Part shown: in pieces, positions 1-38,733 of the stretch | How the letters are laid out: the number at the start of each line of letters is the position of its first letter | How positions within the stretch are numbered: position 1 is the stretch's first letter | NCBI GenBank assembly: GCA_016177345.1 | Contig: JACOVM010000072.1 | Location: 1-38,733 of the forward strand | Length of the DNA stretch: 38,733 nucleotides | Direction of reading: 5' to 3' | Source: Candidatus Woesearchaeota archaeon | GTDB taxonomy: Archaea; Nanobdellota; Nanobdellia; Woesearchaeales; UBA12501 | Made by a program: the position numbers and the translations under genes | The notes under the pieces: model-generated | The model's database searches: none | What the model saw: the letters and a program-made list of their open reading frames with translations, nothing else | Told to the model about the DNA's origin: nothing

Positions 1-342
1 AAGGTTAAAAAATGTTCCACCAACCCTGAAGTCGGTTCCTCGTAATGTTTCAGCATTGACGGGATAAAGTGCATCTGGGCCGACAGTAGCAACCCCTGTT
101 TGGGTATGAACCATGTATGGTCGTACATAGCTGCCATTGTGATCCTTGCCAAATTGACTGTTTGCTCCGAAATGCTCAATCATGTGGTCACTTGTTCTAT
201 TATGTACATCTGCAGGAACATCATTTTTAGCATAAACTGCGCAAAATTCAGTTTCTGTATCGAGAAGTCCTTGCATCTTCGGGTCTTCTCCTCGTACAGG
301 TGATTTTCCAAAATGCAGGTCTATCCTTTTGGTTAAGTCCAT
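1..342 (-). CDS. hypothetical protein, N-terminal 114 codons (partial, runs off the left edge)
   Basis: Absent from the ORF track because it has no stop in the window. Hand translation of the reverse strand from ATG 342..340 gives MDLTKRIDLHFGKSPVRGEDPKMQGLLDTETEFCAVYAKNDVPADVHNRTSDH..., with no in-frame stop down to position 1. The overlapping + ORF 100..303 looks like antisense noise. Confidence 0.45.
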   Translation of the reverse strand, partial: MDLTKRIDLHFGKSPVRGEDPKMQGLLDTETEFCAVYAKNDVPADVHNRTSDHMIEHFGANSQFGKDHNGSYVRPYMVHTQTGVATVGPDALYPVNAETLRGTDFRVGGTFFNL

Positions 343-540
343 GGTATTCCTCAAAAGCGATAGCAACTGAGTTGTATTTAAACCTTTGTCATGGATGGGC
401 TTGAGCCGGGAGGTAAAAGAAGTACGATGCAAGGGTTGGCTAAGCGTTAGCGATGGCTAAGGTTTATAATAAACCCTATTTCAGAATCACTCATTTTAGT
501 AGCTATCCGTAGGTTATAACACATTGTAAAACGGAGCACC

Positions 541-1236
541 ATGGCGCAGATTATTGAGATAGGCACATATCATGATGACCAAGAAGGGCCGAGTAGGCTG
601 GAAAGAACACTTACAGAGCTTACTCCAGACATCGTGATCTGTGAAGGTTTTCAGGGTAAGCTGGATGGCCATGCAAAGTATATAGAAATGCTTACTAAAG
701 CGCTAACGAAAAGCGTCGCTTTAAGGTCAAAGGCTAAAAAGGCAAAGGCGAGAAAATGGCTAGATTATGAGCGTACTGCTTCTTATGAAGGGCGGGTCTC
801 TAAGGGATACTGTGCTTTGGCTGGAAAAAGATTCATCTGGTTTAATGATGCAGGAAAAATGGTTAGTGATGAAGAGCGAGCGTTGAATGTTCAACGAGCT
901 GTTGCTTTCTTTGGTAAGGAAGATCCAGATAGAATAATGAGAGTTATGTCAACACAAGCTCATCGTCTCTATCATGCATTGAACCTCGCGTTTAACTCTT
1001 CAGATCCTTCTCCAGAAATAATTCTTGCTGATCGCGTTCCTAATTATTACAGTAATAGTATGGTTGGGCCACGAGATGAACACATGGCTAATGCGCTAAA
1101 ATTAATTGTAAACGAAAATCCTGATACTAGGATAGTGGCTGTTGTTGGCTATTTCCATCTTCTTCGAGATCCACGACAGCTCAGTTTCTACCAGCGAACA
1201 AGCGAATTGAATCCGGAACGGCGCTTGATAGCGTAA
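541..1236 (+). CDS. hypothetical protein with a weak TraB/GumN-like signature
   Basis: 231-aa ORF with GGAGC a few nt upstream of the ATG. The C-terminal GPRDEHMANAL...RIVAVVGYFHL resembles the ERDxxM...VVGxGH pattern of TraB/GumN-type proteins. This is pattern recognition only. Confidence 0.6.
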   Translation: MAQIIEIGTYHDDQEGPSRLERTLTELTPDIVICEGFQGKLDGHAKYIEMLTKALTKSVALRSKAKKAKARKWLDYERTASYEGRVSKGYCALAGKRFIWFNDAGKMVSDEERALNVQRAVAFFGKEDPDRIMRVMSTQAHRLYHALNLAFNSSDPSPEIILADRVPNYYSNSMVGPRDEHMANALKLIVNENPDTRIVAVVGYFHLLRDPRQLSFYQRTSELNPERRLIA

Positions 1237-1283
1237 TCTCAACAAAAAGCTTAACAAAAACAATCCAAACGATCCTTAAAACC

Positions 1284-2774
1284 ATGCTTCGCAGAACATT
1301 CCTCAAAGCCGTAGCTGTTCTCCCTTTTGTAGGTTTACCTAGTGTTGGAGAGGCAAAGCCTAAATCTCCTCAACCTGATTCACTTAGGTATGACGTTTCA
1401 TACCTCTGGCATCCTGATCTTGAAGCAGTGTTGGATTATCGCGAGAAGGTAGAAGAACTTCTCGGCCCAGAAGTAGCGCGTGAGCTTCGCATTGTAGTGG
1501 GGCGAAAAAATTATGGCCTCATCTACGATCGCAATGGCTCGCAAGAAAGAGCAGCAGCTACAGCAAAGCATCATTCGAAAATTCTTAAAGCAGCTGACTT
1601 AGAAGCAGCTCTTGAAATGAGGGATGAAGGATATGACTACTTGTATAATGTGAGCTATGGCCTTGGATCAAATCTTGCTCAGTTAAAAAAAGATTTTGCA
1701 ACGGTATCACGAGCGTTTGGCGTGGAGGTTGGAAAGAACTTATTCATCGAAGAGGCTGGCGAGAGCAAGTACATCTTGGTGTATCATCGTTACGGGCGCC
1801 GTGAGTCTGCTGGAGAAACTGCCAAGAAACACGCAGCCATCCTTCGAGAGCATGGCCTTAGTGCTGCCATTACCCCAGAACAAAATAATTCTGCAGTGCA
1901 TGACCTTCGCGGCATGACTAACGACGAGCGAGAAGAGCGAAAGCCAGTACAGCCTGCACCATCTCCTCCTCGGCCATTGCCTGCTCCCCGGCCAACTGGT
2001 GGAAATCTCGAGCGTCTTGTTGAAGAGATTGTTGCGGGCTATCGAAAACGGCATAAAGATGCTGCCGATGAAAGGACTGCATGGTGTGTTTATGATTTCA
2101 CAACAGGACAAAAGCTTGTTTCTATTAATGAAGATGTTCCGATGCAGTGTGCCAGCATGGTCAAGCCGCTGGTGGCGTTAGCTTATTTTCATCAGGTGAA
2201 TGCAGGAAAACTTCATTATGGAAAAGAGGCTCGCCGAAAAATGGAACGTATGATCCAGAAAAGCGACAACGCGGCAACAAACTGGATTATTGCTCAAGCA
2301 GGCGGTGAAAAAAGAGTTGATGGCATTATCGAAGATTATTACCGGCATATTCTTCCGCAGACTGATGTTCGTGAACGCATTCCAGCTGGGGGAGCAACGT
2401 ATCGCAATAAGGCTTCAGCGCATGATTACAGCCGTTTTCTCTACGCGCTCTGGCACAACCAGATTCCTCATGCTGCGGAGATTCGGCGATTGATGGCATT
2501 ACCTGGGAGAGATCGTATCTACAGCGGCGTTCCAGAAATCCCACCAGGAACTGAGGTGTACAATAAAACAGGAAGCACAGCCAGGCTTTGTGGCGACATG
2601 GGGATTTTAGTTGCTGATGGAAAACAGAGGCGAGAGCATCCTTACATCTTGGTTGGAATTATTGAGAAGGCCTCACGAACAAGAAACTATGGTGCATGGA
2701 TTCACGATCGTGGAAACCTTATTCGCCGAGTGTCTGGAGCGGTATACCAAGACATTATGAAAAGGCATAGCTGA
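1284..2774 (+). CDS. secreted serine beta-lactamase/PBP-like hydrolase with two SPOR-like N-terminal repeats
   Basis: N-terminal hydrophobic signal-like segment. The ordered motifs S-x-x-K (SMVK), S-D-N (KSDNAA) and K-T-G (NKTGS) match class A beta-lactamase / DD-peptidase folds. Internal repeat: YGLIYDRNGSQERAAATAKHHSKILKAADL (nt ~1482-1613) versus YILVYHRYGRRESAGETAKKHAAILREHGL (nt ~1737-1874). Confidence 0.8.
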   Translation: MLRRTFLKAVAVLPFVGLPSVGEAKPKSPQPDSLRYDVSYLWHPDLEAVLDYREKVEELLGPEVARELRIVVGRKNYGLIYDRNGSQERAAATAKHHSKILKAADLEAALEMRDEGYDYLYNVSYGLGSNLAQLKKDFATVSRAFGVEVGKNLFIEEAGESKYILVYHRYGRRESAGETAKKHAAILREHGLSAAITPEQNNSAVHDLRGMTNDEREERKPVQPAPSPPRPLPAPRPTGGNLERLVEEIVAGYRKRHKDAADERTAWCVYDFTTGQKLVSINEDVPMQCASMVKPLVALAYFHQVNAGKLHYGKEARRKMERMIQKSDNAATNWIIAQAGGEKRVDGIIEDYYRHILPQTDVRERIPAGGATYRNKASAHDYSRFLYALWHNQIPHAAEIRRLMALPGRDRIYSGVPEIPPGTEVYNKTGSTARLCGDMGILVADGKQRREHPYILVGIIEKASRTRNYGAWIHDRGNLIRRVSGAVYQDIMKRHS

Positions 2775-2862
2775 ATATCTTCTGACTAACAAACCTTTAA
2801 ATACCTCGCGGTAGTTTTCTTCTATTAGTTTCGTGTTTGCCTATGCCTGCTGATCGTATCAT

Positions 2863-3618
2863 ATGGACCTTTCCGAACTTGAGACTCTTGGGCCTGAGGA
2901 GCGCATTAAGCAGATTCAGGAGCTGGAGATTACGAAGAGGACTGAGATTCAAGTTCTCCATCAATTGCTAGCTGAAGCTCTTGCTGAACTGAACATCAAG
3001 CTCGAAAAGCAGAGGCTTCCTATTGACCAGTTGAAATCAGCCCATATTTCTAACCTTGTTTCTGAAGAAGAGCGGGAAATGTTTCGGCTAAAGCAGTTTG
3101 TTGTAAAGGCAAAGCAAACTGGTGAAGAGGGGGTTGCTGATGCTGATACGTCTAATCCTGCCCAGCCAATCCCTGTTGGCTTGTCTCGTGCTGAAGAAAA
3201 ATTGCTGGAACAAACCGTTATGGAAGAACAGCCTTTTCGAAGGCAACGGAGAAAATCATCGACATCTCAATCGTCAGCATCTTTTTCAGAAGAGTATCAA
3301 GCACGTGAAGAAGCAGTGATTCCACAGTATGACAAAACACTGTCTTCTGCTTCAGCATCAGCCTCAAGCTTTTATCAAAGCCAGCAGAGCCAATCTAGCC
3401 ATGTTATGTTTATCCAGGGCATTATTGCTCTTACTGATCTTGATTATCGGCTGGGGAAAGAGGAACGATTGAGTGAAAAAGACCTTTCCGAGTTTTACAA
3501 GATCAAAAAAGACTTTGAAACAGCGCGGCAACAGGAGTTTGTTGGCGTTAATGAGCAACTGCAGTGCCAGATCGATATTGGCGAAAAACTTATAAATAAA
3601 ATCCGCTATAATCTCTAG
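2863..3618 (+). CDS. hypothetical coiled-coil / Ser-Gln-rich protein
   Basis: 251-aa ORF with heptad-like charged N-terminal and C-terminal parts and a low-complexity S/Q-rich middle. Its stop lies 1 nt before the next ATG, suggesting an operon with 3620..5770. Confidence 0.65.
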   Translation: MDLSELETLGPEERIKQIQELEITKRTEIQVLHQLLAEALAELNIKLEKQRLPIDQLKSAHISNLVSEEEREMFRLKQFVVKAKQTGEEGVADADTSNPAQPIPVGLSRAEEKLLEQTVMEEQPFRRQRRKSSTSQSSASFSEEYQAREEAVIPQYDKTLSSASASASSFYQSQQSQSSHVMFIQGIIALTDLDYRLGKEERLSEKDLSEFYKIKKDFETARQQEFVGVNEQLQCQIDIGEKLINKIRYNL

Positions 3619-3619
3619 T

Positions 3620-5770
3620 ATGATCTTTAATGACCGGGAAGGGTATAATTATGGGCATTCTCTCGATCGTGAATATATCGGAAATGCTTCTCCTGAGTTC
3701 GTGAGTGGTTATAACGGTGGCACGACAGACTTGATGCAGCAGCCAATAGGCGAGCCATGGGGGGATAACGCGCTCAAAAAAATGGAAGTCAAGGCAGAGT
3801 TCGGCTCTGGAAAAGAGCCTGGCAGGGCGACACTCACGACTCGCCAAATTGGCCAAACCATTTCTGAAGGCCGCGGGCTTGGAACGTTTATTGAGAGCCT
3901 TCCTGCAGCAATCCGAACTGGCGCGAGCAGCGTCGAGCTTTCACTTAATGCAGGAGAGATGGGCACTGGCCCTGATTTCTACACGAAGGAAAAATTACAG
4001 GAAATCAAGGACATTGCAAAGGCAAACCAAATCGAGCTTGCCTCTGTTCACACGCCTGTTCAAGTTGTTGGAAACATGTCTGGCTTTGACCACCGTTCTG
4101 GATTTAGTGACGAGACACGCCATATTCAAACGAATGAAGTTAAGAAAGCAATCCTGTTTAATGCAGAGACAGCCGAGGGGGGTGCTGTGGTTGTTCATAC
4201 TGGAGAATTTCAGCGAACCATGTTTGACAAGCCATGGGCAAAAGACCAGAAAACTGGGGAATACCTCTTCAAGGCATATGAAGAGGAGCCAGAGAGGTTC
4301 ATTGCTTACATTGTTGACGACAGAACCGGCCAGATCATTAACACGGTAAGGAAGACCCAAGTGGTGTATGAGCCAGTCTATCAAACAGCAAAAGACCTTA
4401 AGATTGTTGGTGAAAAAGACCCATCAGGCCATAGCCTTCATGAAGAGGATTGGGTGGACATTGAGGGGAGGTGGATTGATCCAAAAAATCTTGATCGATT
4501 GTTTGATCGTGTTCCCATCTGGGATCCTGAAAAGACCCAGTTTAAGGTTCAGCAGCTGACATGGGATAATTTTGTCGAGCGCGCCCAACGCTGGAATAAG
4601 CTTCACACAGATGAGATAGCTCGGGATCCAAGCCAAAGAAAGGTTCCTGAAGAAATGTTCATCCAGACCCAATTGGAAAACCGCGAGCTTCAAGCGCGAG
4701 GCTCTTCCTTGTATCACGCAAAATATTATGAGCTGCACAAGGAATCGTACGAAGCATTGAGGGAGGCGCTAAAGCATTATGAAGACTTGGATAAAAGCCT
4801 TCCGGAAGATGAGAAATGGAAGCTGCTTCGCCCCCACCTTCCTGCGCGTATCGGTTCTGATATTGTCCCTCCGAAGATGGTTCCTATCCCGGAGATGATC
4901 AAGCTGGAGCTTCGCCGTTCTCGTGATGAGATGAGGTACACCCATGAGGCCTCTGCTGCTGCTGACGCTCAAGCAGCCCAGACAAGAGAAGACATGAGGC
5001 ATATGGAGGCTGTTGAAAAATATGCGCTTCAGAAGTCAGCAGAATCATACGCCGAAACTGCTCTTTTTGCTTATGATACCACAAAGGCGAGAGGGTTCAA
5101 GCGGCCTATTTTTGTTTCACCAGAGAATATCTTTCCAGAACACGGATATGGCTCTCATCCCGAGGAGCTCCGGGAGCTTGTTGAAGTATCTCGCGAAAAG
5201 ATGGCAGAGCACCTCATGGAAAAAAGGCACATGAGTGAGCACAGGGCTAAAAAAATTGCGGAGCAGCACATTAAGGCAACGCTCGACACTGAGCATATTG
5301 GCATGTGGAAAAAACATTTTCAGCGTCGAGAGGGAGAGGGGGAAGATGCGTTTACTAATCGATTTAATTCCTGGTATCTAGATCAGGTAAAAAAACTGGA
5401 ACGGTCAGGTGTTATTGGCCACCTGCATATCGCTGATGGTTTTGGATATGGTCATGCGAACCTGCCGCCAGGCGCCGGTACCTTTCCTGTTGTTGAAGCA
5501 GTGAATTACCTTAAATCCAAAGGGTATAAAGGGGCTTTCCTGTCAGAAGGTTATGGAGATGCGCCGCGCATTCTCACCCAGGCATGGAAGGCGTTTGGCA
5601 GCCCAATCTATTCTGCTATCGGCCCTATTCGCCCAGCAACGCCGTTGGGCGCAAGATTCAACGATGTACAATATGGATACTTTGGAAGAAATTTCCCTCC
5701 GAACTACATTTTTGGCGCGTATTCTCCATCAAACGAGTGGACCCTGTGGAGCCAGACACCGATGGAATGA
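3620..5770 (+). CDS. xylose-isomerase-like TIM-barrel (sugar phosphate isomerase/epimerase / AP-endonuclease-2 fold) protein with a large internal insertion
   Basis: The N-terminal half-barrel motifs (SSVELSL, ELASVHTP, GGAVVVHTGE) and C-terminal half-barrel motifs (LDTEHIG, IGHLHIADG, GAGTFPVVEAVNYLKSKGYKGAFLSEG) are separated by about 350 aa of charged helical sequence. Confidence 0.7.
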   Translation: MIFNDREGYNYGHSLDREYIGNASPEFVSGYNGGTTDLMQQPIGEPWGDNALKKMEVKAEFGSGKEPGRATLTTRQIGQTISEGRGLGTFIESLPAAIRTGASSVELSLNAGEMGTGPDFYTKEKLQEIKDIAKANQIELASVHTPVQVVGNMSGFDHRSGFSDETRHIQTNEVKKAILFNAETAEGGAVVVHTGEFQRTMFDKPWAKDQKTGEYLFKAYEEEPERFIAYIVDDRTGQIINTVRKTQVVYEPVYQTAKDLKIVGEKDPSGHSLHEEDWVDIEGRWIDPKNLDRLFDRVPIWDPEKTQFKVQQLTWDNFVERAQRWNKLHTDEIARDPSQRKVPEEMFIQTQLENRELQARGSSLYHAKYYELHKESYEALREALKHYEDLDKSLPEDEKWKLLRPHLPARIGSDIVPPKMVPIPEMIKLELRRSRDEMRYTHEASAAADAQAAQTREDMRHMEAVEKYALQKSAESYAETALFAYDTTKARGFKRPIFVSPENIFPEHGYGSHPEELRELVEVSREKMAEHLMEKRHMSEHRAKKIAEQHIKATLDTEHIGMWKKHFQRREGEGEDAFTNRFNSWYLDQVKKLERSGVIGHLHIADGFGYGHANLPPGAGTFPVVEAVNYLKSKGYKGAFLSEGYGDAPRILTQAWKAFGSPIYSAIGPIRPATPLGARFNDVQYGYFGRNFPPNYIFGAYSPSNEWTLWSQTPME

Positions 5771-5971
5771 TGTATCAGCTCTGTTCTGCAGTGTCATAAA
5801 AATCCGCTGAAAGCGCCTACCTTGAGCTGGCTGATATCGCGAAATCAGGGGCGATATCATCTATCGCGGAGAAAAGATGGCTGTTGATGAGGTGAAAGAA
5901 GCACTTGCATTTGCTGAACAGCTCCGCAAAAAATTGTCAGTGGTGTTTTTGAAAGAGTAACTTTTTTGGTG

Positions 5972-7234
5972 TTACATGGTTGGTTTAATCTCTTCAACTT
6001 TTGTTCTATCATCACATTGAGTAACTAAGTGAAATATTTGATCTCCTTCAAGCTTTTGATGATATACTATCGCACAACTAAAAGGACTATTCTCACTATG
6101 AGACAAGAATCCTTCAGGAACAGAAAAGCGATAATGAATCCCATTTAAACCTACACTAAACATTTTTCCTTTAGGATTAACCTTCCTTAATCCAATGTAT
6201 TCTAAGGGTTTGCTTCCCTCAAAAAAATATCTTTGAAAACCGATTCCCTCAGCAACATGAGCGTTTATAAGTCCACCATCATCATGATAAAGAAAGACAG
6301 TCCTTGCTCTAAACTCAACTTCTGCTTCAGAATCGGCATAATGGATACTTGCCACCAATTTTGATTTTCTTCCATTGTCATCAATAAGGCTAATTCCAAC
6401 ATTCCCGTCTCTTCCAATCTTTACTTTATGTCTCCCTTTAATTATCACTAAACGACCCCATTTGTTAAACTCTTCTGGATCTTCTTGCCATCTCCGTATA
6501 AGATTCTGAGTAACTTCTATCCTATATGCCTCATAGTCAAAACTTTCAGACGCCTCATACATTTGACTAGCTTTCTCTAATCTTTTACTTTCTGTATAAT
6601 CAGGAGTTCCAGTTGAGGTAAGAATTAGTCTTTTAGAAAGATCGAAATGATAAACTTCTCCCTCATGGTGGACTGATAAAAAGATAGTCGATGCACACCA
6701 AGTTGGAATTGATGCGTTGGTATTACAATACCTAATTCTTCTTTTTTTATCTATTTCATCAATAAAAACACCAGAGCAATTATCCAAGATTCTCTTCCTT
6801 AATTCACGATAGGTAAAGTACTCTTTTGGGTGAAAAGCTGATGTCCGTACAATCTTTCCATCTGAAGTCCAGTTCACTTGTGCTTCTTTGGCAGTCAATT
6901 CAATTTTAGCATCTAAGAATCGTGGTGCTGGTTTGGGGAGATAGACTGATGTACCAGAGACTCTACCAACACGAACAGAGTATTGCATCAATCCTGATTG
7001 CCTATGGACGTGCCCTCGGATTCGCTGCTGTAGCAACCCTTCCAGTATGATGCCAACCCGTTGAAATTGTTTGTAGTTGGTATTTCTCAGAATATACTCT
7101 AAGGCATCAATAAGTTGGTTCCCGACCATAAGTCCAGTTTGATCAATAACTGCTTCATGGAAATCTGAACAATATCTCTTCATTCCTCTTCTTTTGACTT
7201 CACGCAATATTTTCTTTTCTAATGAAGTGGCCAT
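5972..7234 (-). CDS. hypothetical protein (orphan, in a visibly AT-richer segment)
   Basis: Uninterrupted 420-aa ORF with no recognisable motif. The local composition is clearly more AT-rich than the neighbours. Confidence 0.65.
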   Translation of the reverse strand: MATSLEKKILREVKRRGMKRYCSDFHEAVIDQTGLMVGNQLIDALEYILRNTNYKQFQRVGIILEGLLQQRIRGHVHRQSGLMQYSVRVGRVSGTSVYLPKPAPRFLDAKIELTAKEAQVNWTSDGKIVRTSAFHPKEYFTYRELRKRILDNCSGVFIDEIDKKRRIRYCNTNASIPTWCASTIFLSVHHEGEVYHFDLSKRLILTSTGTPDYTESKRLEKASQMYEASESFDYEAYRIEVTQNLIRRWQEDPEEFNKWGRLVIIKGRHKVKIGRDGNVGISLIDDNGRKSKLVASIHYADSEAEVEFRARTVFLYHDDGGLINAHVAEGIGFQRYFFEGSKPLEYIGLRKVNPKGKMFSVGLNGIHYRFSVPEGFLSHSENSPFSCAIVYHQKLEGDQIFHLVTQCDDRTKVEEIKPTM

Positions 7235-7288
7235 TGTTTATTTCCTCAATGGTCATGTCCACCTTTGGTTGTTTATAAAACTTCCCCG

Positions 7289-8116
7289 TCACTCATTTTC
7301 TTCCACTTTCCTGGCAGTCTCATTTCTGACAGTCTCCTCCAGCTGGCTGATAATATTTTCAAGAACAGCCCAGGCCTGCGGATCGATGGCGATACCATAC
7401 TTCCATGACACTTGTTGGATCGCCAGGAATCGCGCCCGATAGTTGTCGATGATCCAGCCTAATCCATTCCACTGGTTCTGCTTTGCCGACTCATCATGCG
7501 CGTCGATAGTGTCTTGCAATTCAATAAACGCAGCAAGCTTCGTTTGTACTTCATCAAGGGTCCCATATATGACAAGGTAAGGTTGTTTCTTTGCCTCATC
7601 ATCCAGAAAGGTCTCTCCTGATTCAAGAAGGTAGCCATCATCTTGGGTCGTGATGTTCAGGACGACCTGGTCAGCGACTGTTGGATGAACAGGATCAAGA
7701 ACACGGCGAAGCGTCAGCGATTCGCCAGTATTGAGCACGTAAAGATCACCTGTCATCCGATCTTCTATCAAATAATCATTATACAGCATCTTGACAGGCT
7801 GCTTGCAGATCCTCTCCAGATCGCTCTTCAAGAGCTGATACAAGTCAGAAGGTGGCGGAGGTGAAGGTCCATCATGGTGCTCAAGCTCCTCCTCTTCAGG
7901 CTCTTGATACGATCGCACTGCTCTTTCCAATGTTCTTTTCCAATCTAACCTGCCTTTCTTATCTGGCTGCTTTTCATCTTTTTGGAGGGCCTGCTCTATT
8001 GTGGCAGGGGGAGAAGCAGGTAGCGGAGTTTCAGGAGTGGGATCTTGCCTCATGGCAGCATACAGTGCAGCAAGACCGGCTGCCCCCATGCAAAACGCTA
8101 ATTTCTTGTTAGTCAT
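7289..8116 (-). CDS. N-terminally membrane-anchored orphan protein, paralog of 22660..23493
   Basis: The ORF track extends to 8212. I prefer ATG 8116 (MTNKKLAFCMGAAGLAALYAAM, a TM/signal anchor) because a TTTATATA box lies about 25 nt upstream on the minus strand. An E/P/K-rich linker is followed by a C-terminal domain alignable to the 22660..23493 product (LYQLLKSDLERICKQPVKMLYNDY versus LYQVWKNPLERILKADVRLLYDDY). Confidence 0.7.
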   Translation of the reverse strand: MTNKKLAFCMGAAGLAALYAAMRQDPTPETPLPASPPATIEQALQKDEKQPDKKGRLDWKRTLERAVRSYQEPEEEELEHHDGPSPPPPSDLYQLLKSDLERICKQPVKMLYNDYLIEDRMTGDLYVLNTGESLTLRRVLDPVHPTVADQVVLNITTQDDGYLLESGETFLDDEAKKQPYLVIYGTLDEVQTKLAAFIELQDTIDAHDESAKQNQWNGLGWIIDNYRARFLAIQQVSWKYGIAIDPQAWAVLENIISQLEETVRNETARKVEENE

Positions 8117-8138
8117 GAAAAGGAGCAAAAAGGAGGTG

Positions 8139-8147
8139 TATATAAAC
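8139..8147 (-). promoter_or_regulatory. TATA-like box for 7289..8116
   Basis: The minus strand reads TTTATATAC, about 23-30 nt upstream of ATG 8116. It lies in the divergent intergenic region shared with 8193..9035. Confidence 0.4.
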
Positions 8148-8192
8148 CTTGTTCTTGACAGGGCAGAATGAACCGCAATATTAATAACGTTT

Positions 8193-9035
8193 GTGTGGTG
8201 TATGTTTCTCATGCCGACCTATCGCTATCCGCTGCTGTATGGGGACACGAATCTTCAAGATGTCTTTACCTATCTTACCGTCTCATTTGAGGCTCTTTTT
8301 GTGCTGGAAGGAATAAAACCAGGCATCAGAATTTCTGTTCCGGAACATCGCTTATATGATGTTAAAGCATTCTGCCAAGCTCATGGCTTGGTGATGGATG
8401 TGTCAGAGTTTAAGGTTGTAAACTCTATAACTGGGGACAAGCAATTTGCGAATCTTGGGTATCGCATCAGAGCAGATTCTTCAATAAAGGGTGACGTTTT
8501 TGCTTATCTTTCCTTGCATGCTGATTGGGTGAGGGCTGCAAAAGAGGCTGATGCAGGAAATGATCATCGAATGTTTGGCATCGAGCTTGGCTATCCGTCC
8601 TGTTGTGTGTCATTCTACGAACGCCATGCACGGGAGGAAATGAAGAAAGAAAATGATTATATCTTGCCTCTGCTGAGAAACTCGGCATCCTTCTTTTTTG
8701 AAAATAATATTATCCCCCGGTATTTTGACATTGGGGTACTAAGCCATTTTCCCTGTTCTTTCGGCTGCAAGGAATCGAGGGATATGGCGCGGCAGCTTCT
8801 TGCTATTGTTGCCAGGTATTCTGAAGGGCTTGCCTCTTATGTGGCAGGAATTCTAAGAATACCTGTGGTGATGACGGAGCATGATGGGGCCCATCTTCTC
8901 CACCATTCGCAGGCAGATGGGTACACCATGAGTTATGGTGGCGTCCAAAGCACAGTGGCAAATCGCCTTCATTACGATCTTGAGCGGCAAAAATCCATAC
9001 CTTTAAATAATCCAAATCTTATTCTTTTCTCTTAA
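8193..9035 (+). CDS. Cys-motif protein (GYPxCC ... SHFPCSxxC), paralog 1
   Basis: Contains LGYPSCCVSFY and LSHFPCSFGCKES motifs and is alignable over most of its length to 9345..10319. The real start is more likely ATG 8202 or 8211, since AATATTAATAA lies about 25-30 nt upstream of 8211. The motif recalls the archaeal DUF483-type pattern, but that is from memory and unverified. Confidence 0.7.
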   Translation: MWCMFLMPTYRYPLLYGDTNLQDVFTYLTVSFEALFVLEGIKPGIRISVPEHRLYDVKAFCQAHGLVMDVSEFKVVNSITGDKQFANLGYRIRADSSIKGDVFAYLSLHADWVRAAKEADAGNDHRMFGIELGYPSCCVSFYERHAREEMKKENDYILPLLRNSASFFFENNIIPRYFDIGVLSHFPCSFGCKESRDMARQLLAIVARYSEGLASYVAGILRIPVVMTEHDGAHLLHHSQADGYTMSYGGVQSTVANRLHYDLERQKSIPLNNPNLILFS

Positions 9036-9273
9036 CAAATCCAATGACAATATCAATGGTTTTAAAGGATACCAGAGGATATACCAAAGCAGATTTGCTC
9101 TCAGCAATGGGGTATGCGCATATTCAATATAGCTATTATCTTCTCCAGCCCCCAGTGCATTATCTTGGGCTTCAAGGATTACGTTATTTTGAAGATCTAG
9201 CCAATGATCAGAGTTGACAATACCGATTCCAAGATTCACGCGATTCAAGCAATTAATTAGCAAGATAGATTGT

Positions 9274-9330
9274 AAAATAGAATTCATTATAAAATAGAAT
9301 TCAAAAGCAAATAGAAGCAAATAGAATTCA
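9274..9330. repeat. short direct repeats AAATAGAAkyCA upstream of 9345..10319
   Basis: AAAATAGAATTCA occurs at 9274-9286 and 9291-9303, AAATAGAAGCA at 9309-9319, and AAATAGAATTCA at 9319-9330. The cluster ends about 15 nt before the start codon. Confidence 0.55.
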
Positions 9331-9344
9331 AAAAGAGGTGAGGT

Positions 9345-10319
9345 ATGTATCGTGCTCTGCAGCGTTCTGTTGCTTCAGCGATATCATCAAGGGTGGCATC
9401 GTCAGAACGTGTGCCTGATGTTTCATCATTGCAGGCTGTTCCTCAGACTATTCCTTTGCTGGAGACTGCACCACTGCAAATCCTTTATCATAATCAAAAT
9501 CTTTTTCACACTTTTCTTGAAATCAACGATGCTCTTGAGGTATTGTTTGTCTTAGAAGGGTTAAGGCCTGCGTGCAGGCAGCTTGTTCATGAGGATGATG
9601 TCCATCGTGTTGTTGGATTTTGTGAATCCTCTGGTCTTCATTGGGAATTGTCTGATTTCAAAATCCTCAAAGACCAAGAGCTTCTTGTTGTGCCGGAATA
9701 CCCGGGCGACAGCCACTATTTTGTTTATTTATCAAGAAACAAGGAGGTATGCCAGCTTGCTAAGTTCTATGAGGCAACAAGAAATGATGCCCTGTTCGGT
9801 GAAGTATTGGGATACCCTCAATGCTGTGTTCGCTTTTATATCAGCAACTATGCCAGGGCAGCGAAGCTTCGGGATGATTATACCTTAATGAGCATTGCTA
9901 ATACTCATTTTCAGCCAAGCTTTGTAACCAATAATATGGCAAGGTTTTTTTCTGTTTCCCTCATTAGCCACTTTCCCTGTTCGTACAACTGTCCAGAAAC
10001 AGAAAAGATGGGCAGTGCGTTTTTTGAGTGCCTAACAGCGCATAACTCTTCGCTTGCAGAGTATGTCAAAGAGGTTCTTCAAGGGCCGGTGATCAGCCAT
10101 GCATCAACAGGGGTTCATCTTTTGAAGGGAGCGAAGGCTGTTGGAAGCACGATCTGGTACAAGGAGCCGTGGCTGACATCGCCAAACGAGATGCATGCCA
10201 CACTGCGCTTGTGCAACAATATAAAGTATCTTGGAAGAAACCATATCCAGCTCTGCCAGGATGGCCATGTTGTTGAAGATGTTTCTGGAGATCATGTCGG
10301 GTTTGTGATGTTTGAGTGA
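9345..10319 (+). CDS. Cys-motif protein (GYPxCC ... SHFPCSxxC), paralog 2
   Basis: Contains LGYPQCCVRFY and ISHFPCSYNCPET motifs. GAGGTGAGGT lies immediately upstream of the ATG. It is a tandem paralog of 8193..9035. Confidence 0.75.
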   Translation: MYRALQRSVASAISSRVASSERVPDVSSLQAVPQTIPLLETAPLQILYHNQNLFHTFLEINDALEVLFVLEGLRPACRQLVHEDDVHRVVGFCESSGLHWELSDFKILKDQELLVVPEYPGDSHYFVYLSRNKEVCQLAKFYEATRNDALFGEVLGYPQCCVRFYISNYARAAKLRDDYTLMSIANTHFQPSFVTNNMARFFSVSLISHFPCSYNCPETEKMGSAFFECLTAHNSSLAEYVKEVLQGPVISHASTGVHLLKGAKAVGSTIWYKEPWLTSPNEMHATLRLCNNIKYLGRNHIQLCQDGHVVEDVSGDHVGFVMFE

Positions 10320-10427
10320 TCGGGGAATTTTAATTTTCTAATATTTTTAGGATATTTTCGGAAAATATCTTATTTCTTGGAATAACTTGGATTAGGCCCG
10401 TACTTTTCTCCACATTCTTTGAAAGCC

Positions 10428-10458
10428 TTCCAACTTTTGTTGGGCAGAACATATAAAT
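10428..10458 (+). promoter_or_regulatory. duplicated promoter block, copy 1 (TATA CATATAAA)
   Basis: CTTCCAACTTTTGTTGGGCAGAACATATAAA, with the first ATG (10481) 23 nt after its end. It is near-identical to 10938-10968. Confidence 0.55.
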
Positions 10459-10480
10459 GGCATATCTTGTTTTTTTTCTT

Positions 10481-10693
10481 ATGGAGATTCAGTATACAAC
10501 TCATGCTAAAGAGCAGTTGATGGCAAGAAAAATAATGGAAGTCTGGATTGAGGAAACGATCAAATACCCAACGTACGCTGTACACATTGGCTACAAATAC
10601 TATGCGATCAGAAAACTGAATGGTTTCACGCTCAAAGTCGTTTACACAAAAGAAAACTATATAAAGGTCATCACTGCCTATTTTATATCATGA
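10481..10693 (+). CDS. DUF4258-family putative toxin
   Basis: MEIQYTTHAKEQLMARKI...IKVITAYFIS fits the DUF4258 pattern (HAxxxMxxRxI ... hVITxY). The start is chosen from the promoter spacing, whereas the ORF track begins at 10457. It overlaps the next gene by 4 nt. Confidence 0.7.
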   Translation: MEIQYTTHAKEQLMARKIMEVWIEETIKYPTYAVHIGYKYYAIRKLNGFTLKVVYTKENYIKVITAYFIS

Positions 10694-10893
10694 AAATACG
10701 CTATGATCCGGACGCTGATGCAATATACATTGGGCTCCTTGATGAGGTAGTTGACCACACAAGAGAGGTTGATGCAAATACTCTTCTCGACTTTAATAAG
10801 AAAGGGATGGTTATTGGGATAGAGCTGCTTTTTGTCAAAGAAAAAAATCCGAAAATTTTGGAAGAATTCCAAGTTGAGGGAATAATTTCGTAA
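10690..10893 (+). CDS. DUF2283-family putative antitoxin
   Basis: MKIRYDPDADAIYIGL...GMVIGIELL is the characteristic DUF2283 signature (MKxxYDxEADAxYI ... GIEIL). Confidence 0.75.
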   Translation: MKIRYDPDADAIYIGLLDEVVDHTREVDANTLLDFNKKGMVIGIELLFVKEKNPKILEEFQVEGIIS

Positions 10894-10937
10894 ATTGCTA
10901 TCTCTATTTTGAAATTTTTTCAATACTCATATGATTT

Positions 10938-10968
10938 CTTCCAACTTTTCTTAGGCAGAACATATAAA
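10938..10968 (+). promoter_or_regulatory. duplicated promoter block, copy 2
   Basis: CTTCCAACTTTTCTTAGGCAGAACATATAAA, with ATG 10991 exactly 23 nt after its end. This is the same spacing as copy 1. Confidence 0.55.
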
Positions 10969-10990
10969 CCCTATTTTTCTTGATTATCGT

Positions 10991-11275
10991 ATGAAACTTT
11001 ACGTTATTAAACTGTGTCATTATCCTCGTTCAACCTTCAGCTCCATTGACTTTGATAAGCTTCGATTTTATATTCGAAAAACATTGAAGTATGGCACGTT
11101 TGTTAAGATGAAGTATAAAGAAGCTTACCACTTTGCTTATCATTCCTCTTTTTCCAGCGGTTTTTCAGTGTATGTTCTTATCGGTTGGCAGGAAAATCAG
11201 TTACATAAGGAAAACATTAATGCAGTTATTCTTGAGAATGAGAATATTGATGAAAAACGAGGGCATCCGGTATGA
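10991..11275 (+). CDS. hypothetical small protein, first gene of the second cassette
   Basis: 94-aa ORF starting at the leaderless distance from the duplicated TATA. Its stop overlaps the next start (ATGA). Confidence 0.5.
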   Translation: MKLYVIKLCHYPRSTFSSIDFDKLRFYIRKTLKYGTFVKMKYKEAYHFAYHSSFSSGFSVYVLIGWQENQLHKENINAVILENENIDEKRGHPV

Positions 11276-11484
11276 GAGTCACCTTTACCTCTCATGCCTT
11301 GCCGCGGATGAGCATAAGAAAAATTTATGACGATGACATTATGGATACTCTTCGATCGCCAGACGTAATCTATAAGAAGCATGGAAAATATTTTTTTAGG
11401 AAGAGTATTGGTCGAGGAACTATCGAGCTTTGTTGTGAGAAAACAGAAAGGCATATAAACATAGTGACTCTCTATTGGGTGTAA
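11272..11484 (+). CDS. DUF4258-family putative toxin (second copy)
   Basis: MRVTFTSHALPRMSIRKI...INIVTLYWV fits the DUF4258 pattern. Confidence 0.7.
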   Translation: MRVTFTSHALPRMSIRKIYDDDIMDTLRSPDVIYKKHGKYFFRKSIGRGTIELCCEKTERHINIVTLYWV

Positions 11485-11485
11485 C

Positions 11486-11686
11486 ATGAAACTAACCTAC
11501 GATAAAGAAGCAGACGCCATCTACATTGAGTTCCAAAAGGGAAATTTTGCAAAAAATAAGAAAGTTGACGATTTTATTATCCTTGATTATGATGCTAACG
11601 GCTGCTTGCTGGGGATAGAATTGTTAAACGTTAGTAAGCAATTATCTATGGAAACGCTAAGGGACAAGCAGATCGTTCAATGTTAA
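11486..11686 (+). CDS. DUF2283-family putative antitoxin (second copy)
   Basis: MKLTYDKEADAIYIEF...CLLGIELLN, starting 1 nt after the preceding stop. Confidence 0.75.
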   Translation: MKLTYDKEADAIYIEFQKGNFAKNKKVDDFIILDYDANGCLLGIELLNVSKQLSMETLRDKQIVQC

Positions 11687-11716
11687 GCAACTTCTTCATT
11701 TTTTTGGTGCTTGGTC

Positions 11717-12526
11717 TTACTTTTCCGCAACCACAACTGCATTGCAACGCTGTTCTTCAATAAAGCCATATTGGCGGATATCTTTTTTAACCCTATCAGA
11801 GACCATGGACATCATGGCATTCCATTCTTCTGGTGTTGGCGGCGGAGTAAAATAATCTCGAAGGCTGTTCACGTAGTCGAGATACTCCATTCCGCTTGAT
11901 GAGTGATATTTTGACTCAAAGCGCTGCACCTCTTTTATGATGAACGGCGGCAGAAACTTTTGGATGGTATCTGCGTTTATTTTTTGGTGCCTTCTATCGA
12001 CGTTGCTTCGCTTTGCGATTCTCATCTCAATATCTTGAAGAAAGGCTATTGTTCGTGGCCTATCCTTGAGCGTGTGGAGCGTTAGAATAAGCCTGCCATG
12101 GGGGCGAAGGCAGCGATATGCTTCGGCAAGTGCTCGCCGTGGATGATCTATAACATGGAGTGTATGTGACATAATGATTGTTCCAAATTGTCCGTCACGA
12201 AATGGAAGCTCTTCTGCATTGCCTTGGAGGAGCTGAAGAGCCATGCCTTTTCGTTTTGCTTCTTGTGCGCCGATCTGGATAAGGCCTGGAGAAGAGTCAA
12301 TGCCAACAAGCACCCCATGTTTGCCTGAAATGGTTGACATCGCAAGGCGAATGAGAAGATCAGCATTGCCGCAGCCAACATCGAGAACAGGATTTTGTTT
12401 GTCAATGATGCGCTTCATCGCCTCTAAGTGGATATCTACTTTTGGGGTAAGGCTTAGGTTGAAGGCTTTTCTTTTTTTTAATGCTGAATCGTTCTGGTAC
12501 ATCCGAAGTGGCAGGTCCATGTTCAT
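11717..12526 (-). CDS. class I SAM-dependent methyltransferase
   Basis: Motif I VLDVGCGNADLL, followed by LVGIDSSP, and post-I/II elements (FGTIIMSHTLHVI, LRPHGRLIL). Confidence 0.85.
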   Translation of the reverse strand: MNMDLPLRMYQNDSALKKRKAFNLSLTPKVDIHLEAMKRIIDKQNPVLDVGCGNADLLIRLAMSTISGKHGVLVGIDSSPGLIQIGAQEAKRKGMALQLLQGNAEELPFRDGQFGTIIMSHTLHVIDHPRRALAEAYRCLRPHGRLILTLHTLKDRPRTIAFLQDIEMRIAKRSNVDRRHQKINADTIQKFLPPFIIKEVQRFESKYHSSSGMEYLDYVNSLRDYFTPPPTPEEWNAMMSMVSDRVKKDIRQYGFIEEQRCNAVVVAEK

Positions 12527-12630
12527 GGAGAACTGCCTTGTTTTTTTAATGTTATTGGATTCTTAATGTTTTGTAGAAGCTCTTTTCACATTTTCAGCCG
12601 TAAAGTCCTAGTTTTGATTAAAAAACACTG

Positions 12631-12746
12631 ATTCAGGGCGCCGCCATGGTTTACGTTGAAAGCTCTCTTTTTCTCCCCACCCTGCCCGGGCGAGGTGGGG
12701 AGAAAAAGAGACCTAAACTTTGTTTAAGCACAGCGGCGCCCTGAAT
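12631..12746. repeat. intergenic compound hairpin (outer 14-bp GC stem, ~20-nt symmetric internal loop, perfect 17-bp polypyrimidine/polypurine stem)
   Basis: Outer stem: ATTCAGGGCGCCGC 12631-12644 pairs with GCGGCGCCCTGAAT 12733-12746. Inner stem: CTCTTTTTCTCCCCACC 12665-12681 pairs with GGTGGGGAGAAAAAGAG 12694-12710, with a 12-nt loop. Confidence 0.7.
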
Positions 12747-12792
12747 AAAGGAGAGACTTTCTACGAAGACCTTCTTTGATCACCGCTCATTG

Positions 12793-13344
12793 TTATTCAT
12801 CTCCCAATCTCCAGTGTTCCAGCATGTGAACGTACTCTTCAGACCCATCCCCGCCATGGATTCTGGCAAAGTGGAAGTATTCGTGCCAGTATACTCGTTG
12901 TGGATCTGGGTCATTACTCCTGATTCGTGCAGTCTTGTCATCGTTGTATCCTGGTGTGCAATAGCCTCGAATGTTCAGGCTACCCATCTGGTGGGGCTGA
13001 AGAACGGTGGTATCGATGAGTGGCGCAATGAACACCATGGGCGCATTTGGCTTCCAAGGGCCATCCTTTGCTGCTTCCTGGTTTGTCACGTACCCCACTT
13101 TTTTTCTGTTATCCTTTCTGTTCTCAGAACTGGTAGCAGAATATGCAGAAGTGGTTCTTGATTCACTTGTGGAAGTTGTAGAAGCATTGCCGTGTTCCCG
13201 CGCTGGCGTTACTGGGTGATAAGAAGGGATGACATACCTATCTGGACTAAGATACAAAGAGGTTGTTGTGCACTCTACTAGTTCATCTAGCGTCGTGCTA
13301 TTTTCTGATTGCTCAGCACAGGATTCATGATTTGTCATAAGCAT
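12793..13344 (-). CDS. hypothetical protein with a Ser/Thr-rich middle
   Basis: 183-aa ORF. The competing + ORF 12790..13161 translates to low-quality sequence. Confidence 0.55.
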   Translation of the reverse strand: MLMTNHESCAEQSENSTTLDELVECTTTSLYLSPDRYVIPSYHPVTPAREHGNASTTSTSESRTTSAYSATSSENRKDNRKKVGYVTNQEAAKDGPWKPNAPMVFIAPLIDTTVLQPHQMGSLNIRGYCTPGYNDDKTARIRSNDPDPQRVYWHEYFHFARIHGGDGSEEYVHMLEHWRLGDE

Positions 13345-13411
13345 TCAAAACGCTCAAAAAAGATAGTCCACCCTTTATGACATTTACAAAAGAGAGTAAA
13401 CGATGCTTCAC

Positions 13412-13660
13412 TTACAGCTTATGTTCGAGTGGCATTTCTTTCTTTTCTGATTTCTTGCCAGTCTCTTTTTGTGCTGCGCGAGCCATCGCTTCGAGGTCAA
13501 CGCCAAGCTCCTTTAGGGCTTTTACGTGCATCTGCATCAATTGTTCGACAATGCTGAGGATCTTGAGCATTTCCTGGCGTTCCTTCGCGAGCGTGCTTAG
13601 TGCCCCTTTATGAAATCCAATTTGTTCATCTTTGCTTGCATCTTTCATTGCTTCTGTCAT
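13412..13660 (-). CDS. small coiled-coil protein
   Basis: 82-aa K/E/L/M-rich helical ORF, co-directional with 13736..15190. Confidence 0.55.
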   Translation of the reverse strand: MTEAMKDASKDEQIGFHKGALSTLAKERQEMLKILSIVEQLMQMHVKALKELGVDLEAMARAAQKETGKKSEKKEMPLEHKL

Positions 13661-13735
13661 TGTTTGAAACCTCCTTTGTTTATTACCGGGTTATTGTTGT
13701 TGAGTTGTTCTGCTTATGCAGGATCATGTGTACTT

Positions 13736-14077
13736 TTAAGCTTGTTCAACCATTCCTGACGTTCGGTGATGGTAGCGAATTTTATCAGTGTGTTGTGCTG
13801 CAATAAGTGGTTCCTGTTCCCCTACACTGGCGAGGTCGTACCGTGCTTGGCGATCATTGGGGCTGTACATCTGTGCAGAAAACCGGGGGGTGTCAAGCGG
13901 TGCTGTTCTATTGAGGTAGCCGAGATACCCTCGTTCAGTTTGCCCACCCACAAGGTCACCGATGTCTGCTATTCCATCAGCTGTGCTCCTGCTTTTCCTG
14001 TACAGGCCTCGAATCATGTTGTCGACGAGCGCCATTTGCTGCAGTGGGGCATCGTATCCTGGAGTTGGTGCTTTCAT
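13736..14077 (-). CDS. hypothetical protein
   Basis: 113-aa ORF between the metalloprotease gene and the small coiled-coil gene on the same strand. Confidence 0.5.
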   Translation of the reverse strand: MKAPTPGYDAPLQQMALVDNMIRGLYRKSRSTADGIADIGDLVGGQTERGYLGYLNRTAPLDTPRFSAQMYSPNDRQARYDLASVGEQEPLIAAQHTDKIRYHHRTSGMVEQA

Positions 14078-14254
14078 GGTAGTCTCTGTTCTGTCTTATG
14101 TTATCTTCTTTTTACTGCAGGCACTTACCAGAGGTGCCGATGGCTGTATTGCCAGACGACCCTGCTTTCTGCTGCAATGCCGGTGAAAAATCCACCGCTG
14201 TACATGGCATTGCTCTGGCTGTTGATTCTACCCTCGCAGCACGATGCTGCATTG

Positions 14255-15190
14255 TCACAAAAGTGCATGGTGTTTCACCTCGATACCATTGCTGATCAGT
14301 TCTTTATGAACTTGAAGCGCGTGCTTTCCCTGCTCTATCATATTCTTGACGAAGCTGAAGGCGATGTTGTGCAAGCCATTTTGTGCAGGTGCAGCTGGCG
14401 TGATGAAGGAGCTGCCTAGTCCTGCAATATCGTTGCTGGTTATGGCTTCGAGCCATGCCATCTCAAAGGCGAAGGCCTTGGCTTCTTCGTCGTGCCCGTC
14501 ATGGAGTGTGGGGGTCATGACATGGCCAAGCTCGTGGCCAATGGTGAGCATGAGCTGGTCGAGTGGATTTTCTTTTACGATCACAATTCTGAATCCTGGA
14601 TTGTTGATGGAAAATCCTTGGAGTCCTGCTGATGGCTTGCCGCCAAAATCATTGTGCTTTTCCTGCAGCTCTTCTTCTGAAACAACGCTGATGACAATGT
14701 CTCCGGGAAGCTTTTTTCCAGTAACTGCAGTAAATGCTTGTTTGATATAATGCTGAATGTCATGCCCTTTTCCGATGAATCGTGCAGTCGGCCGGTGCGG
14801 GTCAAGGAAGCTTACTGTTGAATGGTATTCTGGATGGGAATGGGCAGTCCAATGGTAGTGTCGTCCTGCAATTGAACCAGTTGAATCTCCCGCCCCGTAT
14901 CCTATTTCGGGAGATGAGTATCTTCCTGAGCCTGCTGATACCGTTGACTCAAGTCTCTGTCTTAGACTAGGACTTTGGTCTGGTATAGATCGGGAAAAGG
15001 AAACCTCGACTGCAGTATCAAGGGCATAGGTTTGAAACGTCTGAGACGCCCGGTCCATGCTGCCGATGCTTCGTTCCAGCATGCTGTAGCTTAGGGTTGG
15101 CGAAAGAGCCATACTTCCAGCTGGGAAAAAGCCGGATGGGCTTCCAAAGCCTCCTTGGCTGACGTATCCACTATGTGACAGGTATGCCAT
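14255..15190 (-). CDS. putative zinc metallopeptidase (HExxH)
   Basis: LTIGHELGHVMTP...EEAKAFAFE gives HExxH plus a downstream Glu. There is no signal peptide, and the N-terminal third is S/G-rich. Confidence 0.7.
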   Translation of the reverse strand: MAYLSHSGYVSQGGFGSPSGFFPAGSMALSPTLSYSMLERSIGSMDRASQTFQTYALDTAVEVSFSRSIPDQSPSLRQRLESTVSAGSGRYSSPEIGYGAGDSTGSIAGRHYHWTAHSHPEYHSTVSFLDPHRPTARFIGKGHDIQHYIKQAFTAVTGKKLPGDIVISVVSEEELQEKHNDFGGKPSAGLQGFSINNPGFRIVIVKENPLDQLMLTIGHELGHVMTPTLHDGHDEEAKAFAFEMAWLEAITSNDIAGLGSSFITPAAPAQNGLHNIAFSFVKNMIEQGKHALQVHKELISNGIEVKHHALL

Positions 15191-15329
15191 ACAGTGGAGT
15201 ATAATGCAGAGATCTATTTAAAGAAGCGTGGGGTGAAGAAGAATGGAGTGGGACAAAAAGGTCATGGTTGTGTTAGTTGTAGCACCCTAGCCCATTTTGT
15301 CACCACTTATTAGTTATAAAAAACGAAAG

Positions 15330-15338
15330 TTTTAAATA
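15330..15338 (+). promoter_or_regulatory. TATA-like box (TTTTAAATA) for the GHKL operon
   Basis: Lies 14-23 nt upstream of the candidate ATGs at 15352 and 15361. Confidence 0.45.
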
Positions 15339-15351
15339 GTACATCTTGGTT

Positions 15352-17847
15352 ATGCCTGTTATGATCCCTCGCAGGCTGCTCGAATGGCTCGCTAAGCCAT
15401 TGCAAAAGCAAGAAATTGCTCAGTACGTTAAGCTCCCCTCTCTTTTTGTTGTAGAAGATTTAGAGGTAGCTAACGAGCTGCGCCACAAGGTTGATCCGCG
15501 AGAGTACCTTATTGTTCATGATCCATCCCTCATCAATCATCCTGATGCAAGCTATCCTTCTCATCCACGAATTGCGGGAAAGCGTCGTGAAGGCATTCTT
15601 GTTCGAGGGAAAAATCTGAGCCATAACATGGCAGGCCTGTATCTGCGCCAGCATTCTTCGTCCCAAAGCCCAGAGGCAGCACTTCGATCTCTTGAAGAAA
15701 GCGTCATGGAAACTTCCGCTAAAACCCAGCAGAATATGCAGTCCTTAGAGTCAGCTGCAAGGTCTCTGCTCACGGAGCACGGAGACAATGAGGGCAATGT
15801 AGGTTATGATCAAGCCCAATTGATGGCTCTCATTCATGATATTACTGTTGCCCAGTTCGAATACCCGGAGCATTTTATTCGAGAAGCAGTCCAGAACGCT
15901 GACGGTGCATGGCAGAACAAGCTCGAAAATCGCATTGACGTCTTTATCGATAGAAAAAATAGGACCATCAGAGTAGCAGACAAAGGCAGAGGAATGGACA
16001 AGCCTGTGGTAGAGAATGCTTTTTTCAATTTGTACGCCTCATTAAACGAAGCATTATCCTACGCTGCAGGAAAATTTGGGATCGGCGCTGTCAGTTTCTT
16101 TGGGCTCAAGCATGACCATGTTCGAATTGACACGAAGCAAGAAGAGGGCGACGCTATCAGTGTTCTTGTTGATGGCCAATTACAGAGAGAGTATGTTCCG
16201 AGCACGCAGCACGAGCGCGGAACAACGGTAGAGATCAAGCTGGCAGGCGATTCACCCATTGATTTTGATAAGATTGTTGAAATCCTTCGAGAAGACTGCT
16301 GCTATATCGAAACCCCGACCTACCTTCACGATAATGGAACAACAGAATTCATAAACAAGGAATTAACCCCGGAAGGGGTGCAAAACACGGTCGGCTTTTC
16401 AGAGAAAAATGTTCAAGGATATGTTCGCCTTGGCTCCGGTGAATTGAAATTGCTCTCTCACCGAATCAGGCTGCGCAGCATTCCAACTGTTGGCTATTCT
16501 GGCGTTGTCAATTGTGCAGGATTAGATACTACTTTTTCACGAGACACCGTGCTTGATGACCCGGTACTTCGTGATGTTCTTCGTTATGTGAATATTAAGC
16601 AGGCTGATCTTCGCCGAAAAGCCCTTGACAATAACAAGCTTTCCTTAGAGGCGCGATTGAATGATTACCAGGAATTTCTCCACAGCAGATTTTTTGATGG
16701 AAATGGGGTAAATGCCCAGTTTCTTCGGGCTCATGCACAATCCATCCTCTATGGGTCTCGCTTTCAAGAATATACCTGGGAGAAAATGAGTGAGCAGTCA
16801 ACTAGTGTCCAGTCCGGCTTTGGTCTTCGGCCAGCAGGATACCTTTTTGGATACGCTCACGCTATTGGCTCAACAATGCTTCAGTGGGCTAGAAAAAAAC
16901 TGGGGATAAAACAGTATGCCCTGGTATGTCACACAGGTGATATGAGTTGGACAAAACGCGAAGTCATAGATGCTAGGTCATTTCATGATCGTTTGCCATC
17001 CACCACTAGTGATGTTGGCGAGGCTGGATTTGCAGGGCTATTTCTTTCTACAGTGACTACTCTCTTAGGCGGTGCTGCGGCGTATGGGCTCACCAAAGAT
17101 GGAAGATGTTTTGCCCCGTTAGGCGTGATGGTGGCATACGATGTGGTATGTGCGGCAGAATCTGCTGCCAGAATCGGTTATCACATGGGGAAAGAATTGG
17201 TGAAGAAAGCCTTTGTTCACCACGCTAATCACACATTATACGGAAGCTATATTCCTGGTGCAGAAGCTGATACCAAAACTGCAAAGTCTATTGCTGGCGT
17301 AGCATTAGGTCTTGCTGGAATTGGCGGATTATTGTGGGGTGTGCCGTATGTTATCTCTCATCTTAGTACACCAGATACTCCATCAGTAAGCCAACCGAAA
17401 AATATTGAAGAGCGAGCTGAAGAACCAAAAGAGCACTCAAGGCAGGCTCCTCAGCCAACACCGCAGCATGGAGAACAGGATAGCGATATTCCATACGAGC
17501 TCCCTCTCGGCATTGCCTTTGGCACTGGCCTTGCCATGACCGGATTTCTTCATCACCGAAATAAGAGGAGAATGCTTCAGCCCTATACTGACTCGTTAAC
17601 TGCTGACGAGCAAAAACTGCTCGATGGCGTTCAGGAGTCATTAGGGGCTCTTCCAACTCATGTTCCAGTTTATTATGGCAGCAATCTTGGCCGAGACCAC
17701 CCCGCATTTTTAGTAACGAGGCGTGGCATTATCTTGAACAGGACAAGAAAAGAGGGAATAGAACCAGCCATGCCAGCCTTAGCCTATGCCAGCACAATAT
17801 TAAAAGATGCATCCTTATCTGATCGCATCGCGGAGAAACTATCATGA
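15352..17847 (+). CDS. HSP90/HtpG-like GHKL ATPase with a C-terminal multi-TM region
   Basis: N box REAVQNADGA, G1 box ADKGRGMD and G2 box GKFGIGAVSFFG (compare HSP90 GQFGVGFYS). Four or more hydrophobic helices follow after about aa 560. The ORF-track start (15346) is TTG, so ATG 15352 or 15361 is more plausible. Confidence 0.8.
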   Translation: MPVMIPRRLLEWLAKPLQKQEIAQYVKLPSLFVVEDLEVANELRHKVDPREYLIVHDPSLINHPDASYPSHPRIAGKRREGILVRGKNLSHNMAGLYLRQHSSSQSPEAALRSLEESVMETSAKTQQNMQSLESAARSLLTEHGDNEGNVGYDQAQLMALIHDITVAQFEYPEHFIREAVQNADGAWQNKLENRIDVFIDRKNRTIRVADKGRGMDKPVVENAFFNLYASLNEALSYAAGKFGIGAVSFFGLKHDHVRIDTKQEEGDAISVLVDGQLQREYVPSTQHERGTTVEIKLAGDSPIDFDKIVEILREDCCYIETPTYLHDNGTTEFINKELTPEGVQNTVGFSEKNVQGYVRLGSGELKLLSHRIRLRSIPTVGYSGVVNCAGLDTTFSRDTVLDDPVLRDVLRYVNIKQADLRRKALDNNKLSLEARLNDYQEFLHSRFFDGNGVNAQFLRAHAQSILYGSRFQEYTWEKMSEQSTSVQSGFGLRPAGYLFGYAHAIGSTMLQWARKKLGIKQYALVCHTGDMSWTKREVIDARSFHDRLPSTTSDVGEAGFAGLFLSTVTTLLGGAAAYGLTKDGRCFAPLGVMVAYDVVCAAESAARIGYHMGKELVKKAFVHHANHTLYGSYIPGAEADTKTAKSIAGVALGLAGIGGLLWGVPYVISHLSTPDTPSVSQPKNIEERAEEPKEHSRQAPQPTPQHGEQDSDIPYELPLGIAFGTGLAMTGFLHHRNKRRMLQPYTDSLTADEQKLLDGVQESLGALPTHVPVYYGSNLGRDHPAFLVTRRGIILNRTRKEGIEPAMPALAYASTILKDASLSDRIAEKLS

Positions 17848-20183
17848 AACAGTTCGCATTTCGGGTTTCCTTGACAGACATGATTCGAAAGCTTCGCTAT
17901 AGATACGATAATCCTATTGATTATCTTGGCACATTTGTCGATGCGCTGTACGTGCCAGGTGTTGCTGTCGATATTGCTGTTGATGCGGAAAAGATAGAAT
18001 TGAAATCCCCAGCAAAGCTTGATGGCAAGCTGATAGAAGCGCTTGAGCAGCACAATCTTCTTGCCATGGCATCGCTTCTTCCGCCGGTGCAAGAGTACGA
18101 AGAGGTTACGATCAAGTCCGGTGAGAAAAGAGTTGTCATCGGGGCTGATAGAAAAGTCCATGTTCATTCTTCAGCTGATTCTAAGACAGCAACAGGGGAG
18201 CAGGAAGGGGGGCAGGATCCTGATACGAAGGCTGATGCCAATGTTAATGGCACTCATGTTGTTATCCGCCGAAAAGACGGCGATGGAAAAGCACAGCAAG
18301 CAGAACTGGAACGCGTTTGTGACCTCTACAAAGGATCTGATCTTGCAGTAACTGTCCAGGGCAAGTCAGAAACAAAAGATGCAAGAACAGCTGCAATGGG
18401 CTTTGATCGTGATGGCTTCCGCGGATCAGTATGGTACGCGCCAACAAAAAATGGGGGCATCCACTACTTTCACCGAGGTCGGTTCGTCAATAGTGAAGAT
18501 GCTGTTGCCGGCGTTAATATCTGCTTGTATAATCATCCATTTCAGCCAACGGTAACAAAATCAAGAATGATCACCCGGGGAAGGGCAAAGGAACATCACG
18601 AAAAGCTCCAGCAGATCATTCCAGGTATTCTTCTTGATTACCTAACCTCCCCTCAAATTGAAACGCTTCGCAAGGAATCTGAGCGGTCGTACCAGACACT
18701 ATTGAGAAGTATTGCACGGCGTTATATGGGCCATGACGTTATTCTTGAACACGTTGAACAAAACCTTCTCTTTCCTAATGACGATGGGGACTACACCCTT
18801 CATCTTCATGAGGTAGACGCCCCAAAAAATGGGGATGCTGAATTGTGGAAGGCCTTGACCGGGAATGACCTTCCCGACAAGAGCCAGTCAAGACATTCAT
18901 CTGGCGTACGGGCATTGGCATTAGGGGTTGCGCTGACGTCACTTGTTGCTTTTGGCAGTGGCTTATATGTCATGGTTTCTGGTGCGTCAAAAGAAAGCGC
19001 TGTTGACATTTCAACCATCCTTGGTTGTGCTGATGAAAAAACAGTTGGTAACATAGCTACTGCAAATCATTTCCAGATCTCCATGAACCGTGGCGCTGAC
19101 TTTATGACAAGAGAAGAGCTTGCTAAATACTTAAGCGACTATCAAAGGGAGATCAACAAGCTCATTGCATCACAGTTCTCTCTTGATCTTCTTTCGAAAA
19201 GTGGGTATGTTCGTTTTTCAGTAGGTGATAATCTTAGTTGTTTGGGTGGCCAAATCGTTTGGCGTGACATGGCTGGATCTGATACCTCTTTTTTTGTTCA
19301 GCACTGTGATACTCCTCTTCCTGTAGAACTCCAAAAATATCGTACTGCTGATCTTGATGATAAGCTTGATGCTGTTGCTGATTTCATGCAGAACAATTTT
19401 AAATATGACAGTATTCCCCCAGAAGTTGCTGCAAGGTATGCCAGCCAGCTCGAGGCAATCGCAACAGAGCGCCGGGCAGTATGTTATGGATTAAACTCGT
19501 ACGCCGGTATCCTTCTGTCAAAGTTGGGTGTTAGAATGGACGTAAGGGGTGTCGGTGGTATTCTCAATGGTATGCCTCACTTCTGGCTTGAAGTGAATGA
19601 AGGAACACCTTGGAAGCAAGACTGGCAGGTATATGACTTCAGCGGCTCTCCGATGGCACCAGAGCTTGCTGAACAAATGGAAGACTTAGCCATGCCCCTC
19701 TCTGCTGCACTTTTAGGGCCGCTTGCTCTTGCGCAGAACAACATATCTATGCCGGGGTTAACCCAACAGCTTTCTGGAGCATATGATGAACTTACAAACC
19801 ACCCGTTACAGGTGTTGTCTCTGACTGGCGGCCAGCTCATGGCTGCATCACTATTCCTTTTAGGCGGGCTTGGTGTTGGCCTTGGGGTCCAGTATGCTCT
19901 TCGAAAAACAGGGCGTGCTGTTGAACGAAGCTCCAAAGCCCCATCATGGCAGCCTCAAGGCGCGTATCATCAGCAGTGCCTTCAGCTTCGAGACCTTCTT
20001 GGAGTGGATGGCGTGGTCATCGGGCCTGACGTGAAGTATGATGGAACAACCCTTCAGGTTCCTGTCGATTATGTGAGGGCAAATCTTATCCCCCAGGCTA
20101 TTAAGTTAGTTCCAGTTGTTGCGCAGGATGATAAGGATAAGATTTCTCTCTACAATAGAATCGTGGAGGTCGTGCGGAGATAA
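17844..20183 (+). CDS. membrane protein with a transglutaminase-like (Cys-His-Asp) domain
   Basis: Overlaps the upstream stop by 4 nt (ATGA). VCYGLNSYAGILLSKLGVRMDVRGV...MPHFWLEVNEG...WQVYDFSG (nt ~19470-19650) matches the transglutaminase-core C...H...D spacing. Predicted TM helices flank this domain. Confidence 0.75.
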   Translation: MKQFAFRVSLTDMIRKLRYRYDNPIDYLGTFVDALYVPGVAVDIAVDAEKIELKSPAKLDGKLIEALEQHNLLAMASLLPPVQEYEEVTIKSGEKRVVIGADRKVHVHSSADSKTATGEQEGGQDPDTKADANVNGTHVVIRRKDGDGKAQQAELERVCDLYKGSDLAVTVQGKSETKDARTAAMGFDRDGFRGSVWYAPTKNGGIHYFHRGRFVNSEDAVAGVNICLYNHPFQPTVTKSRMITRGRAKEHHEKLQQIIPGILLDYLTSPQIETLRKESERSYQTLLRSIARRYMGHDVILEHVEQNLLFPNDDGDYTLHLHEVDAPKNGDAELWKALTGNDLPDKSQSRHSSGVRALALGVALTSLVAFGSGLYVMVSGASKESAVDISTILGCADEKTVGNIATANHFQISMNRGADFMTREELAKYLSDYQREINKLIASQFSLDLLSKSGYVRFSVGDNLSCLGGQIVWRDMAGSDTSFFVQHCDTPLPVELQKYRTADLDDKLDAVADFMQNNFKYDSIPPEVAARYASQLEAIATERRAVCYGLNSYAGILLSKLGVRMDVRGVGGILNGMPHFWLEVNEGTPWKQDWQVYDFSGSPMAPELAEQMEDLAMPLSAALLGPLALAQNNISMPGLTQQLSGAYDELTNHPLQVLSLTGGQLMAASLFLLGGLGVGLGVQYALRKTGRAVERSSKAPSWQPQGAYHQQCLQLRDLLGVDGVVIGPDVKYDGTTLQVPVDYVRANLIPQAIKLVPVVAQDDKDKISLYNRIVEVVRR

Positions 20184-20213
20184 TCCAGATTAATCCTTGT
20201 AGGGATTGAGGAT

Positions 20214-20915
20214 GTGCATCAGATGTTTATGTTGGAACGATTGCTTTCTTTTGTTCGTGAAAGAAGAAGTGATAAAAGGGGTGGCATTGGTAATGGCAGT
20301 GCCATGTTTAACCCGGCAGAGAGAACCACTGTTGTTTTTTTGAACGATACGAAAAAAAGATGCAATCTTGTTCGCCCAGAAGGATATGTTCTGGAAACGA
20401 TTGCAGCCGCTGTTGGTGACGTTCCAAAGCAGGATAATCTTGTTGTGCTTTCTGATGAATACTTTAGCCCGTTTCGTGCAGGGGATATGGCTTATCCTGA
20501 TCCGGCTCCATTTTCGCTTTTGTTTTCCGGAATGATGGCAAACCAAAAGCGAAGGGCTTCAATGCTTTGTGGCCGTTATCTTTTTCAGAGTGATGGAACC
20601 ATGGTGCGATTGCATAAATACCATCCTCGTGGCTCGTTGGAAAAATCGGAAGAAGGCCCTCTTGGCTTTCGCCTCTGCGCAGCGCTTGTGAACCGCCCCC
20701 TATCACCATTGCCAACCTATTACTTTGTTTCAGCTGCGGCATTGCAGGATCATATTCCATCGCCACAAACACAAATTATTTACATTAATGACCTCAAAAA
20801 TGGCCTGAGAAGAATAACGCCAACTGCAGATTCTTTTTGGATTCCTTATCACGATACTGATACGGTAACCTCATGGAATGATGAGAAACATAACCACCGT
20901 GTTGTTTTGGTGTGA
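20214..20915 (+). CDS. hypothetical protein, third gene of the GHKL/transglutaminase cluster
   Basis: 233-aa ORF starting 31 nt after the preceding stop, with no recognisable motif. Confidence 0.55.
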   Translation: MHQMFMLERLLSFVRERRSDKRGGIGNGSAMFNPAERTTVVFLNDTKKRCNLVRPEGYVLETIAAAVGDVPKQDNLVVLSDEYFSPFRAGDMAYPDPAPFSLLFSGMMANQKRRASMLCGRYLFQSDGTMVRLHKYHPRGSLEKSEEGPLGFRLCAALVNRPLSPLPTYYFVSAAALQDHIPSPQTQIIYINDLKNGLRRITPTADSFWIPYHDTDTVTSWNDEKHNHRVVLV

Positions 20916-21043
20916 TGGTCGTTTAGTCTGCCACCTCTGCTCTTTAGCAAAAAATGAGAGGTTATGGCTAAAAATGAAGAAAGATTTTCTACAGAGCCAT
21001 CCCAAGGGAAAAAAATATAAAGAAGCCAAACCCAAAAGTTATC

Positions 21044-22606
21044 ATGGCCATGCCTGATGCCAAAAAAGGAGTTATTATTCTTAGTGTCCTTATCATTGTC
21101 CTTCTCTTTTCTGCCTGCACCACTGTTCCAAAGAATGTGTTGAAGGATCGCATTGCTTCTCTGTCTGATGCGGAGTTGGAAGAAGCAATGGTTAGCCTAT
21201 CCGTTGATGAGCCGAGTGGTATTGTTGGGTTTGCCACAAAAAAATCATCGACGGCAACAAAATTAGGCGTTGTCACCTCCACCGATAGGGAACAAGCGCA
21301 ACAGTTGATACAACAAGAACAGGCGCGGCGAGCATCGGCATCCCAGTCAGCATCACGTGATCAAACCTCTGCAGGGCGGCGAGGCTCTCAAAGTTCAACA
21401 ATAACCTCAGGTTCAAGCAGTGCATCATCCAGGGGGATAACAGGCCCATCTGGTGGATCGTTAACTCGGGGAGCAGTTACTCCCCCTACATTACCCAGAG
21501 GAACACTTATTCAAGACCTCACTCGCTCAAGGGCGCTGAAGGATGACATGATGAAAGTACTCGCCGATGCAGGCCTTTCAATCACGTCGAAAACAGACCA
21601 GGTCATGTCTGGTGATCTTGTTTCCCTTCCAGGATCCCATATGGATAGCGTATTTTCACAAGTCGGTTCGCTCATGGGCGCCATTGGCAGCAAGGCAGAC
21701 TTGCTTGTGTTTGGGGATATTGGTGCAACGCTGAATGGCAATACCATACCGGATATGTCATTTGACTTCGGAATGACGAGAGGCAGCAGGAATCTTGGGT
21801 TTTACATGGATGGCGGATCTAACTTGGATCCTCTTGGTGCTAAAGGAGGATTGCCTGGCGATATAAAAAGTGTGACTCGTGCGAAAACAGGAGATTCATT
21901 TGTTACAACAGTGAGTAATGGCGCTAACACGTTCAATGTTAAAACAGAGAATGGTAAATCCACTGTTGCTGTTCCTTCAGGAAATAATGTTCAGGATAGG
22001 AATGGTGATTACTACATCTGTACTAACGGTGCAGGTTGTAAAGCAGGAGTGAATAATGGGCAGATAAATACTCAAGGAAGTGGATTATGCAAGGCTGGTG
22101 AACACGTAAATTGTGATACGTGTAACGGTGTTAAATGTGATTCGGGCCAGCATTGTGATGCAGGATCTTGTGTCGGGGGGAGTAGTACTGGTTCCCAAGG
22201 GAGTAGTGGCCAATGTGATCCAGCCTGTGGTTCCGGCAAGAAATGTGAAGGTGGCCAATGTGTTGATGACAATTCTGGTGGCTCTAGTGGTAGCCAATGC
22301 GACCCTTTGGTGATGAATTGTGGCGGTGGAATGCAAGGCCCTCTTGATCCGAATGACCCTTTAGTAAAGTTGCTAAAAGCCTGTCAAAATCCAGGTCAGG
22401 TTGTGGTAATGATGCCAAATCCTAATGGTGGAACAACAATTGTTAGTTGTGCTGGGGCAAATATTGACACAAGTTCTCTTGTCACAAAATTTGGCCAGCA
22501 GAGCCAGTGCGGGGCAGGACAAGTTTGTGACAAAGACAAAGTAACCAGTGGTGCCAATCCTACACGACCATGGGGCAGAGGAGATATTGATCCTGAAGAG
22601 CCATGA
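21044..22606 (+). CDS. putative lipoprotein, Ser/Gly-rich with a Cys-rich C-terminal repeat region
   Basis: Signal peptide with the lipobox-like LLFSAC. Repeated C-x-x-G-x-x-C units (CDSGQHCDAGSC, CGSGKKCEGGQC, around nt 22090-22330). Confidence 0.75.
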   Translation: MAMPDAKKGVIILSVLIIVLLFSACTTVPKNVLKDRIASLSDAELEEAMVSLSVDEPSGIVGFATKKSSTATKLGVVTSTDREQAQQLIQQEQARRASASQSASRDQTSAGRRGSQSSTITSGSSSASSRGITGPSGGSLTRGAVTPPTLPRGTLIQDLTRSRALKDDMMKVLADAGLSITSKTDQVMSGDLVSLPGSHMDSVFSQVGSLMGAIGSKADLLVFGDIGATLNGNTIPDMSFDFGMTRGSRNLGFYMDGGSNLDPLGAKGGLPGDIKSVTRAKTGDSFVTTVSNGANTFNVKTENGKSTVAVPSGNNVQDRNGDYYICTNGAGCKAGVNNGQINTQGSGLCKAGEHVNCDTCNGVKCDSGQHCDAGSCVGGSSTGSQGSSGQCDPACGSGKKCEGGQCVDDNSGGSSGSQCDPLVMNCGGGMQGPLDPNDPLVKLLKACQNPGQVVVMMPNPNGGTTIVSCAGANIDTSSLVTKFGQQSQCGAGQVCDKDKVTSGANPTRPWGRGDIDPEEP

Positions 22607-22659
22607 AGAATTTGTTCTTTCTCTGTCTATTTTCCTTTGTTTCTTACTAACGTTGCTTC

Positions 22660-23493
22660 TTACTCACCATATCGCTGTTCTTCCCAGCTTTTTCTCATCA
22701 GGTCGATCGTTGAATCTAAAACTCCTGCAGTTGCTGGATTGAGGATGCCGTGCGTTATTCCTGTTTGCTGAAGGCTTTGGAATCCATCACGGTATGCTGT
22801 ATAAATGAAATACATTTTGTCTTCCCGGCTTAGGTTTGGGTTGTTTTGAATATCCCTAGATCGCTGAAGCACTCTTTCAAAGGATTGCTGCCATTCGATA
22901 AGGTGGGGTAGTTTGTCCTGGACATCTTGTTGAGTTCCATTAACTGCGATGTATGGGGCAGAGGCATCCTCATCTATTGCGATACCCTCCCCTTTTGCAG
23001 TATAGCTTCCATCATCTTCTTCTATGATTTCCAAAAGGAACTTATCCGTATAAGGCGGTTGCTGGTCGTCTTTGACTTGGTGGATAGTGATAGTGTTGTC
23101 AGCTTCAGTAATGTACCAGTCCCCTGTTCTTCGTAGGGAATAATCATAATCATCATACAGCAGCCTGACGTCTGCTTTGAGAATTCGCTCGAGAGGGTTT
23201 TTCCATACCTGGTAAAGGTTTGGGGGAGTTGGTGTTCCCGGATCTTGTTCCATATTTTCATCTGCAGGTCTTTCCTCTTTCTTTAGTGAGTCCTGTTTTT
23301 TGGCGGTGGTTGTTGGATTTTGGTTTTTGGCTTCACCATCTTCTTCTAGCCCAATAATTTGTTCAATTCCGCCCTGTTTAACGGTTTTGTCCGGGACAGA
23401 TTTGTCAGAAAAAAAGGGTTCATGCCGAAGGAGAAGATATGCTGCCAAGGCCTCTGCCCCGAGAGCGAGAAGTAATGTTGTTGAGCGTTTCAT
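22660..23493 (-). CDS. N-terminally membrane-anchored orphan protein, paralog of 7289..8116
   Basis: It has the same architecture as the 7289..8116 product: an anchor (MKRSTTLLLALGAEALAAYLLL), a K/E/P linker and a conserved C-terminal domain. Confidence 0.75.
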   Translation of the reverse strand: MKRSTTLLLALGAEALAAYLLLRHEPFFSDKSVPDKTVKQGGIEQIIGLEEDGEAKNQNPTTTAKKQDSLKKEERPADENMEQDPGTPTPPNLYQVWKNPLERILKADVRLLYDDYDYSLRRTGDWYITEADNTITIHQVKDDQQPPYTDKFLLEIIEEDDGSYTAKGEGIAIDEDASAPYIAVNGTQQDVQDKLPHLIEWQQSFERVLQRSRDIQNNPNLSREDKMYFIYTAYRDGFQSLQQTGITHGILNPATAGVLDSTIDLMRKSWEEQRYGE

Positions 23494-23637
23494 GGGGTGG
23501 CAATCACAGACGGACTATATAAAACTTTCTATTTTATTCTCTAATAAGTGGTAAAAAATAAAAGAAATAGAATGAAACACAAAATGAAACGCATCATCAC
23601 AATCTTTTTAAACAGATTGTGACACAAAAATCATAGT

Positions 23638-24033
23638 ATGAACAAGCTTCTAGGGAGGGCTGCTGAACTTCTTCAGCGCCGAAAAGAAACAAAGTACAAG
23701 CAGGTTATTCTTGTTCGCGACGACCTCAAGCTTCCGAAAGGAAAGTTAGCTGCACAAGTAGCTCATGCTAGTGTTGAAACAGTAATGAAAGCAGATCAAG
23801 GGGTTGTTCAAAAGTGGCGCGCCGAAGGCATGATGAAAATCGTGTTAAAAGTGAAAGATGAGAAAGAGCTTCTGAACCTTCATCACCAAGCAGATTATCA
23901 TGGCCTAACTTCTGCCCTTATTACTGACGCAGGTCATACGGTAGTCGAGCCAGGAACCATTACGGTGTGTGGTATTGGTCCTGCACTGGTGTCACGAATT
24001 GATGAAGTGACTGGTCATCTTCAATTACTATAA
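23638..24033 (+). CDS. pth2: peptidyl-tRNA hydrolase, archaeal/eukaryotic Pth2 type
   Basis: KQVILVRDDLKLPKGKLAAQVAHASV ... ITDAGHTVVEPGTITVCGIGPA ... TGHLQLL is the canonical Pth2 pattern. A TATA-like CTTTTTAAAC sits about 29 nt upstream. Confidence 0.9.
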   Translation: MNKLLGRAAELLQRRKETKYKQVILVRDDLKLPKGKLAAQVAHASVETVMKADQGVVQKWRAEGMMKIVLKVKDEKELLNLHHQADYHGLTSALITDAGHTVVEPGTITVCGIGPALVSRIDEVTGHLQLL

Positions 24034-24110
24034 TTTAATGCTGTAATACTTTAATACTGTAATACTATTCATGTTCATTACTCATTTGCTAAATTATTCT
24101 TACTAACATC

Positions 24111-24758
24111 ATGACACGCGATCTTGAAAAGGTAGTGAAGAAAAAAGTGCAGCCGATTGTAGAATCTTCTCTCCACAAGCTTCTTGGCGTGACGATCGGC
24201 GAACTGAGCGATGACATTACCGAAAAGCTTGAAAAGCACCCCCTTCTTGACATGGTGATCGATACCAACATTCCATTCAAGCAGGCAAAGCAGCAATTCA
24301 AGCGAGGCTATATCAAAAAACTGCTTCAGCTGAATTATGGCAATGTGTCTGGGGCTGCGCGCATTGCGGATATTGATCGGCGGTCCGTGCATCGCTTTGT
24401 TAAAAAAGGCGATATTGACGTTAGAAACATCAGAAAAGAAATGGCAAGGGCATATGAAATAAAACAAGCGGCTGTCGGATCCATCATCCAGGATGTTCTT
24501 GAGCATTACAAAAGCGTTCTTCATCCAGAAAAATTGAATGAAGTGTACCATCATGTTCCCGACGTATCAAGAGACATTCTTGGCCATCTTCCAGAACAGC
24601 CTCAGTCATTGAAGGATGCTGAAGAGGAATTTGAGCGGGAATACTTCAAGAAAGCCCTTGCCGAGCATAACAGCAATGTTTCAAAGACAGCAAAAAAAAT
24701 TGGACTGAGGTATGAAACATTGTATAGGAAGGCGAAGAGGTTGGGGCTTCTGGATTAG
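24111..24758 (+). CDS. DNA-binding protein with two Fis-type (HTH_8) helix-turn-helix modules
   Basis: FKRGYIKKLLQLNYGNVSGAARIADIDRRSVHRFVKK and FEREYFKKALAEHNSNVSKTAKKIGLRYETLYRKAKRLG both match the Fis/NtrC C-terminal HTH pattern. Confidence 0.75.
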   Translation: MTRDLEKVVKKKVQPIVESSLHKLLGVTIGELSDDITEKLEKHPLLDMVIDTNIPFKQAKQQFKRGYIKKLLQLNYGNVSGAARIADIDRRSVHRFVKKGDIDVRNIRKEMARAYEIKQAAVGSIIQDVLEHYKSVLHPEKLNEVYHHVPDVSRDILGHLPEQPQSLKDAEEEFEREYFKKALAEHNSNVSKTAKKIGLRYETLYRKAKRLGLLD

Positions 24759-24770
24759 TTTTATGTTAGC

Positions 24771-24820
24771 ATTTTTTGGTATTATTCTTTATTTTTCGGT
24801 ATTGTTCTTTATTGTTCTAT
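24771..24820. repeat. T-rich 20-nt tandem repeat (about 2.5 copies) between convergent genes
   Basis: ATTTTTTGGTATTATTCTTT (24771-24790), ATTTTTCGGTATTGTTCTTT (24791-24810) and the partial ATTGTTCTAT. This is probably a termination zone. Confidence 0.5.
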
Positions 24821-24893
24821 TTTAGATAAGTAAACTAAATAAGTAAATGCTAATCATGGCTTCGCTGCGCTCGCCATGAACGACGGGCAATTG

Positions 24894-24996
24894 GCGTAAA
24901 CGCACAGCAATTACAATGCGATTCCTTTTTTCTTGCTCCATACTTATCGAGGAGCAAGAAAAAAGGACTGGTTGTTCATTTCAATAGCGTTTACGC
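24894..24996. repeat. intergenic compound hairpin with the same architecture as 12631..12746
   Basis: Outer stem: GCGTAAACGC 24894-24903 pairs with GCGTTTACGC 24987-24996. There are 19-nt internal loops on both sides. Inner stem (perfect 17 bp): TCCTTTTTTCTTGCTCC 24923-24939 pairs with GGAGCAAGAAAAAAGGA 24951-24967, with an 11-nt loop. Confidence 0.7.
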
Positions 24997-25119
24997 AACA
25001 GCAATTCGTTCCCGCCCGACCGCAGGTCGTGGCGGGATTATGACCTTCATCAATCTTAGCAAAAAGGTATGGATAACATCTTTACTATACATCTATCTTA
25101 CTATTTATGGTGTCCTAAC

Positions 25120-26400
25120 TCAGATAAACGACGTGATCCACTTCAGAAATCTGATAAGCGCAGGCTTCTTTTTCTGTTGTTTTTGTGGTAGTGTTGGCTC
25201 GGGCCCTAGTTCTTCCTGCTGTTCTCGTTGATCCCCCTGGTTTTCGTTTATCTCTTTTTGATTATCTCCTTGTTGCCAATTATTATCAGCAGCATCGTCT
25301 GATTCTTCGTTTGTTTCTTCTTCACGTTCTTTACTATTATCTTCAAGATCATCGCCACCAATGTCTTCTATATCTTCTATAACAGTACCGTCTTCAGACT
25401 CGTCTTCGTTGGTTCCTTGTGTTCCTGTTTTGAAAACACAAACTTTTGCAAAATTGTGCTTCTCACCATTATAATCTTCTTCGGTAAGTTGCAGTGGTTG
25501 GACGTTTACTTTACTGATGGTGACGACATAGCCAAGTGGCACATCCCTAAACGTCATTTCCTCTTGGTCTTGATGGAGCAGGACATCTACTGTTTGCTTT
25601 TCTTGATCAACCCAGAGCAGTGTTATTTTAATTTTGTTTCGAAGCCCTTCTTCTCCGGAGAAAAAATATTCTCCGTACTCCTTCTGCCGAAATTTTAATT
25701 CCATTGCTTTTTCGTACTCGTCACACTTGTTGTCGATCTGGTTGATTTCCTCATAGAAGGGAGCAAGGCATTCTTTTATATGGTCATCAATGCCCATCTC
25801 ATCGTTGCATGCCCTGCTTGCAGTCGCTATTCGTGTACAGCTTGTTCGTTCCTCACGATACTTCTCAAGATGGTTACAGATCTCCTTGTCATGCTGCTTT
25901 TTTGCTATTTTCTTGATGCAGGATATCGCTTTTTTTGGGCTTGCGTAATAAAGGCAGACCTCAAGTGTTTTTGTTTCATCATAAATCTTGTCGATGCATT
26001 CATCATAATATTTGTCGACCCTGACGTATTGGTCACAGATTGGATAATCTTCTATTCCATCAACGAATTCTATGTAGCACTCTGCCCGGTCTTTGCTGGA
26101 CTCATGGATTTTCTTGATGCCGCGGCACATCTCCATATTGTTGAGGGCAAGAGCGAGCTTGGATAGGCAGGAGTTCTTGACAGAATCCGAGGTGATCCTA
26201 TTGCAGAGGTCAACGTCCTTTCGCTGAATAGCCACTTCCTTATAGCACGAATCCTTTGATGATGCTGATGAGCAGTGGACATCGAGGGCGTCAGCGGAGG
26301 CGGGTTGGGAAAGGAGGACAGAAAAGAAAACAGATGATAAGAACAAAAGTGCGAAGGTGAAGGCTATTCTATGTTTATTATTTAATCGTAGGGGTATCAT
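25120..26400 (-). CDS. secreted Cys-repeat protein with an acidic C-terminal region
   Basis: Signal peptide ending in ASADA. There are many regularly spaced Cys residues in helical-looking repeats (CYKEVAIQRKDVDLCNRI...), followed by a long D/E-rich tail. Confidence 0.7.
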   Translation of the reverse strand: MIPLRLNNKHRIAFTFALLFLSSVFFSVLLSQPASADALDVHCSSASSKDSCYKEVAIQRKDVDLCNRITSDSVKNSCLSKLALALNNMEMCRGIKKIHESSKDRAECYIEFVDGIEDYPICDQYVRVDKYYDECIDKIYDETKTLEVCLYYASPKKAISCIKKIAKKQHDKEICNHLEKYREERTSCTRIATASRACNDEMGIDDHIKECLAPFYEEINQIDNKCDEYEKAMELKFRQKEYGEYFFSGEEGLRNKIKITLLWVDQEKQTVDVLLHQDQEEMTFRDVPLGYVVTISKVNVQPLQLTEEDYNGEKHNFAKVCVFKTGTQGTNEDESEDGTVIEDIEDIGGDDLEDNSKEREEETNEESDDAADNNWQQGDNQKEINENQGDQREQQEELGPEPTLPQKQQKKKPALIRFLKWITSFI

Positions 26401-26484
26401 AATGTTGTGTTGATTTTGTTCCTTGCCACCAATATAATAGTTCTTGTTCTAATATTTTTCTCTTGCCATCAGTACGCCTCAGTG

Positions 26485-26742
26485 CTAATTAAGGTTTTTA
26501 TAAATATTTTTTCGATGCCCTATAACTGTCACTTTAATGGTGTTATTCATTTGATCAATGTCTGCAATAACCCGATAGTCTCCCACTCTCAATTTGTAAT
26601 CTTTTCTTCCCGTAAGTCTCTCAAAAAAATGGAAAGGACTTGTTTTTGTTGATATCACTTTATCAAAAATTCGTTCTTTTATCTCTTTTGGAAGTGTATT
26701 TAGGAGGTTAATTGCTTCCTCATCAAAAGTGATCTCATACAA
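26485..26742 (-). CDS. RelE/ParE-family toxin
   Basis: DYKLRVGDYRVIADID...IKVTVIGHRKNIY is the classical RelE/ParE C-terminal signature. Confidence 0.85.
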   Translation of the reverse strand: MYEITFDEEAINLLNTLPKEIKERIFDKVISTKTSPFHFFERLTGRKDYKLRVGDYRVIADIDQMNNTIKVTVIGHRKNIYKNLN

Positions 26743-26796
26743 GAAAAGACCACCTCTTATTTTTTGCGCTCTGACAACTAAGAATTTGTTTTGGCA

Positions 26797-27048
26797 TCAC
26801 AATCCAAGCCTCTTTCGTGCCTCTGATTCGGTTAGAAACTTTCCCTTTTTTATTCTTTCCCTTGCTTTTTCAATAGCTTGGATTGTTTCCTGGCTGAGTT
26901 CAGGTTCAGCTTTGCAAGTTTTAGCTATAAATACCACTTTTTTAATTACTTCATCATAGCTCTCATTCTTATATTCCCTAAATTGGTCTAAGTCTCGCTT
27001 TGTATTTTCATGGATTTTTAGAGTAGTTATCACATCCATTCTCATCAC
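26797..27048 (-). CDS. putative cognate antitoxin
   Basis: 83-aa ORF immediately upstream of the RelE-like gene on the same strand. It is small and charged, with the typical TA gene order. The family is not identified. Confidence 0.6.
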   Translation of the reverse strand: MMRMDVITTLKIHENTKRDLDQFREYKNESYDEVIKKVVFIAKTCKAEPELSQETIQAIEKARERIKKGKFLTESEARKRLGL

Positions 27049-27105
27049 CGTTTACTTAGGTATACTAAAGTATATTTAAATGTTTCGTCGTTATGCCGGA
27101 TTGGT

Positions 27106-28050
27106 TCAGCTCGGCCCATTCGTCACAACATATTCCCTCATTCTCTTGCGGAGGATACTAAATGAACGTTCGCTTTGCTCTTTTCTGTCACCGCGCTCGT
27201 GCTTGCGGTACTCGAAAGGCCCGTGCCTTATCATATCAGACGTGCTTCTTCCAAGCCAGTACATGTTCCATTGTTCTCGTTCAGGCCGAGGATCCTGGAA
27301 GAAGAGCTGGATTGGATTGGTGTCCAGCGCGTCCATAATCCATGCATTGTATGGTTCAAGATCTTGAGAGACAAGAAGCTGGTATGCCACAGTAAGTAAA
27401 TTGCAGATATCGGGATCTGCGCTGACAATTCGCACTGGCCGTCGTGGAAAATGAATTGCAGCAAATACTGCATCGGTAACAAGGCGTTCATCTGCTTCTG
27501 GTTCAGCATAAAAGACAGGCGGTTGCGCCTCATCAGGCCTTACTTTCTTGACTCGGCCTTTGTATTCTATCTTGACGATAAGGCGGTGTAGTTCTTTATG
27601 TTGCTGCTGGAGTTCTGGTGTACTTCCAGGGCGAAATTCAGCCGCACTTAAGTACATGGAAAGCAGTTGTCGGTACCATGCCTTAAGTGCAGTTTCTTCG
27701 TCGAGAGAATGATCTGGCGGTATGCCGAGCCTGTTGACTTTATCAACGTCAAGCTGAGTTAGTTTTTCGCTGAGCACGAGGTCTGCTCTTGTCAATTCAT
27801 GGGCAACTCCGCTGCTGATCAGCACGTGAGGGTGTGAGAGTACTTGTTCAAGAGCACCATTGAGCTGGAGAAGAGCGGAGATATCATCGCGAAGAAGGTC
27901 TCGATAGGATCCTGCAGTTGCTATTCTTTCAGTAAGTTGATAGGGAAGGAAAACATTCGTATCAAGAAACGTCAGGCCTGGATAATCAACAATACGTTCT
28001 AATGGCTGTAGAAGTTCAGCACCAAAAACTGGCTTTATTGCCGTGTCCAT
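27106..28050 (-). CDS. hypothetical protein with PIN-like acidic motifs and a large insertion
   Basis: FLDTNVF (first Asp), GVAHELT (Glu), RLVTDAVFAAI (Asp) and RIVSADPDI (Asp) occur in the PIN order. About 110 aa are inserted between the second and third elements. This is pattern-level only. Confidence 0.6.
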   Translation of the reverse strand: MDTAIKPVFGAELLQPLERIVDYPGLTFLDTNVFLPYQLTERIATAGSYRDLLRDDISALLQLNGALEQVLSHPHVLISSGVAHELTRADLVLSEKLTQLDVDKVNRLGIPPDHSLDEETALKAWYRQLLSMYLSAAEFRPGSTPELQQQHKELHRLIVKIEYKGRVKKVRPDEAQPPVFYAEPEADERLVTDAVFAAIHFPRRPVRIVSADPDICNLLTVAYQLLVSQDLEPYNAWIMDALDTNPIQLFFQDPRPEREQWNMYWLGRSTSDMIRHGPFEYRKHERGDRKEQSERSFSILRKRMREYVVTNGPS

Positions 28051-28228
28051 CTTGTGCGGAGATATTTATGCCTTTTAATGCCTTGCCTTTAGTGTGTGAT
28101 ACGTAGCGGATTCAGGCGCGTCCTGATATTTTAGTTTATTTTATCTATTTTCTAGCCTATCTTACCTGCCTGTCTTCTTGAATTTGATAAGTTGTCCTAT
28201 ATTATATTCCATATAGAAAATAATATTA

Positions 28229-28317
28229 CAAAAAGAAATCCTGACTCTCGACGGAGGCCCTTGTGAGGGTACTTTACCAAGCTTGGCGCTTTGGTGAAGT
28301 ATCAGGATTTCTTTTTG
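28229..28317. repeat. 89-nt compound hairpin at the left edge of the foreign island
   Basis: A perfect 16-bp outer stem: CAAAAAGAAATCCTGA 28229-28244 pairs with TCAGGATTTCTTTTTG 28302-28317. The inner hairpin TACTTTACCAA 28270-28280 pairs with TTGGTGAAGTA 28291-28301, with one T:G on the + strand. Confidence 0.7.
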
Positions 28318-28346
28318 TGGTCATTTCGTCGTAAGGCAGCTCCTTT

Positions 28347-28547
28347 CTAGTGGATGGCGAGGATATCAACCCTCTCAAGGACAAGTTCGTACCCCTGGCG
28401 TCCTTGCTTGATTCCCCTCACCATCCAAGCCCTGTTCGTGCCACTCATCGGAGTCAGGAATTGCTCTACGAACTCCTTGACTGCAGGATGGTGGTCTACT
28501 TCATGCTGGTCTCGAGCAATCGTTCTGCACAGGTCACAAGTGCACAT
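28347..28547 (-). CDS. small hypothetical protein (66 aa, N-terminal CxCxxC)
   Basis: MCTCDLCRTIARDQHEVDHHP.... AGGAG lies upstream of the ATG but only 2 nt away, which is suboptimal spacing. It sits at the distal end of the island. Confidence 0.35.
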   Translation of the reverse strand: MCTCDLCRTIARDQHEVDHHPAVKEFVEQFLTPMSGTNRAWMVRGIKQGRQGYELVLERVDILAIH

Positions 28548-29493
28548 AGCTCCTAGTTCCGTGGGCTTCTACTACGTTGGGCTTCTTTACTTCGCTTGCT
28601 TTCTTGTTTTTCCTTTCGTTCTTGTTCTTTACTGTACATCATCTACTTCAACAAGGTACGGGACCACCGAATGCGTACGCGGTGCGCTTAGGGGGAAAAA
28701 AGTACGCACTCGATGGTCCCGGTTTGGAGGGAACAACACTGTGTCGACAGCGCCATACTAAAGCTGGTGTTTTCTTTAGTTGTCGCACATCTTCACTGGA
28801 ACACCAACATGAGTAATAACTCCCCCATACTCATGGTTCCCTCCTGGCGTTCTGGATATGGTGACCGTTCACGCAATGCAACCCTTCTCCTCGGAGAAAC
28901 AACATCAGGATTACGTGAACGGTCATAAGGCAGCACCTGTTTTTTGGGTTGAACAACGACCAGCATACAGCGGTTGGCTGGACAGGTGCTGCCAACGAGG
29001 CCATCGAACCTGATAAAAGAGCCGCCCCTCCCCCTGGAAAAGATGGCGTTTTATCACCTCTGCTCGATGGCCTCGTAATCTGTTAATCTTCATCTTCTGG
29101 CCTGAGGGGCAACCAAGTCGGCTTTACGGAATTGGTAATGCACCTCGCTTGCTATAGGTTTAGGTTTTATCTTGGTTGCCCTAGGAGACTGCACCTGTCC
29201 AGGAAGATGACCCCCTGTATTCGTCATACCTAGACAGGTGCAGCCTACGAGACCATCGAACCCGCGACCGAAGGGTAGGTTATTGCGCAGGGATACGAGC
29301 TCGATGGCCTCGTAAAGCGGCTGTCCACGGCAAGAGGTGAAGCCCATAGCCTCGAGCACATGGACAGCCGCCGAGCGCTTTCCAAAGGAGACGGCAAGTA
29401 ACCATTGGCGGCGCTCTCTAAGGAAGACAGCAGGTGTTCCTCACTGAGGCTCTGGATTGAGGCCAGCATCATTGAGGGTGATGCCAACAACAC

Positions 29494-29595
29494 CTGCCGC
29501 CAGAGGAGCCCTCGACCTTACGCAGTAAAGCGCAATGCACGTTAATCCCTCGGGAAGATCGGCCGTGCAAGATTGGTCGAGGGCTCATCTGGAGT
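29494..29595. repeat. long hairpin repeat, copy 1 (downstream of the 481-aa ORF)
   Basis: The left arm CTGCCGCCAGAGGAGCCCTCGAC (29494-29516) and right arm TGGTCGAGGGCTCATCTGGAGT (29574-29595) form an 18-bp stem (29500-29517 / 29575-29592) with one G:A mismatch. Confidence 0.8.
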
Positions 29596-29926
29596 TTAGC
29601 ATGTTAGTGGGATGACTGCGGCAGGCACAGGCCAGTGAGCGCCCTCCCAGGACACCGGTTGTCTGTACCTGCCGCAGTCGGGCACAGTCATCATCCACGC
29701 GGGCAAGGGTTGGTGGTGATGACTGCTGGTTGTAGAGGCAAGTGAGGCGCTTGCCGAGAAGCGACAATTTGCTTGGGGCCAAGCCTTTGTCGTCCTGGAA
29801 GCGCCTCACCTGCGGTGCCTGCCGAAACGCATTACGTTCGCGTTTCACTCTTTCGTCTTAAGGGCGCACACCCGTCAGACGACGCATGGCAGGACTTTCA
29901 TGGCAACGCGGCAAGAGTAGGTAGGG

Positions 29927-29994
29927 GCCTCGGGCCACGATCTCATGCTCTTTCTAACTTCTTCTAGAAAGAGAATCAGATCGTGACCCGAGGC
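29927..29994 (-). terminator. long two-tier hairpin just 3' of the 481-aa ORF (terminator or processing candidate)
   Basis: A 17-bp stem (29927-29943 / 29978-29994, one G:U on the minus strand) encloses a 9-bp stem (29948-29956 / 29965-29973). No T-run follows it on the minus strand. Confidence 0.35.
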
Positions 29995-30004
29995 TTGGGG
30001 AGAA

Positions 30005-30016
30005 CTAGCTAGCTAG
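30005..30016. other. CTAGCTAGCTAG block (stop codon in all six frames)
   Basis: Three tandem palindromic CTAG units give TAG in each frame on both strands. The block lies 15 nt downstream of the ORF's own TAG (30034..30032). Confidence 0.9.
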
Positions 30017-30031
30017 CCGATGGTGGGCTGA

Positions 30032-31477
30032 CTAGGCGTTCTGCGGGGCGTGCTGCGCATCCTCGAACTCGAAGCCAGCGGCGAGCTGGAACTGCTCGAC
30101 GGGGATTCCGCGGATCGCGACGATCTGGCCGAAGGCGTTCCGCAGGGCGGCCTGGTCCTCGAGCTGTTCGGCGATCTGGGAGGCCACGCGGCGGACGTAG
30201 GTCTTCGGGTCCGTCACGTTCACCTTCATGATGCCGATGTTGAACGAGTTCAGGGCGACGTTGCGCAGGAAGCGCACGGTGCCGTCCTGTTCGATCTCGT
30301 TCTGCTCGAAGCCCAGCGCCTGGCAGATCTCCTCGACGATCTCCTGCTTGAACGGCGAGATCGCCAGGTGGATCCACTGCACCAGGGAGGCGAAGGCCTG
30401 CTGCTGCTTCCGGAGGTACCGCGGCGAGATCCACTGGCCCAGCAGGTAGATCGCCACGCCGACGTAGCCGTGGTTCTCCTTGCCGAACTGGATGGTCGCC
30501 TTGTTCTGGTCCTTCGTCAGCTCGGCCTTCACAGCGAAGAGGAACTTCTCGTAGCGGCCGTACTTGTCCATCTTCACCGGCGTGCCATCGCTGTCCGTGG
30601 GCTGGAAGCCCGACGGCGTGAGGTAGTCGGTGAAGGGGGTGGGGCTCTTCGTCGTGGCATGCGGCACCTTGAAGCCCAGGCCCTCGAGGCAGCTCTGGAC
30701 CGTGGCGATGGTGCCGGTGTTGCCGTTGAGGAGGACGACGCACGACTGGTCGATGCCGCAGTCGTTCGCCATCCAGCTCAGCGGGTTGTACGGCACGTAC
30801 ACCTCGATGCTGGTGAGCTCGCCGACGTTGTTGAAAGCCGCGAACGGCCGCACGTCGAACTTGCCCAGCTTCGCGTCACGGTAGTAGCCGCCGCTCATCC
30901 CGATGACCTGGGTGAGAAGCTCCCGCATCGCGTTCTGGCTGCCGTTCGTGGCCACGTTGCGCGTCACCGGCTTCTTCTTGCCGTTTGCCAGGTCGGTGGT
31001 CACGACTTCGAGGTGGGGCAGGCCGTCGACCGCGGAGACGAAAGTGGCGTCCTTCCGCTCCTTGGTCGCGGTGATGGTGGTGAGGCCGAGGGACTGGCGA
31101 TCGCCGTAGGTCTTGGACATCGCCTCCTGGATGGCGGTGATGTTGTCGCCGAAGGCCACGATGACACCGTCCTCCGAGGCGATGCTCGCCGGGTGGGGGA
31201 GAACGTTGCCATCCTGGAGGAGCTGCAGGCGGAACTGCTGGTCCGGCGTGAGGCCGTGCGACTTCGGGGGCTGCCGGTTGCCGGTGAAGGCCGCCATGAT
31301 CAGCTCCGAGGTGACCTGCTCTTCGGGGATGCCCAGCTCGCTGGCGATGGCCTGCTTGACGTTCGCATGGATCGTCGCCTTCTGCTGGGGGTTGAAGCCG
31401 TACTGCGTGATGTTGCGGAGGTTGCTCTGGGTACGCATGTAGCGTTTCCTTTCGAACTGCATTTGCTGCTTTTCCAC
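30032..31477 (-). CDS. hypothetical protein, GC3-saturated, family not recognised (start uncertain: GTG 31477, ATG 31462 or ATG 31438)
   Basis: This is the only one of the overlapping long ORFs here whose translation looks like a natural protein (balanced K/N/I/F/Q/D/E). 31 of its last 34 codons end in G or C. The antisense and out-of-frame ORFs are R/L/G/D/A/P-rich, as expected for shadows of a high-GC gene. Confidence 0.75.
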   Translation of the reverse strand: MEKQQMQFERKRYMRTQSNLRNITQYGFNPQQKATIHANVKQAIASELGIPEEQVTSELIMAAFTGNRQPPKSHGLTPDQQFRLQLLQDGNVLPHPASIASEDGVIVAFGDNITAIQEAMSKTYGDRQSLGLTTITATKERKDATFVSAVDGLPHLEVVTTDLANGKKKPVTRNVATNGSQNAMRELLTQVIGMSGGYYRDAKLGKFDVRPFAAFNNVGELTSIEVYVPYNPLSWMANDCGIDQSCVVLLNGNTGTIATVQSCLEGLGFKVPHATTKSPTPFTDYLTPSGFQPTDSDGTPVKMDKYGRYEKFLFAVKAELTKDQNKATIQFGKENHGYVGVAIYLLGQWISPRYLRKQQQAFASLVQWIHLAISPFKQEIVEEICQALGFEQNEIEQDGTVRFLRNVALNSFNIGIMKVNVTDPKTYVRRVASQIAEQLEDQAALRNAFGQIVAIRGIPVEQFQLAAGFEFEDAQHAPQNA

Positions 31478-31591
31478 CGCTAACTTCCAAAGCGGAAGCC
31501 CCTCCTGGATTTAATAGCAGTGGTGGAGACGACAGCTGCGTTTTCACGTCTTTTCACATCAATTCTTGCTTCTTATTCACCTACTGTGCAG

Positions 31592-31675
31592 CTGCCGCCA
31601 GATGAGCCCTCGACACGTTGCTTCCCGGTGCATGGCACTGGTGTGGGGAGAGCTGGTCGAGGGCTCATCTGGAGT
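31592..31675. repeat. long hairpin repeat, copy 2 (upstream of the 481-aa ORF)
   Basis: The left arm CTGCCGCCAGATGAGCCCTCGAC (31592-31614) and right arm TGGTCGAGGGCTCATCTGGAGT (31654-31675) form a perfect 17-bp stem (31598-31614 / 31656-31672). The arms match copy 1, but the loop differs. Confidence 0.8.
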
Positions 31676-31732
31676 GGGCTTCGTGAAGACAGCCCGAGAA
31701 GTACTACGGGGGGAAACTGAGGGGGTTGAGGA

Positions 31733-31930
31733 CTAGGTTGCGGGTTCGCTCTTGTCAGCACTCGTCACCTGGATCACGGTGGGGGTGACGACCTGATCAG
31801 GGCTGGGCGGCCAGGCCTGCGTCGTGGGCTCGAAGCGGGTCTGCCGTGCTTGGGTGCCGAGCGGGTTGGTCAACAAGTTGTTGAGCCACGATCCACTGGG
31901 CTGCTTCTTGTCAGGCGGCCTCGGAAGCAT
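31733..31930 (-). CDS. small Pro/Thr/Gln-rich hypothetical protein (65 aa)
   Basis: ATG 31930 is preceded by AAGGAGG with a 5-nt spacer (ACAAGGAGGTTCTGATG). It overlaps the upstream small ORF by 20 nt. Confidence 0.4.
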   Translation of the reverse strand: MLPRPPDKKQPSGSWLNNLLTNPLGTQARQTRFEPTTQAWPPSPDQVVTPTVIQVTSADKSEPAT

Positions 31931-32123
31931 CAGAACCTCCTTGTTCAGCCTTCTTCGCATTCATTCGCTGCAAAGCGATGGCGAGCTGGTTGAAGCCGCT
32001 GGACTTCGGGGTTGAAGAGGGCGTCTCGGTCACATCCTTGCTTCCGTCGCTTCCCTTGATGCCATCTCTGGATGCGTACTCGGTAGCCATGATGTGAGCG
32101 AATTCATCCGTTCGAACCTTCAC
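31911..32123 (-). CDS. small hypothetical protein (about 70 aa; start uncertain)
   Basis: GTG 32123 is preceded by TAGGAG with a 5-nt spacer. The alternative start is ATG 32090 (MATEYASRDG...). Confidence 0.35.
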   Translation of the reverse strand: MKVRTDEFAHIMATEYASRDGIKGSDGSKDVTETPSSTPKSSGFNQLAIALQRMNAKKAEQGGSDASEAA

Positions 32124-32292
32124 GCGATCTCCTACGAACAATAACAGTTTTACAGTTTTCAACGGAGCCTTACTACAGGGTTTTCCACGGTTCTCCGTCG
32201 TGACCAGTGGAAAAGGGCTTCTTCTCGAGAATACAACCTACATTAAACTACATCGCACTCGTCCTACACGCTATCTGTTTCAGAAAACAGGC

Positions 32293-34179
32293 TTATGAAA
32301 GCGTGCGTCCACGTGTTTCAGGGTTTTCCAAGAGAAGAGCTCCGCTAGGCGTTATGTGAATAATCTTCACCATACCTTTTTCGCTTCGCACTTCTTCTAC
32401 AGAAATTAACCCCAAATCTACCAATGACAGCTTTAGTTCGTTTCCTTTGCGGATTGACAAACAAAGTTGTTTGTAGATTTGCGTGGTGGCTAGATAGCCG
32501 GAATTTTGGCGTAGGGTTGCCAAAAATTCATGTTGTTGGTTGGTTAAGTTGTAGGAAAGGGATATTGGAATGGAGGTATCTTTATCGTTATCATCATCAC
32601 TAGCAACAGCAACATTATCATCATAAGTATTATCATGAACAATGCCTTCTGCGTGCTCTTGAATGTTTCGCAATGTTTCAACGTCATCGTTTGTTGCCAC
32701 TCTGCTGAGCTTGAATACCTTGTCCAGCTTTTCGAGCTGCCGCTGGAGCTTTTCTGTATCGCATGACTCTTGAAAATGCTTAAGCCTGCGATGGTCTTTA
32801 GCCTTTCCTTTCATCAGGGTGGAAAGCGCATCATCAGTGATGATATTCTTCTTGACGTCAATAAACGGTGCCTTGATGAGGAAAGGATTGTAGAATCGCT
32901 CTGCTAATTTTACAATTGCGCTGCCGACCGGGAGCATGGAGAAGTATTTTCGCTGCTCGCGCATTTGCATGAGGTTGGAGACACATTCTACATCTGCTGG
33001 AAGGATCTGCTGGAAAGCTATGTTGCAGGCAGAATTTCCGGCAACCGTGTCGCTGAGCTTAGAAATGTGCTGGTCGAGGCAGATTAAGCTAACGCCATAT
33101 TCCCGGATTTCCCGGTAAATCATATCGGTGATGCTTTCGGTGAGGAAGTTTGGCTTTTCTTTGAGAAAAATGTTGTGGGCCTCGTCAACAATGATGGCGA
33201 GCCTAAACTTGTTGCTTTCGTAGTTGTTTGCTTTCATCAGCTTGTACAGGTAGGTCAGGAAGAAGCTGGTGAAGAATTTTTTCTCGCTCGTGCCAAGATT
33301 ATGGAGTTCAAAGACCACTTGCTTATCCATAATCTCTTCAACAGTGTACGCGTCTTCTCCCTTGTAATTGATCGCCTCACCGAAGTCTCCATAGGTAAGG
33401 GAGGAGGCGATTCGAAGAGCGCTTTCAAGCCATTCTGATTCTCGGCCATGGCGCCGCGCACTCATATCTGCTTCATAATCTTCAAGGCGATCTTTGACTT
33501 GGTGCCAGGTTGGATAATTCTCGCTGCCTTCATAGACGCCAAAGTCCTTAAATGCCCTATCGAGTGTTTCGCGCAGCAGCTTATGGACGCCGAAGCTTGC
33601 AAAGAATGCGTCATTGATCAGATCGCACAAAATGTTAATCCATTCCTTCGCCCCAATATTTTTTGGTGGGCGATTAATGTTGAGCTTGAAGTGGTTGCTG
33701 ACTCGTTCGTTGCCGACAGTAAAGCAGTGAACGCTTTTGTCTTTATTCATGAGCTGGCGAAAGCTTTTCTTCCAATCAAATGCGATGAAAGGCTTTCTCT
33801 TCATGACAAAATTGCCGAGAAGATGGAATGCAAAGGTTGTTTTTCCGCTGCCGCTCATGCCAGAGATGCAGACGTGTCTTGGCCAGTCATTTTCCCGCAG
33901 CCCAAATTCATACAGGTTTGTTTTGGCGTACAAGATCGTGCCGAGAGGATATTCTCCTGCCACGACACCTTGCCTTGGTGGCTCAAGCATGATGTCCTCA
34001 TCAGAAAGAAGGCCTTTGTTGAGGTACTTGTGGTAGAGGGAATGAAGCGCTTGCTCAATTTCGATCTTGCTCTCCACTGAATCAGCAAGGCGGTACTTGA
34101 GATAGATCTGGTCGATTTTCTCGCCGAAGACTGGCTTCAGCTTCTTGCAGACTTCCTCGGTAGTGAGCGCACGTTCCAT
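32293..34179 (-). CDS. HerA/FtsK-superfamily (DUF87-like) P-loop ATPase with a C-terminal winged-helix-like domain
   Basis: Walker A is ISGMSGSGKTT and Walker B is RLAIIVDEAHN, followed by LICLDQH. The last ~90 aa (EFLATLRQNSGYLATTQIYKQL...) look wHTH-like. Confidence 0.8.
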   Translation of the reverse strand: MERALTTEEVCKKLKPVFGEKIDQIYLKYRLADSVESKIEIEQALHSLYHKYLNKGLLSDEDIMLEPPRQGVVAGEYPLGTILYAKTNLYEFGLRENDWPRHVCISGMSGSGKTTFAFHLLGNFVMKRKPFIAFDWKKSFRQLMNKDKSVHCFTVGNERVSNHFKLNINRPPKNIGAKEWINILCDLINDAFFASFGVHKLLRETLDRAFKDFGVYEGSENYPTWHQVKDRLEDYEADMSARRHGRESEWLESALRIASSLTYGDFGEAINYKGEDAYTVEEIMDKQVVFELHNLGTSEKKFFTSFFLTYLYKLMKANNYESNKFRLAIIVDEAHNIFLKEKPNFLTESITDMIYREIREYGVSLICLDQHISKLSDTVAGNSACNIAFQQILPADVECVSNLMQMREQRKYFSMLPVGSAIVKLAERFYNPFLIKAPFIDVKKNIITDDALSTLMKGKAKDHRRLKHFQESCDTEKLQRQLEKLDKVFKLSRVATNDDVETLRNIQEHAEGIVHDNTYDDNVAVASDDDNDKDTSIPISLSYNLTNQQHEFLATLRQNSGYLATTQIYKQLCLSIRKGNELKLSLVDLGLISVEEVRSEKGMVKIIHITPSGALLLENPETRGRTLS

Positions 34180-34261
34180 GGTGTTTTTCTTTTTACTATC
34201 TTTTTTCTATCTATTTTTATTTTCTATATTTTATCTTTTCTATGTGATTATTGTTAGCTAA

Positions 34262-34765
34262 TCATTGTGTTAATATCTTGTCAAGCATGTCAAGCCTGCT
34301 TTCTTTTTCCTTGAATTCCTTGACTCGCTCGCGCAGCTCGTTCTTGAGTTTGGCAATGTCCTTCCAGTTTTCTACTTCTTCTTCGATCATAAACCGCTCA
34401 AGCTCGATCTGCTTTGTTTTAAGGTTGAGAAGGTCGTGCTTGAGTGATGCATCGTCGTTGCTGGTTGCGCTGAGCTGCAGCTCAAGATTATTGAACGTGT
34501 TTAGCATCTTCTCAATTTTTTTTGAGATTTGAGAGGTGAGATCATCTCTTTTTTTGATGAGGTCTTCAATGTCCTCAATGACGCCTTTGATGGAATCAAC
34601 TTTTACGGTCTTGAGTGATTGAAACACGTCATCTTTCAGCTCGTCTTTTGAAGAATAAGAAGAACGCTTCGTGGATGCGAAAGAAGATTCTACTGTCTGA
34701 TAAACTTTTCTATGGTCCTTCCCCAATAAGTCAAGGACTTCCAACTCTGGAATTCTTTCTGTCAT
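34262..34765 (-). CDS. coiled-coil protein upstream of the HerA-like ATPase
   Basis: 167-aa ORF with long heptad-like K/E/L/D-rich stretches. It is on the same strand, with an 82-nt gap to the ATPase gene. Confidence 0.65.
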   Translation of the reverse strand: MTERIPELEVLDLLGKDHRKVYQTVESSFASTKRSSYSSKDELKDDVFQSLKTVKVDSIKGVIEDIEDLIKKRDDLTSQISKKIEKMLNTFNNLELQLSATSNDDASLKHDLLNLKTKQIELERFMIEEEVENWKDIAKLKNELRERVKEFKEKESRLDMLDKILTQ

Positions 34766-35268
34766 TTCAGCTTAAGCAAACACTATGCGCACAGCATTTC
34801 CTGAATAGGCTAGTCGAGTTTTGAACTCCTTTATAAACATTGTGTTTTTTTGGCTGGCCCCGATAGGCTATTTCTCGACGAGAGTCTTGTTTTGGGACAG
34901 GCATACCAACAACATTCTAGAGCTGCTTTGGCTGTGGTATTTTTTGTCCAATAGTTCTAAAAATGAGATAAACATCCCTTTAAGTCAGGGGTTAGGGTGT
35001 GGGTTAAGGTGTTGCGTTCAGAAATACTAAGGAGGTACGACTCCAAATTCTGGAGCTCAACCCTGGCTAACTTGTCTTTGTCTCAGACTGATCCTGAGAC
35101 ATTGGTGATGCTATAATAGTGATGCCATAACGTTGATCTCTTTTTTCCCGTTATTTTCAGTCACGATCTTCTATGTCTCTTATAAGATTTCTATGGACGT
35201 CTAATCTCCATCAAAATCAACAACTTTAAATATCACATCTGTGCATCAGGCGGCAAGAATAACCGGAG

Positions 35269-35586
35269 GTGTTTCCTATTGTAACTTGCAATTCTTGTGA
35301 TGCTGAAGCAACAGGGTCAGACCTGTTCTGCAGGCAGTGCGGCGAAGAAATAGAGCACGATACTGATGTCGTCCAGTGTGACTGCAGCGCTGTTGTTGGA
35401 GAAAAAGACAATTATTGCCACGCCTGCGGCGCCGAGTTTAGCGGCACTGTTGAAGATGGCGGCGAAGATAGTGAAGATGATGAAGATTCAGACAATTCTG
35501 ACCATCAAGAGGACGATGGCGATGACGACGAAGATGATGGTGACGATAACGATGACACAGAGGAGGAGACGGAGGAGGAAGCTTAA
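35269..35586 (+). CDS. double zinc-ribbon protein with a poly-acidic tail
   Basis: CNSC...CRQC and CDC...CHAC Cys pairs are followed by about 45 residues of D/E. A TATA-like CTTTAAATA lies about 40 nt upstream. The GTG start is uncertain. Confidence 0.6.
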   Translation: MFPIVTCNSCDAEATGSDLFCRQCGEEIEHDTDVVQCDCSAVVGEKDNYCHACGAEFSGTVEDGGEDSEDDEDSDNSDHQEDDGDDDEDDGDDNDDTEEETEEEA

Positions 35587-35744
35587 GGCTTTCTCTCTTT
35601 CTTTTCTTCTTTTATGATCCTTCCATGATCATTGGCTGTACTGCCTTTCTATTTTTTATTTTTTCGATTTTTGACGTGTCAATCATCTCTCGCCATATTA
35701 ACGACATTAGAACAACATTACAGCAAACCTGTAGAATATGTTTT

Positions 35745-37073
35745 TCAGATTATGGGCTTACGACACCTGGCGTTTATGTTTATCTCAGGGCATAGGGCCT
35801 CAATTGCCCTCAGGTCGTACGTTGTGGTTTCCTGAACTTTTACCGATATAGTATCTCCAATATGGTAATCGCCGTGGACAATAATTGGCTTGTACGCATC
35901 ATTCCTGCCGACAAAGGAGCCGTTCTTTCCACGTTCATCAATAATGATGTTGCCTTCCCATTTGATCCATCCGTTATTCTGTTGGCGTGCAATGCTGTTG
36001 AATAGTTCTGTTACGCATTTAGATCGTTCTTTAACGAGGGTGGGATCGAGTTGGGGCATCATGGCTGCAGCTGTTCCAGGCCTGTCCCAGAATCGTGAGA
36101 TGTTTAAGACAGATGGCCTAGTATCATGTATCAGTCTGAGACTGTCTTGAAACTCTTCGTCAGTCTCTGTTGGAAACCCGACAATAATGTCAGTTGCGAT
36201 CGTTATTGCTGGAATTTCTTGCCGGAATCGAGTCGCTATTGTTTTGTATTCTTCAGCCGTGTATTCTCTCTTCATCAATTGCAAGATTCTATTATTTCCA
36301 CTTTGAGCAGGGAGGTGGAGGAATTTGAACATTTTCTGGTGTTTCATGATGCTGACGAGCTCGTCTAAGAAGCCAAGGATATGGTTCGGGTTTCCCATAC
36401 CAAGCCTCACCTTAAAATCACCTGAGACTCTTATTACTTCCTGGAGGAGATCGGGAAGCCTCAGTCCAATATCCTTTCCCCATGCCCCGGTATCTTCAGA
36501 AGTTAGCCATACTTCTTTAACCCCTTCCTCAACTGCCCTTTTTATTTGTCGGATAATATCTTCTTTAGGGTAGGATCGGAGTCGTCCCCTGGAGTGAAGG
36601 GTTTTACAGTATGTACAGCTTCCAAGACAGCCTGAGTTGATTGGTACAATCTCAACAATAGGGTTCCTTCGTACCTTTGGCTTGTTCAATGGTGATTCTT
36701 CTGGATTTCGCTGAAGAAGATGGATGGTTTCTCCTTGCAGTGTTTTTTCAACAGCATAAGCGATCTTGTCGTATTGGGTGACTCCCACTATGCTGGTATT
36801 TTTGAGGACTTCAGTGAGCAGGCTTGGCTGCCCTTGTGGAACACAACCAGTGATGATAGTTGGTTTTTTAAGTTGTGTTGCAGCTGCATTCATTGCCGTG
36901 AACATTTTTGCTTCTGCCCCATTTTTGACCGTACAAGAGTTGATAATGACAAGATCTGCTTCTTGCGCAGAGAACGCTTCTTCATACCCTGCTTGGACAA
37001 GTAAACCCATCATTAATTCAGAATCTGCTTGGTTATGGGTGCAGCCAAAGGTTTGGATAAAGATTCTTTCCAT
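35745..37073 (-). CDS. MiaB-like tRNA-modifying radical-SAM methylthiotransferase, archaeal/eukaryotic (CDKAL1/MtaB) type
   Basis: N-terminal MTTase motif FGCTHNQADSE, radical-SAM motif CLGSCTYC, and a C-terminal TRAM-like segment. Confidence 0.9.
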   Translation of the reverse strand: MERIFIQTFGCTHNQADSELMMGLLVQAGYEEAFSAQEADLVIINSCTVKNGAEAKMFTAMNAAATQLKKPTIITGCVPQGQPSLLTEVLKNTSIVGVTQYDKIAYAVEKTLQGETIHLLQRNPEESPLNKPKVRRNPIVEIVPINSGCLGSCTYCKTLHSRGRLRSYPKEDIIRQIKRAVEEGVKEVWLTSEDTGAWGKDIGLRLPDLLQEVIRVSGDFKVRLGMGNPNHILGFLDELVSIMKHQKMFKFLHLPAQSGNNRILQLMKREYTAEEYKTIATRFRQEIPAITIATDIIVGFPTETDEEFQDSLRLIHDTRPSVLNISRFWDRPGTAAAMMPQLDPTLVKERSKCVTELFNSIARQQNNGWIKWEGNIIIDERGKNGSFVGRNDAYKPIIVHGDYHIGDTISVKVQETTTYDLRAIEALCPEININARCRKPII

Positions 37074-37250
37074 ATCATCTTGGAACGTTGTATTATTTTT
37101 ATATCTTCTCTTCCCATCCTCTTTTGGTTATTCATTCTCCTCTTGTATTGTTTCCACCAGCACAATCTTTAAATAGTCGAAACCATACTTGGATAGCTTA
37201 TTCGTCCTTATACCGAATATACGCTATAAGGAACAAACGAGGTGTGCAGC

Positions 37251-37469
37251 ATGCCAAAATACGTTGTTGATAGAAAAGAAGGATTGATGAAGAGCGGTAG
37301 GGAATACAAGGTAAAGGAAGTGGATGCGAAGGCTTCTGCCGCTAATCCCTTTATGGGTGCCGGTGGAGAAGGACTTCGACTCGTGACCGACTTGGACTTA
37401 TCGCGAGGCCATCTGTTTAGTGGAAGTATTGGCAAAGATGGTAAAGTAAAGTACGTCAAAAAAGCATAA
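37251..37469 (+). CDS. small conserved-looking hypothetical protein (72 aa)
   Basis: MPKYVVDRKEGLMKSGREYKVKEV.... A TATA-like TATACGCTATAAGG lies about 20-30 nt upstream of ATG 37251. The ORF-track start at 37242 is GTG. Confidence 0.5.
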   Translation: MPKYVVDRKEGLMKSGREYKVKEVDAKASAANPFMGAGGEGLRLVTDLDLSRGHLFSGSIGKDGKVKYVKKA

Positions 37470-37567
37470 TTCTTTTATCCTTTTTTTTGTTCTTTTCTGT
37501 TTTCTCTTTTTATCTTTTCTTTACCTTTCCTTTATTTTACCTTCACTTTATAATGCATATCCTCAAT

Positions 37568-38641
37568 TTAATACCCAGTTATCCAGAGTAGGGCGAGAAA
37601 GATTCCATAAAGAAGCAACAGCAGCCAACCCTCTATTTTTCTTGCTTTTCGTTCACTTCTCAAAAACCATAAGAGAAGAATGCTTAGCAGAATCATGTAT
37701 GGGACAGTAAACGTAATGCTGCCGGGTGGAATTTTAACAGGAGAAATAACTGCGCTGATGCCGAGCACTAAGAAGATATTGGTGATGTTGCTTCCAATAA
37801 TATTTCCTAAAAAAATATCAGTGGCCCCTTTTCGTATCGCGCTGATCGATACCCCTAGTTCAGGAAGGGAGGTGCCGATTGCAACGCCGGTGATGGCAAT
37901 AATTGTTTTGCTGACCTGAAAGCTTTCGGCAATGCCTATCAATCCCTTGAGGAGCAGTTTTGCGCCAACAATAACCCCGATAAACGTAAGCAAGAGAGTA
38001 GCCACATCCCAGATTATCTTTTTGTTTTTAACAAAAAATGTGGTATTAGGGCTGGTGCCGCGCCTTAACAGGCTTCGAAGTCCGCCATGAATTTTTTTAA
38101 CGTATTGGAACCTGAAGAAATAATGGAGAAAGTGCTTAAAACTTGCTATTTGCCCTGCCTTCAGATTATCAATAAGAAAGTAGAGGTATGCAACAAAGAG
38201 GCAAAGAAGGATAATCCCCTCAATTCTTAGAACGTACGTCATCTCGCTTAGGGATGGGATGATGCTTTTAGCCATAAACAGGTAAGCAAGAAAGCAGGAA
38301 AAGAGCATGATGAACCCGTCACGTTCCAAGAACGGCTTCTTCATGAGTATCTTTCCGCTAAGAATTCCAAGGCCGGTAATAAGCCCTATATTTGCAATAT
38401 TACTCCCGATGGTTGTTCCAATAACGACGTCGCCCATGCTGCTGGCGCTGGTTTGGAGGGAGGCAAAAATACTAGTGGCAAGTTCTGGGAGGTTTGTTCC
38501 TATTCCGACAATGGTCAGCCCGATAAAGAAATCAGATACGCCAAAGATGGCGGCAATCTTTGCCGAATACTCCACGAACCAGTCAGAGCTTTTCACAAGA
38601 AGAATCAGCCCGGTCAGGAAAAACACTAATGCTTCAATCAT
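37568..38641 (-). CDS. CaCA-family Na+/Ca2+ (cation/Ca2+) exchanger, YrbG-like
   Basis: Two alpha-repeat signatures (GTNLPELATSI and GTSLPELGVSI) and GSNIANIGLITGL / GSNITNIFLVLGI. The protein is polytopic and hydrophobic throughout. Confidence 0.9.
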   Translation of the reverse strand: MIEALVFFLTGLILLVKSSDWFVEYSAKIAAIFGVSDFFIGLTIVGIGTNLPELATSIFASLQTSASSMGDVVIGTTIGSNIANIGLITGLGILSGKILMKKPFLERDGFIMLFSCFLAYLFMAKSIIPSLSEMTYVLRIEGIILLCLFVAYLYFLIDNLKAGQIASFKHFLHYFFRFQYVKKIHGGLRSLLRRGTSPNTTFFVKNKKIIWDVATLLLTFIGVIVGAKLLLKGLIGIAESFQVSKTIIAITGVAIGTSLPELGVSISAIRKGATDIFLGNIIGSNITNIFLVLGISAVISPVKIPPGSITFTVPYMILLSILLLWFLRSERKARKIEGWLLLLLYGIFLALLWITGY

Positions 38642-38733
38642 AGTCTACCTTTTTTGGCATATCGGGCACATCATGTCTCGGCGAGAATATATCCTTATTA
38701 TCCTTATCAGAATATATCTCATAAATATATCAA

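Follow-up and report, generated by a model that had tools for sequence, protein, structure and literature searches.

A GC3-rich orphan gene with a hairpin array at a probable resident, lineage-specific locus of a small Woesearchaeota clade

A stretch of conspicuously GC-rich DNA in contig JACOVM010000072.1 of a Candidatus Woesearchaeota archaeon, analysed here over 38,733 nucleotides (the window), raises the question of whether it is a foreign insert or a locus belonging to its host, and, if the latter, what its composition might serve. A preliminary description, made from the letters alone, had read it as a foreign island lying between host genes for a PIN-like and a HerA-like protein. The compositional anomaly itself is real. 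GC content rises from about 0.44 to 0.64 on entering the stretch, against a contig background of 0.35-0.52 in 500-nt windows; successive windows at 0.50, 0.55 and 0.58 lead to a peak of 0.64-0.65 at 30001-31500, followed by 0.47 by 32001. The flanks of the stretch are mildly raised in GC. The large ORF, taken as 30032..31477 on the minus strand, has GC1/GC2/GC3 values of 0.60/0.39/0.95, whereas GC3 in the 19 other genes of the window is 0.27-0.54 (mean 0.43). The amino-acid composition of its product (Q 8.3%, K 5.4%, N 5.4%, I 5.8%, F 5.0%) is, as had been described, not GC-skewed. The features of the locus are collected in Table 1.

Table 1. Features of the GC-rich stretch and its surroundings, in window coordinates.
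Feature	Position	Strand	Remarks
Coiled-coil protein gene, 167 aa	34262..34765	-	Constant upstream partner of the ATPase gene
HerA/VirB4-like P-loop ATPase, 628 aa	32293..34179	-	C-terminal wHTH-like tail; conserved left flank
sp1, small ORF, 70 aa	31911..32123	-	GTG start, AGGAG ahead
sp2, small ORF, 65 aa	31733..31930	-	ATG with AAGGAGG ahead; GC3 0.80
5' hairpin-module copy	31585..31672	-	17-bp perfect stem CCAGATGAGCCCTCGAC/GTCGAGGGCTCATCTGG, then motif CGGCAGCTGCA
Promoter-like and leader region	31439..31545	-	Four-lineage alignment; conserved
TTAAAT box	31509-31514	-	In conserved leader region
Mini-hairpin CUUCC/GGAAG	about 31484-31499	-	Covarying; leader region
Antisense ORF, 477 aa	30050..31483	+	Codon-aligned with the sense ORF
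Orphan gene P0001, 468 aa	30032..31438	-	GC3 0.95; hypervariable past residue 75
Three-frame stop CTAGCTAGCTAG	30005..30016		15 nt past the ORF's own TAG (30032-30034)
Array of 17 contiguous hairpins	28659..29994	-	43-119 nt each, 0-19 nt spacing
First 3' hairpin, 29 bp	29927..29994	-	dG -49 kcal/mol
Further hairpin-module copies in array (n=3)	29486-29596, 29230-29317, 28978-29080
First oligo-T (T6) on coding strand since 32522	28696..28701	-	Within last array hairpin
66-aa ORF, N-terminal CxCxxC	28347..28547	-	AGGAG ahead; GC3 0.63; coding status uncertain
AT-rich hairpin, 91 nt	28228..28318		17-bp perfect outer arms; right edge of GC-elevated stretch

The large GC3-rich ORF stands as described, except that its start is ATG 31438, giving 468 rather than 481 aa, because the orthologue in the sister species (L009) carries an in-frame TAA upstream. 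Codon position 1 of the antisense ORF is position 3 of the sense ORF, which forces G/C-initial codons; the antisense ORF is therefore a shadow, as had been proposed, although the accompanying statement that every frame is open was exaggerated, long ORFs being present in four frames and not six. The P0001 protein is, in line with the preliminary description, an orphan, with no match in Pfam, PHROGs, NCBIfam, PADLOC or PDB sequences, and its AlphaFold2 model has a pLDDT of 35.6. No signal peptide or transmembrane segment was found in it (maximum KD19 of 1.11), so that surface exposure would need an unconventional route.

The combination of GC3 0.95 with non-GC amino acids, a six-frame stop and strong Shine-Dalgarno motifs resembles an engineered cassette, and an NheI-type stop linker together with perfect hairpins would fit a synthetic codon-optimised construct. 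Against this, and against an assembly chimera or contaminant, both junctions of the stretch were recovered at 100% identity and without gaps in the independent Logan per-run assemblies of SRR12113383 (L001) and SRR12113384 (L002, L003), in which the contigs span window positions 37374 to 28268 (L001) and 31238 to 26863 (L003) and run out into untrimmed Nextera adapter rather than into a different sequence. Confirmation of the right-hand (PIN-side) junction comes from the same organism only. At least four other metagenomes or MAGs contain diverged natural relatives with the same neighbours, the stop motif and first hairpin are conserved with substitutions in the relative L005, and the DNA of the stretch has no match in plasmid or phage records. 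The identical junctions and the diverged relatives effectively refute an artefactual origin, the probability of which is negligible, in agreement with the earlier argument against an end-to-end chimera.

The same gene order, namely the coiled-coil gene, the HerA/VirB4-like ATPase, small ORFs, a hairpin module and a GC3-rich gene, is found again in a sister species (L008/L009/L013, from three further metagenomes) and in the Woesearchaeota MAG L006, with ATPases respectively 94% (95% over aligned codons) and 72% identical to that of the window. Conservation extends to non-coding sequence: the junction past the ATPase gene is kept in three lineages, as is the 5' leader, and the stop and hairpin at the 3' end are likewise shared between lineages. 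In L006, L008/L009, L010 and L011/L012 the ATPase gene is immediately preceded by a homologue of the coiled-coil gene (tblastn); the 167-aa protein has no significant family match in the libraries searched. The ATPase matches Pfam DUF87 (E 1.5e-7), which upholds the HerA-like label, and its nearest named models, CedD, VirB4 and CedB, all fall far below their cut-offs; the PIN-like label was confirmed by no library searched. With 863 homologues, most at 50-60% identity, the ATPase gene belongs to the vertically conserved core of Woesearchaeota/Nanoarchaeota. As to the small ORFs, sp1 shares the N-terminal motif VKVRxD...TEYxxRxD with L006, is hypervariable in mid-protein and is 57% identical to its L008/L009 counterpart (tblastn), while sp2 has 83% amino-acid identity in L008/L009/L013 and an N-terminus, MLxRPxxKK, that is also seen in the third small ORF of L006. 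The 66-aa ORF has a counterpart in none of the fetched loci. Given the same neighbours in relatives, the conserved junction and leader, and the codon-level nature of the bias set out below, the reading as a foreign island is not supported, and the GC-rich stretch is best taken as a locus resident in, and specific to, a small clade of these DPANN archaea.

Evolutionary rates within this resident locus are uneven. The ATPase gene, compared with its L009 orthologue, has a dS of 0.54 and a dN/dS of 0.05; codons 1-75 of the 468-aa ORF, which encode a conserved N-terminus of about 75 residues, have a dS of 0.17, and codons 76-187 a dS of 0.49, a dN of 0.55 and a dN/dS of 1.12. Nucleotide identity between the sister species is a mosaic, at 0.97-0.98 over the 3' end of the ATPase gene, 0.53-0.66 over the sp1 stretch, 0.83-0.92 over hairpin, leader and ORF N-terminus, and 0.58-0.69 over the remainder of the ORF.

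Such mosaic divergence would also suit a mobile element with a specific target site, or what is left of a provirus, having a GC3-rich, oligo-T-free style of its own. It would integrate, or be swapped by recombination, downstream of the HerA/VirB4-like gene, with the 468-aa protein as its structural protein. Unrelated GC3-enriched genes do lie downstream of the orthologous ATPase gene in other Woesearchaeota: at least 8 kb at GC3 0.8-0.93 in L011 (intergenic GC 0.50 vs 0.33; one T5 in 8.3 kb vs 24 in the preceding 13.6 kb), an MFS gene in L024 (GC3 0.59 vs 0.25) and an ORF in L026 (0.66 vs 0.30) within a gene-poor, hairpin-bearing 4.9 kb. The contigs of relatives tend to stop within the region, and the ATPase has a weak PHROG 'terminase' match across its P-loop region. 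However, none of the ORFs carries an integrase, transposase, Rep, reverse transcriptase or capsid family, as the preliminary description had also found; no tRNA was found in the window, inverted repeats at the edges are at chance level only, and the P0001 family is absent among proteins of IMG/VR contigs and has no tblastn match in phage records. The junction and leader conserved in three lineages, a core ATPase gene with S10-EF1a located 3-9 kb upstream in L011, L024 and L025, and a bias that is codon-specific rather than regional weigh further against such an element, which is considered unlikely.

That the bias is maintained at the codon level follows from its borders. GC3 of the 468-aa ORF jumps to at least 0.95 at the ATG and the excess ends at the stop codon, while the unpaired bases of the neighbouring hairpins have a GC content of only 0.46 (0.39 in host non-ORF DNA), so that inheritance from a donor is not indicated; codon periodicity is limited to the ORF and sp2, none being present in the hairpin array. 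All known homologues, with amino-acid identities of 25-58% and hosts differing in background GC, keep GC3 at 0.91 or above (0.91-0.95), including three lineages with proteins 25-35% identical (0.95, 0.93 and 0.91), which argues for a bias that is actively maintained and not a donor relic. Ordinary selection for tRNA adaptation is not an obvious cause, since codons ending in C and in G are about equally frequent and EF-1alpha genes from other Woesearchaeota are not GC3-rich (0.39 and 0.25). The ORF contains not one run of four or more A/T, whereas host genes carry 32-40 of them per kb.

The GC3 excess might instead have arisen incidentally, through GC-biased gene conversion where recombination is frequent, with no selection on the mRNA. 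The identity mosaic, with its near-identical ATPase 3' end and an ORF N-terminus of far lower dS than the ATPase gene as a whole, would suit this, as would the parity of C- and G-ending codons and the mildly GC-elevated flanks. Gene conversion is nonetheless very unlikely in view of the sharp limits at ATG and stop, the modest GC of unconstrained loop bases a few dozen nucleotides away, the absence of any rise in GC1 and GC2 although the amino-acid sequence changes very fast, and the avoidance of GGG (1 of 35 Gly codons), unexpected under a pure GC drive.

The hairpins are real, as the preliminary description held, and exceptional: 11 of the 18 longest local inverted repeats of the window fall within the GC-rich stretch, and the mean fold z is -4.3 over 28.15-30.0 kb vs -0.2 in the window outside the stretch. 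Folding of the 468-aa ORF is not unusual (z -1.6 to +1.6). The reported six-frame stop was likewise found, CTAGCTAGCTAG occurring once in the window (0.04 expected) with stops in all three coding-strand frames and likewise on the opposite strand; its L005 counterpart, GGCTGACTAGGTAG, has one stop per coding-strand frame, all three frames being kept. The 5' arm of the first 3' hairpin is conserved in L005, where protein identity is only 24-27%; the observations on the array as a whole are from one organism. Across six copies of the hairpin module, the core helix is paired in 100% of cells with two-sided changes at 5 of 11 pairs, and the 5' copy scores 84.8 bits with the covariance model. The AT-rich hairpin precedes an AT-rich region upstream of the 314-aa gene and has T5 on both of its strands.

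These structures might act as DNA rather than as an RNA tail. In single-stranded or cruciform form they would be recognised or processed by a protein of recombination, replication or translocation (candidate partners being the HerA/VirB4-like ATPase or the 314-aa protein), and the variable gene would be exchanged as a cassette through them. The stems, long and almost free of mismatches, keep their sequence, whereas the loops (41, 57 and 60 nt) resemble one another in neither sequence nor length. Next to the stem lies a partly palindromic motif (GCAGCTGC / GGCAGCAGCTGCC) that resembles a protein-binding site. Directly oriented module copies flank the ORF on both sides, with arms (I7, I9) able to pair over 2.0-2.1 kb; the presumed promoter has one of these copies upstream of it; and recombination breakpoints fall near these conserved blocks. 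The strand asymmetry points the other way. G·U pairs in the array number 41 on the minus strand vs 22 on the plus, all three non-Watson-Crick cells of the module alignment are coding-strand G·U, and the array end coincides exactly with the first oligo-T of the coding strand, which also gives the greater stability for 12 of the 17 hairpins. No recombinase or nuclease family is recognisable nearby, and a DNA-level role is considered unlikely.

Oligo-T is a termination signal for archaeal RNA polymerase. The coding strand lacks any T5 or longer from 32522 to 28701 (3.8 kb), and the transcription unit probably ends at the T6 tract, the 1.3-kb stem-loop tail presumably being co-transcribed with the ORF. 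The leader region, about 90% identical between the window and L009 at the nucleotide level, also holds a GCAGCTG motif and a GAAAGGAAAC stretch 6 nt ahead of the ATG, and putative promoter and 5'-UTR roles are assigned to it from its sequence. The explanation tentatively put forward, with less than even confidence, is that of a resident, recombining, hypervariable locus whose unit would yield a long, unbroken and long-lived mRNA. G/C-ending codons would strip all A/T tracts from the ORF and with them oligo-T terminators, internal TATA-like sites and AU-rich nuclease sites; the three-frame stop would release ribosomes, whatever their frame, from the stop-poor ORF before the tail is unwound; and the stem-loop tail, ending at the first oligo-T, would hinder 3'-to-5' decay. 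High expression and mRNA stability are thus suggested by the design of the unit. Several features sit awkwardly with this explanation. Besides the codon usage that does not point to tRNA adaptation and the protein's lack of a signal peptide or transmembrane segment, the 5' module copy, lying upstream of the presumed promoter, cannot be a 3' stabiliser for P0001, and stems of 13-30 bp with hardly a mismatch are characteristic of DNA palindromes more than of evolved RNAs.

The product of this putative long-lived mRNA diversifies at a dN/dS of about 1 past its conserved residues and may be exposed or abundant; the neighbouring ATPase may be its partner or may handle it. The layout, as had been remarked, matches no catalogued element. 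This diversification and the mosaic state of the locus together point to an abundant, exposed or antagonistically co-evolving protein encoded at a hypervariable locus of the replacement type.

The compositional contrast noted in the preliminary description was borne out by windowed GC, by GC3 and by an amino acid make-up that is not skewed towards GC. Per 500-nt window, GC lies between 0.35 and 0.52 over the contig, climbs in steps until it reaches 0.64-0.65 over 30.0-31.5 kb and has fallen to 0.47 by 32.0 kb. The large ORF at its centre has GC1/GC2/GC3 values of 0.60/0.39/0.95, set against a GC3 of 0.27-0.54 (mean 0.43) in 19 other genes of the window, and its product has the composition of a mid-GC genome, with Q, K, N, I and F at 5-8% each. 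Codons ending in A or T are nearly missing (TTC 24/24, ATC 28/28, AAC 26/26, CAG 39/40, GGC 32/35), with C-ending and G-ending codons used about equally in the four-fold boxes. Three-base periodicity sets in at the ATG of the ORF and ends at its stop codon, being shared only by the small ORF sp2 (GC3 0.80). The large ORF had previously been read as 481 aa; its existence stands, with the true start moved to the ATG at 31438 (468 aa) because an in-frame TAA precedes the same ATG in the orthologue of a sister species (L009). The coordinates of the features discussed are collected in the table.

Features of the window and of related Woesearchaeota loci, with their coordinates
Feature	Sequence	Coordinates	Strand	Remarks
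Nested GC-rich hairpin	window	12631-12746		About 116 nt in length (arms 21 nt and 27 nt), between genes in AT-rich DNA; strongest fold signal of the window (z -10.6); no Rfam match; not a copy of the island module
Probable type II toxin-antitoxin pair	window	26485-26742 and 26797-27048	-	85-aa RelE/StbE-like protein (TIGR02385, E 1.4e-3, under the cut-off) and 83-aa partner; just downstream of the 314-aa gene
314-aa gene	window	27106-28050	-	
Hairpin array	window	28659-29994	-	
CTAGCTAGCTAG	window	30005-30016		Unique in the window
468-aa gene	window	30032-31438	-	
Small ORF sp2	window	31733-31930	-	
Small ORF sp1	window	31911-32123	-	
HerA/VirB4-like ATPase gene	window	32293-34179	-	628 aa
Acidic linker of the ATPase (DDNVAVASDDDNDKD...)	window	32565-32669		Identity 0.53 when sister species are compared; hypervariable and indel-bearing
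Coiled-coil gene	window	34262-34765	-	
Antisense shadow ORF in public gene call	L008	5692-6198		Chosen over the true sense ORF
ATPase gene followed by other genes	L024	4933-13174		
Small secreted or membrane-protein genes	L011	13600-21902		At least 8 kb, from 1.7 kb downstream of the ATPase gene; contig ends inside the zone
Gene-poor stretch	L026	11950-16936		4.9 kb, from the orthologous ATPase gene to PolD
ATPase gene followed by prepilin-like (N_methyl, PilX_N) or small two-TM proteins	L025; L010	12700-14789; 13482-14197		

The codons of the 477-aa antisense ORF are aligned with those of the sense ORF, and the antisense frame is open because CTA, TTA and TCA are never used in the latter; as a gene, it would have to carry G or C at the first position of about 95% of its codons. 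Its reading as a genuine gene was rejected in favour of a shadow ORF of the GC-rich gene, as had been proposed. Such calls are an annotation hazard for this gene family, and pipelines that call the shadow ORF, or that flag such regions as horizontal transfer, will mis-annotate them.

A/T runs of four or more are absent from the 1.4-kb ORF, as against 32-40 per kb in host genes, and the removal of A/T tracts is what the GC3 bias achieves here. Every lineage carrying a homologue keeps a GC3 of 0.91 or more (0.93 in the remote-relative locus L006, where host genes have 0.47-0.76, and 0.91 in a second such locus, L005) even though synonymous sites have turned over many times (25-35% protein identity; ATPase dS 0.54), so the bias is maintained and not inherited. 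The retention of a GC3 of about 0.95 in genomes of GC3 0.43-0.6, across lineages with saturated synonymous sites, implies strong synonymous-site selection that is not readily explained by ordinary tRNA adaptation. Secondary structure of the mRNA was ruled out as the cause, given that the ORF folds no better than shuffled sequences (z between -1.6 and +1.6). In the adjacent hairpin array, paired bases have a GC of 0.60 and unpaired bases one of only 0.46, host non-ORF DNA being at 0.39; a third-position value of 0.95 is therefore beyond what a regional drive, mutational or through gene conversion, can account for, and biased gene conversion is regarded as a very unlikely source of the GC3.

The physical continuity of the region is well supported. 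Logan assemblies of SRR12113383 and SRR12113384 reproduce the window from 37374 to 28268, from 34265 to 31209 and from 31238 to 26863, gapless and at 100% identity, in agreement with the earlier argument against an end-to-end chimera; the break points near 28.1-28.27 kb are accounted for by untrimmed Nextera adapter (CTGTCTCTTATACACATCT) at the ends of two per-run contigs, L001 and L004. A near-identical match to a vector or a known phage, which the preliminary description had allowed for, did not appear when the island DNA was compared with phage and plasmid collections. A synthetic or vector origin was rejected on the same absence of a plasmid match and on the presence of diverged relatives in several environmental metagenomes. 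Moreover, the stop region and the first hairpin behind the gene are conserved in L005, which marks them as natural, selected elements and not a synthetic linker. The chance of a chimera or synthetic construct is practically negligible. A further candidate, I15, an inverted repeat of 18 nt found at the edges of the island, was dismissed, its 78% complementarity resembling that of several chance pairs listed with it.

The 468-aa protein remains the orphan that it was taken to be, with no match in Pfam, PHROGs, NCBIfam, PADLOC or PDB sequences. Word-indexed searching of a 5.8-billion-protein set, with the single sequence and then with an alignment profile, returned nothing beyond the protein itself, and an exhaustive phmmer search of 1.84 billion representatives returned two remote relatives only: P0002 (422 aa, on L005) and P0003, a 228-aa fragment at a contig end of the MAG “Candidatus Woesearchaeota archaeon NC_groundwater_271” (L006/L007). 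Tblastn against phage records gave no match, and protein-pattern scans found no member of the family in IMG/VR viral contigs or in metagenome contigs, the scan of genome contigs recovering the already-known MAG only. AlphaFold2, run on the three-sequence alignment, reached a pLDDT of 35.6 and a pTM of 0.25, values too low for a usable model. The N-terminus (MRTQSNLRNITQYGFNPQQ) is polar; no signal peptide (Sec, Tat or class III), C-terminal anchor or TM segment was detected, and with a maximum 19-residue Kyte-Doolittle window of 1.11 there is no hydrophobic segment anywhere in the protein. Both the protein family and the hairpin module described below are undescribed, and literature on Woesearchaeota with HerA, and on DPANN with GC3, yielded nothing relevant.

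A sister species, found via an ATPase look-up, has been assembled in three further metagenomes (L008, L009, L013). Its ATPase is 94% identical to that of the window (95% over aligned codons), whereas its homologue of the 468-aa protein is only 58% identical over the first 187 residues. The order common to the relatives runs from the coiled-coil gene and the HerA/VirB4-like ATPase through SD-led small ORFs, among which sp1 and sp2 are recognisably homologous, to a long hairpin with a GGCAGC..CTG motif, a TTAAATCC box, a small covarying hairpin and the GC3-rich gene. The contigs of these relatives all end inside that gene, so the comparison extends from the left flank to the gene interior. Among Woesearchaeota/Nanoarchaeota, the ATPase belongs to the core genes, with 863 homologues at an E of 1e-10 or better (typically 50-60% identical) and the coiled-coil gene always upstream; three loci have S10 and EF-1alpha on its upstream side, at a distance of 3-9 kb. 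Downstream of the island, the 314-aa neighbour had been labelled “PIN-like”, a label without support in Pfam, PHROGs, NCBIfam or PADLOC, and its candidacy as an orthologue of the 283-aa gene that follows the L011 ATPase was rejected for lack of any similarity.

The preliminary description's view of a foreign island between host genes is not supported, the same order being found beside the orthologous ATPase in L006 and in L008/L009/L013, and the bias being a maintained one at the codon level. The locus is very probably resident and conserved, neither foreign nor chimeric, and no clean empty site was seen in related genomes. An extreme compositional “island” need not, therefore, be foreign DNA.

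In more distant Woesearchaeota, other content occupies the position beside the ATPase. The genes of the L011 zone have a GC3 of 0.8-0.93, compared with 0.39 in EF-1alpha, and GC1/2/3 of about 0.5/0.3/0.9; intergenic GC there is 0.50 versus 0.33, and T5 occurs just once in 8.3 kb, which amounts to the “style” of the window island on unrelated proteins. The L026 stretch holds one 154-aa signal-peptide ORF (GC3 0.66, host about 0.30) and several hairpins of 15-18 bp, with a raised fold z. In L024, the gene behind that for the ATPase encodes an MFS transporter and is GC-enriched (GC3 0.59, host about 0.25); Mre11-like and Rad50-like genes come next, a context that hints at a link between the ATPase and DNA-end processing. 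Long runs of same-strand small ORFs without family matches precede the ATPase in L025 and L010, and the neighbours of the ATPase in these two loci suggest an apparatus of pilus, conjugation or DNA-uptake type.

The idea of a site-specific element or provirus that has a style of its own, rich in GC3 and free of oligo-T, draws on the unrelated GC3-enriched genes that recur behind the orthologous ATPase in L011, L024 and L026. Such an element would, however, be one without mobility or virion genes, without viral relatives and with conserved junctions, and is considered unlikely. In line with the preliminary description, no integrase, transposase or capsid signature is found among the island ORFs by Pfam, PHROGs, NCBIfam or PADLOC, nor is any recombinase; the 468-aa protein matches no major capsid or virion protein in PHROG, Pfam, PDB sequences or phage tblastn, the window contains no tRNA or tmRNA, and the island borders carry only short direct repeats at chance level.

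Divergence from the L009 species is distributed very unevenly. The ATPase shows a dS of 0.54 and a dN of 0.026 (dN/dS 0.05), the first 75 codons of the ORF a dS of 0.17 and a dN of 0.125 (dN/dS 0.72), and codons 76-187 a dS of 0.49 and a dN of 0.55 (dN/dS 1.12). Identity is likewise a mosaic: about 0.88 in the ATPase, 0.97-0.98 at its 3' end, 0.53-0.66 in sp1, 0.80-0.92 from sp2 through the N-terminus of the ORF and 0.58-0.69 in the remainder of the ORF, the 260 nt upstream of the ORF (hairpin module, promoter-like box and leader) being about 90% identical. Beyond the acidic linker of the ATPase, 240 nt are 97-98% identical, a stretch that suggests a recent recombination tract. As judged from these alignments, the locus appears to be a recombining, hypervariable one with conserved “handles”.

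Behind the ORF, folding of the minus strand with a span limit of 130 nt yielded 17 contiguous hairpins, each 43-119 nt long with 14-38 pairs and separated by gaps of 0-19 nt. This 3' array is known from one organism; its mean fold z of -4.3 compares with -0.2 for the non-island part of the window, it has no codon periodicity, and 11 of the 18 longest local inverted repeats of the window fall within the island. A three-frame stop directly follows the ORF stop (GGCTAGCTAGCTAG in the window, GGCTGACTAGGTAG in L005; each of the two sequences has one stop in every frame), and the 5' arm of the first hairpin is also conserved in L005, where the protein is just 24-27% identical. Two repeated stems are found inside the island only, the other 13 hairpins being unique sequences. 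The module comprises the stem GAGCC(C/A)T(C/T)GAC/GTC(G/A)A(G/T)GGCTC followed by GGCNGCASCTG, with one copy 5' of the promoter-like box and three in the array; in L006 and L009, too, the gene has the module on its 5' side. Pairing in the 11-bp core extends to 100% of cells, and five pairs have changed on both sides. The covariance model built on the module (R1) scores true copies at 64-89 bits and look-alike palindromes at 23 bits or less, and detects no copy in the more distant Woesearchaeota loci. Among metagenome contigs, a hairpin-pattern scan picked up a single true relative (L013) besides ten palindromes that are GC-rich but unrelated; the scan of IMG/VR viral contigs gave palindromes of the latter kind only.

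Archaeal RNA polymerase terminates at oligo-T. Between 32522, a position within the ATPase gene, and 28701, where a T6 lies inside the last hairpin, the coding strand carries no run of five or more T, so the array is probably co-transcribed with the ORF. The minus strand has 41 G·U pairs to the 22 of the plus strand and is the more stable in 12 of the 17 hairpins, an asymmetry that modestly favours array RNA in the sense of the ORF. That the hairpins act instead at the DNA level, in recombination or translocation, is held to be rather improbable, with the 5' copy of the module being the feature that a role as 3' stabiliser leaves unexplained.

The reading that fits best, put forward tentatively and at somewhat less than an even chance, is a clade-specific expression unit for a fast-diversifying orphan protein. 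An mRNA purged of A/T tracts would be spared premature oligo-T termination signals, AU-rich cleavage sites and TATA-like sites; the all-frame stop would release ribosomes from the stop-poor ORF, and the long stem-loop tail at the mRNA end would impede 3' decay. By analogy, the conserved N-terminal segment of about 75 residues, the hypervariable remainder and the mosaic recombination may resemble replacement-type flexible loci or variable surface-protein genes. Besides the 5' module copy, the weak points of an expression unit are a protein without signal peptide or TM segment and an EF-1alpha that is not GC3-rich in other Woesearchaeota. A bolder proposal, thought quite improbable, is that “recoded” genes beside a VirB4/Ced-like translocase may form a class of their own in Woesearchaeota, with a message or product made to function outside the ordinary cellular context. 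These would use G/C-ending codons almost exclusively and be oligo-T-free, here with a tail of 17 stem-loops and repeated hairpin modules of protein-binding-like appearance; their mRNA or protein might survive a nuclease-driven or tRNA-driven shutdown (a codon-gated regulon), or might be packaged or exported to the host cell of the episymbiont, with the hairpins as packaging or handling signals. It is retained because the same signature occurs on the unrelated secreted-protein genes downstream of the L011 ATPase.

With the expression unit as the preferred reading, the A/T-tract-free ORF, the all-frame stop and the 1.3-kb stem-loop tail together constitute a proposal for a processive, stable archaeal mRNA. 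The locus is also a concrete candidate in symbionts whose interface with hosts and viruses is almost unknown: in these uncultivated DPANN archaea, a core VirB4/HerA-like ATPase has as its neighbours an orphan protein that diversifies rapidly (dN/dS of about 1) and a hairpin module that is new and conserved.

The earlier statement that the layout corresponds to no known element type held against genomic islands, proviruses, IS200/REP/MITE elements, attC sites, CRISPR, Rfam families, S-layer genes and vectors. As in a classical genomic island or prophage, the composition departs abruptly from that of the flanks and the genes are orphans; unlike such elements, the locus has no integrase, att repeat or tRNA, its synteny is conserved across lineages, and its bias is confined to codon third positions and maintained over long divergence. 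No IntI was found, and no attC site bounded by RYYYAAC...GTTRRRY (R''...R') lies on either strand of 28.0-32.4 kb. TRF returned only three trivial two-copy repeats by way of a CRISPR or tandem array. At the gathering threshold, Rfam had no match in the window, with only sub-threshold miRNA-hairpin look-alikes in E-value mode, and in the related loci nothing except one tRNA in L025. With ambigrammatic narnaviruses the locus shares a codon-aligned antisense ORF across the whole gene, which here is an automatic by-product of avoided A-ending codons and ends where the GC3 bias ends.

REPs, at about 35 nt, are short repeats that occur genome-wide and are tied to the RAYT transposase. Like bacterial REP/BIME arrays and 3' stem-loop stabilisers, the array places a run of stable stem-loops on the transcribed strand right behind a gene, where it might plausibly hold up 3' exonucleases; unlike REP/BIME, its hairpins are mostly unique, longer than a REP and confined to this locus within the 38.7-kb window. 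No RAYT, TnpA or TnpB gene is present in the island by Pfam, NCBIfam and PADLOC, and IS200/IS605, REP/RAYT or MITE hairpin elements were rejected for want of a transposase gene or dispersed copies. For the ATPase gene only, the Ced/Ted DNA-import systems and VirB4 conjugative ATPases are comparable, the best named models being CedD (E 3e-16), VirB4 (2.5e-9) and CedB (2.4e-8), all scoring far under their curated cut-offs (e.g. 59 bits vs 600); unlike those systems, the window locus has no CedA-like membrane or pilin genes, and the L024 orthologue sits near Mre11-like and Rad50-like genes.

Last, variable surface-protein loci, such as Campylobacter fetus sap and Lactobacillus slp, combine a conserved 5' region and an anchoring domain with a variable remainder. 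A secreted S-layer protein gene was rejected on the signal peptide and anchor; surface location is at most putative. The locus lacks both features, and here it differs from the sap and slp loci and replacement-type flexible islands, as it does in being GC3-extreme and not AT-rich, in encoding an orphan with about four known lineages and in showing no silent cassettes. It is like them in its fixed position beside conserved flanks, its atypical composition, its conserved 5' non-coding region and N-terminus followed by a highly divergent remainder, its recombination mosaic and the tendency of assemblies to break inside it. The replacement-type hypervariable locus is the sole class whose testable features were found, with an ATPase 95% identical in amino acids and under strong constraint next to an ORF at 58% that exceeds a dN/dS of 1 beyond codon 75, as seen on the left flank only. 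What sets the present locus apart within that class is its extreme synonymous recoding, its all-frame stop and its 17-hairpin tail with a conserved module.

Follow-up and report, generated by a model that had tools for sequence, protein, structure and literature searches.

REPs are ~35-nt units that belong to one sequence family, occur in hundreds of dispersed copies and are linked to RAYT transposases. Examples of bacterial 3' stabilisers are the malE-malF REPs (REP/BIME) and the 'positive retroregulator' of Bacillus thuringiensis cry. In these elements several tandem, strand-specific RNA hairpins lie after a stop codon or between cistrons, and the role proposed for them is to block 3'-to-5' decay and to provide differential expression within an operon. 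The xrRNAs and dumbbells of flavivirus 3' UTRs and the RNase III hairpins of T7 early genes are defined tertiary folds or bulged sites, with 2-5 of them per RNA. In these RNAs a long UTR or intergenic RNA is built of duplicated stem-loop modules, the structure of which is kept as the sequence drifts, and which function as nuclease barriers or processing sites. The OLE, GOLLD, ROOL, HEARO and raiA RNAs, of ~0.6-1.3 kb, are multi-domain molecules with long-range helices and strong predicted structure, found in uncultivated lineages or mobile contexts. Polycistronic microRNA clusters, which belong to a eukaryotic pathway, consist of back-to-back hairpins of ~60-90 nt with 25-35 near-perfect pairs. 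Finally, the attC sites of integrons are imperfect palindromes (~60-140 nt) that fold on one strand, conserve structure over sequence and are located by variable genes; attC/CALIN clusters have been reported in archaea, including Nanoarchaeota (PMC9668308).

The locus described here is located on the minus strand of a 38.7-kb window, this being the whole stretch of DNA that was analysed, and contains an array of hairpins that resembles each of these systems in part. As in REP/BIME and the 3' stabilisers, tandem strand-specific hairpins follow a stop codon, but they are mostly unique in sequence, stand 17 in a row and are archaeal; unlike for REPs, no dispersed copies were found, either in the window, apart from one upstream of the gene, or in a JGI metagenome scan made with one stem arm. 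The array shares duplicated modules with the flavivirus and T7 elements, whereas its hairpins are simple and near-perfect, have no recognised fold and are present in many more copies. In contrast to attC/CALIN clusters, it has no R-box core motifs and no cassettes, and no integrase was found. It differs from the large OLE-like RNAs in being composed of local hairpins attached to an mRNA, with no Rfam match, and from microRNA clusters in that no processing enzyme turned up in the scanned ORFs and that matches to microRNA models are far below threshold.

Layout of the hairpin array

Span-limited folding of the minus strand from 29994 to 28659 yields 17 consecutive hairpins (H2 to H18) of 43-119 nt and 14-38 pairs each, separated by 0-24 nt, in a region of 1.3 kb without genes. 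The original prediction had listed long stems in this region, and every one of them was found, at identical coordinates or up to 3 nt away. An independent search gave nine perfect stems with 10 bp or more, at 28862-28873/28914-28925, 28929-28940/28982-28993, 28995-29007/29064-29076, 29107-29117/29171-29181, 29189-29199/29233-29243, 29317-29327/29361-29371, 29506-29517/29575-29586, 29614-29625/29668-29679 and 29742-29752/29799-29809. The rest of the listed stems show up in the fold. In 1000 dinucleotide shuffles the mean number of perfect stems of at least 10 bp was 0.12 and the maximum 2. For stems of at least 8 bp, 21 are present in the array versus 2.0 expected from dinucleotide shuffles. 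Stem density is 6.7 per kb in the array and 0.43 per kb elsewhere in the window, a 16-fold difference.

Against dinucleotide shuffles, the folding z-scores for the two halves of the array are -12.3 and -10.5 (minus strand) versus -6.0 and -8.2 (plus strand); four control regions range from -0.5 to -4.1. The structure is real and exceeds chance by far. The idea of a single very large non-coding RNA had to be abandoned, since the hairpins follow one another as separate local folds and do not form one global fold. The GC content is 0.60 at paired positions and 0.45 at unpaired positions, the latter being the host level. The host is a tiny symbiotic archaeon, Woesearchaeota-like, with a genome GC of 45%. 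An assembly artefact is rejected because the array was assembled identically in three independent assemblies (L008, L009 and L010), with zero differences inside it.

All features of the locus are given here on the minus strand, in the direction of reading. Past a gene for a HerA-like ATPase, the first gene is small ORF 1 (31911..32162), with a likely GTG start at 32123 and a phase-specific GC enrichment of 0.74. Its protein begins VKVR, and the N-terminal pattern VKVR.D....TEY..R is common to positions 8999-9178 of L002, a Woesearchaeota MAG (GCA_016180035.1). Small ORF 2 (31733..31960) has 75 aa and a GC3 of 0.80. It is followed by Hup (31598..31672), the hairpin upstream of the orphan gene, which has a 17-bp perfect stem (CCAGAUGAGCCCUCGAC), and by a second upstream stem (31528..31599) in which GGCGGCAGCUGC pairs with GCAGCUGUCGUC and whose GCAGCUG motif is common to the window, L001, L002 and L004. 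The sequence ATTAAATCC (31507..31515), ~70 nt upstream of the ATG and with a counterpart, CTTAAATCC, in L002, is possibly a TATA-like box of archaeal type. The orphan gene itself is a mechanical ORF of 481 aa (30032..31477), and the ATG at 31438 is its likely start, giving a protein of 468 aa (P0001). The stop codon and the following CUAGCUAGCUAG (30004..30034) were read directly from the sequence, and all three frames are closed ahead of the first long hairpin, both in the window and in L001. H1 (30003..30040) is a weak small hairpin over the stop codon; L001 retains its AGCC/GGCU stem.

The array starts 37 nt past the stop codon of the orphan gene with H2 (29927..29994; 68 nt, 29 pairs; z -10.2 on the minus and -9.0 on the plus strand), the 5' arm of which, GCCUCGGGUCACGA, is conserved in L001 as GCCUCGAGCCACGA. 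H3 (29818..29925), branched and of 108 nt, is the weakest element (z -1.5). Next come H4 (29738..29813; 76 nt, 32 pairs; z -7.7), H5 (29684..29726; 43 nt, 15 pairs; z -4.5), H6 (29614..29679; 66 nt, 27 pairs; z -7.3) and H7 (29500..29592; 93 nt, 35 pairs; z -7.9), a paralogue of Hup. With zero gap to H7, H8 (29428..29499; 72 nt, 28 pairs; z -3.6) is followed by H9 (29373..29416; 44 nt, 14 pairs; z -3.0), H10 (29316..29372; 57 nt, 20 pairs; z -5.5), H11 (29246..29314; 69 nt; z -5.8), H12 (29187..29245; 59 nt; z -7.9) and H13 (29101..29185; 85 nt, 26 pairs; z -2.8). The distal part contains H14 (28995..29076; 82 nt, 34 pairs; z -6.3), H15 (28929..28993; 65 nt; z -4.1), H16 (28862..28925; 64 nt, 24 pairs; z -5.3), the branched H17 (28726..28844; 119 nt, 9-bp closing stem; z -3.4) and the last hairpin, H18 (28659..28721; 63 nt, 23 pairs; z -8.5), the loop of which carries the sole U6 run of the array.

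An A-rich unstructured leader (28548..28658), with AGGAG at its end, separates the array from the next ATG, that of a 66-aa ORF (MCTCDLC...; 28347..28547; GC3 0.63) that is present as a predicted protein in NCBI nr (P0126); the array ends 110 nt ahead of it. The earlier statement that no convincing ORF lies downstream of the 481-aa ORF is thereby corrected, as this 66-aa ORF with its Shine-Dalgarno-like AGGAG is a plausible gene. Because it lies directly downstream, the array is placed as a 3' UTR or an intercistronic spacer. Further on, a terminator-like hairpin (28228..28318) with a 17-bp stem precedes UUUUU and a promoter-like region rich in AT; to judge from the sequence, this hairpin and the T5 run are likely the end of the transcription unit.

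Strand preference, stem families and relatives

When folding was restricted to Watson-Crick pairs, 9 of the 17 isolated 1x1 mismatches were G:U on the minus strand, and none of the 17 was A:C, that is, G:U on the plus strand. The minus-strand fold is the more stable one for twelve of the 17 hairpins, and the plus-strand fold, by a slight margin, for the other five; per-hairpin energies add up to -615 kcal/mol (minus) versus -556 kcal/mol (plus). Folding with DNA parameters gives a small difference between the strands (-333 versus -322 kcal/mol). The total number of G:U pairs in unrestricted folds is alike on both strands (43 versus 47), so the asymmetry claim rests on the isolated mismatches of long stems together with the energy difference. 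AT and GC skews across the array are near zero, which makes a strong strand-biased mutation pressure unlikely. The four A:C positions named in the original prediction are each G:U on the minus strand, and z-scores, energies and mismatches agree with its view that the structure favours this strand, which is the sense strand of the flanking ORFs. As to the further step, from asymmetry to RNA, the G:U pattern argues against double-stranded cruciforms, but single-stranded DNA of this strand suits the G:U (G:T) asymmetry equally well and is not distinguished from RNA by it.

The array grew by local duplication with retention of stems: H11-H12 resemble H14-H15, and H7 resembles Hup. Three stem families can be distinguished. 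Family A (H11, H14 and H18) shares the core CCAUCGAG, family B (H12 and H15) the stem GCACCUGUC, and the members of family C (Hup and H7) have the same stem and the same 3' flank, GGCGGCAG, with different interiors. In the duplicated hairpins the stems are kept and the interiors have diverged, with three compensatory pairs in all, read directly off the folds: two between H14 and H18 (A-U to G-C and G-C to A-U) and one between H15 and H12 (A-U to U-A). The same comparison of paralogues gave three wobble changes and one disruptive change. Hup is conserved in L004 and L005 (Rifle) and in L012, and in L002 two of its pairs, likewise read off the folds, have changed in a compensatory manner, one from C-G to A-U and the other from C-G to U-A. 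During replication a single template-switching event can produce long perfect stems as well as changes that look compensatory (PMC8794818), and for this reason the compensatory pairs are a weaker proof of selection than usual.

Reuse of stem families is limited, 10 of the 17 hairpins being unique in sequence. A motif common to most loops or stems was not found, and k-mer counts were unremarkable. Hup is the only copy of an array element elsewhere in the 38.7-kb window. The scan of JGI metagenomes with the H7/Hup (family-C) arm yielded the upstream hairpin at the orthologous locus and otherwise only 11 chance matches, which suggests that the element is not dispersed. No RAYT (Y1/HUH) transposase appeared among the scanned ORFs of at least 150 aa in the window.

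In L001, ~58 nt past the stop codon are ~70% identical to the window, the H2 5' arm included, while the proteins are ~25% identical. The first post-stop elements and Hup are conserved in distant homologues, at protein identities of 25-37%. Every related contig breaks inside the orphan gene, and a second complete array was not recovered. Searches for one gave only a truncated Woesearchaeota contig in the genome collection, nothing in JGI metagenomes by protein patterns, and nothing in viral contigs or in phage and plasmid collections; look-ups of cluster members and exact proteins returned identical copies only. Long contigs with homologues of the HerA-like ATPase (L007, L024, L026 and L028) carry no comparable array, L007 having only a weaker structured 1-kb gap. 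Since assemblies consistently break at this point, short-read MAGs under-sample the locus systematically.

Class tests and rival explanations

Rfam 15 gave no match in the whole window at gathering thresholds; with E up to 10, positions 28000-32400 matched only generic microRNA-precursor models, at 17-31 bits versus thresholds of 62-100. A degraded gene was discarded as well: GC3 periodicity ends at the stop codon, there are 9-20 stops per frame, tblastn against the neighbouring proteins gave nothing better than E 0.5, and three gene callers found no gene in the array, which is therefore not a pseudogene. Direct repeats are two-copy only and irregularly spaced, unlike those of a CRISPR array, and Tandem Repeats Finder reported nothing in the array. 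A ToxI-like RNA of a type III toxin-antitoxin system was rejected, as there are no tandem repeats and PADLOC matched only the HerA-type ATPase among the neighbouring proteins. The tRNA/tmRNA scan found none. Oligo-T or intrinsic terminators are limited to one weak site inside H14, and no hairpin of the array is followed by a T-run terminator, so that ordinary terminators were rejected. GC-biased gene conversion was rejected as the source of the GC content of the array because the loops are at host GC. An integrated replicon, which had also been proposed, is unlikely: neither replication nor integration genes turned up, unpaired GC equals the host value of 0.45, and in a related MAG the same gene order stands next to a conserved HerA-like ATPase and beside housekeeping genes.

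The hairpins might be single-stranded DNA sites of recombination or transposition, attC- or REP/REPIN-like, that fold on the minus DNA strand and mark or scar the replacement of a hypervariable gene. In size (43-119 nt) the hairpins overlap with attC sites, conserved stems enclose variable interiors, a copy of the upstream hairpin Hup stands within the downstream array as H7, the gene diverges abruptly from codon ~75 despite ~85% identical flanks, assemblies break at the locus, folded single-stranded DNA predicts the strand asymmetry equally, and integrons with attC clusters are known from Nanoarchaeota (PMC9668308). However, no RYYYAAC...GTTRRRY pair 45-150 nt apart surrounds any hairpin on either strand (one stray match each), gaps of 0-24 nt leave no cassette ORFs between sites, and no Pfam integrase was found among the ORFs scanned. 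Together with the absence of copies beyond Hup in the window, the purely orthologous result of the JGI scan and the small strand difference obtained with DNA parameters, this makes such sites quite improbable. A non-adaptive by-product would consist of inverted repeats without any function, which arose and were homogenised through local duplication and template switching at replication, in a spacer free of genes and prone to recombination. It would explain perfect stems with apparent compensation in one step (PMC8794818), the clear local duplications (H11-H12 and H14-H15; H7 and Hup), and the single complete example with no common motif and no known family. It is nevertheless unlikely, because a 9-to-0 excess of minus-strand G:U is unexpected under a symmetric DNA-level process, the post-stop elements and Hup are kept next to very divergent proteins, stems are GC-enriched while loops are at background, and 17 adjacent elements at 16-fold the window density are hard to reach without retention.

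Other explanations assume an RNA. The hairpins could form a protein-binding scaffold or packaging RNA, offering multiple sites to the 468-aa orphan protein or another factor in a ribonucleoprotein, similar to the dispersed packaging-signal hairpins of single-stranded RNA viruses or to multi-hairpin protein-sponge RNAs. In families A, B and C the stem sequence, and not just the pairing, is reused while interiors differ, as expected from sequence-specific recognition of the stem base; hairpins lie end to end (gaps of 0-4 nt), the gene is fast-evolving like that of a structural or interaction protein, and the adjoining conserved ATPase belongs to the HerA/VirB4/CedB translocase group. Against this, most loops and stems share no motif and 10 of the 17 hairpins are unique; moreover, searches of Pfam, PHROGs, NCBIfam, PADLOC and PDB sequences revealed no recognisable capsid or RNA-binding domain in the orphan protein, whose structure models are unusable (pLDDT 36 and 32) and which has no relatives in viral, phage and plasmid collections, so that a scaffold is rather unlikely. 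A polycistronic small-RNA precursor, from which a double-strand-specific nuclease would cut near-perfect hairpins of 25-35 bp as in microRNA clusters, is highly improbable. Hairpin lengths, near-perfect duplexes and tight tandem packing are compatible with it, and the sole sub-threshold Rfam matches are microRNA-precursor models (for instance, mir-1258 on H2, E 0.007, 31 bits versus a gathering score of 74), but these matches are far below threshold and occur on both strands, as for any long hairpin, and no Argonaute/PIWI or RNase III domain was found among the window ORFs scanned. Such a pathway is not known from DPANN archaea.

The orphan gene and its message

The GC content of the orphan gene at the three codon positions is 0.60/0.39/0.95, in a genome of 45% GC. 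Only two homologues, both distant, were found among 1.8 billion representatives, and a GC3 of 0.91-0.95 is kept in all three known family members, whose host genomes have 45-52% GC. Ordinary translational selection was rejected as the cause, since in related lineages this bias is absent from genes with high expression. The gene is hypervariable between strains, with abrupt divergence from codon ~75 on between flanks that are ~85% identical, and it evolves fast, as the gene of a structural or interaction protein would. The protein has no match in Pfam, PHROGs, PADLOC or NCBIfam, and a profile search of PDB sequences gave nothing. AlphaFold models built on the sequence alone and on an alignment of three sequences (pLDDT 36 and 32, respectively) could not be used for fold searches. 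The neighbouring conserved ATPase belongs to a group of nucleic-acid translocases.

The array lies between two ORFs, is non-coding and is structured preferentially on their sense strand. No known RNA family matches it, and the orphan-gene message most likely carries it as a structured RNA tail. More specifically, and at somewhat less than even odds, it would be transcribed together with the orphan gene, as a hairpin array in the 3' UTR or between cistrons, and would protect or process the mRNA. Of the earlier proposal of an extended 3' UTR with processing or packaging signals, the part on location holds, as position and strand fit a 3' UTR or an intercistronic spacer; to judge from this context the array is probably transcribed, and a role in stabilisation or processing may be presumed. 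The minus-strand unit would run from the small ORFs past the HerA-like ATPase to the hairpin and T5 run at ~28228, and within it the array would be either a 1.3-kb cis-acting tail of the orphan gene or a spacer ahead of the 66-aa ORF. The 17 independent hairpins would act as RNA-level barriers to exonucleolytic decay, and possibly also as endonucleolytic processing sites, resulting in a long-lived upstream message uncoupled from the downstream cistron. The array, the scarcity of A/U at third codon positions and the conserved upstream hairpins might together constitute a wider RNA 'armour' of the gene family.

Several observations weigh against the RNA-tail reading. Seventeen hairpins far exceed the needs of any known stabiliser, and five of them fold slightly better on the plus strand. 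In addition, if the ATTAAATCC box is the promoter of the orphan gene, Hup falls outside the gene's own mRNA. A bolder possibility, which is also improbable, is an 'armoured' DPANN RNA module of a kind not known before, a message without wobble A/U and with ~19 hairpins, built to survive outside ordinary cytoplasmic conditions. Possible settings are packaging by its own fast-evolving protein, transfer to the host cell by way of the adjoining HerA/VirB4/CedB-like translocase, or persistence against RNase defence. If this were so, the array would be more than a plain stabiliser, namely a dedicated signal for packaging, export or nuclease evasion.

In archaea 3' UTRs are as a rule short, and very little is known of the RNA biology of DPANN archaea. 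Taken together, the array and the family-wide extreme GC3 point to selection that acts on the RNA as a molecule. Should the array be a functional RNA, it would exceed by far any other hairpin array attached to a prokaryotic message and would be the first of its kind described in DPANN archaea.

Structure and strand of the array

The region directly downstream of the orphan gene (window 30032-31477, minus strand), when its minus strand is folded with a limited pairing span, forms an array of 17 consecutive hairpins, called H2 to H18 (window 28659-29994). These hairpins are 43-119 nt long, contain 14-38 pairs each and lie 0-24 nt apart; six of the junctions measure only 0-1 nt. The stems listed in the original prediction were recovered by a repeat search and by an independent exact-stem scan. 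Nine perfect stems of at least 10 bp are present, versus a mean of 0.12 and a maximum of 2 in 1000 shuffles, and perfect stems are 16-fold denser than elsewhere in the window. The comparison of folding energies with dinucleotide shuffles that had been proposed for both strands gave z-scores of -12.3 and -10.5 for the two halves of the array when the minus strand was folded and of -6.0 and -8.2 for the plus strand, while four other window regions used as controls ranged from -0.5 to -4.1. The array thus folds better than its shuffles, more so on the minus strand. Stems are enriched in GC (0.60), whereas loops and unpaired positions remain at the host background (0.45). Two Logan assemblies and one NCBI MAG, independently assembled, contain the identical sequence with zero differences within the array, which rules out an assembly artefact.

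When only Watson-Crick pairs are allowed, the stems contain 17 isolated 1x1 mismatches, nine of which are G:U on the minus strand, including the four wobble positions originally named, and none of which is A:C (a mismatch that the plus strand would read as G:U). The minus strand is the more stable one for 12 of the 17 hairpins, the sums being -615 (minus) versus -556 kcal/mol (plus); in the second half, composition alone favours the plus strand (shuffle means of -249 for minus and -263 for plus). GC and AT skews of the array are near zero, which makes a strong mutational strand bias improbable as the cause of the asymmetry. In unrestricted folds total G:U pairs are similar between strands (43 vs 47), and with DNA parameters the energy difference between strands is only 11 kcal/mol. 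The asymmetry had been taken as the sign of a selected RNA; the minus strand is indeed favoured, but single-stranded DNA of the same strand fits equally well.

Coding capacity and conservation of the hairpins

The array is non-coding. The three-base GC periodicity of the orphan gene ends exactly at its stop codon, each array frame is interrupted by 9-20 stops, the gene callers of three assemblies call no gene in it and no similarity to neighbouring proteins was found, all of which rules out a coding array, including the degraded protein gene contemplated earlier. All three frames are already stopped between the orphan gene's stop codon and H2, both in the window and in L001, a 1.4-kb Logan contig carrying a relative of the gene. 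Just past the stop codon, the window shows three-frame stops at 30004-30015 (minus strand; CTAGCTAGCTAG), and a comparable closure of all frames is seen in L001 (TGA.. CTAGGTAG). The Rfam scan suggested in the original prediction returned zero matches at threshold; sub-threshold matches were only to generic microRNA-precursor models, on both strands. Neither tRNAs, tandem repeats nor attC core boxes are present in the array, no hairpin is followed by a terminator-type U run, and direct repeats occur as two-copy pairs only. This real, striking and strand-specific array matches no known family and is the sole complete example; it may belong with the cis-acting mRNA hairpin arrays.

Conservation is partial. 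The first ~58 nt past the stop codon are ~70% identical in the window and in L001. The alignment covers the stem of H1, a weak hairpin over the stop codon, and the 5' arm of H2 (GCCUCGGGUCACGA vs GCCUCGAGCCACGA), where the L001 contig ends and the comparison stops. Hup, the hairpin upstream of the orphan gene (31598-31672), is near-identical in three related contigs (L004, L005 and L012). In the Woesearchaeota MAG locus L002 its stem is kept with two compensatory pairs (GAGCCCUCGAC/GUCGAGGGCUC vs GAGCCAUUGAC/GUCAAUGGCUC), and the motif GGCRGCAGCUGC follows Hup in both L002 and the window. Within the array, H7 has the stem and 3' flank of Hup with a wholly different interior. The unit H14-H15 is repeated as H11-H12, with a 33-nt junction 88% identical, and the core of the H11/H14 stem family also appears in H18. 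Compensatory double changes are found from H14 to H18 (A-U to G-C and G-C to A-U) and from H15 to H12 (A-U to U-A), the paralogous copies totalling three compensatory, three wobble and one disruptive change. Because a single template switch during replication can yield both stems and what looks like compensation (PMC8794818), the compensation among paralogues is supportive, not decisive.

The orphan gene and its neighbourhood

The window, an entire 38.7-kb contig, comes from a DPANN archaeon, and the closest relatives of its genes belong to groundwater MAGs of Candidatus Woesearchaeota and Nanoarchaeota. On the minus strand, the gene order is a coiled-coil protein (167 aa), a HerA/VirB4/CedB-like ATPase (628 aa), two small ORFs with raised GC3, Hup together with a second stem, then the orphan gene and the array. 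These are followed by an A-rich leader of 110 nt that contains AGGAG, an ORF of 66 aa and, ahead of the next gene, a long hairpin bearing a T5 run and an AT-rich promoter-like region. The real start of the orphan gene is probably 31438, since close relatives show a stop and an indel within the first 13 codons.

The GC content of the orphan gene by codon position is 0.60/0.39/0.95, and its codon choice is specific (GGC 32 vs GGG 1, AAG 25 vs AAA 1, AGA absent); GC3 of the neighbouring genes is 0.42-0.54. In a full HMMER search of 1.84 billion representatives the protein had only two relatives, one of 422 aa in L001 and a truncated one of 228 aa in L002. The proteins are 25-37% identical, and GC3 is 0.91 (L001 101-1369) and 0.93 (L002 10001-10683) vs 0.95 in the window. 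The host genomes have 45-52% GC, and the amino-acid composition of the family is like that of a mid-GC organism. No raised GC3 was found in the EF-1alpha, thermosome and ribosomal-protein genes of other Woesearchaeota loci; ordinary expression selection is therefore not an obvious cause, as highly expressed genes of related lineages lack the bias. The host-level GC (0.45) of unpaired array positions argues against a regional GC-biased process. A fully open 477-aa antisense ORF (30050-31483, plus strand) lies opposite the orphan gene, as a by-product of its GC3 bias.

In related strains, flanks are ~85% identical in DNA and the ATPase is 94% identical; the first ~75 residues of the orphan protein are kept, and beyond them identity falls to ~40%. 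For instance, in L004, L005 and L012, compared with window 31167-31438 (minus strand), the ~85% DNA similarity that extends over 6 kb of flanks breaks off ~270 nt into the gene. Every related contig, from four data sets, terminates within the orphan gene, and the family therefore appears rare and a second array not retrievable.

The ATPase and coiled-coil pair is represented by more than 850 Woesearchaeota/Nanoarchaeota proteins at 50% identity or above. In the window (32293-34765, minus strand), L026 and L028, the ATPase has a C-terminal winged-helix region and is preceded by the coiled-coil protein. Among distant members, the ATPase is the last gene of operons with 12-16 tiny ORFs, and prepilin-like genes (N_methyl, PilX_N) come after it, a gene content that suggests a putative Ced/T4SS-like or pilus-related apparatus. 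Neither a GC3-rich gene nor a hairpin array was found at these distant loci, and the gene-array module is thus restricted to a narrow clade with ATPases at least 72% identical. In L007, a relative at 64% identity, the ATPase operon is followed by 1 kb of gene-free sequence (14623-15623) that is moderately structured in a sense-strand-specific way (z of -4.6 and -3.6, against -1.8 and -0.9 for antisense) and contains repeated UUUCUCCUCC motifs. In an intergenic stretch upstream of the L002 coiled-coil gene (5973-6409; z of -4.5 and -3.6), AGTTTGGAGTT recurs several times, along with an inverted copy.

Elsewhere in the window, three gene ends carry long nested hairpins (12631-12746, 24894-24996 and 28228-28318) whose 17-18-bp stems contain A/T runs, such as TCTCTTTTTCTCCCCACC and TCCTTTTTTCTTGCTCC; they resemble oligo-T terminators that act in both directions and are typical of this genome. 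Past the last of these hairpins, a 314-aa protein (27106-28050, minus strand) shows by eye motifs reminiscent of PIN-like nucleases (FLDTNVFL ... IVSADPDI), with no Pfam match even at E 10. At 15346-20183 (plus strand), an 833-aa GHKL/HATPase-like protein, weakly similar to HtpG, sacsin and Topo VI-B, precedes a 779-aa orphan; many surrounding ORFs have no family, and the neighbourhood is possibly an island of variable or defence genes.

Possible functions of the array

A protein-binding or packaging scaffold could account for the tight stacking of the hairpins and for stem sequences reused with differing interiors, but it is an unlikely function for an array in which no motif is common to most hairpins and whose orphan protein has no recognisable domain. 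That the array arose neutrally, through duplication and template switching, is quite unlikely, given the 9-to-0 wobble asymmetry, the conservation of hairpins in distant homologues and the restriction of high GC to stems. The hypervariability of the orphan gene and the Hup copy within the array would suit single-stranded-DNA recombination sites or gene-replacement scars, an improbable origin nonetheless, as Hup is the only copy elsewhere in the window, a JGI scan with the arm shared by H7 and Hup returned only the orthologous upstream hairpin, the array has neither attC boxes nor cassettes, and no recombinase was found among the ORFs scanned. Small-RNA precursors are very improbable, and a categorically new module for RNA packaging, export or nuclease evasion is improbable.

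We tentatively favour, as a possible reading, a co-transcribed RNA element with a decay-barrier or processing role. The array would be transcribed together with the orphan gene, as its 1.3-kb 3' UTR or as a spacer before the 66-aa ORF, and its hairpins would block decay and perhaps also mark processing sites. The analogues behind this stabilising role are REP/BIME and retroregulator hairpins, T7 RNase III sites and flavivirus 3' UTR modules. Together with the hairpins conserved upstream of the gene and the scarcity of A and U at wobble positions, the array may protect the orphan-gene message at the RNA level.

Follow-up and report, generated by a model that had tools for sequence, protein, structure and literature searches.

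The window analysed here, a stretch of 38,733 nucleotides, is one whole contig of a Candidatus Woesearchaeota genome (1.05 Mb, 44% G+C, 115 contigs, 72% complete), and it encodes, among other things, an archaeal-type peptidyl-tRNA hydrolase. Our interest lies in an orphan gene of this contig, which is flanked by structured modules and followed by a long array of hairpins. The main landmarks of the locus are as follows.

30032-31438, minus strand: the orphan gene, encoding a protein of 468 amino acids (P0004), with modules on both sides
30005-30016, no strand assigned: the palindrome CTAGCTAGCTAG, which places a stop codon in every one of the six frames and lies after the orphan stop, ahead of the first hairpin
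28659-29994, minus strand: the hairpin array, some 15 long hairpins that abut one another downstream of the orphan gene
28228-28318, minus strand: a long terminal hairpin with 17-bp perfect arms, then a U-rich run

The locus is not an assembly artefact, because independent contigs from four DNA runs of one groundwater study carry it unchanged, with 0 differences and with both flanks bridged; one of the bridging contigs covers 28000-31238 and another 28268-32300, and they contain no variants.

The orphan gene is exceptional in its composition. Its GC3 is 95.5% in a genome of 44% G+C, and among the 622 ORFs of at least 200 amino acids it ranks first (0.95, with 0.63 for the runner-up and a median of 0.44), while the gene region is the sole part of the genome that exceeds 56% G+C. 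The protein has very few relatives. A full HMMER scan of 1.84 billion representatives recovered only P0005 and P0006 as homologues, a word-based protein search found only the protein itself, and the orphan profile, run against 400 genomes from the phylum and 400 from the order, matched a single genome in either set, both times G001, a sister species of the same genus (the unpublished genome G494 gave a weak profile match, E = 0.002, that enters none of the claims). The protein matched no Pfam, PHROG or PADLOC family, including any toxin or defence family, and showed no recognisable RNA-binding or nuclease domain. A profile search against the PDB returned only matches with E values of 0.25 or higher, the ESM Atlas gave no usable match, and an AlphaFold model built from the three-sequence alignment reached a pLDDT of 35.5.

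In G001, the orphan protein is 35–37% identical to its counterpart here and the GC3 of its gene is again 93%, and the ATPase gene upstream of the orphan gene is 75% identical and stands in the same order. Since G001 keeps the gene, its GC3 and the order with the ATPase gene, the locus is old and syntenic rather than a recent insertion. The G001 contig ends inside the orphan gene, and the C-terminal half of the orphan gene and its downstream neighbour were not found in that genome. In the window, the gene at 32293-34179 resembles the CedD, CedB, VirB4 and HerA ATPases, with a regulator-like stretch at its C terminus. The structured unit that precedes the orphan gene (the leader unit, described below) has this ATPase gene and small conserved ORFs upstream of it, and sequence reading found no promoter-like AT-rich box before this unit in this genome; therefore, the orphan cistron may belong to a longer transcript. 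More generally, the surroundings of the units yielded neither an archaeal promoter nor an archaeal terminator (a sigma-70 scan is not applicable to archaeal promoters), and a scan for terminator-like sites gave 6 sites, compared with 4.6 ± 2.1 in shuffled sequences. The hairpin at 28228-28318, with its U-rich tail, probably closes the transcription unit, as judged from its sequence.

Behind the orphan gene, the array fills 1.4 kb of a gene-free stretch (28050-30030), and folding places the hairpins next to each other with linkers of 0–1 nt. No other part of the genome is so dense in hairpins: those with perfect arms of at least 11 bp occur 145 times genome-wide (0.14 per kb), compared with nine in 28600-30030 (6.3 per kb), a 45-fold excess, and the next best 1.5-kb bin contains three. 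The palindrome CTAGCTAGCTAG, which separates the array from the gene, has a single copy in the genome, where CTAG is depleted (1063 occurrences compared with about 4097 expected). The array is not a regular tandem array of the CRISPR type: TRF with a minimum score of 30 found none in 28150-30030, and the direct-repeat families in the same interval have two copies each, except for one 10-nt family at the outer edge of the array. A C-box-like word, AUGAUGA, near 29690 was judged to be there by chance.

A reading of the sequence alone had singled out, within this array, two tandem modules of two stems each, which correspond to hairpins 11 to 14 counted from the gene. Direct reading and a repeat finder recovered all four stems at the positions given by that reading.

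28929-28940 / 28982-28993: module 1, stem A (GGCAGCACCTGT / ACAGGTGCTGCC), 12 of 12 positions paired
28995-29007 / 29064-29076: module 1, stem B, 13 of 13 positions paired
29189-29199 / 29233-29243: module 2, stem A, 11 of 11 positions paired, inside a larger inverted repeat
29248-29259 / 29301-29312: module 2, stem B, 11 of 12 positions paired, inside a larger inverted repeat

The sole plus-strand mismatch, an A.C in stem B of module 2, becomes a G.U pair on the minus strand. The repeat finder delimits two blocks that the modules have in common, one of 33 nt with 88% identity (28978-29010 and 29230-29262) and one of 17 nt with 100% identity (29062-29078 and 29299-29315). The second block includes the trailing TAA that the sequence-only reading had listed among the shared features; it is indeed common to modules 1 and 2, but it is not conserved in the other modules. 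On the minus strand, the two modules agree in 24 of their 28 common stem pairs, and the remaining four consist of one double swap, two changes from G-C to G.U and one change from C.A to C-G, so that all four differing pairs keep or gain pairing. The double swap is the one proposed earlier (A28932:T28990 in module 1, T29190:A29242 in module 2), and it is real, with pairing kept in both modules. The loops, by contrast with the near-identical arms, are no more alike than shuffled sequences: global alignment of the two loop pairs gave z-scores of −0.99 and −0.30, with 427 and 317 of 500 shuffles scoring equal or better. The four hairpins of modules 1 and 2 have minus-strand fold z-scores from −4.1 to −8.0.

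Further copies of the two-hairpin unit were sought with a covariance model, R1, that was trained on modules 1 and 2 alone and searched with filters off. The search returned three extra two-hairpin units, all on the strand that is sense to the orphan gene; the matches of R1 to the plus strand were off-register readings of the same palindromes and were excluded by E value from the five-row alignment. In what follows, X and Y denote the two hairpins of a unit in the order in which they are read along the minus strand. The units and the related hairpins around them are listed here.

28927-29080, minus strand: module 1 as a whole, R1 177.8 bits, a training member of the model
29064-29078 / 28994-29007, minus strand: arms of the module 1 X hairpin
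28982-28993 / 28929-28940, minus strand: arms of the module 1 Y hairpin, one base after X
29185-29317, minus strand: module 2 as a whole, R1 139.4 bits, a training member of the model
29246-29315, minus strand: module 2 X hairpin, about 20 bp with four G.U pairs
29187-29245, minus strand: module 2 Y hairpin, abutting the X hairpin
29424-29593, minus strand: third module, in the same array, R1 31.1 bits, E = 1e-6
29500-29592 and 29428-29499, minus strand: X and Y hairpins of the third module
31526-31673, minus strand: leader module, R1 30.7 bits, E = 1.3e-6, with shared 14-mers
31596-31675, minus strand: X hairpin of the leader module, with arms nearly identical to those of 29500-29592
L006:11417-11556, gene-sense: leader module of G001, at the orthologous position, 127 nt before the orphan ATG of that genome
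31441-31525, minus strand: Z hairpin, the rest of the leader, with the conserved single-stranded UUAAAUCC (a weak feature, from two sequences only)
28862-28925, minus strand: hairpin after module 1, in the Z position, whose GUAAUCCUGAUG resembles the leader UUAAAUCC motif by eye
29100-29186, minus strand: Z-position hairpin between modules 2 and 1, which folds better on the plus strand
28619-28726, minus strand: possible degenerate module, weak (R2 17.5 bits, E = 0.015)

The same structural unit is thus present at least four times in this locus, where it measures 133–170 nt with stems of 12–20 bp, and once at the orthologous leader of a second species, which bears out the suggestion that modules 1 and 2 are duplicates of a unit. 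In this genome the leader module lies 85 nt upstream of the orphan gene ATG. The consensus of the X hairpin core is GAGSCCMUYGAS and that of the Y hairpin is GGCNGCASSUG. At the centre of the Y stem, the CANNTG position takes the forms CACCUG, CAGGUG and CAGCUG, the last being the core of the leader Y hairpin, and the partner is complementary every time. The inverted CAGGTG/CACCTG core that had been pointed out in a hairpin at 29430-29497 is real as well: this is the Y hairpin of the third module (CAGGUG/CACCUG), in which the central pairs are flipped relative to modules 1 and 2. Outside the X and Y types, the hairpins of the array are heterogeneous. In the possible degenerate module, the hairpin at 28659-28721 has an X-like arm, GGGACCAUCGAG, and forms a direct repeat at 79%. 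For the hairpins in the Z position, similarity over the whole unit was not significant (z = −0.03), and the inner stem of the leader Z hairpin shows two compensatory pairs between this genome and G001, a comparison of two sequences only.

The alignment of the five copies allows the pairing to be examined across the unit. Of 139 stem cells, 97.1% form standard pairs, compared with 30–48% when the partners are slid by 1–3 columns; 10 of the 28 pairs are invariant, and 14 of the 28 show two-sided changes, a number that 0 of 500 shuffles reached. These counts come from an alignment that was fitted to the structure, that covers two species and in which four of the five rows are paralogues of one locus, and two-sided changes in the arms of palindromes can also come from templated repair without selection on RNA. 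RNAalifold, run unaided, recovers both the X and the Y stems. This pairing supports the claim that the helix is under selection, and in the homologue check that had been proposed for it the module was present at a related locus, the G001 leader, with stem changes across the copies that largely keep pairing. That some pairs are invariant and that the copies share a junction (...GGCUC... / GGCNGCASSUG...) speaks for units that are homologous to each other rather than for any hairpins of similar shape.

A second regularity concerns the arms and the loops. In two independent pairs of paralogues, module 1 with module 2 and the leader X hairpin with 29500-29592, the arms are 83–100% identical and the loops cannot be aligned, and between the two module types the differences in the arms are compensatory. 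Because the arms are conserved and the loops are shuffle-like, the stems are constrained in both sequence and pairing, and the loops are unconstrained. This pattern fits the recognition of the stems by a partner and speaks against neutral decay. The near-identity of the arms exceeds what pairing needs and fits a sequence-specific recognition, which could equally take place at the level of DNA. The conservation is not that of a coding sequence, because the minus-strand ORFs that run over the modules (56 and 89 amino acids, without a family match) read the shared 17-mer in different frames.

The strand on which the units act is suggested by asymmetric G.U pairing. On the minus strand, the five-copy alignment has 11 G.U cells and four non-pairs, and pair 2 of the Y stem is G.U in four of the five copies, which makes the minus strand the informative one and points to RNA. 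Summed over the five modules, the sense strand folds with −365.5 kcal/mol and the antisense strand with −327.1 kcal/mol; each module favours sense, by merely 1.0–3.3 kcal/mol in three of the five. In the array as a whole, 11 of the 15 hairpins favour the minus strand (35 G.U pairs compared with 18 on the plus strand), and the other four, including module 1 stem A, fold better on the plus strand, as does the leader X hairpin. It is from this asymmetry that we infer a putative transcript of the units, its strand and its ends.

The unit appears to be confined to this locus and its counterpart in G001. Within the genome (72% complete), a BLAST search with 28900-29330 returned only the query itself, the stem 12-mers were confined to the locus, with those of stem B found nowhere else, and the array compared with the rest of the genome, loops included, had a best match of 16 nt (E = 0.3). 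The absence of dispersed copies there also excludes the unit from the REP/BIME and MITE elements. Among related genomes, a DNA search with the array gave no match in 60 relatives, R1 gave only two chance-level matches in 100 relatives (E = 0.5 and 0.7), and the model R2 gave no match in 39 further relatives or in 150 genomes of the order, so that nothing similar was found across 189 related genomes. A protein-guided search for the locus in collections of genomes, metagenomes and viral contigs gave no result, nor did a search of metagenome contigs for the DNA pattern of the X/Y junction or a blastn search of a phage collection with the array. The 17-mer gave seven single matches in viral contigs, in none of which the partner arm was present, and these are matches by chance. 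The loops matched nothing elsewhere in the genome or in phages, which speaks against a use as guides or spacers.

No known RNA family accounts for the unit. Rfam 15 gave no match at gathering scores in the whole window, and in 27900-30200, at E values up to 10, only 10 sub-threshold matches, the best with 31.1 bits where the threshold is 74; they belong to seven miRNA-precursor families, one sRNA, one snoRNA and one lncRNA region. A match to the Rfam family sR11 (E = 7.9) was judged to be due to chance. The literature, within the terms searched, contains no description of such a module. Terminators were rejected, as the last bases of the modules are GYC-UU, -UC or -UG, without a U-run, and a U-rich run follows only 28228-28318. 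By their position, their orientation in two species and their G.U asymmetry, the units show the positional feature of mRNA-flanking stabiliser or processing hairpins, namely sense-strand structure at the borders of a cistron. Taken together, the element looks like a new, genus-restricted and narrowly distributed structured RNA element that flanks the orphan cistron.

Several known systems offer partial analogies. The units would work most like the intercistronic or terminal stabilising hairpins of bacterial operons, such as the puf intercistronic hairpin region that Klug et al. in 1987 reportedly described as carrying stabilising stem-loops in a bacterial operon. In both cases, stable stem-loops in sense orientation stand at the borders of one cistron in a longer operon, and they are non-coding and without the U-tract of a terminator. 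By contrast with the puf-type hairpins, the units here form a defined two-hairpin module with sequence-conserved stems, occur both before and behind the cistron and are multiplied into a 1.4-kb array, and the host is an archaeon with other RNases.

The put RNAs of phage HK022 consist of two stem-loops with one unpaired base between them, are located in the leaders of early operons and act on RNA polymerase. Like them, our units have adjacent stem-loops joined by a single base, a leader site, more than one copy and stems that are more conserved than loops. However, put RNAs are about 70 nt long and act on a bacterial polymerase, whereas the units here have 133–170 nt with stems of 12–20 bp, most copies lie behind the gene, and no Rfam family was matched. 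In type III toxin-antitoxin systems, the ToxI units upstream of an endoribonuclease gene are direct repeats of only about 36 nt that hardly differ from one another. They share with the array the arrangement of tandem structured RNA units beside a single protein gene, but the units here differ in their loops and are mostly downstream, TRF finds no such array, and the orphan protein matches no toxin or defence family. With its lack of short tandem repeats and its orphan protein without Pfam, PHROG or PADLOC match, the locus was rejected as a type III toxin-antitoxin system.

At the foot of their hairpin, integron attC sites carry conserved core sites, and an integron integrase is found nearby. 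These sites, like REP/BIME elements and MITEs, resemble the array as imperfect palindromes with conserved arms and variable centres that cluster in gene-free DNA. Here, by contrast, the hairpin bases (UUACGAGG..., GGCNGCA..., CCAGAUGAG...) lack the attC core sites, no integrase was found by Pfam or NCBIfam among the scanned subset of window ORFs, no transposase is adjacent among the ORFs scanned, and no dispersed copies exist.

Of the explanations considered, we favour, with somewhat more confidence than doubt, the one in which the units are conserved structured RNAs, sense to the orphan gene, that act in cis by end protection, processing or insulation. Modules 1 and 2 are paralogous copies that would be transcribed from the minus strand, and their X and Y helices, because they are joined by one base, can stack to form a single rod that has a variable loop at either end. 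The archetype of the unit stands before the orphan gene in two species; behind the gene, within the array of this genome, it was multiplied at least three times. The units would delimit the orphan cistron and shield its ends, as exonuclease blocks, as processing sites or as insulators in a longer transcript, possibly with a protein partner that may read the conserved stems. The stabilising, processing or binding role is putative, and the high-GC3 coding part, the six-frame stop palindrome and the final U-tailed hairpin would fit an RNA that is stable and untranslated beyond the gene. Besides the small strand margins, the limits of the alignment, the arm identity beyond what pairing needs and the lack of an identified promoter or terminator, all given above, it counts against this explanation that a 1.4-kb array far exceeds the needs of known stabilisers.

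The alternatives, which we rank in the order small RNAs, DNA-level role, functionless palindromes and mobile or coding elements, differ in how they explain the array. In the best of them, which we consider unlikely, the units would be separate small structured RNAs of about 130–280 nt that are cut from a precursor and serve as trans partners, scaffolds or antidotes of the orphan protein, which would bind the stems. This is consistent with the head-to-tail units and linkers of 0–1 nt, with stem sequences that are kept beyond the needs of pairing while the loops are unrelated, with one copy upstream of the gene and several downstream, and with the fast evolution of the orphan protein (35–37% identity, compared with 75% for its neighbour). 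However, processing signals were not found, neither an RNA-binding nor a nuclease domain can be recognised in the orphan protein, whose structure model has a pLDDT of only 35.5, and the loops match nothing else in the genome.

A role at the level of DNA, in which the palindromes would serve as protein sites or would form hairpins of single-stranded DNA at an origin of replication or transfer, together with the neighbouring DNA-translocating ATPase, is in our view slightly less probable. The adjoining gene at 32293-34179 with its resemblance to CedD, CedB, VirB4 and HerA ATPases, and the arm sequences conserved between paralogues, speak for it. G.T pairs are tolerated in single-stranded DNA hairpins, and therefore the strand bias would also fit one transferred strand; the leader X and 4 of the 15 array hairpins that fold better on the plus strand agree with it too. 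Against this, the half-sites lie anywhere from 19 to about 60 nt apart, without a conserved distance, unlike the sites of dimeric DNA binders, and the conserved G.U pair of the Y stem (four of five copies) would turn into an A.C mismatch both in a cruciform and on the opposite strand. Moreover, orientation and position of the units are fixed relative to the orphan gene in two species, and fifteen abutting hairpins are, to our knowledge, unlike known origins of transfer.

It is improbable that the array is a functionless by-product of local duplication or template switching that copied palindromes in gene-free DNA. Such an origin would explain why the array is known only from this genome (the G001 contig stops inside the gene), why the DNA search and the models found no match in other relatives, and why the hairpins outside the X and Y types are heterogeneous. 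However, the leader module is kept in a second species despite an orphan protein identity of only 35–37%, 10 of the 28 pairs are unchanged and compensatory substitutions occur among the others, and the loops are randomised while the arms are 83–100% identical, a pattern that neutral decay would not yield.

Improbable to a similar degree is a self-contained RNA-protein system of an undescribed kind, in which the fast-evolving orphan protein or the CedB/VirB4/HerA-like ATPase would recognise the X and Y stems and the nuclease-proof transcript would be assembled, packaged or passed on as a particle-like cargo. The transcript would then consist of front hairpin units, a coding part with a GC3 of 95% and a 1.4-kb hairpin tail, almost entirely double-stranded or G/C-locked, and the hairpins of the array would be multiple packaging or assembly signals, with loops free to vary. 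Finally, an origin of the modules from a small palindromic element of the MITE or REP type that is mobile, as their inverted arms around variable centres might suggest, or a role as small-protein genes, given the minus-strand ORFs of 56 and 89 amino acids that cover them, is highly improbable, since there are no copies outside the locus in 1.05 Mb (genome 72% complete) and no adjacent transposase among the ORFs scanned, and the ORFs differ in frame over the shared block and match no family.

If the reading of the units as cis-acting structured RNAs at the borders of the orphan cistron holds, they would constitute a so far uncatalogued structured RNA element of an archaeon that is uncultivated and has a small genome. 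The element follows an unusual rule, in which stem sequence and pairing are conserved and the loops turn over completely, and it is tied to the gene with the most extreme codon bias of the genome, a bias that is kept in the sister species despite 35–37% protein identity. Taken in combination, this suggests that the RNA itself, and not only the protein, is under strong selection. With two species the claim is a modest one for now; mRNA stability and processing signals in such archaea are little known, and a repeated module with a clear consensus would be directly testable in vitro.

The orphan gene combines an extreme codon bias with a rapidly diverging protein, as comparison with its orthologue in G001, a genome of the same genus, indicates. 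The features concerned are:

30032-31438 (-), orphan gene
L006:11684-12364 (+), its orthologue on contig L006 of G001
32293-34179 (-), adjoining P-loop ATPase, 628 aa
31441-31525 (-), third leader hairpin (G001 counterpart L006:11596-11690, +)
31911-32162 (-), small ORF upstream of the leader (G001 counterpart L006:10661-10861, +)
30005-30016, palindrome CTAGCTAGCTAG, between the orphan gene stop and the first hairpin

GC3 reaches 95.5% in the orphan gene, the runner-up among the 622 ORFs compared having 0.63, and 93% in the orthologue, while GC1 and GC2 of the orphan gene are ordinary. The two orphan proteins share 35–37% identity, against 75% for the adjoining ATPase, which keeps its synteny with the orphan gene in G001. 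The synonymous bias is maintained in a gene whose protein is fast-evolving. The orphan protein matched no family, fold or Atlas entry. The ATPase gave sub-threshold matches to CedD, CedB, VirB4 and HerA, as well as to the PADLOC model mad8, and carries a regulator-like tail at its C-terminus.

Upstream of the orphan gene, the third leader hairpin carries a single-stranded UUAAAUCC that is identical across both species, and its inner stem shows two compensatory pairs between the two species compared. AAUCC-like words are also found after modules 1 and 2, the two-hairpin units behind the orphan gene. The small ORF farther upstream opens with a VKVR-D...TEYE-R-D stretch conserved in both species, and no family was matched. 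At the other end of the gene, the CTAGCTAGCTAG palindrome stops translation in each of the six reading frames and occurs as a single copy genome-wide; CTAG is about four-fold rarer than expected in the genome.

Further ORFs of the window are:

28347-28547 (-), 66-aa ORF between the hairpin array and the terminal hairpin
15346-20183 (+), two large adjoining ORFs (833 aa and 779 aa)

The 66-aa ORF carries a C-x-C-x2-C ... H-x3-HH pattern and had no matches in Pfam or PADLOC; directly past its stop lies a remnant similar to the 3' arm of the Y hairpin (direct repeat D3). For the 833-aa ORF the matches are weak: HATPase_c, HtpG and sacsin-like ATP-binding. The 779-aa ORF matched no family, and PADLOC returned no match for either. 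The region 26485-27048 (-) holds a likely toxin-antitoxin pair: an 85-aa ORF of the ParE family (E 3.2e-6), preceded by an 83-aa ORF whose DUF7557 match is sub-threshold.

The arms of modules 1 and 2 are able to cross-pair (inverted repeat I16). Likewise, the arms of the leader X hairpin (31596-31675) and of the X hairpin behind the orphan gene (29500-29592) are almost identical, so that the 5' arm of one hairpin can also pair with the 3' arm of its counterpart. Such pairing would place the whole orphan cistron inside a long-range helix.

Follow-up and report, generated by a model that had tools for sequence, protein, structure and literature searches.

Hairpins bracketing an orphan gene of a woesearchaeal archaeon belong to a larger family of base-paired modules that are best read as RNA structure

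Our analyses of a 38,733-nt stretch of DNA (the window) from an uncultivated DPANN archaeon, Candidatus Woesearchaeota contig JACOVM010000072.1, revealed that two long hairpins on either side of an orphan gene, termed X here, are members of a larger hairpin family confined to this locus. One of them, H2, opens the leader of X, and the other, H1, opens a tandem array of leader-like copies downstream of the gene. Because of that arrangement, the elements look like RNA structure and not like the ends of a mobile cassette. Base pairing in the family is maintained by compensatory change, both among paralogous copies within the genome and among orthologous leaders, and the untranslated regions of X are better conserved than the protein it encodes. 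We consider it somewhat probable that H1 and H2 belong to a locus-specific family of base-paired modules that act as RNA structure on the sense (minus-strand) transcript. An RNA-level role around the X cistron is our best reading of the locus, the function of the stems being inferred.

A first-pass annotation of this DNA had described two homologous hairpins in the same direction, and that description proved accurate. The left arms (29491–29516 and 31589–31614) are identical at 24 of 26 positions and lie 2098 bp apart, which is the spacing that had been given for the copies as a whole; the right arms (29574–29595 and 31654–31675), identical at all 22 positions, are 2080 bp apart because the loops of H1 and H2 differ in length. 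Together the arms share 46 of 48 positions, and the remainder of the two units has diverged. As had been proposed, the stems are 17–18 bp long: that of H1 has 18 bp with one U/C mismatch and no bulge around a loop of 57 nt, that of H2 is a perfect 17 bp around a loop of 41 nt, and the loops are unrelated. The ORF at 31477..30032 lies wholly in the interval between H1 and H2, also as described. The similarity of the arms is far beyond chance, with the arm 17-mer being found four times in the window at up to three mismatches (0.07 expected), a count that was reached in none of 100 shuffles, and each hairpin has a folding z of −4.1 to −5.7 on either strand. An assembly artefact can be dismissed, since the window is matched at 100% identity by Logan assemblies from two further sequencing runs, over positions 30024–32315 in L080 and 26863–31238 in L083. 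What the first-pass annotation did not capture was the extent of the family: the pair exists, but a count of two is incomplete as there are at least five members at the locus. Its interpretation is likewise only partly sustained; the homology, the direct orientation and the selection on base pairing of H1 and H2 are supported, but the two do not form a pair of boundaries, H2 being the first helix of a leader and H1 the first helix of an array.

The leader of X is ~235 nt long and folds into three hairpins, A, B and C, all on the minus strand. Hairpin A is H2 itself (31598..31672), which is situated amid co-oriented genes, with 58 nt separating it from a small ORF on its 5' side and ~160 nt from the start of X. 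It is followed by hairpin B (31528..31599), whose sense strands GGCGGCAGCUGC and GCAGCUGUCGUC include G.U pairs, and by hairpin C (31474..31526), which has an outer CCACC/GGUGG and an inner CUUCC/GGAAG helix. After hairpin C comes GAAAGGAAAC and then the ATG at 31438. This leader has been kept via compensatory base changes in two related Woesearchaeota lineages, and RNAalifold, when applied to the orthologous leaders of the window, L066 and L064, independently found the three hairpins with 14 compensated pairs. Between the window and its relatives L065 and L066 (~82% nucleotide identity) the stems of A and B are unchanged and the substitutions fall in loops, with one pair of hairpin C being compensated from U:A to C:G. 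The H2 stem is also 100% identical in L069, with four changes in the loop across these three relatives. In L064, hairpin A has a homolog at 9738–9827 with compensatory changes, and hairpin C has compensatory changes in both L066 and L064. The element is on the sense strand, precedes the start codon and has compensated pairing in its orthologs, and would therefore qualify as a structured cis-acting mRNA leader on sequence grounds. The A/T-richer loop of hairpin B contains the motif GAATAAGA, which is conserved in L064; if the promoter were to lie in that loop, hairpin A would as a consequence be outside the X mRNA.

Upstream of the leader are two small overlapping ORFs (83 and ~64 residues; 31733..32162, minus strand) and a gene for a HerA/VirB4/CedB-like ATPase (32293..34179, minus strand), a core Woesearchaeota gene that is the conserved upstream neighbor of the leader–X unit. 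Gene order in L064, where the first small ORF is also conserved, matches that of the window, and the arrangement of ATPase, small ORFs, hairpin and X is syntenic across three lineages. No X-like gene is present at the more distant ATPase loci L068, L081 and L082.

The copies of hairpin A all point in one direction, on the strand of the gene, and comprise H2, H1 and the elements at 29246–29314, 28995–29076 and 28659–28721. Their loops of 41, 57, 31, 56 and 23 nt, respectively, are mutually unrelated, whereas a core CC(C/A)U(C/U)GA and a 3' flank GGCNGCA(S)(S)UG are common to the family. The outer stem ends are CCAGATG...CATCTGG in H1 and H2 versus TTACGAG...CTCGTAG or CTCGTTG in the other copies. 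Four of the five members are followed immediately by a second conserved hairpin. Downstream of X the members other than H2 form an array of three to four diverged leader-like copies which lies beyond the gene's own 3' hairpins and has a period of ~250 nt, equal to the length of the leader. Its first unit consists of H1 (29500..29592) and a hairpin B (29426..29501; GGCGGCAGGUGUU / AACACCUGCUGUC) that is compensated relative to hairpin B of the H2 unit. The second unit has its hairpin A, H0b, at 29246..29314 and hairpin B at 29187..29245, and the third has hairpin A, H0a, at 28995..29076 (stem of 13–15 bp), a perfect 12-bp hairpin B at 28929..28993 and a third hairpin of 16 bp at 28862..28925. 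A more diverged copy of hairpin A, Hn (28659..28721), has 20 bp and the core CCAUCGA / UCGGUGG. All of these are on the minus strand, as is an AT-rich, perfect 17-bp hairpin followed by a T-rich run at 28228..28318, which is possibly the end of the transcription unit. Other long perfect hairpins are present at gene ends elsewhere in the genome.

The array is known from one genome, as all other public contigs stop within or beside X. Three small ORFs within it (29090–29359, 29245–29493 and 28354–28761) matched no family, and hand translation showed the second unit, in the frame of ORF 29090–29359, to be interrupted by stop codons; we have treated the array as non-coding. No further copies were found elsewhere in the 38.7-kb window by a mismatch search or by the short-loop covariance model R1, which detected H1 not at all and the other four copies only weakly, so that its window-wide negative is weak evidence.

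Covariation among the copies was assessed in an alignment of paralogous stems, A7, that was extracted and anchored by hand and is biased towards the structure, in which 93.4% of cells are paired, compared to 30–47% when the partners are slid, and both sides have changed in 14 of 27 pairs. The observed value was matched by none of 500 shuffles on four of five measures, including cells paired and covariation score. MAFFT alignments of whole units were unreliable within loops. The covariation of copies within this genome argues for base pairing over a sequence-specific DNA-binding site. This bears on the idea that the hairpins are inverted-repeat sites in double-stranded DNA for a dimeric regulator of X, for which the palindromic arms and cores such as TCGA and CAGCTG/CACCTG could be cited. 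We regard that idea as very improbable, as the sites of one protein should keep their sequence, whereas here the copies differ while their arms co-vary, and the arms are 41–57 bp apart with no fixed spacing.

Evidence for assigning the structures to the sense strand is modest. Within the A and B helices, 12 cells are G.U when read on the sense strand and none of the internal ones is A.C, and the array folds better by 30 kcal/mol on the minus strand (−441 vs −411), although the same strand as single-stranded DNA would tolerate G.T pairs too, and the leader alone folds equally well on both strands (−101 vs −103). The G.U cells also help in judging whether the modules are non-functional relics, in which slippage would have duplicated the leader and template switching (quasi-palindrome correction) would have kept the arms complementary with no selection. 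Such an origin would account for a unit period equal to the leader length, for an array seen in a single genome and for the long perfect hairpins at other gene ends. It is nevertheless unlikely in our judgment, since template switching gives perfect Watson–Crick arms and not G.U cells on one strand only. Moreover, the array units, which are about half identical outside their stems, still retain two to three helices each, and different lineages have kept the leader copy, with compensating changes.

The gene at the center of the locus is unusual in itself. X encodes 468 residues (30032..31438, minus strand), with the ATG at 31438 being the likely start, as in public gene calls and the L066 ortholog. 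Its GC3 is 0.955, and values of 0.91–0.96 were found in all four known lineages, compared to ~0.42 in neighboring genes. The preferred codons are CGC/CGG for Arg, CUG/CUC for Leu and GGC for Gly, and there are no AGR Arg or UUR (TTR) Leu codons. A plus-strand ORF at 30050–31483 (477 residues) was rejected as a by-product, since G or C at nearly every third position of X leaves the antisense frame without stop codons. Only two homologs, both distant, were identified among 1.8 billion representatives; no further relatives were found by word-indexed search, exhaustive HMMER or profile search, in pattern scans of metagenomes and IMG/VR, or by tblastn against phages and plasmids. There was no match to X in Pfam, PHROG, NCBIfam, PADLOC or PDB sequences (no PDB hit had an E below 0.25), and AlphaFold2 models from three-sequence alignments had pLDDT values of 35.6 and 36.2.

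The X protein has diverged much faster than its untranslated regions. For instance, the first 64 nt of the 3' UTR share ~75% identity with those of L063, though the proteins are only 25% identical. Three further hairpins are found beyond the stop codon on the minus strand. One of 30 bp (29927..29994; 90% complementary) is 37 nt past the stop codon and has a first arm that is conserved in L063; the other two (29738–29813 and 29614–29679) are in a 107-nt duplication (29614..29813). In addition, X is a mosaic between close relatives, with the first ~75 codons conserved and the remainder replaced or diverged.

Mosaicism of that kind, together with conserved stems, free loops of 41–57 nt and direct orientation around one gene of foreign-looking composition, could be cited in favor of the hairpins being single-stranded-DNA recombination sites, such as attC-like sites, IS200/IS605-like ends or rolling-circle ends, with X as their cargo. 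Integrons do occur in GTDB Nanoarchaeota (PMC9668308). However, several lines of evidence lead us to view this explanation as quite unlikely. The hairpins lack RYYYAAC/GTTRRRY boxes, an unpaired spacer and extrahelical bases; the absence of canonical motifs stated in the first-pass annotation was confirmed for the attC R/L box consensus and for the bulge-helix-bulge. Scans of the ~30 larger ORFs of the window with Pfam, PHROG, NCBIfam and PADLOC gave no match to an integrase or other tyrosine recombinase, a Y1/HUH transposase, TnpB or a rolling-circle Rep, and we found no tRNA at the locus that might offer an integration site. The comparison to IS200/IS605 or rolling-circle hairpins fares no better, given that the window has no copies away from this locus and that the order of ATPase, small ORFs, hairpin and X is syntenic. 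Furthermore, hairpin A runs directly into B and C within a single leader, and the units of the array are spaced at 250 nt and carry no cassette ORFs. A MITE was considered and rejected: the flanks, ACT...CGG, show no duplication, the internal sequences are unrelated and dispersed copies are absent from the window.

The search of genomes with the arm sequences that the first-pass annotation had advised returned 62 scattered single matches to the 17-mer in unrelated taxa, a chance-like number, and no locus with both arms among 185,579 species genomes. A stem-core hairpin pattern matched 11 loci in JGI metagenomes, 10 of which are unrelated G+C-rich palindromes, while the remaining one, L069, is H2 of the L065/L066 relative. 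Rfam gave no match at the gathering score anywhere in the window, and at E ≤ 5 returned weak generic matches alone, mostly to microRNA-precursor hairpin models, with no specific family.

One property of the pair is left unexplained by the function of local hairpins alone, namely the near-identity of the H1 and H2 stems at 46 of 48 positions. Pairing between the two elements offers an explanation, as the 3' arm of H2 and the 5' arm of H1 can form 17 bp, and the 5' arm of H2 and the 3' arm of H1 can form 18 bp with one mismatch, both as good as the local stems. The X cistron would then be closed as a panhandle and be excised, circularized or translated as a closed loop. A forced mutual complementarity of four arms would explain why these stems are almost identical despite diverged loops, B stems and other parts of the units, whereas gene conversion of two 25-nt patches would not. 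That the H2 stem shows no change between the window and L065/L066 also speaks for this idea. We hold such pairing to be doubtful, as local folding comes first during transcription and is spared the cost of a 2-kb loop, and the other three family members have differing stems that are unable to take part in it. In addition, the local stems and the H1–H2 duplexes are continuous helices with no bulge-helix-bulge or other bulge, the single U/C mismatch of H1 aside. The archaeal processing stems suggested in the first-pass annotation therefore lack the feature that defines a substrate of the archaeal splicing endonuclease.

For sense-strand RNA modules, the reading that we prefer, the following scheme can be envisaged. 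Each module would run from hairpin A to hairpin B and usually to a third hairpin, with H2 as the start of the X leader and H1 as the start of an array in which that leader recurs in tandem as three to four old, diverged copies. The stems would be cis-acting parts of the X transcript, and might either shield or set its ends, the 5' stem-loop acting against 5'-3' exonucleases and the 3' stems against the exosome, or provide binding sites for one common factor. The array may be a long structured 3' extension, or possibly a separate non-coding RNA that shares the common factor. The near-total use of G or C at synonymous sites in X may serve the same strategy by making the mRNA stable, structured and poor in A/U. 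A much more speculative scenario, which is pure inference and which we think highly improbable, is that the X unit is itself cargo: a transcript or single strand armored by stem-loops at its ends, recoded to the codon usage of a G+C-rich organism, that the upstream translocating ATPase would hand to the partner cell of the DPANN episymbiont for expression there. Such a role would account at once for three traits, namely a GC3 that is both extreme and conserved, a rapidly evolving protein, and end structures that are conserved better than this protein.

The locus represents a compact and testable case, with a compensated three-hairpin leader, tandem copies behind the gene and an orphan whose synonymous sites are almost saturated with G and C in four lineages and whose protein changes fast. 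Should the stems stabilize the message or take part in its processing, the locus would stand as a clear archaeal case of an "armored" mRNA, and if the H1 and H2 stems do pair mutually, it would represent a new way to close or excise a protein-coding cistron. A more general lesson is that hairpins found on both sides of a gene may be only the visible part of a repeat family, and that such an arrangement does not by itself indicate a mobile cassette.

With the attC sites of integron cassette arrays, including those of archaeal integrons (PMC9668308), the modules share a conserved stem and a variable loop, but R''/R' boxes, an unpaired central spacer, extrahelical bases, IntI and cassette ORFs are all missing, and X differs from an integron cassette in its syntenic position and in having its hairpin fused to further leader helices. 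IS200/IS605 elements and the PATE and MITE derivatives of archaea similarly have direct-orientation hairpins near the ends of a short gene-bearing segment; however, the two ends of an IS200/IS605 element are distinct, whereas the H1 and H2 stems are near-identical, without TnpA or TnpB, without dispersed copies in the window and at a syntenic locus. Archaeal rRNA and tRNA processing stems are cut at bulge-helix-bulge motifs, giving rise to circular intermediates. The complementary flanks of the X cistron (the 3' arm of H2 and the 5' arm of H1) could close an RNA in a like manner, but the two 3-nt bulges and 4-bp central helix of those stems are absent, and the complementarity here is primarily that of local hairpin arms. 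Stem-loops in leaders and 3' regions stabilize bacterial mRNAs, as exemplified by the ompA 5' leader, the leaders of S-layer genes and intercistronic REP hairpins. To our knowledge, long structured leaders are uncommon in archaea, and we know of no RNA-level control in DPANN archaea. The elements around X resemble the bacterial stabilizing stem-loops in being long, stable sense-strand stems that flank one cistron and are conserved by compensatory change, and differ from them in forming a three-hairpin leader of ~235 nt that is repeated three to four times behind the gene, with an identical stem in two of the copies.

The first-pass annotation had reported two homologous long hairpins bracketing a single gene, and this observation was both confirmed and extended. 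The best-supported interpretation is that the hairpins are members of a new family of structured RNA modules specific to this locus; the family would comprise the leader of an orphan gene, here called X, and a tandem array of copies of that leader. Possibly, the modules serve to stabilise or define the transcript, or to bind a shared factor.

Inspection of the window sequence bore out the hairpin arms as originally given, with identity at 24 of 26 positions between the left arms (29491-29516 and 31589-31614) and at all 22 positions between the right arms (29574-29595 and 31654-31675). The spacing of 2098 bp claimed for the two copies is accurate for the left arms, but is 2080 bp for the right arms. 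In the first hairpin, H1 (29500-29592), a 57-nt loop is closed by an 18-bp stem with one mismatch, and in the second, H2 (31598-31672), the stem is a perfect 17 bp and the loop 41 nt; the loops are unrelated to each other, as had been stated. A 17-mer arm with up to three mismatches occurs four times in the window versus 0.07 expected by chance, and the folding of each hairpin gave z-scores of -4.1 to -5.7 on either strand. An assembly artefact is excluded, since two Logan assemblies of other sequencing runs match the window with 100% identity, over 30024-32315 and 26863-31238, and jointly span both hairpins. The H1 and H2 stems are identical at 46 of 48 arm positions, with the remainder of both units diverged. 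Conversion as the source of this likeness is unlikely, as it would have had to act separately on two patches of 25 nt and leave the loop between them unrelated. More plausible is a shared constraint, imposed by a common factor or by mutual pairing of H1 and H2; for the latter, the 3′ arm of H2 could form 17 bp with the 5′ arm of H1, although we consider it improbable that such pairing underlies the likeness.

The 2 kb between X and the next gene (28050-30031) contain no credible ORF and consist of a succession of long hairpins. Alignment of consecutive pieces of ~250 nt of the minus strand revealed further copies after H1 on that strand, at 29246-29314, 28995-29076 and, more diverged, 28659-28721. 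All five copies share a core in which CC(C/A)U(C/U)GA is paired with UC(G/A)A(G/U)GG, and in four of them a second hairpin with the 5′ strand GGCNGCA(S)(S)UG follows directly, succeeded by a third in the H2, H1 and 28995 units. Starts of array units lie 252 and 261 nt apart, near the length of the leader, which runs from H2 to the ATG at 31438. The order on the minus strand is thus the leader (H2 unit), X, three 3′ hairpins, the leader-like H1 unit, two further units, the diverged unit and an AT-rich hairpin (28228-28318, minus strand) with a perfect 17-bp stem and then a T-rich run. The last of these, located where the G+C-rich array gives way to the A/T-rich promoter region of the following gene, may mark where the transcription unit ends. 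Only one organism documents the downstream array, because the other public contigs with X or the leader (L063, L064, L065, L066, L069 and L080) all stop within X or at most a few nucleotides away, which may reflect strain-level hypervariability or graph branching. One of these, the Logan contig L080, stops 8 nt past the X stop codon, and a short GCTAGCTAGCTAG repeat lies right after that codon (29996-30031, minus strand).

Evidence that base pairing itself is under selection came from an ungapped alignment of the stems of the first two hairpins, A and B, of the five window copies and the L064 orthologue. The stems served as hand-set anchors, which makes this alignment lean towards structure; in it, 93.4% of cells were standard pairs, compared with 30-47% when the 3′ partners were slid by 1-3 columns, 14 of 27 pairs had changed on both sides (shuffled mean 8.0) and the covariation score was 0.52 (0.23 in shuffles). 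None of 500 shuffles attained the observed values for the share of cells paired, for changes on both sides (by pair or by cell) or for the covariation score. Independently of the hand alignment, RNAalifold recovered three hairpins with 14 compensated pairs from MAFFT-aligned leaders of the window, L066 and L064. Comparison of the window with the close relatives L065 and L066, at an overall nucleotide identity of ~82%, showed no change in the A and B stems, four substitutions in the A loop, and one pair in hairpin C that has gone from U:A to C:G. L064 retains the 3′ flank GGCRGCAGCUGC, and in its A stem two pairs differ from H2 with full compensation and one is lost on both sides. Because the copies in one genome vary, with covariation between their arms, what is constrained is base pairing rather than one duplex DNA sequence that is recognised.

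The data lean towards the sense (minus) strand as the one that folds. The A and B helices have 12 G.U (G.T) cells and no internal A.C cells on the minus strand, which also gives the better fold for four of the five units. For the 971-nt array, the folding energies are -441 kcal/mol (minus strand) and -411 (plus strand), both about 9-11 standard deviations under shuffles, whereas the leader folds nearly equally on the two strands (-101 versus -103). Such a preference would fit RNA and single-stranded DNA of the minus strand alike; RNA is preferred because H2 lies between co-oriented genes and is part of a contiguous leader.

The gene enclosed by the hairpins is on the minus strand, as had been proposed, and likely starts at the ATG at 31438, giving 468 aa (30032-31438). 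This ATG is preceded by GAAAGGAAAC, and is also the start in public gene calls and in the L066 orthologue. The G+C content of X at codon positions 1, 2 and 3 is 0.60, 0.39 and 0.955, the first two values being ordinary and the third far from the ~0.42 of neighbouring genes. Only ATC (28 of 28), AAG (24 of 24), CAG (37 of 37) and AAC (26 of 26) are used for their residues, and AGA/AGG (Arg) and TTA/TTG (Leu) codons are absent. The bias recurs in all four known lineages (30032-31438, minus strand, in the window; L063 101-1369; L064 10001-10683; L066 4949-5518), in which X has a GC3 of 0.91-0.955 and the other genes 0.42-0.75. It could have arisen through selection for a stable, A/U-poor message, through biased gene conversion at a recombination-prone locus, or through adaptation to a foreign translation system. 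A plus-strand ORF of 477 aa (30050-31483) that spans the whole of X was rejected as a by-product of the bias, since G or C at nearly every third position bars stop codons in the antisense frame.

The X protein had no match in Pfam, PHROGs, NCBIfam, PADLOC or PDB sequences, nor by tblastn in phage or plasmid collections. In an exhaustive HMMER search, 1.84 billion representative proteins yielded just two distant homologues, P0002 (27% identity) and P0003 (37%); the close relatives L065 and L066 carry partial copies. Neither AlphaFold2 attempt gave a reliable model (pLDDT near 36). The ATPase is 94% identical between the window and L066, and codons 1-40 of X are almost identical, with the same codon at 32 of 33 identical residues; past about codon 80, amino-acid identity is ~40%. 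Over 31320-31950, an identity of ~90-100% to L065/L066 extends through the second small ORF and the leader and ~75 codons into X. This mosaic between close relatives suggests allelic replacement or diversifying selection. The 64 nt directly after the X stop codon, which take in the start of a 30-bp 3′ hairpin, share ~75% identity with L063, compared with 25% for the proteins. The untranslated regions of X are more conserved than its protein.

The window is from an archaeon and carries PTH2, two adjacent paralogous DUF483-like genes (8193-9035 and 9345-10319), a MiaB-like radical-SAM enzyme and a Na/Ca exchanger. G+C content is about 45%, and neither tRNA genes nor Rfam families at gathering score were found in the window. 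The HerA/VirB4/CedB-like ATPase (32293-34179, minus strand) has hundreds of homologues at >48% identity, the named ones being labelled Woesearchaeota or Nanoarchaeota, which places the organism in the DPANN archaea. The ATPase is possibly part of an apparatus for surface filaments or DNA transfer. In more distant Woesearchaeota its conserved gene is followed by type IV pilin-like genes (N_methyl, PilX_N; L082 9700-11789) or, in L068 and L081, unrelated genes, not X. Directly downstream of the array, a 314-aa ORF (27106-28050, minus strand) had no family match; its N-terminal FLDTNVF and later SADPD motifs recall PIN-domain nucleases. Other very stable intergenic hairpins, unrelated in sequence, occur at 12631-12746 and 24923-24967, one nested (21 + 27 bp) and the other a perfect 17 bp between convergent genes; placing long hairpins at the ends of genes may be a widespread feature of the genome.

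Comparison with known systems lent no support to the suggestion that the hairpins are cassette boundaries. The likeness to attC sites was worth testing since integrons are present in GTDB Nanoarchaeota (PMC9668308), and it lies in variable loops on conserved stems. However, H1 and H2 differ from attC sites in having no RYYYAAC/GTTRRRY boxes, unpaired spacer or extrahelical bases, no integrase was found, and the units carry no cassette ORFs. The ends of IS200/IS605 or rolling-circle elements, also proposed, fit no better: no Y1/HUH, Rep or TnpB match was found, no hairpin copies were found in the window outside the locus, and the order of ATPase, small ORFs, hairpin and X is syntenic in three lineages. 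As for archaeal processing stems, the H2 and H1 arms could pair with each other across X, but the bulge-helix-bulge motif is absent.
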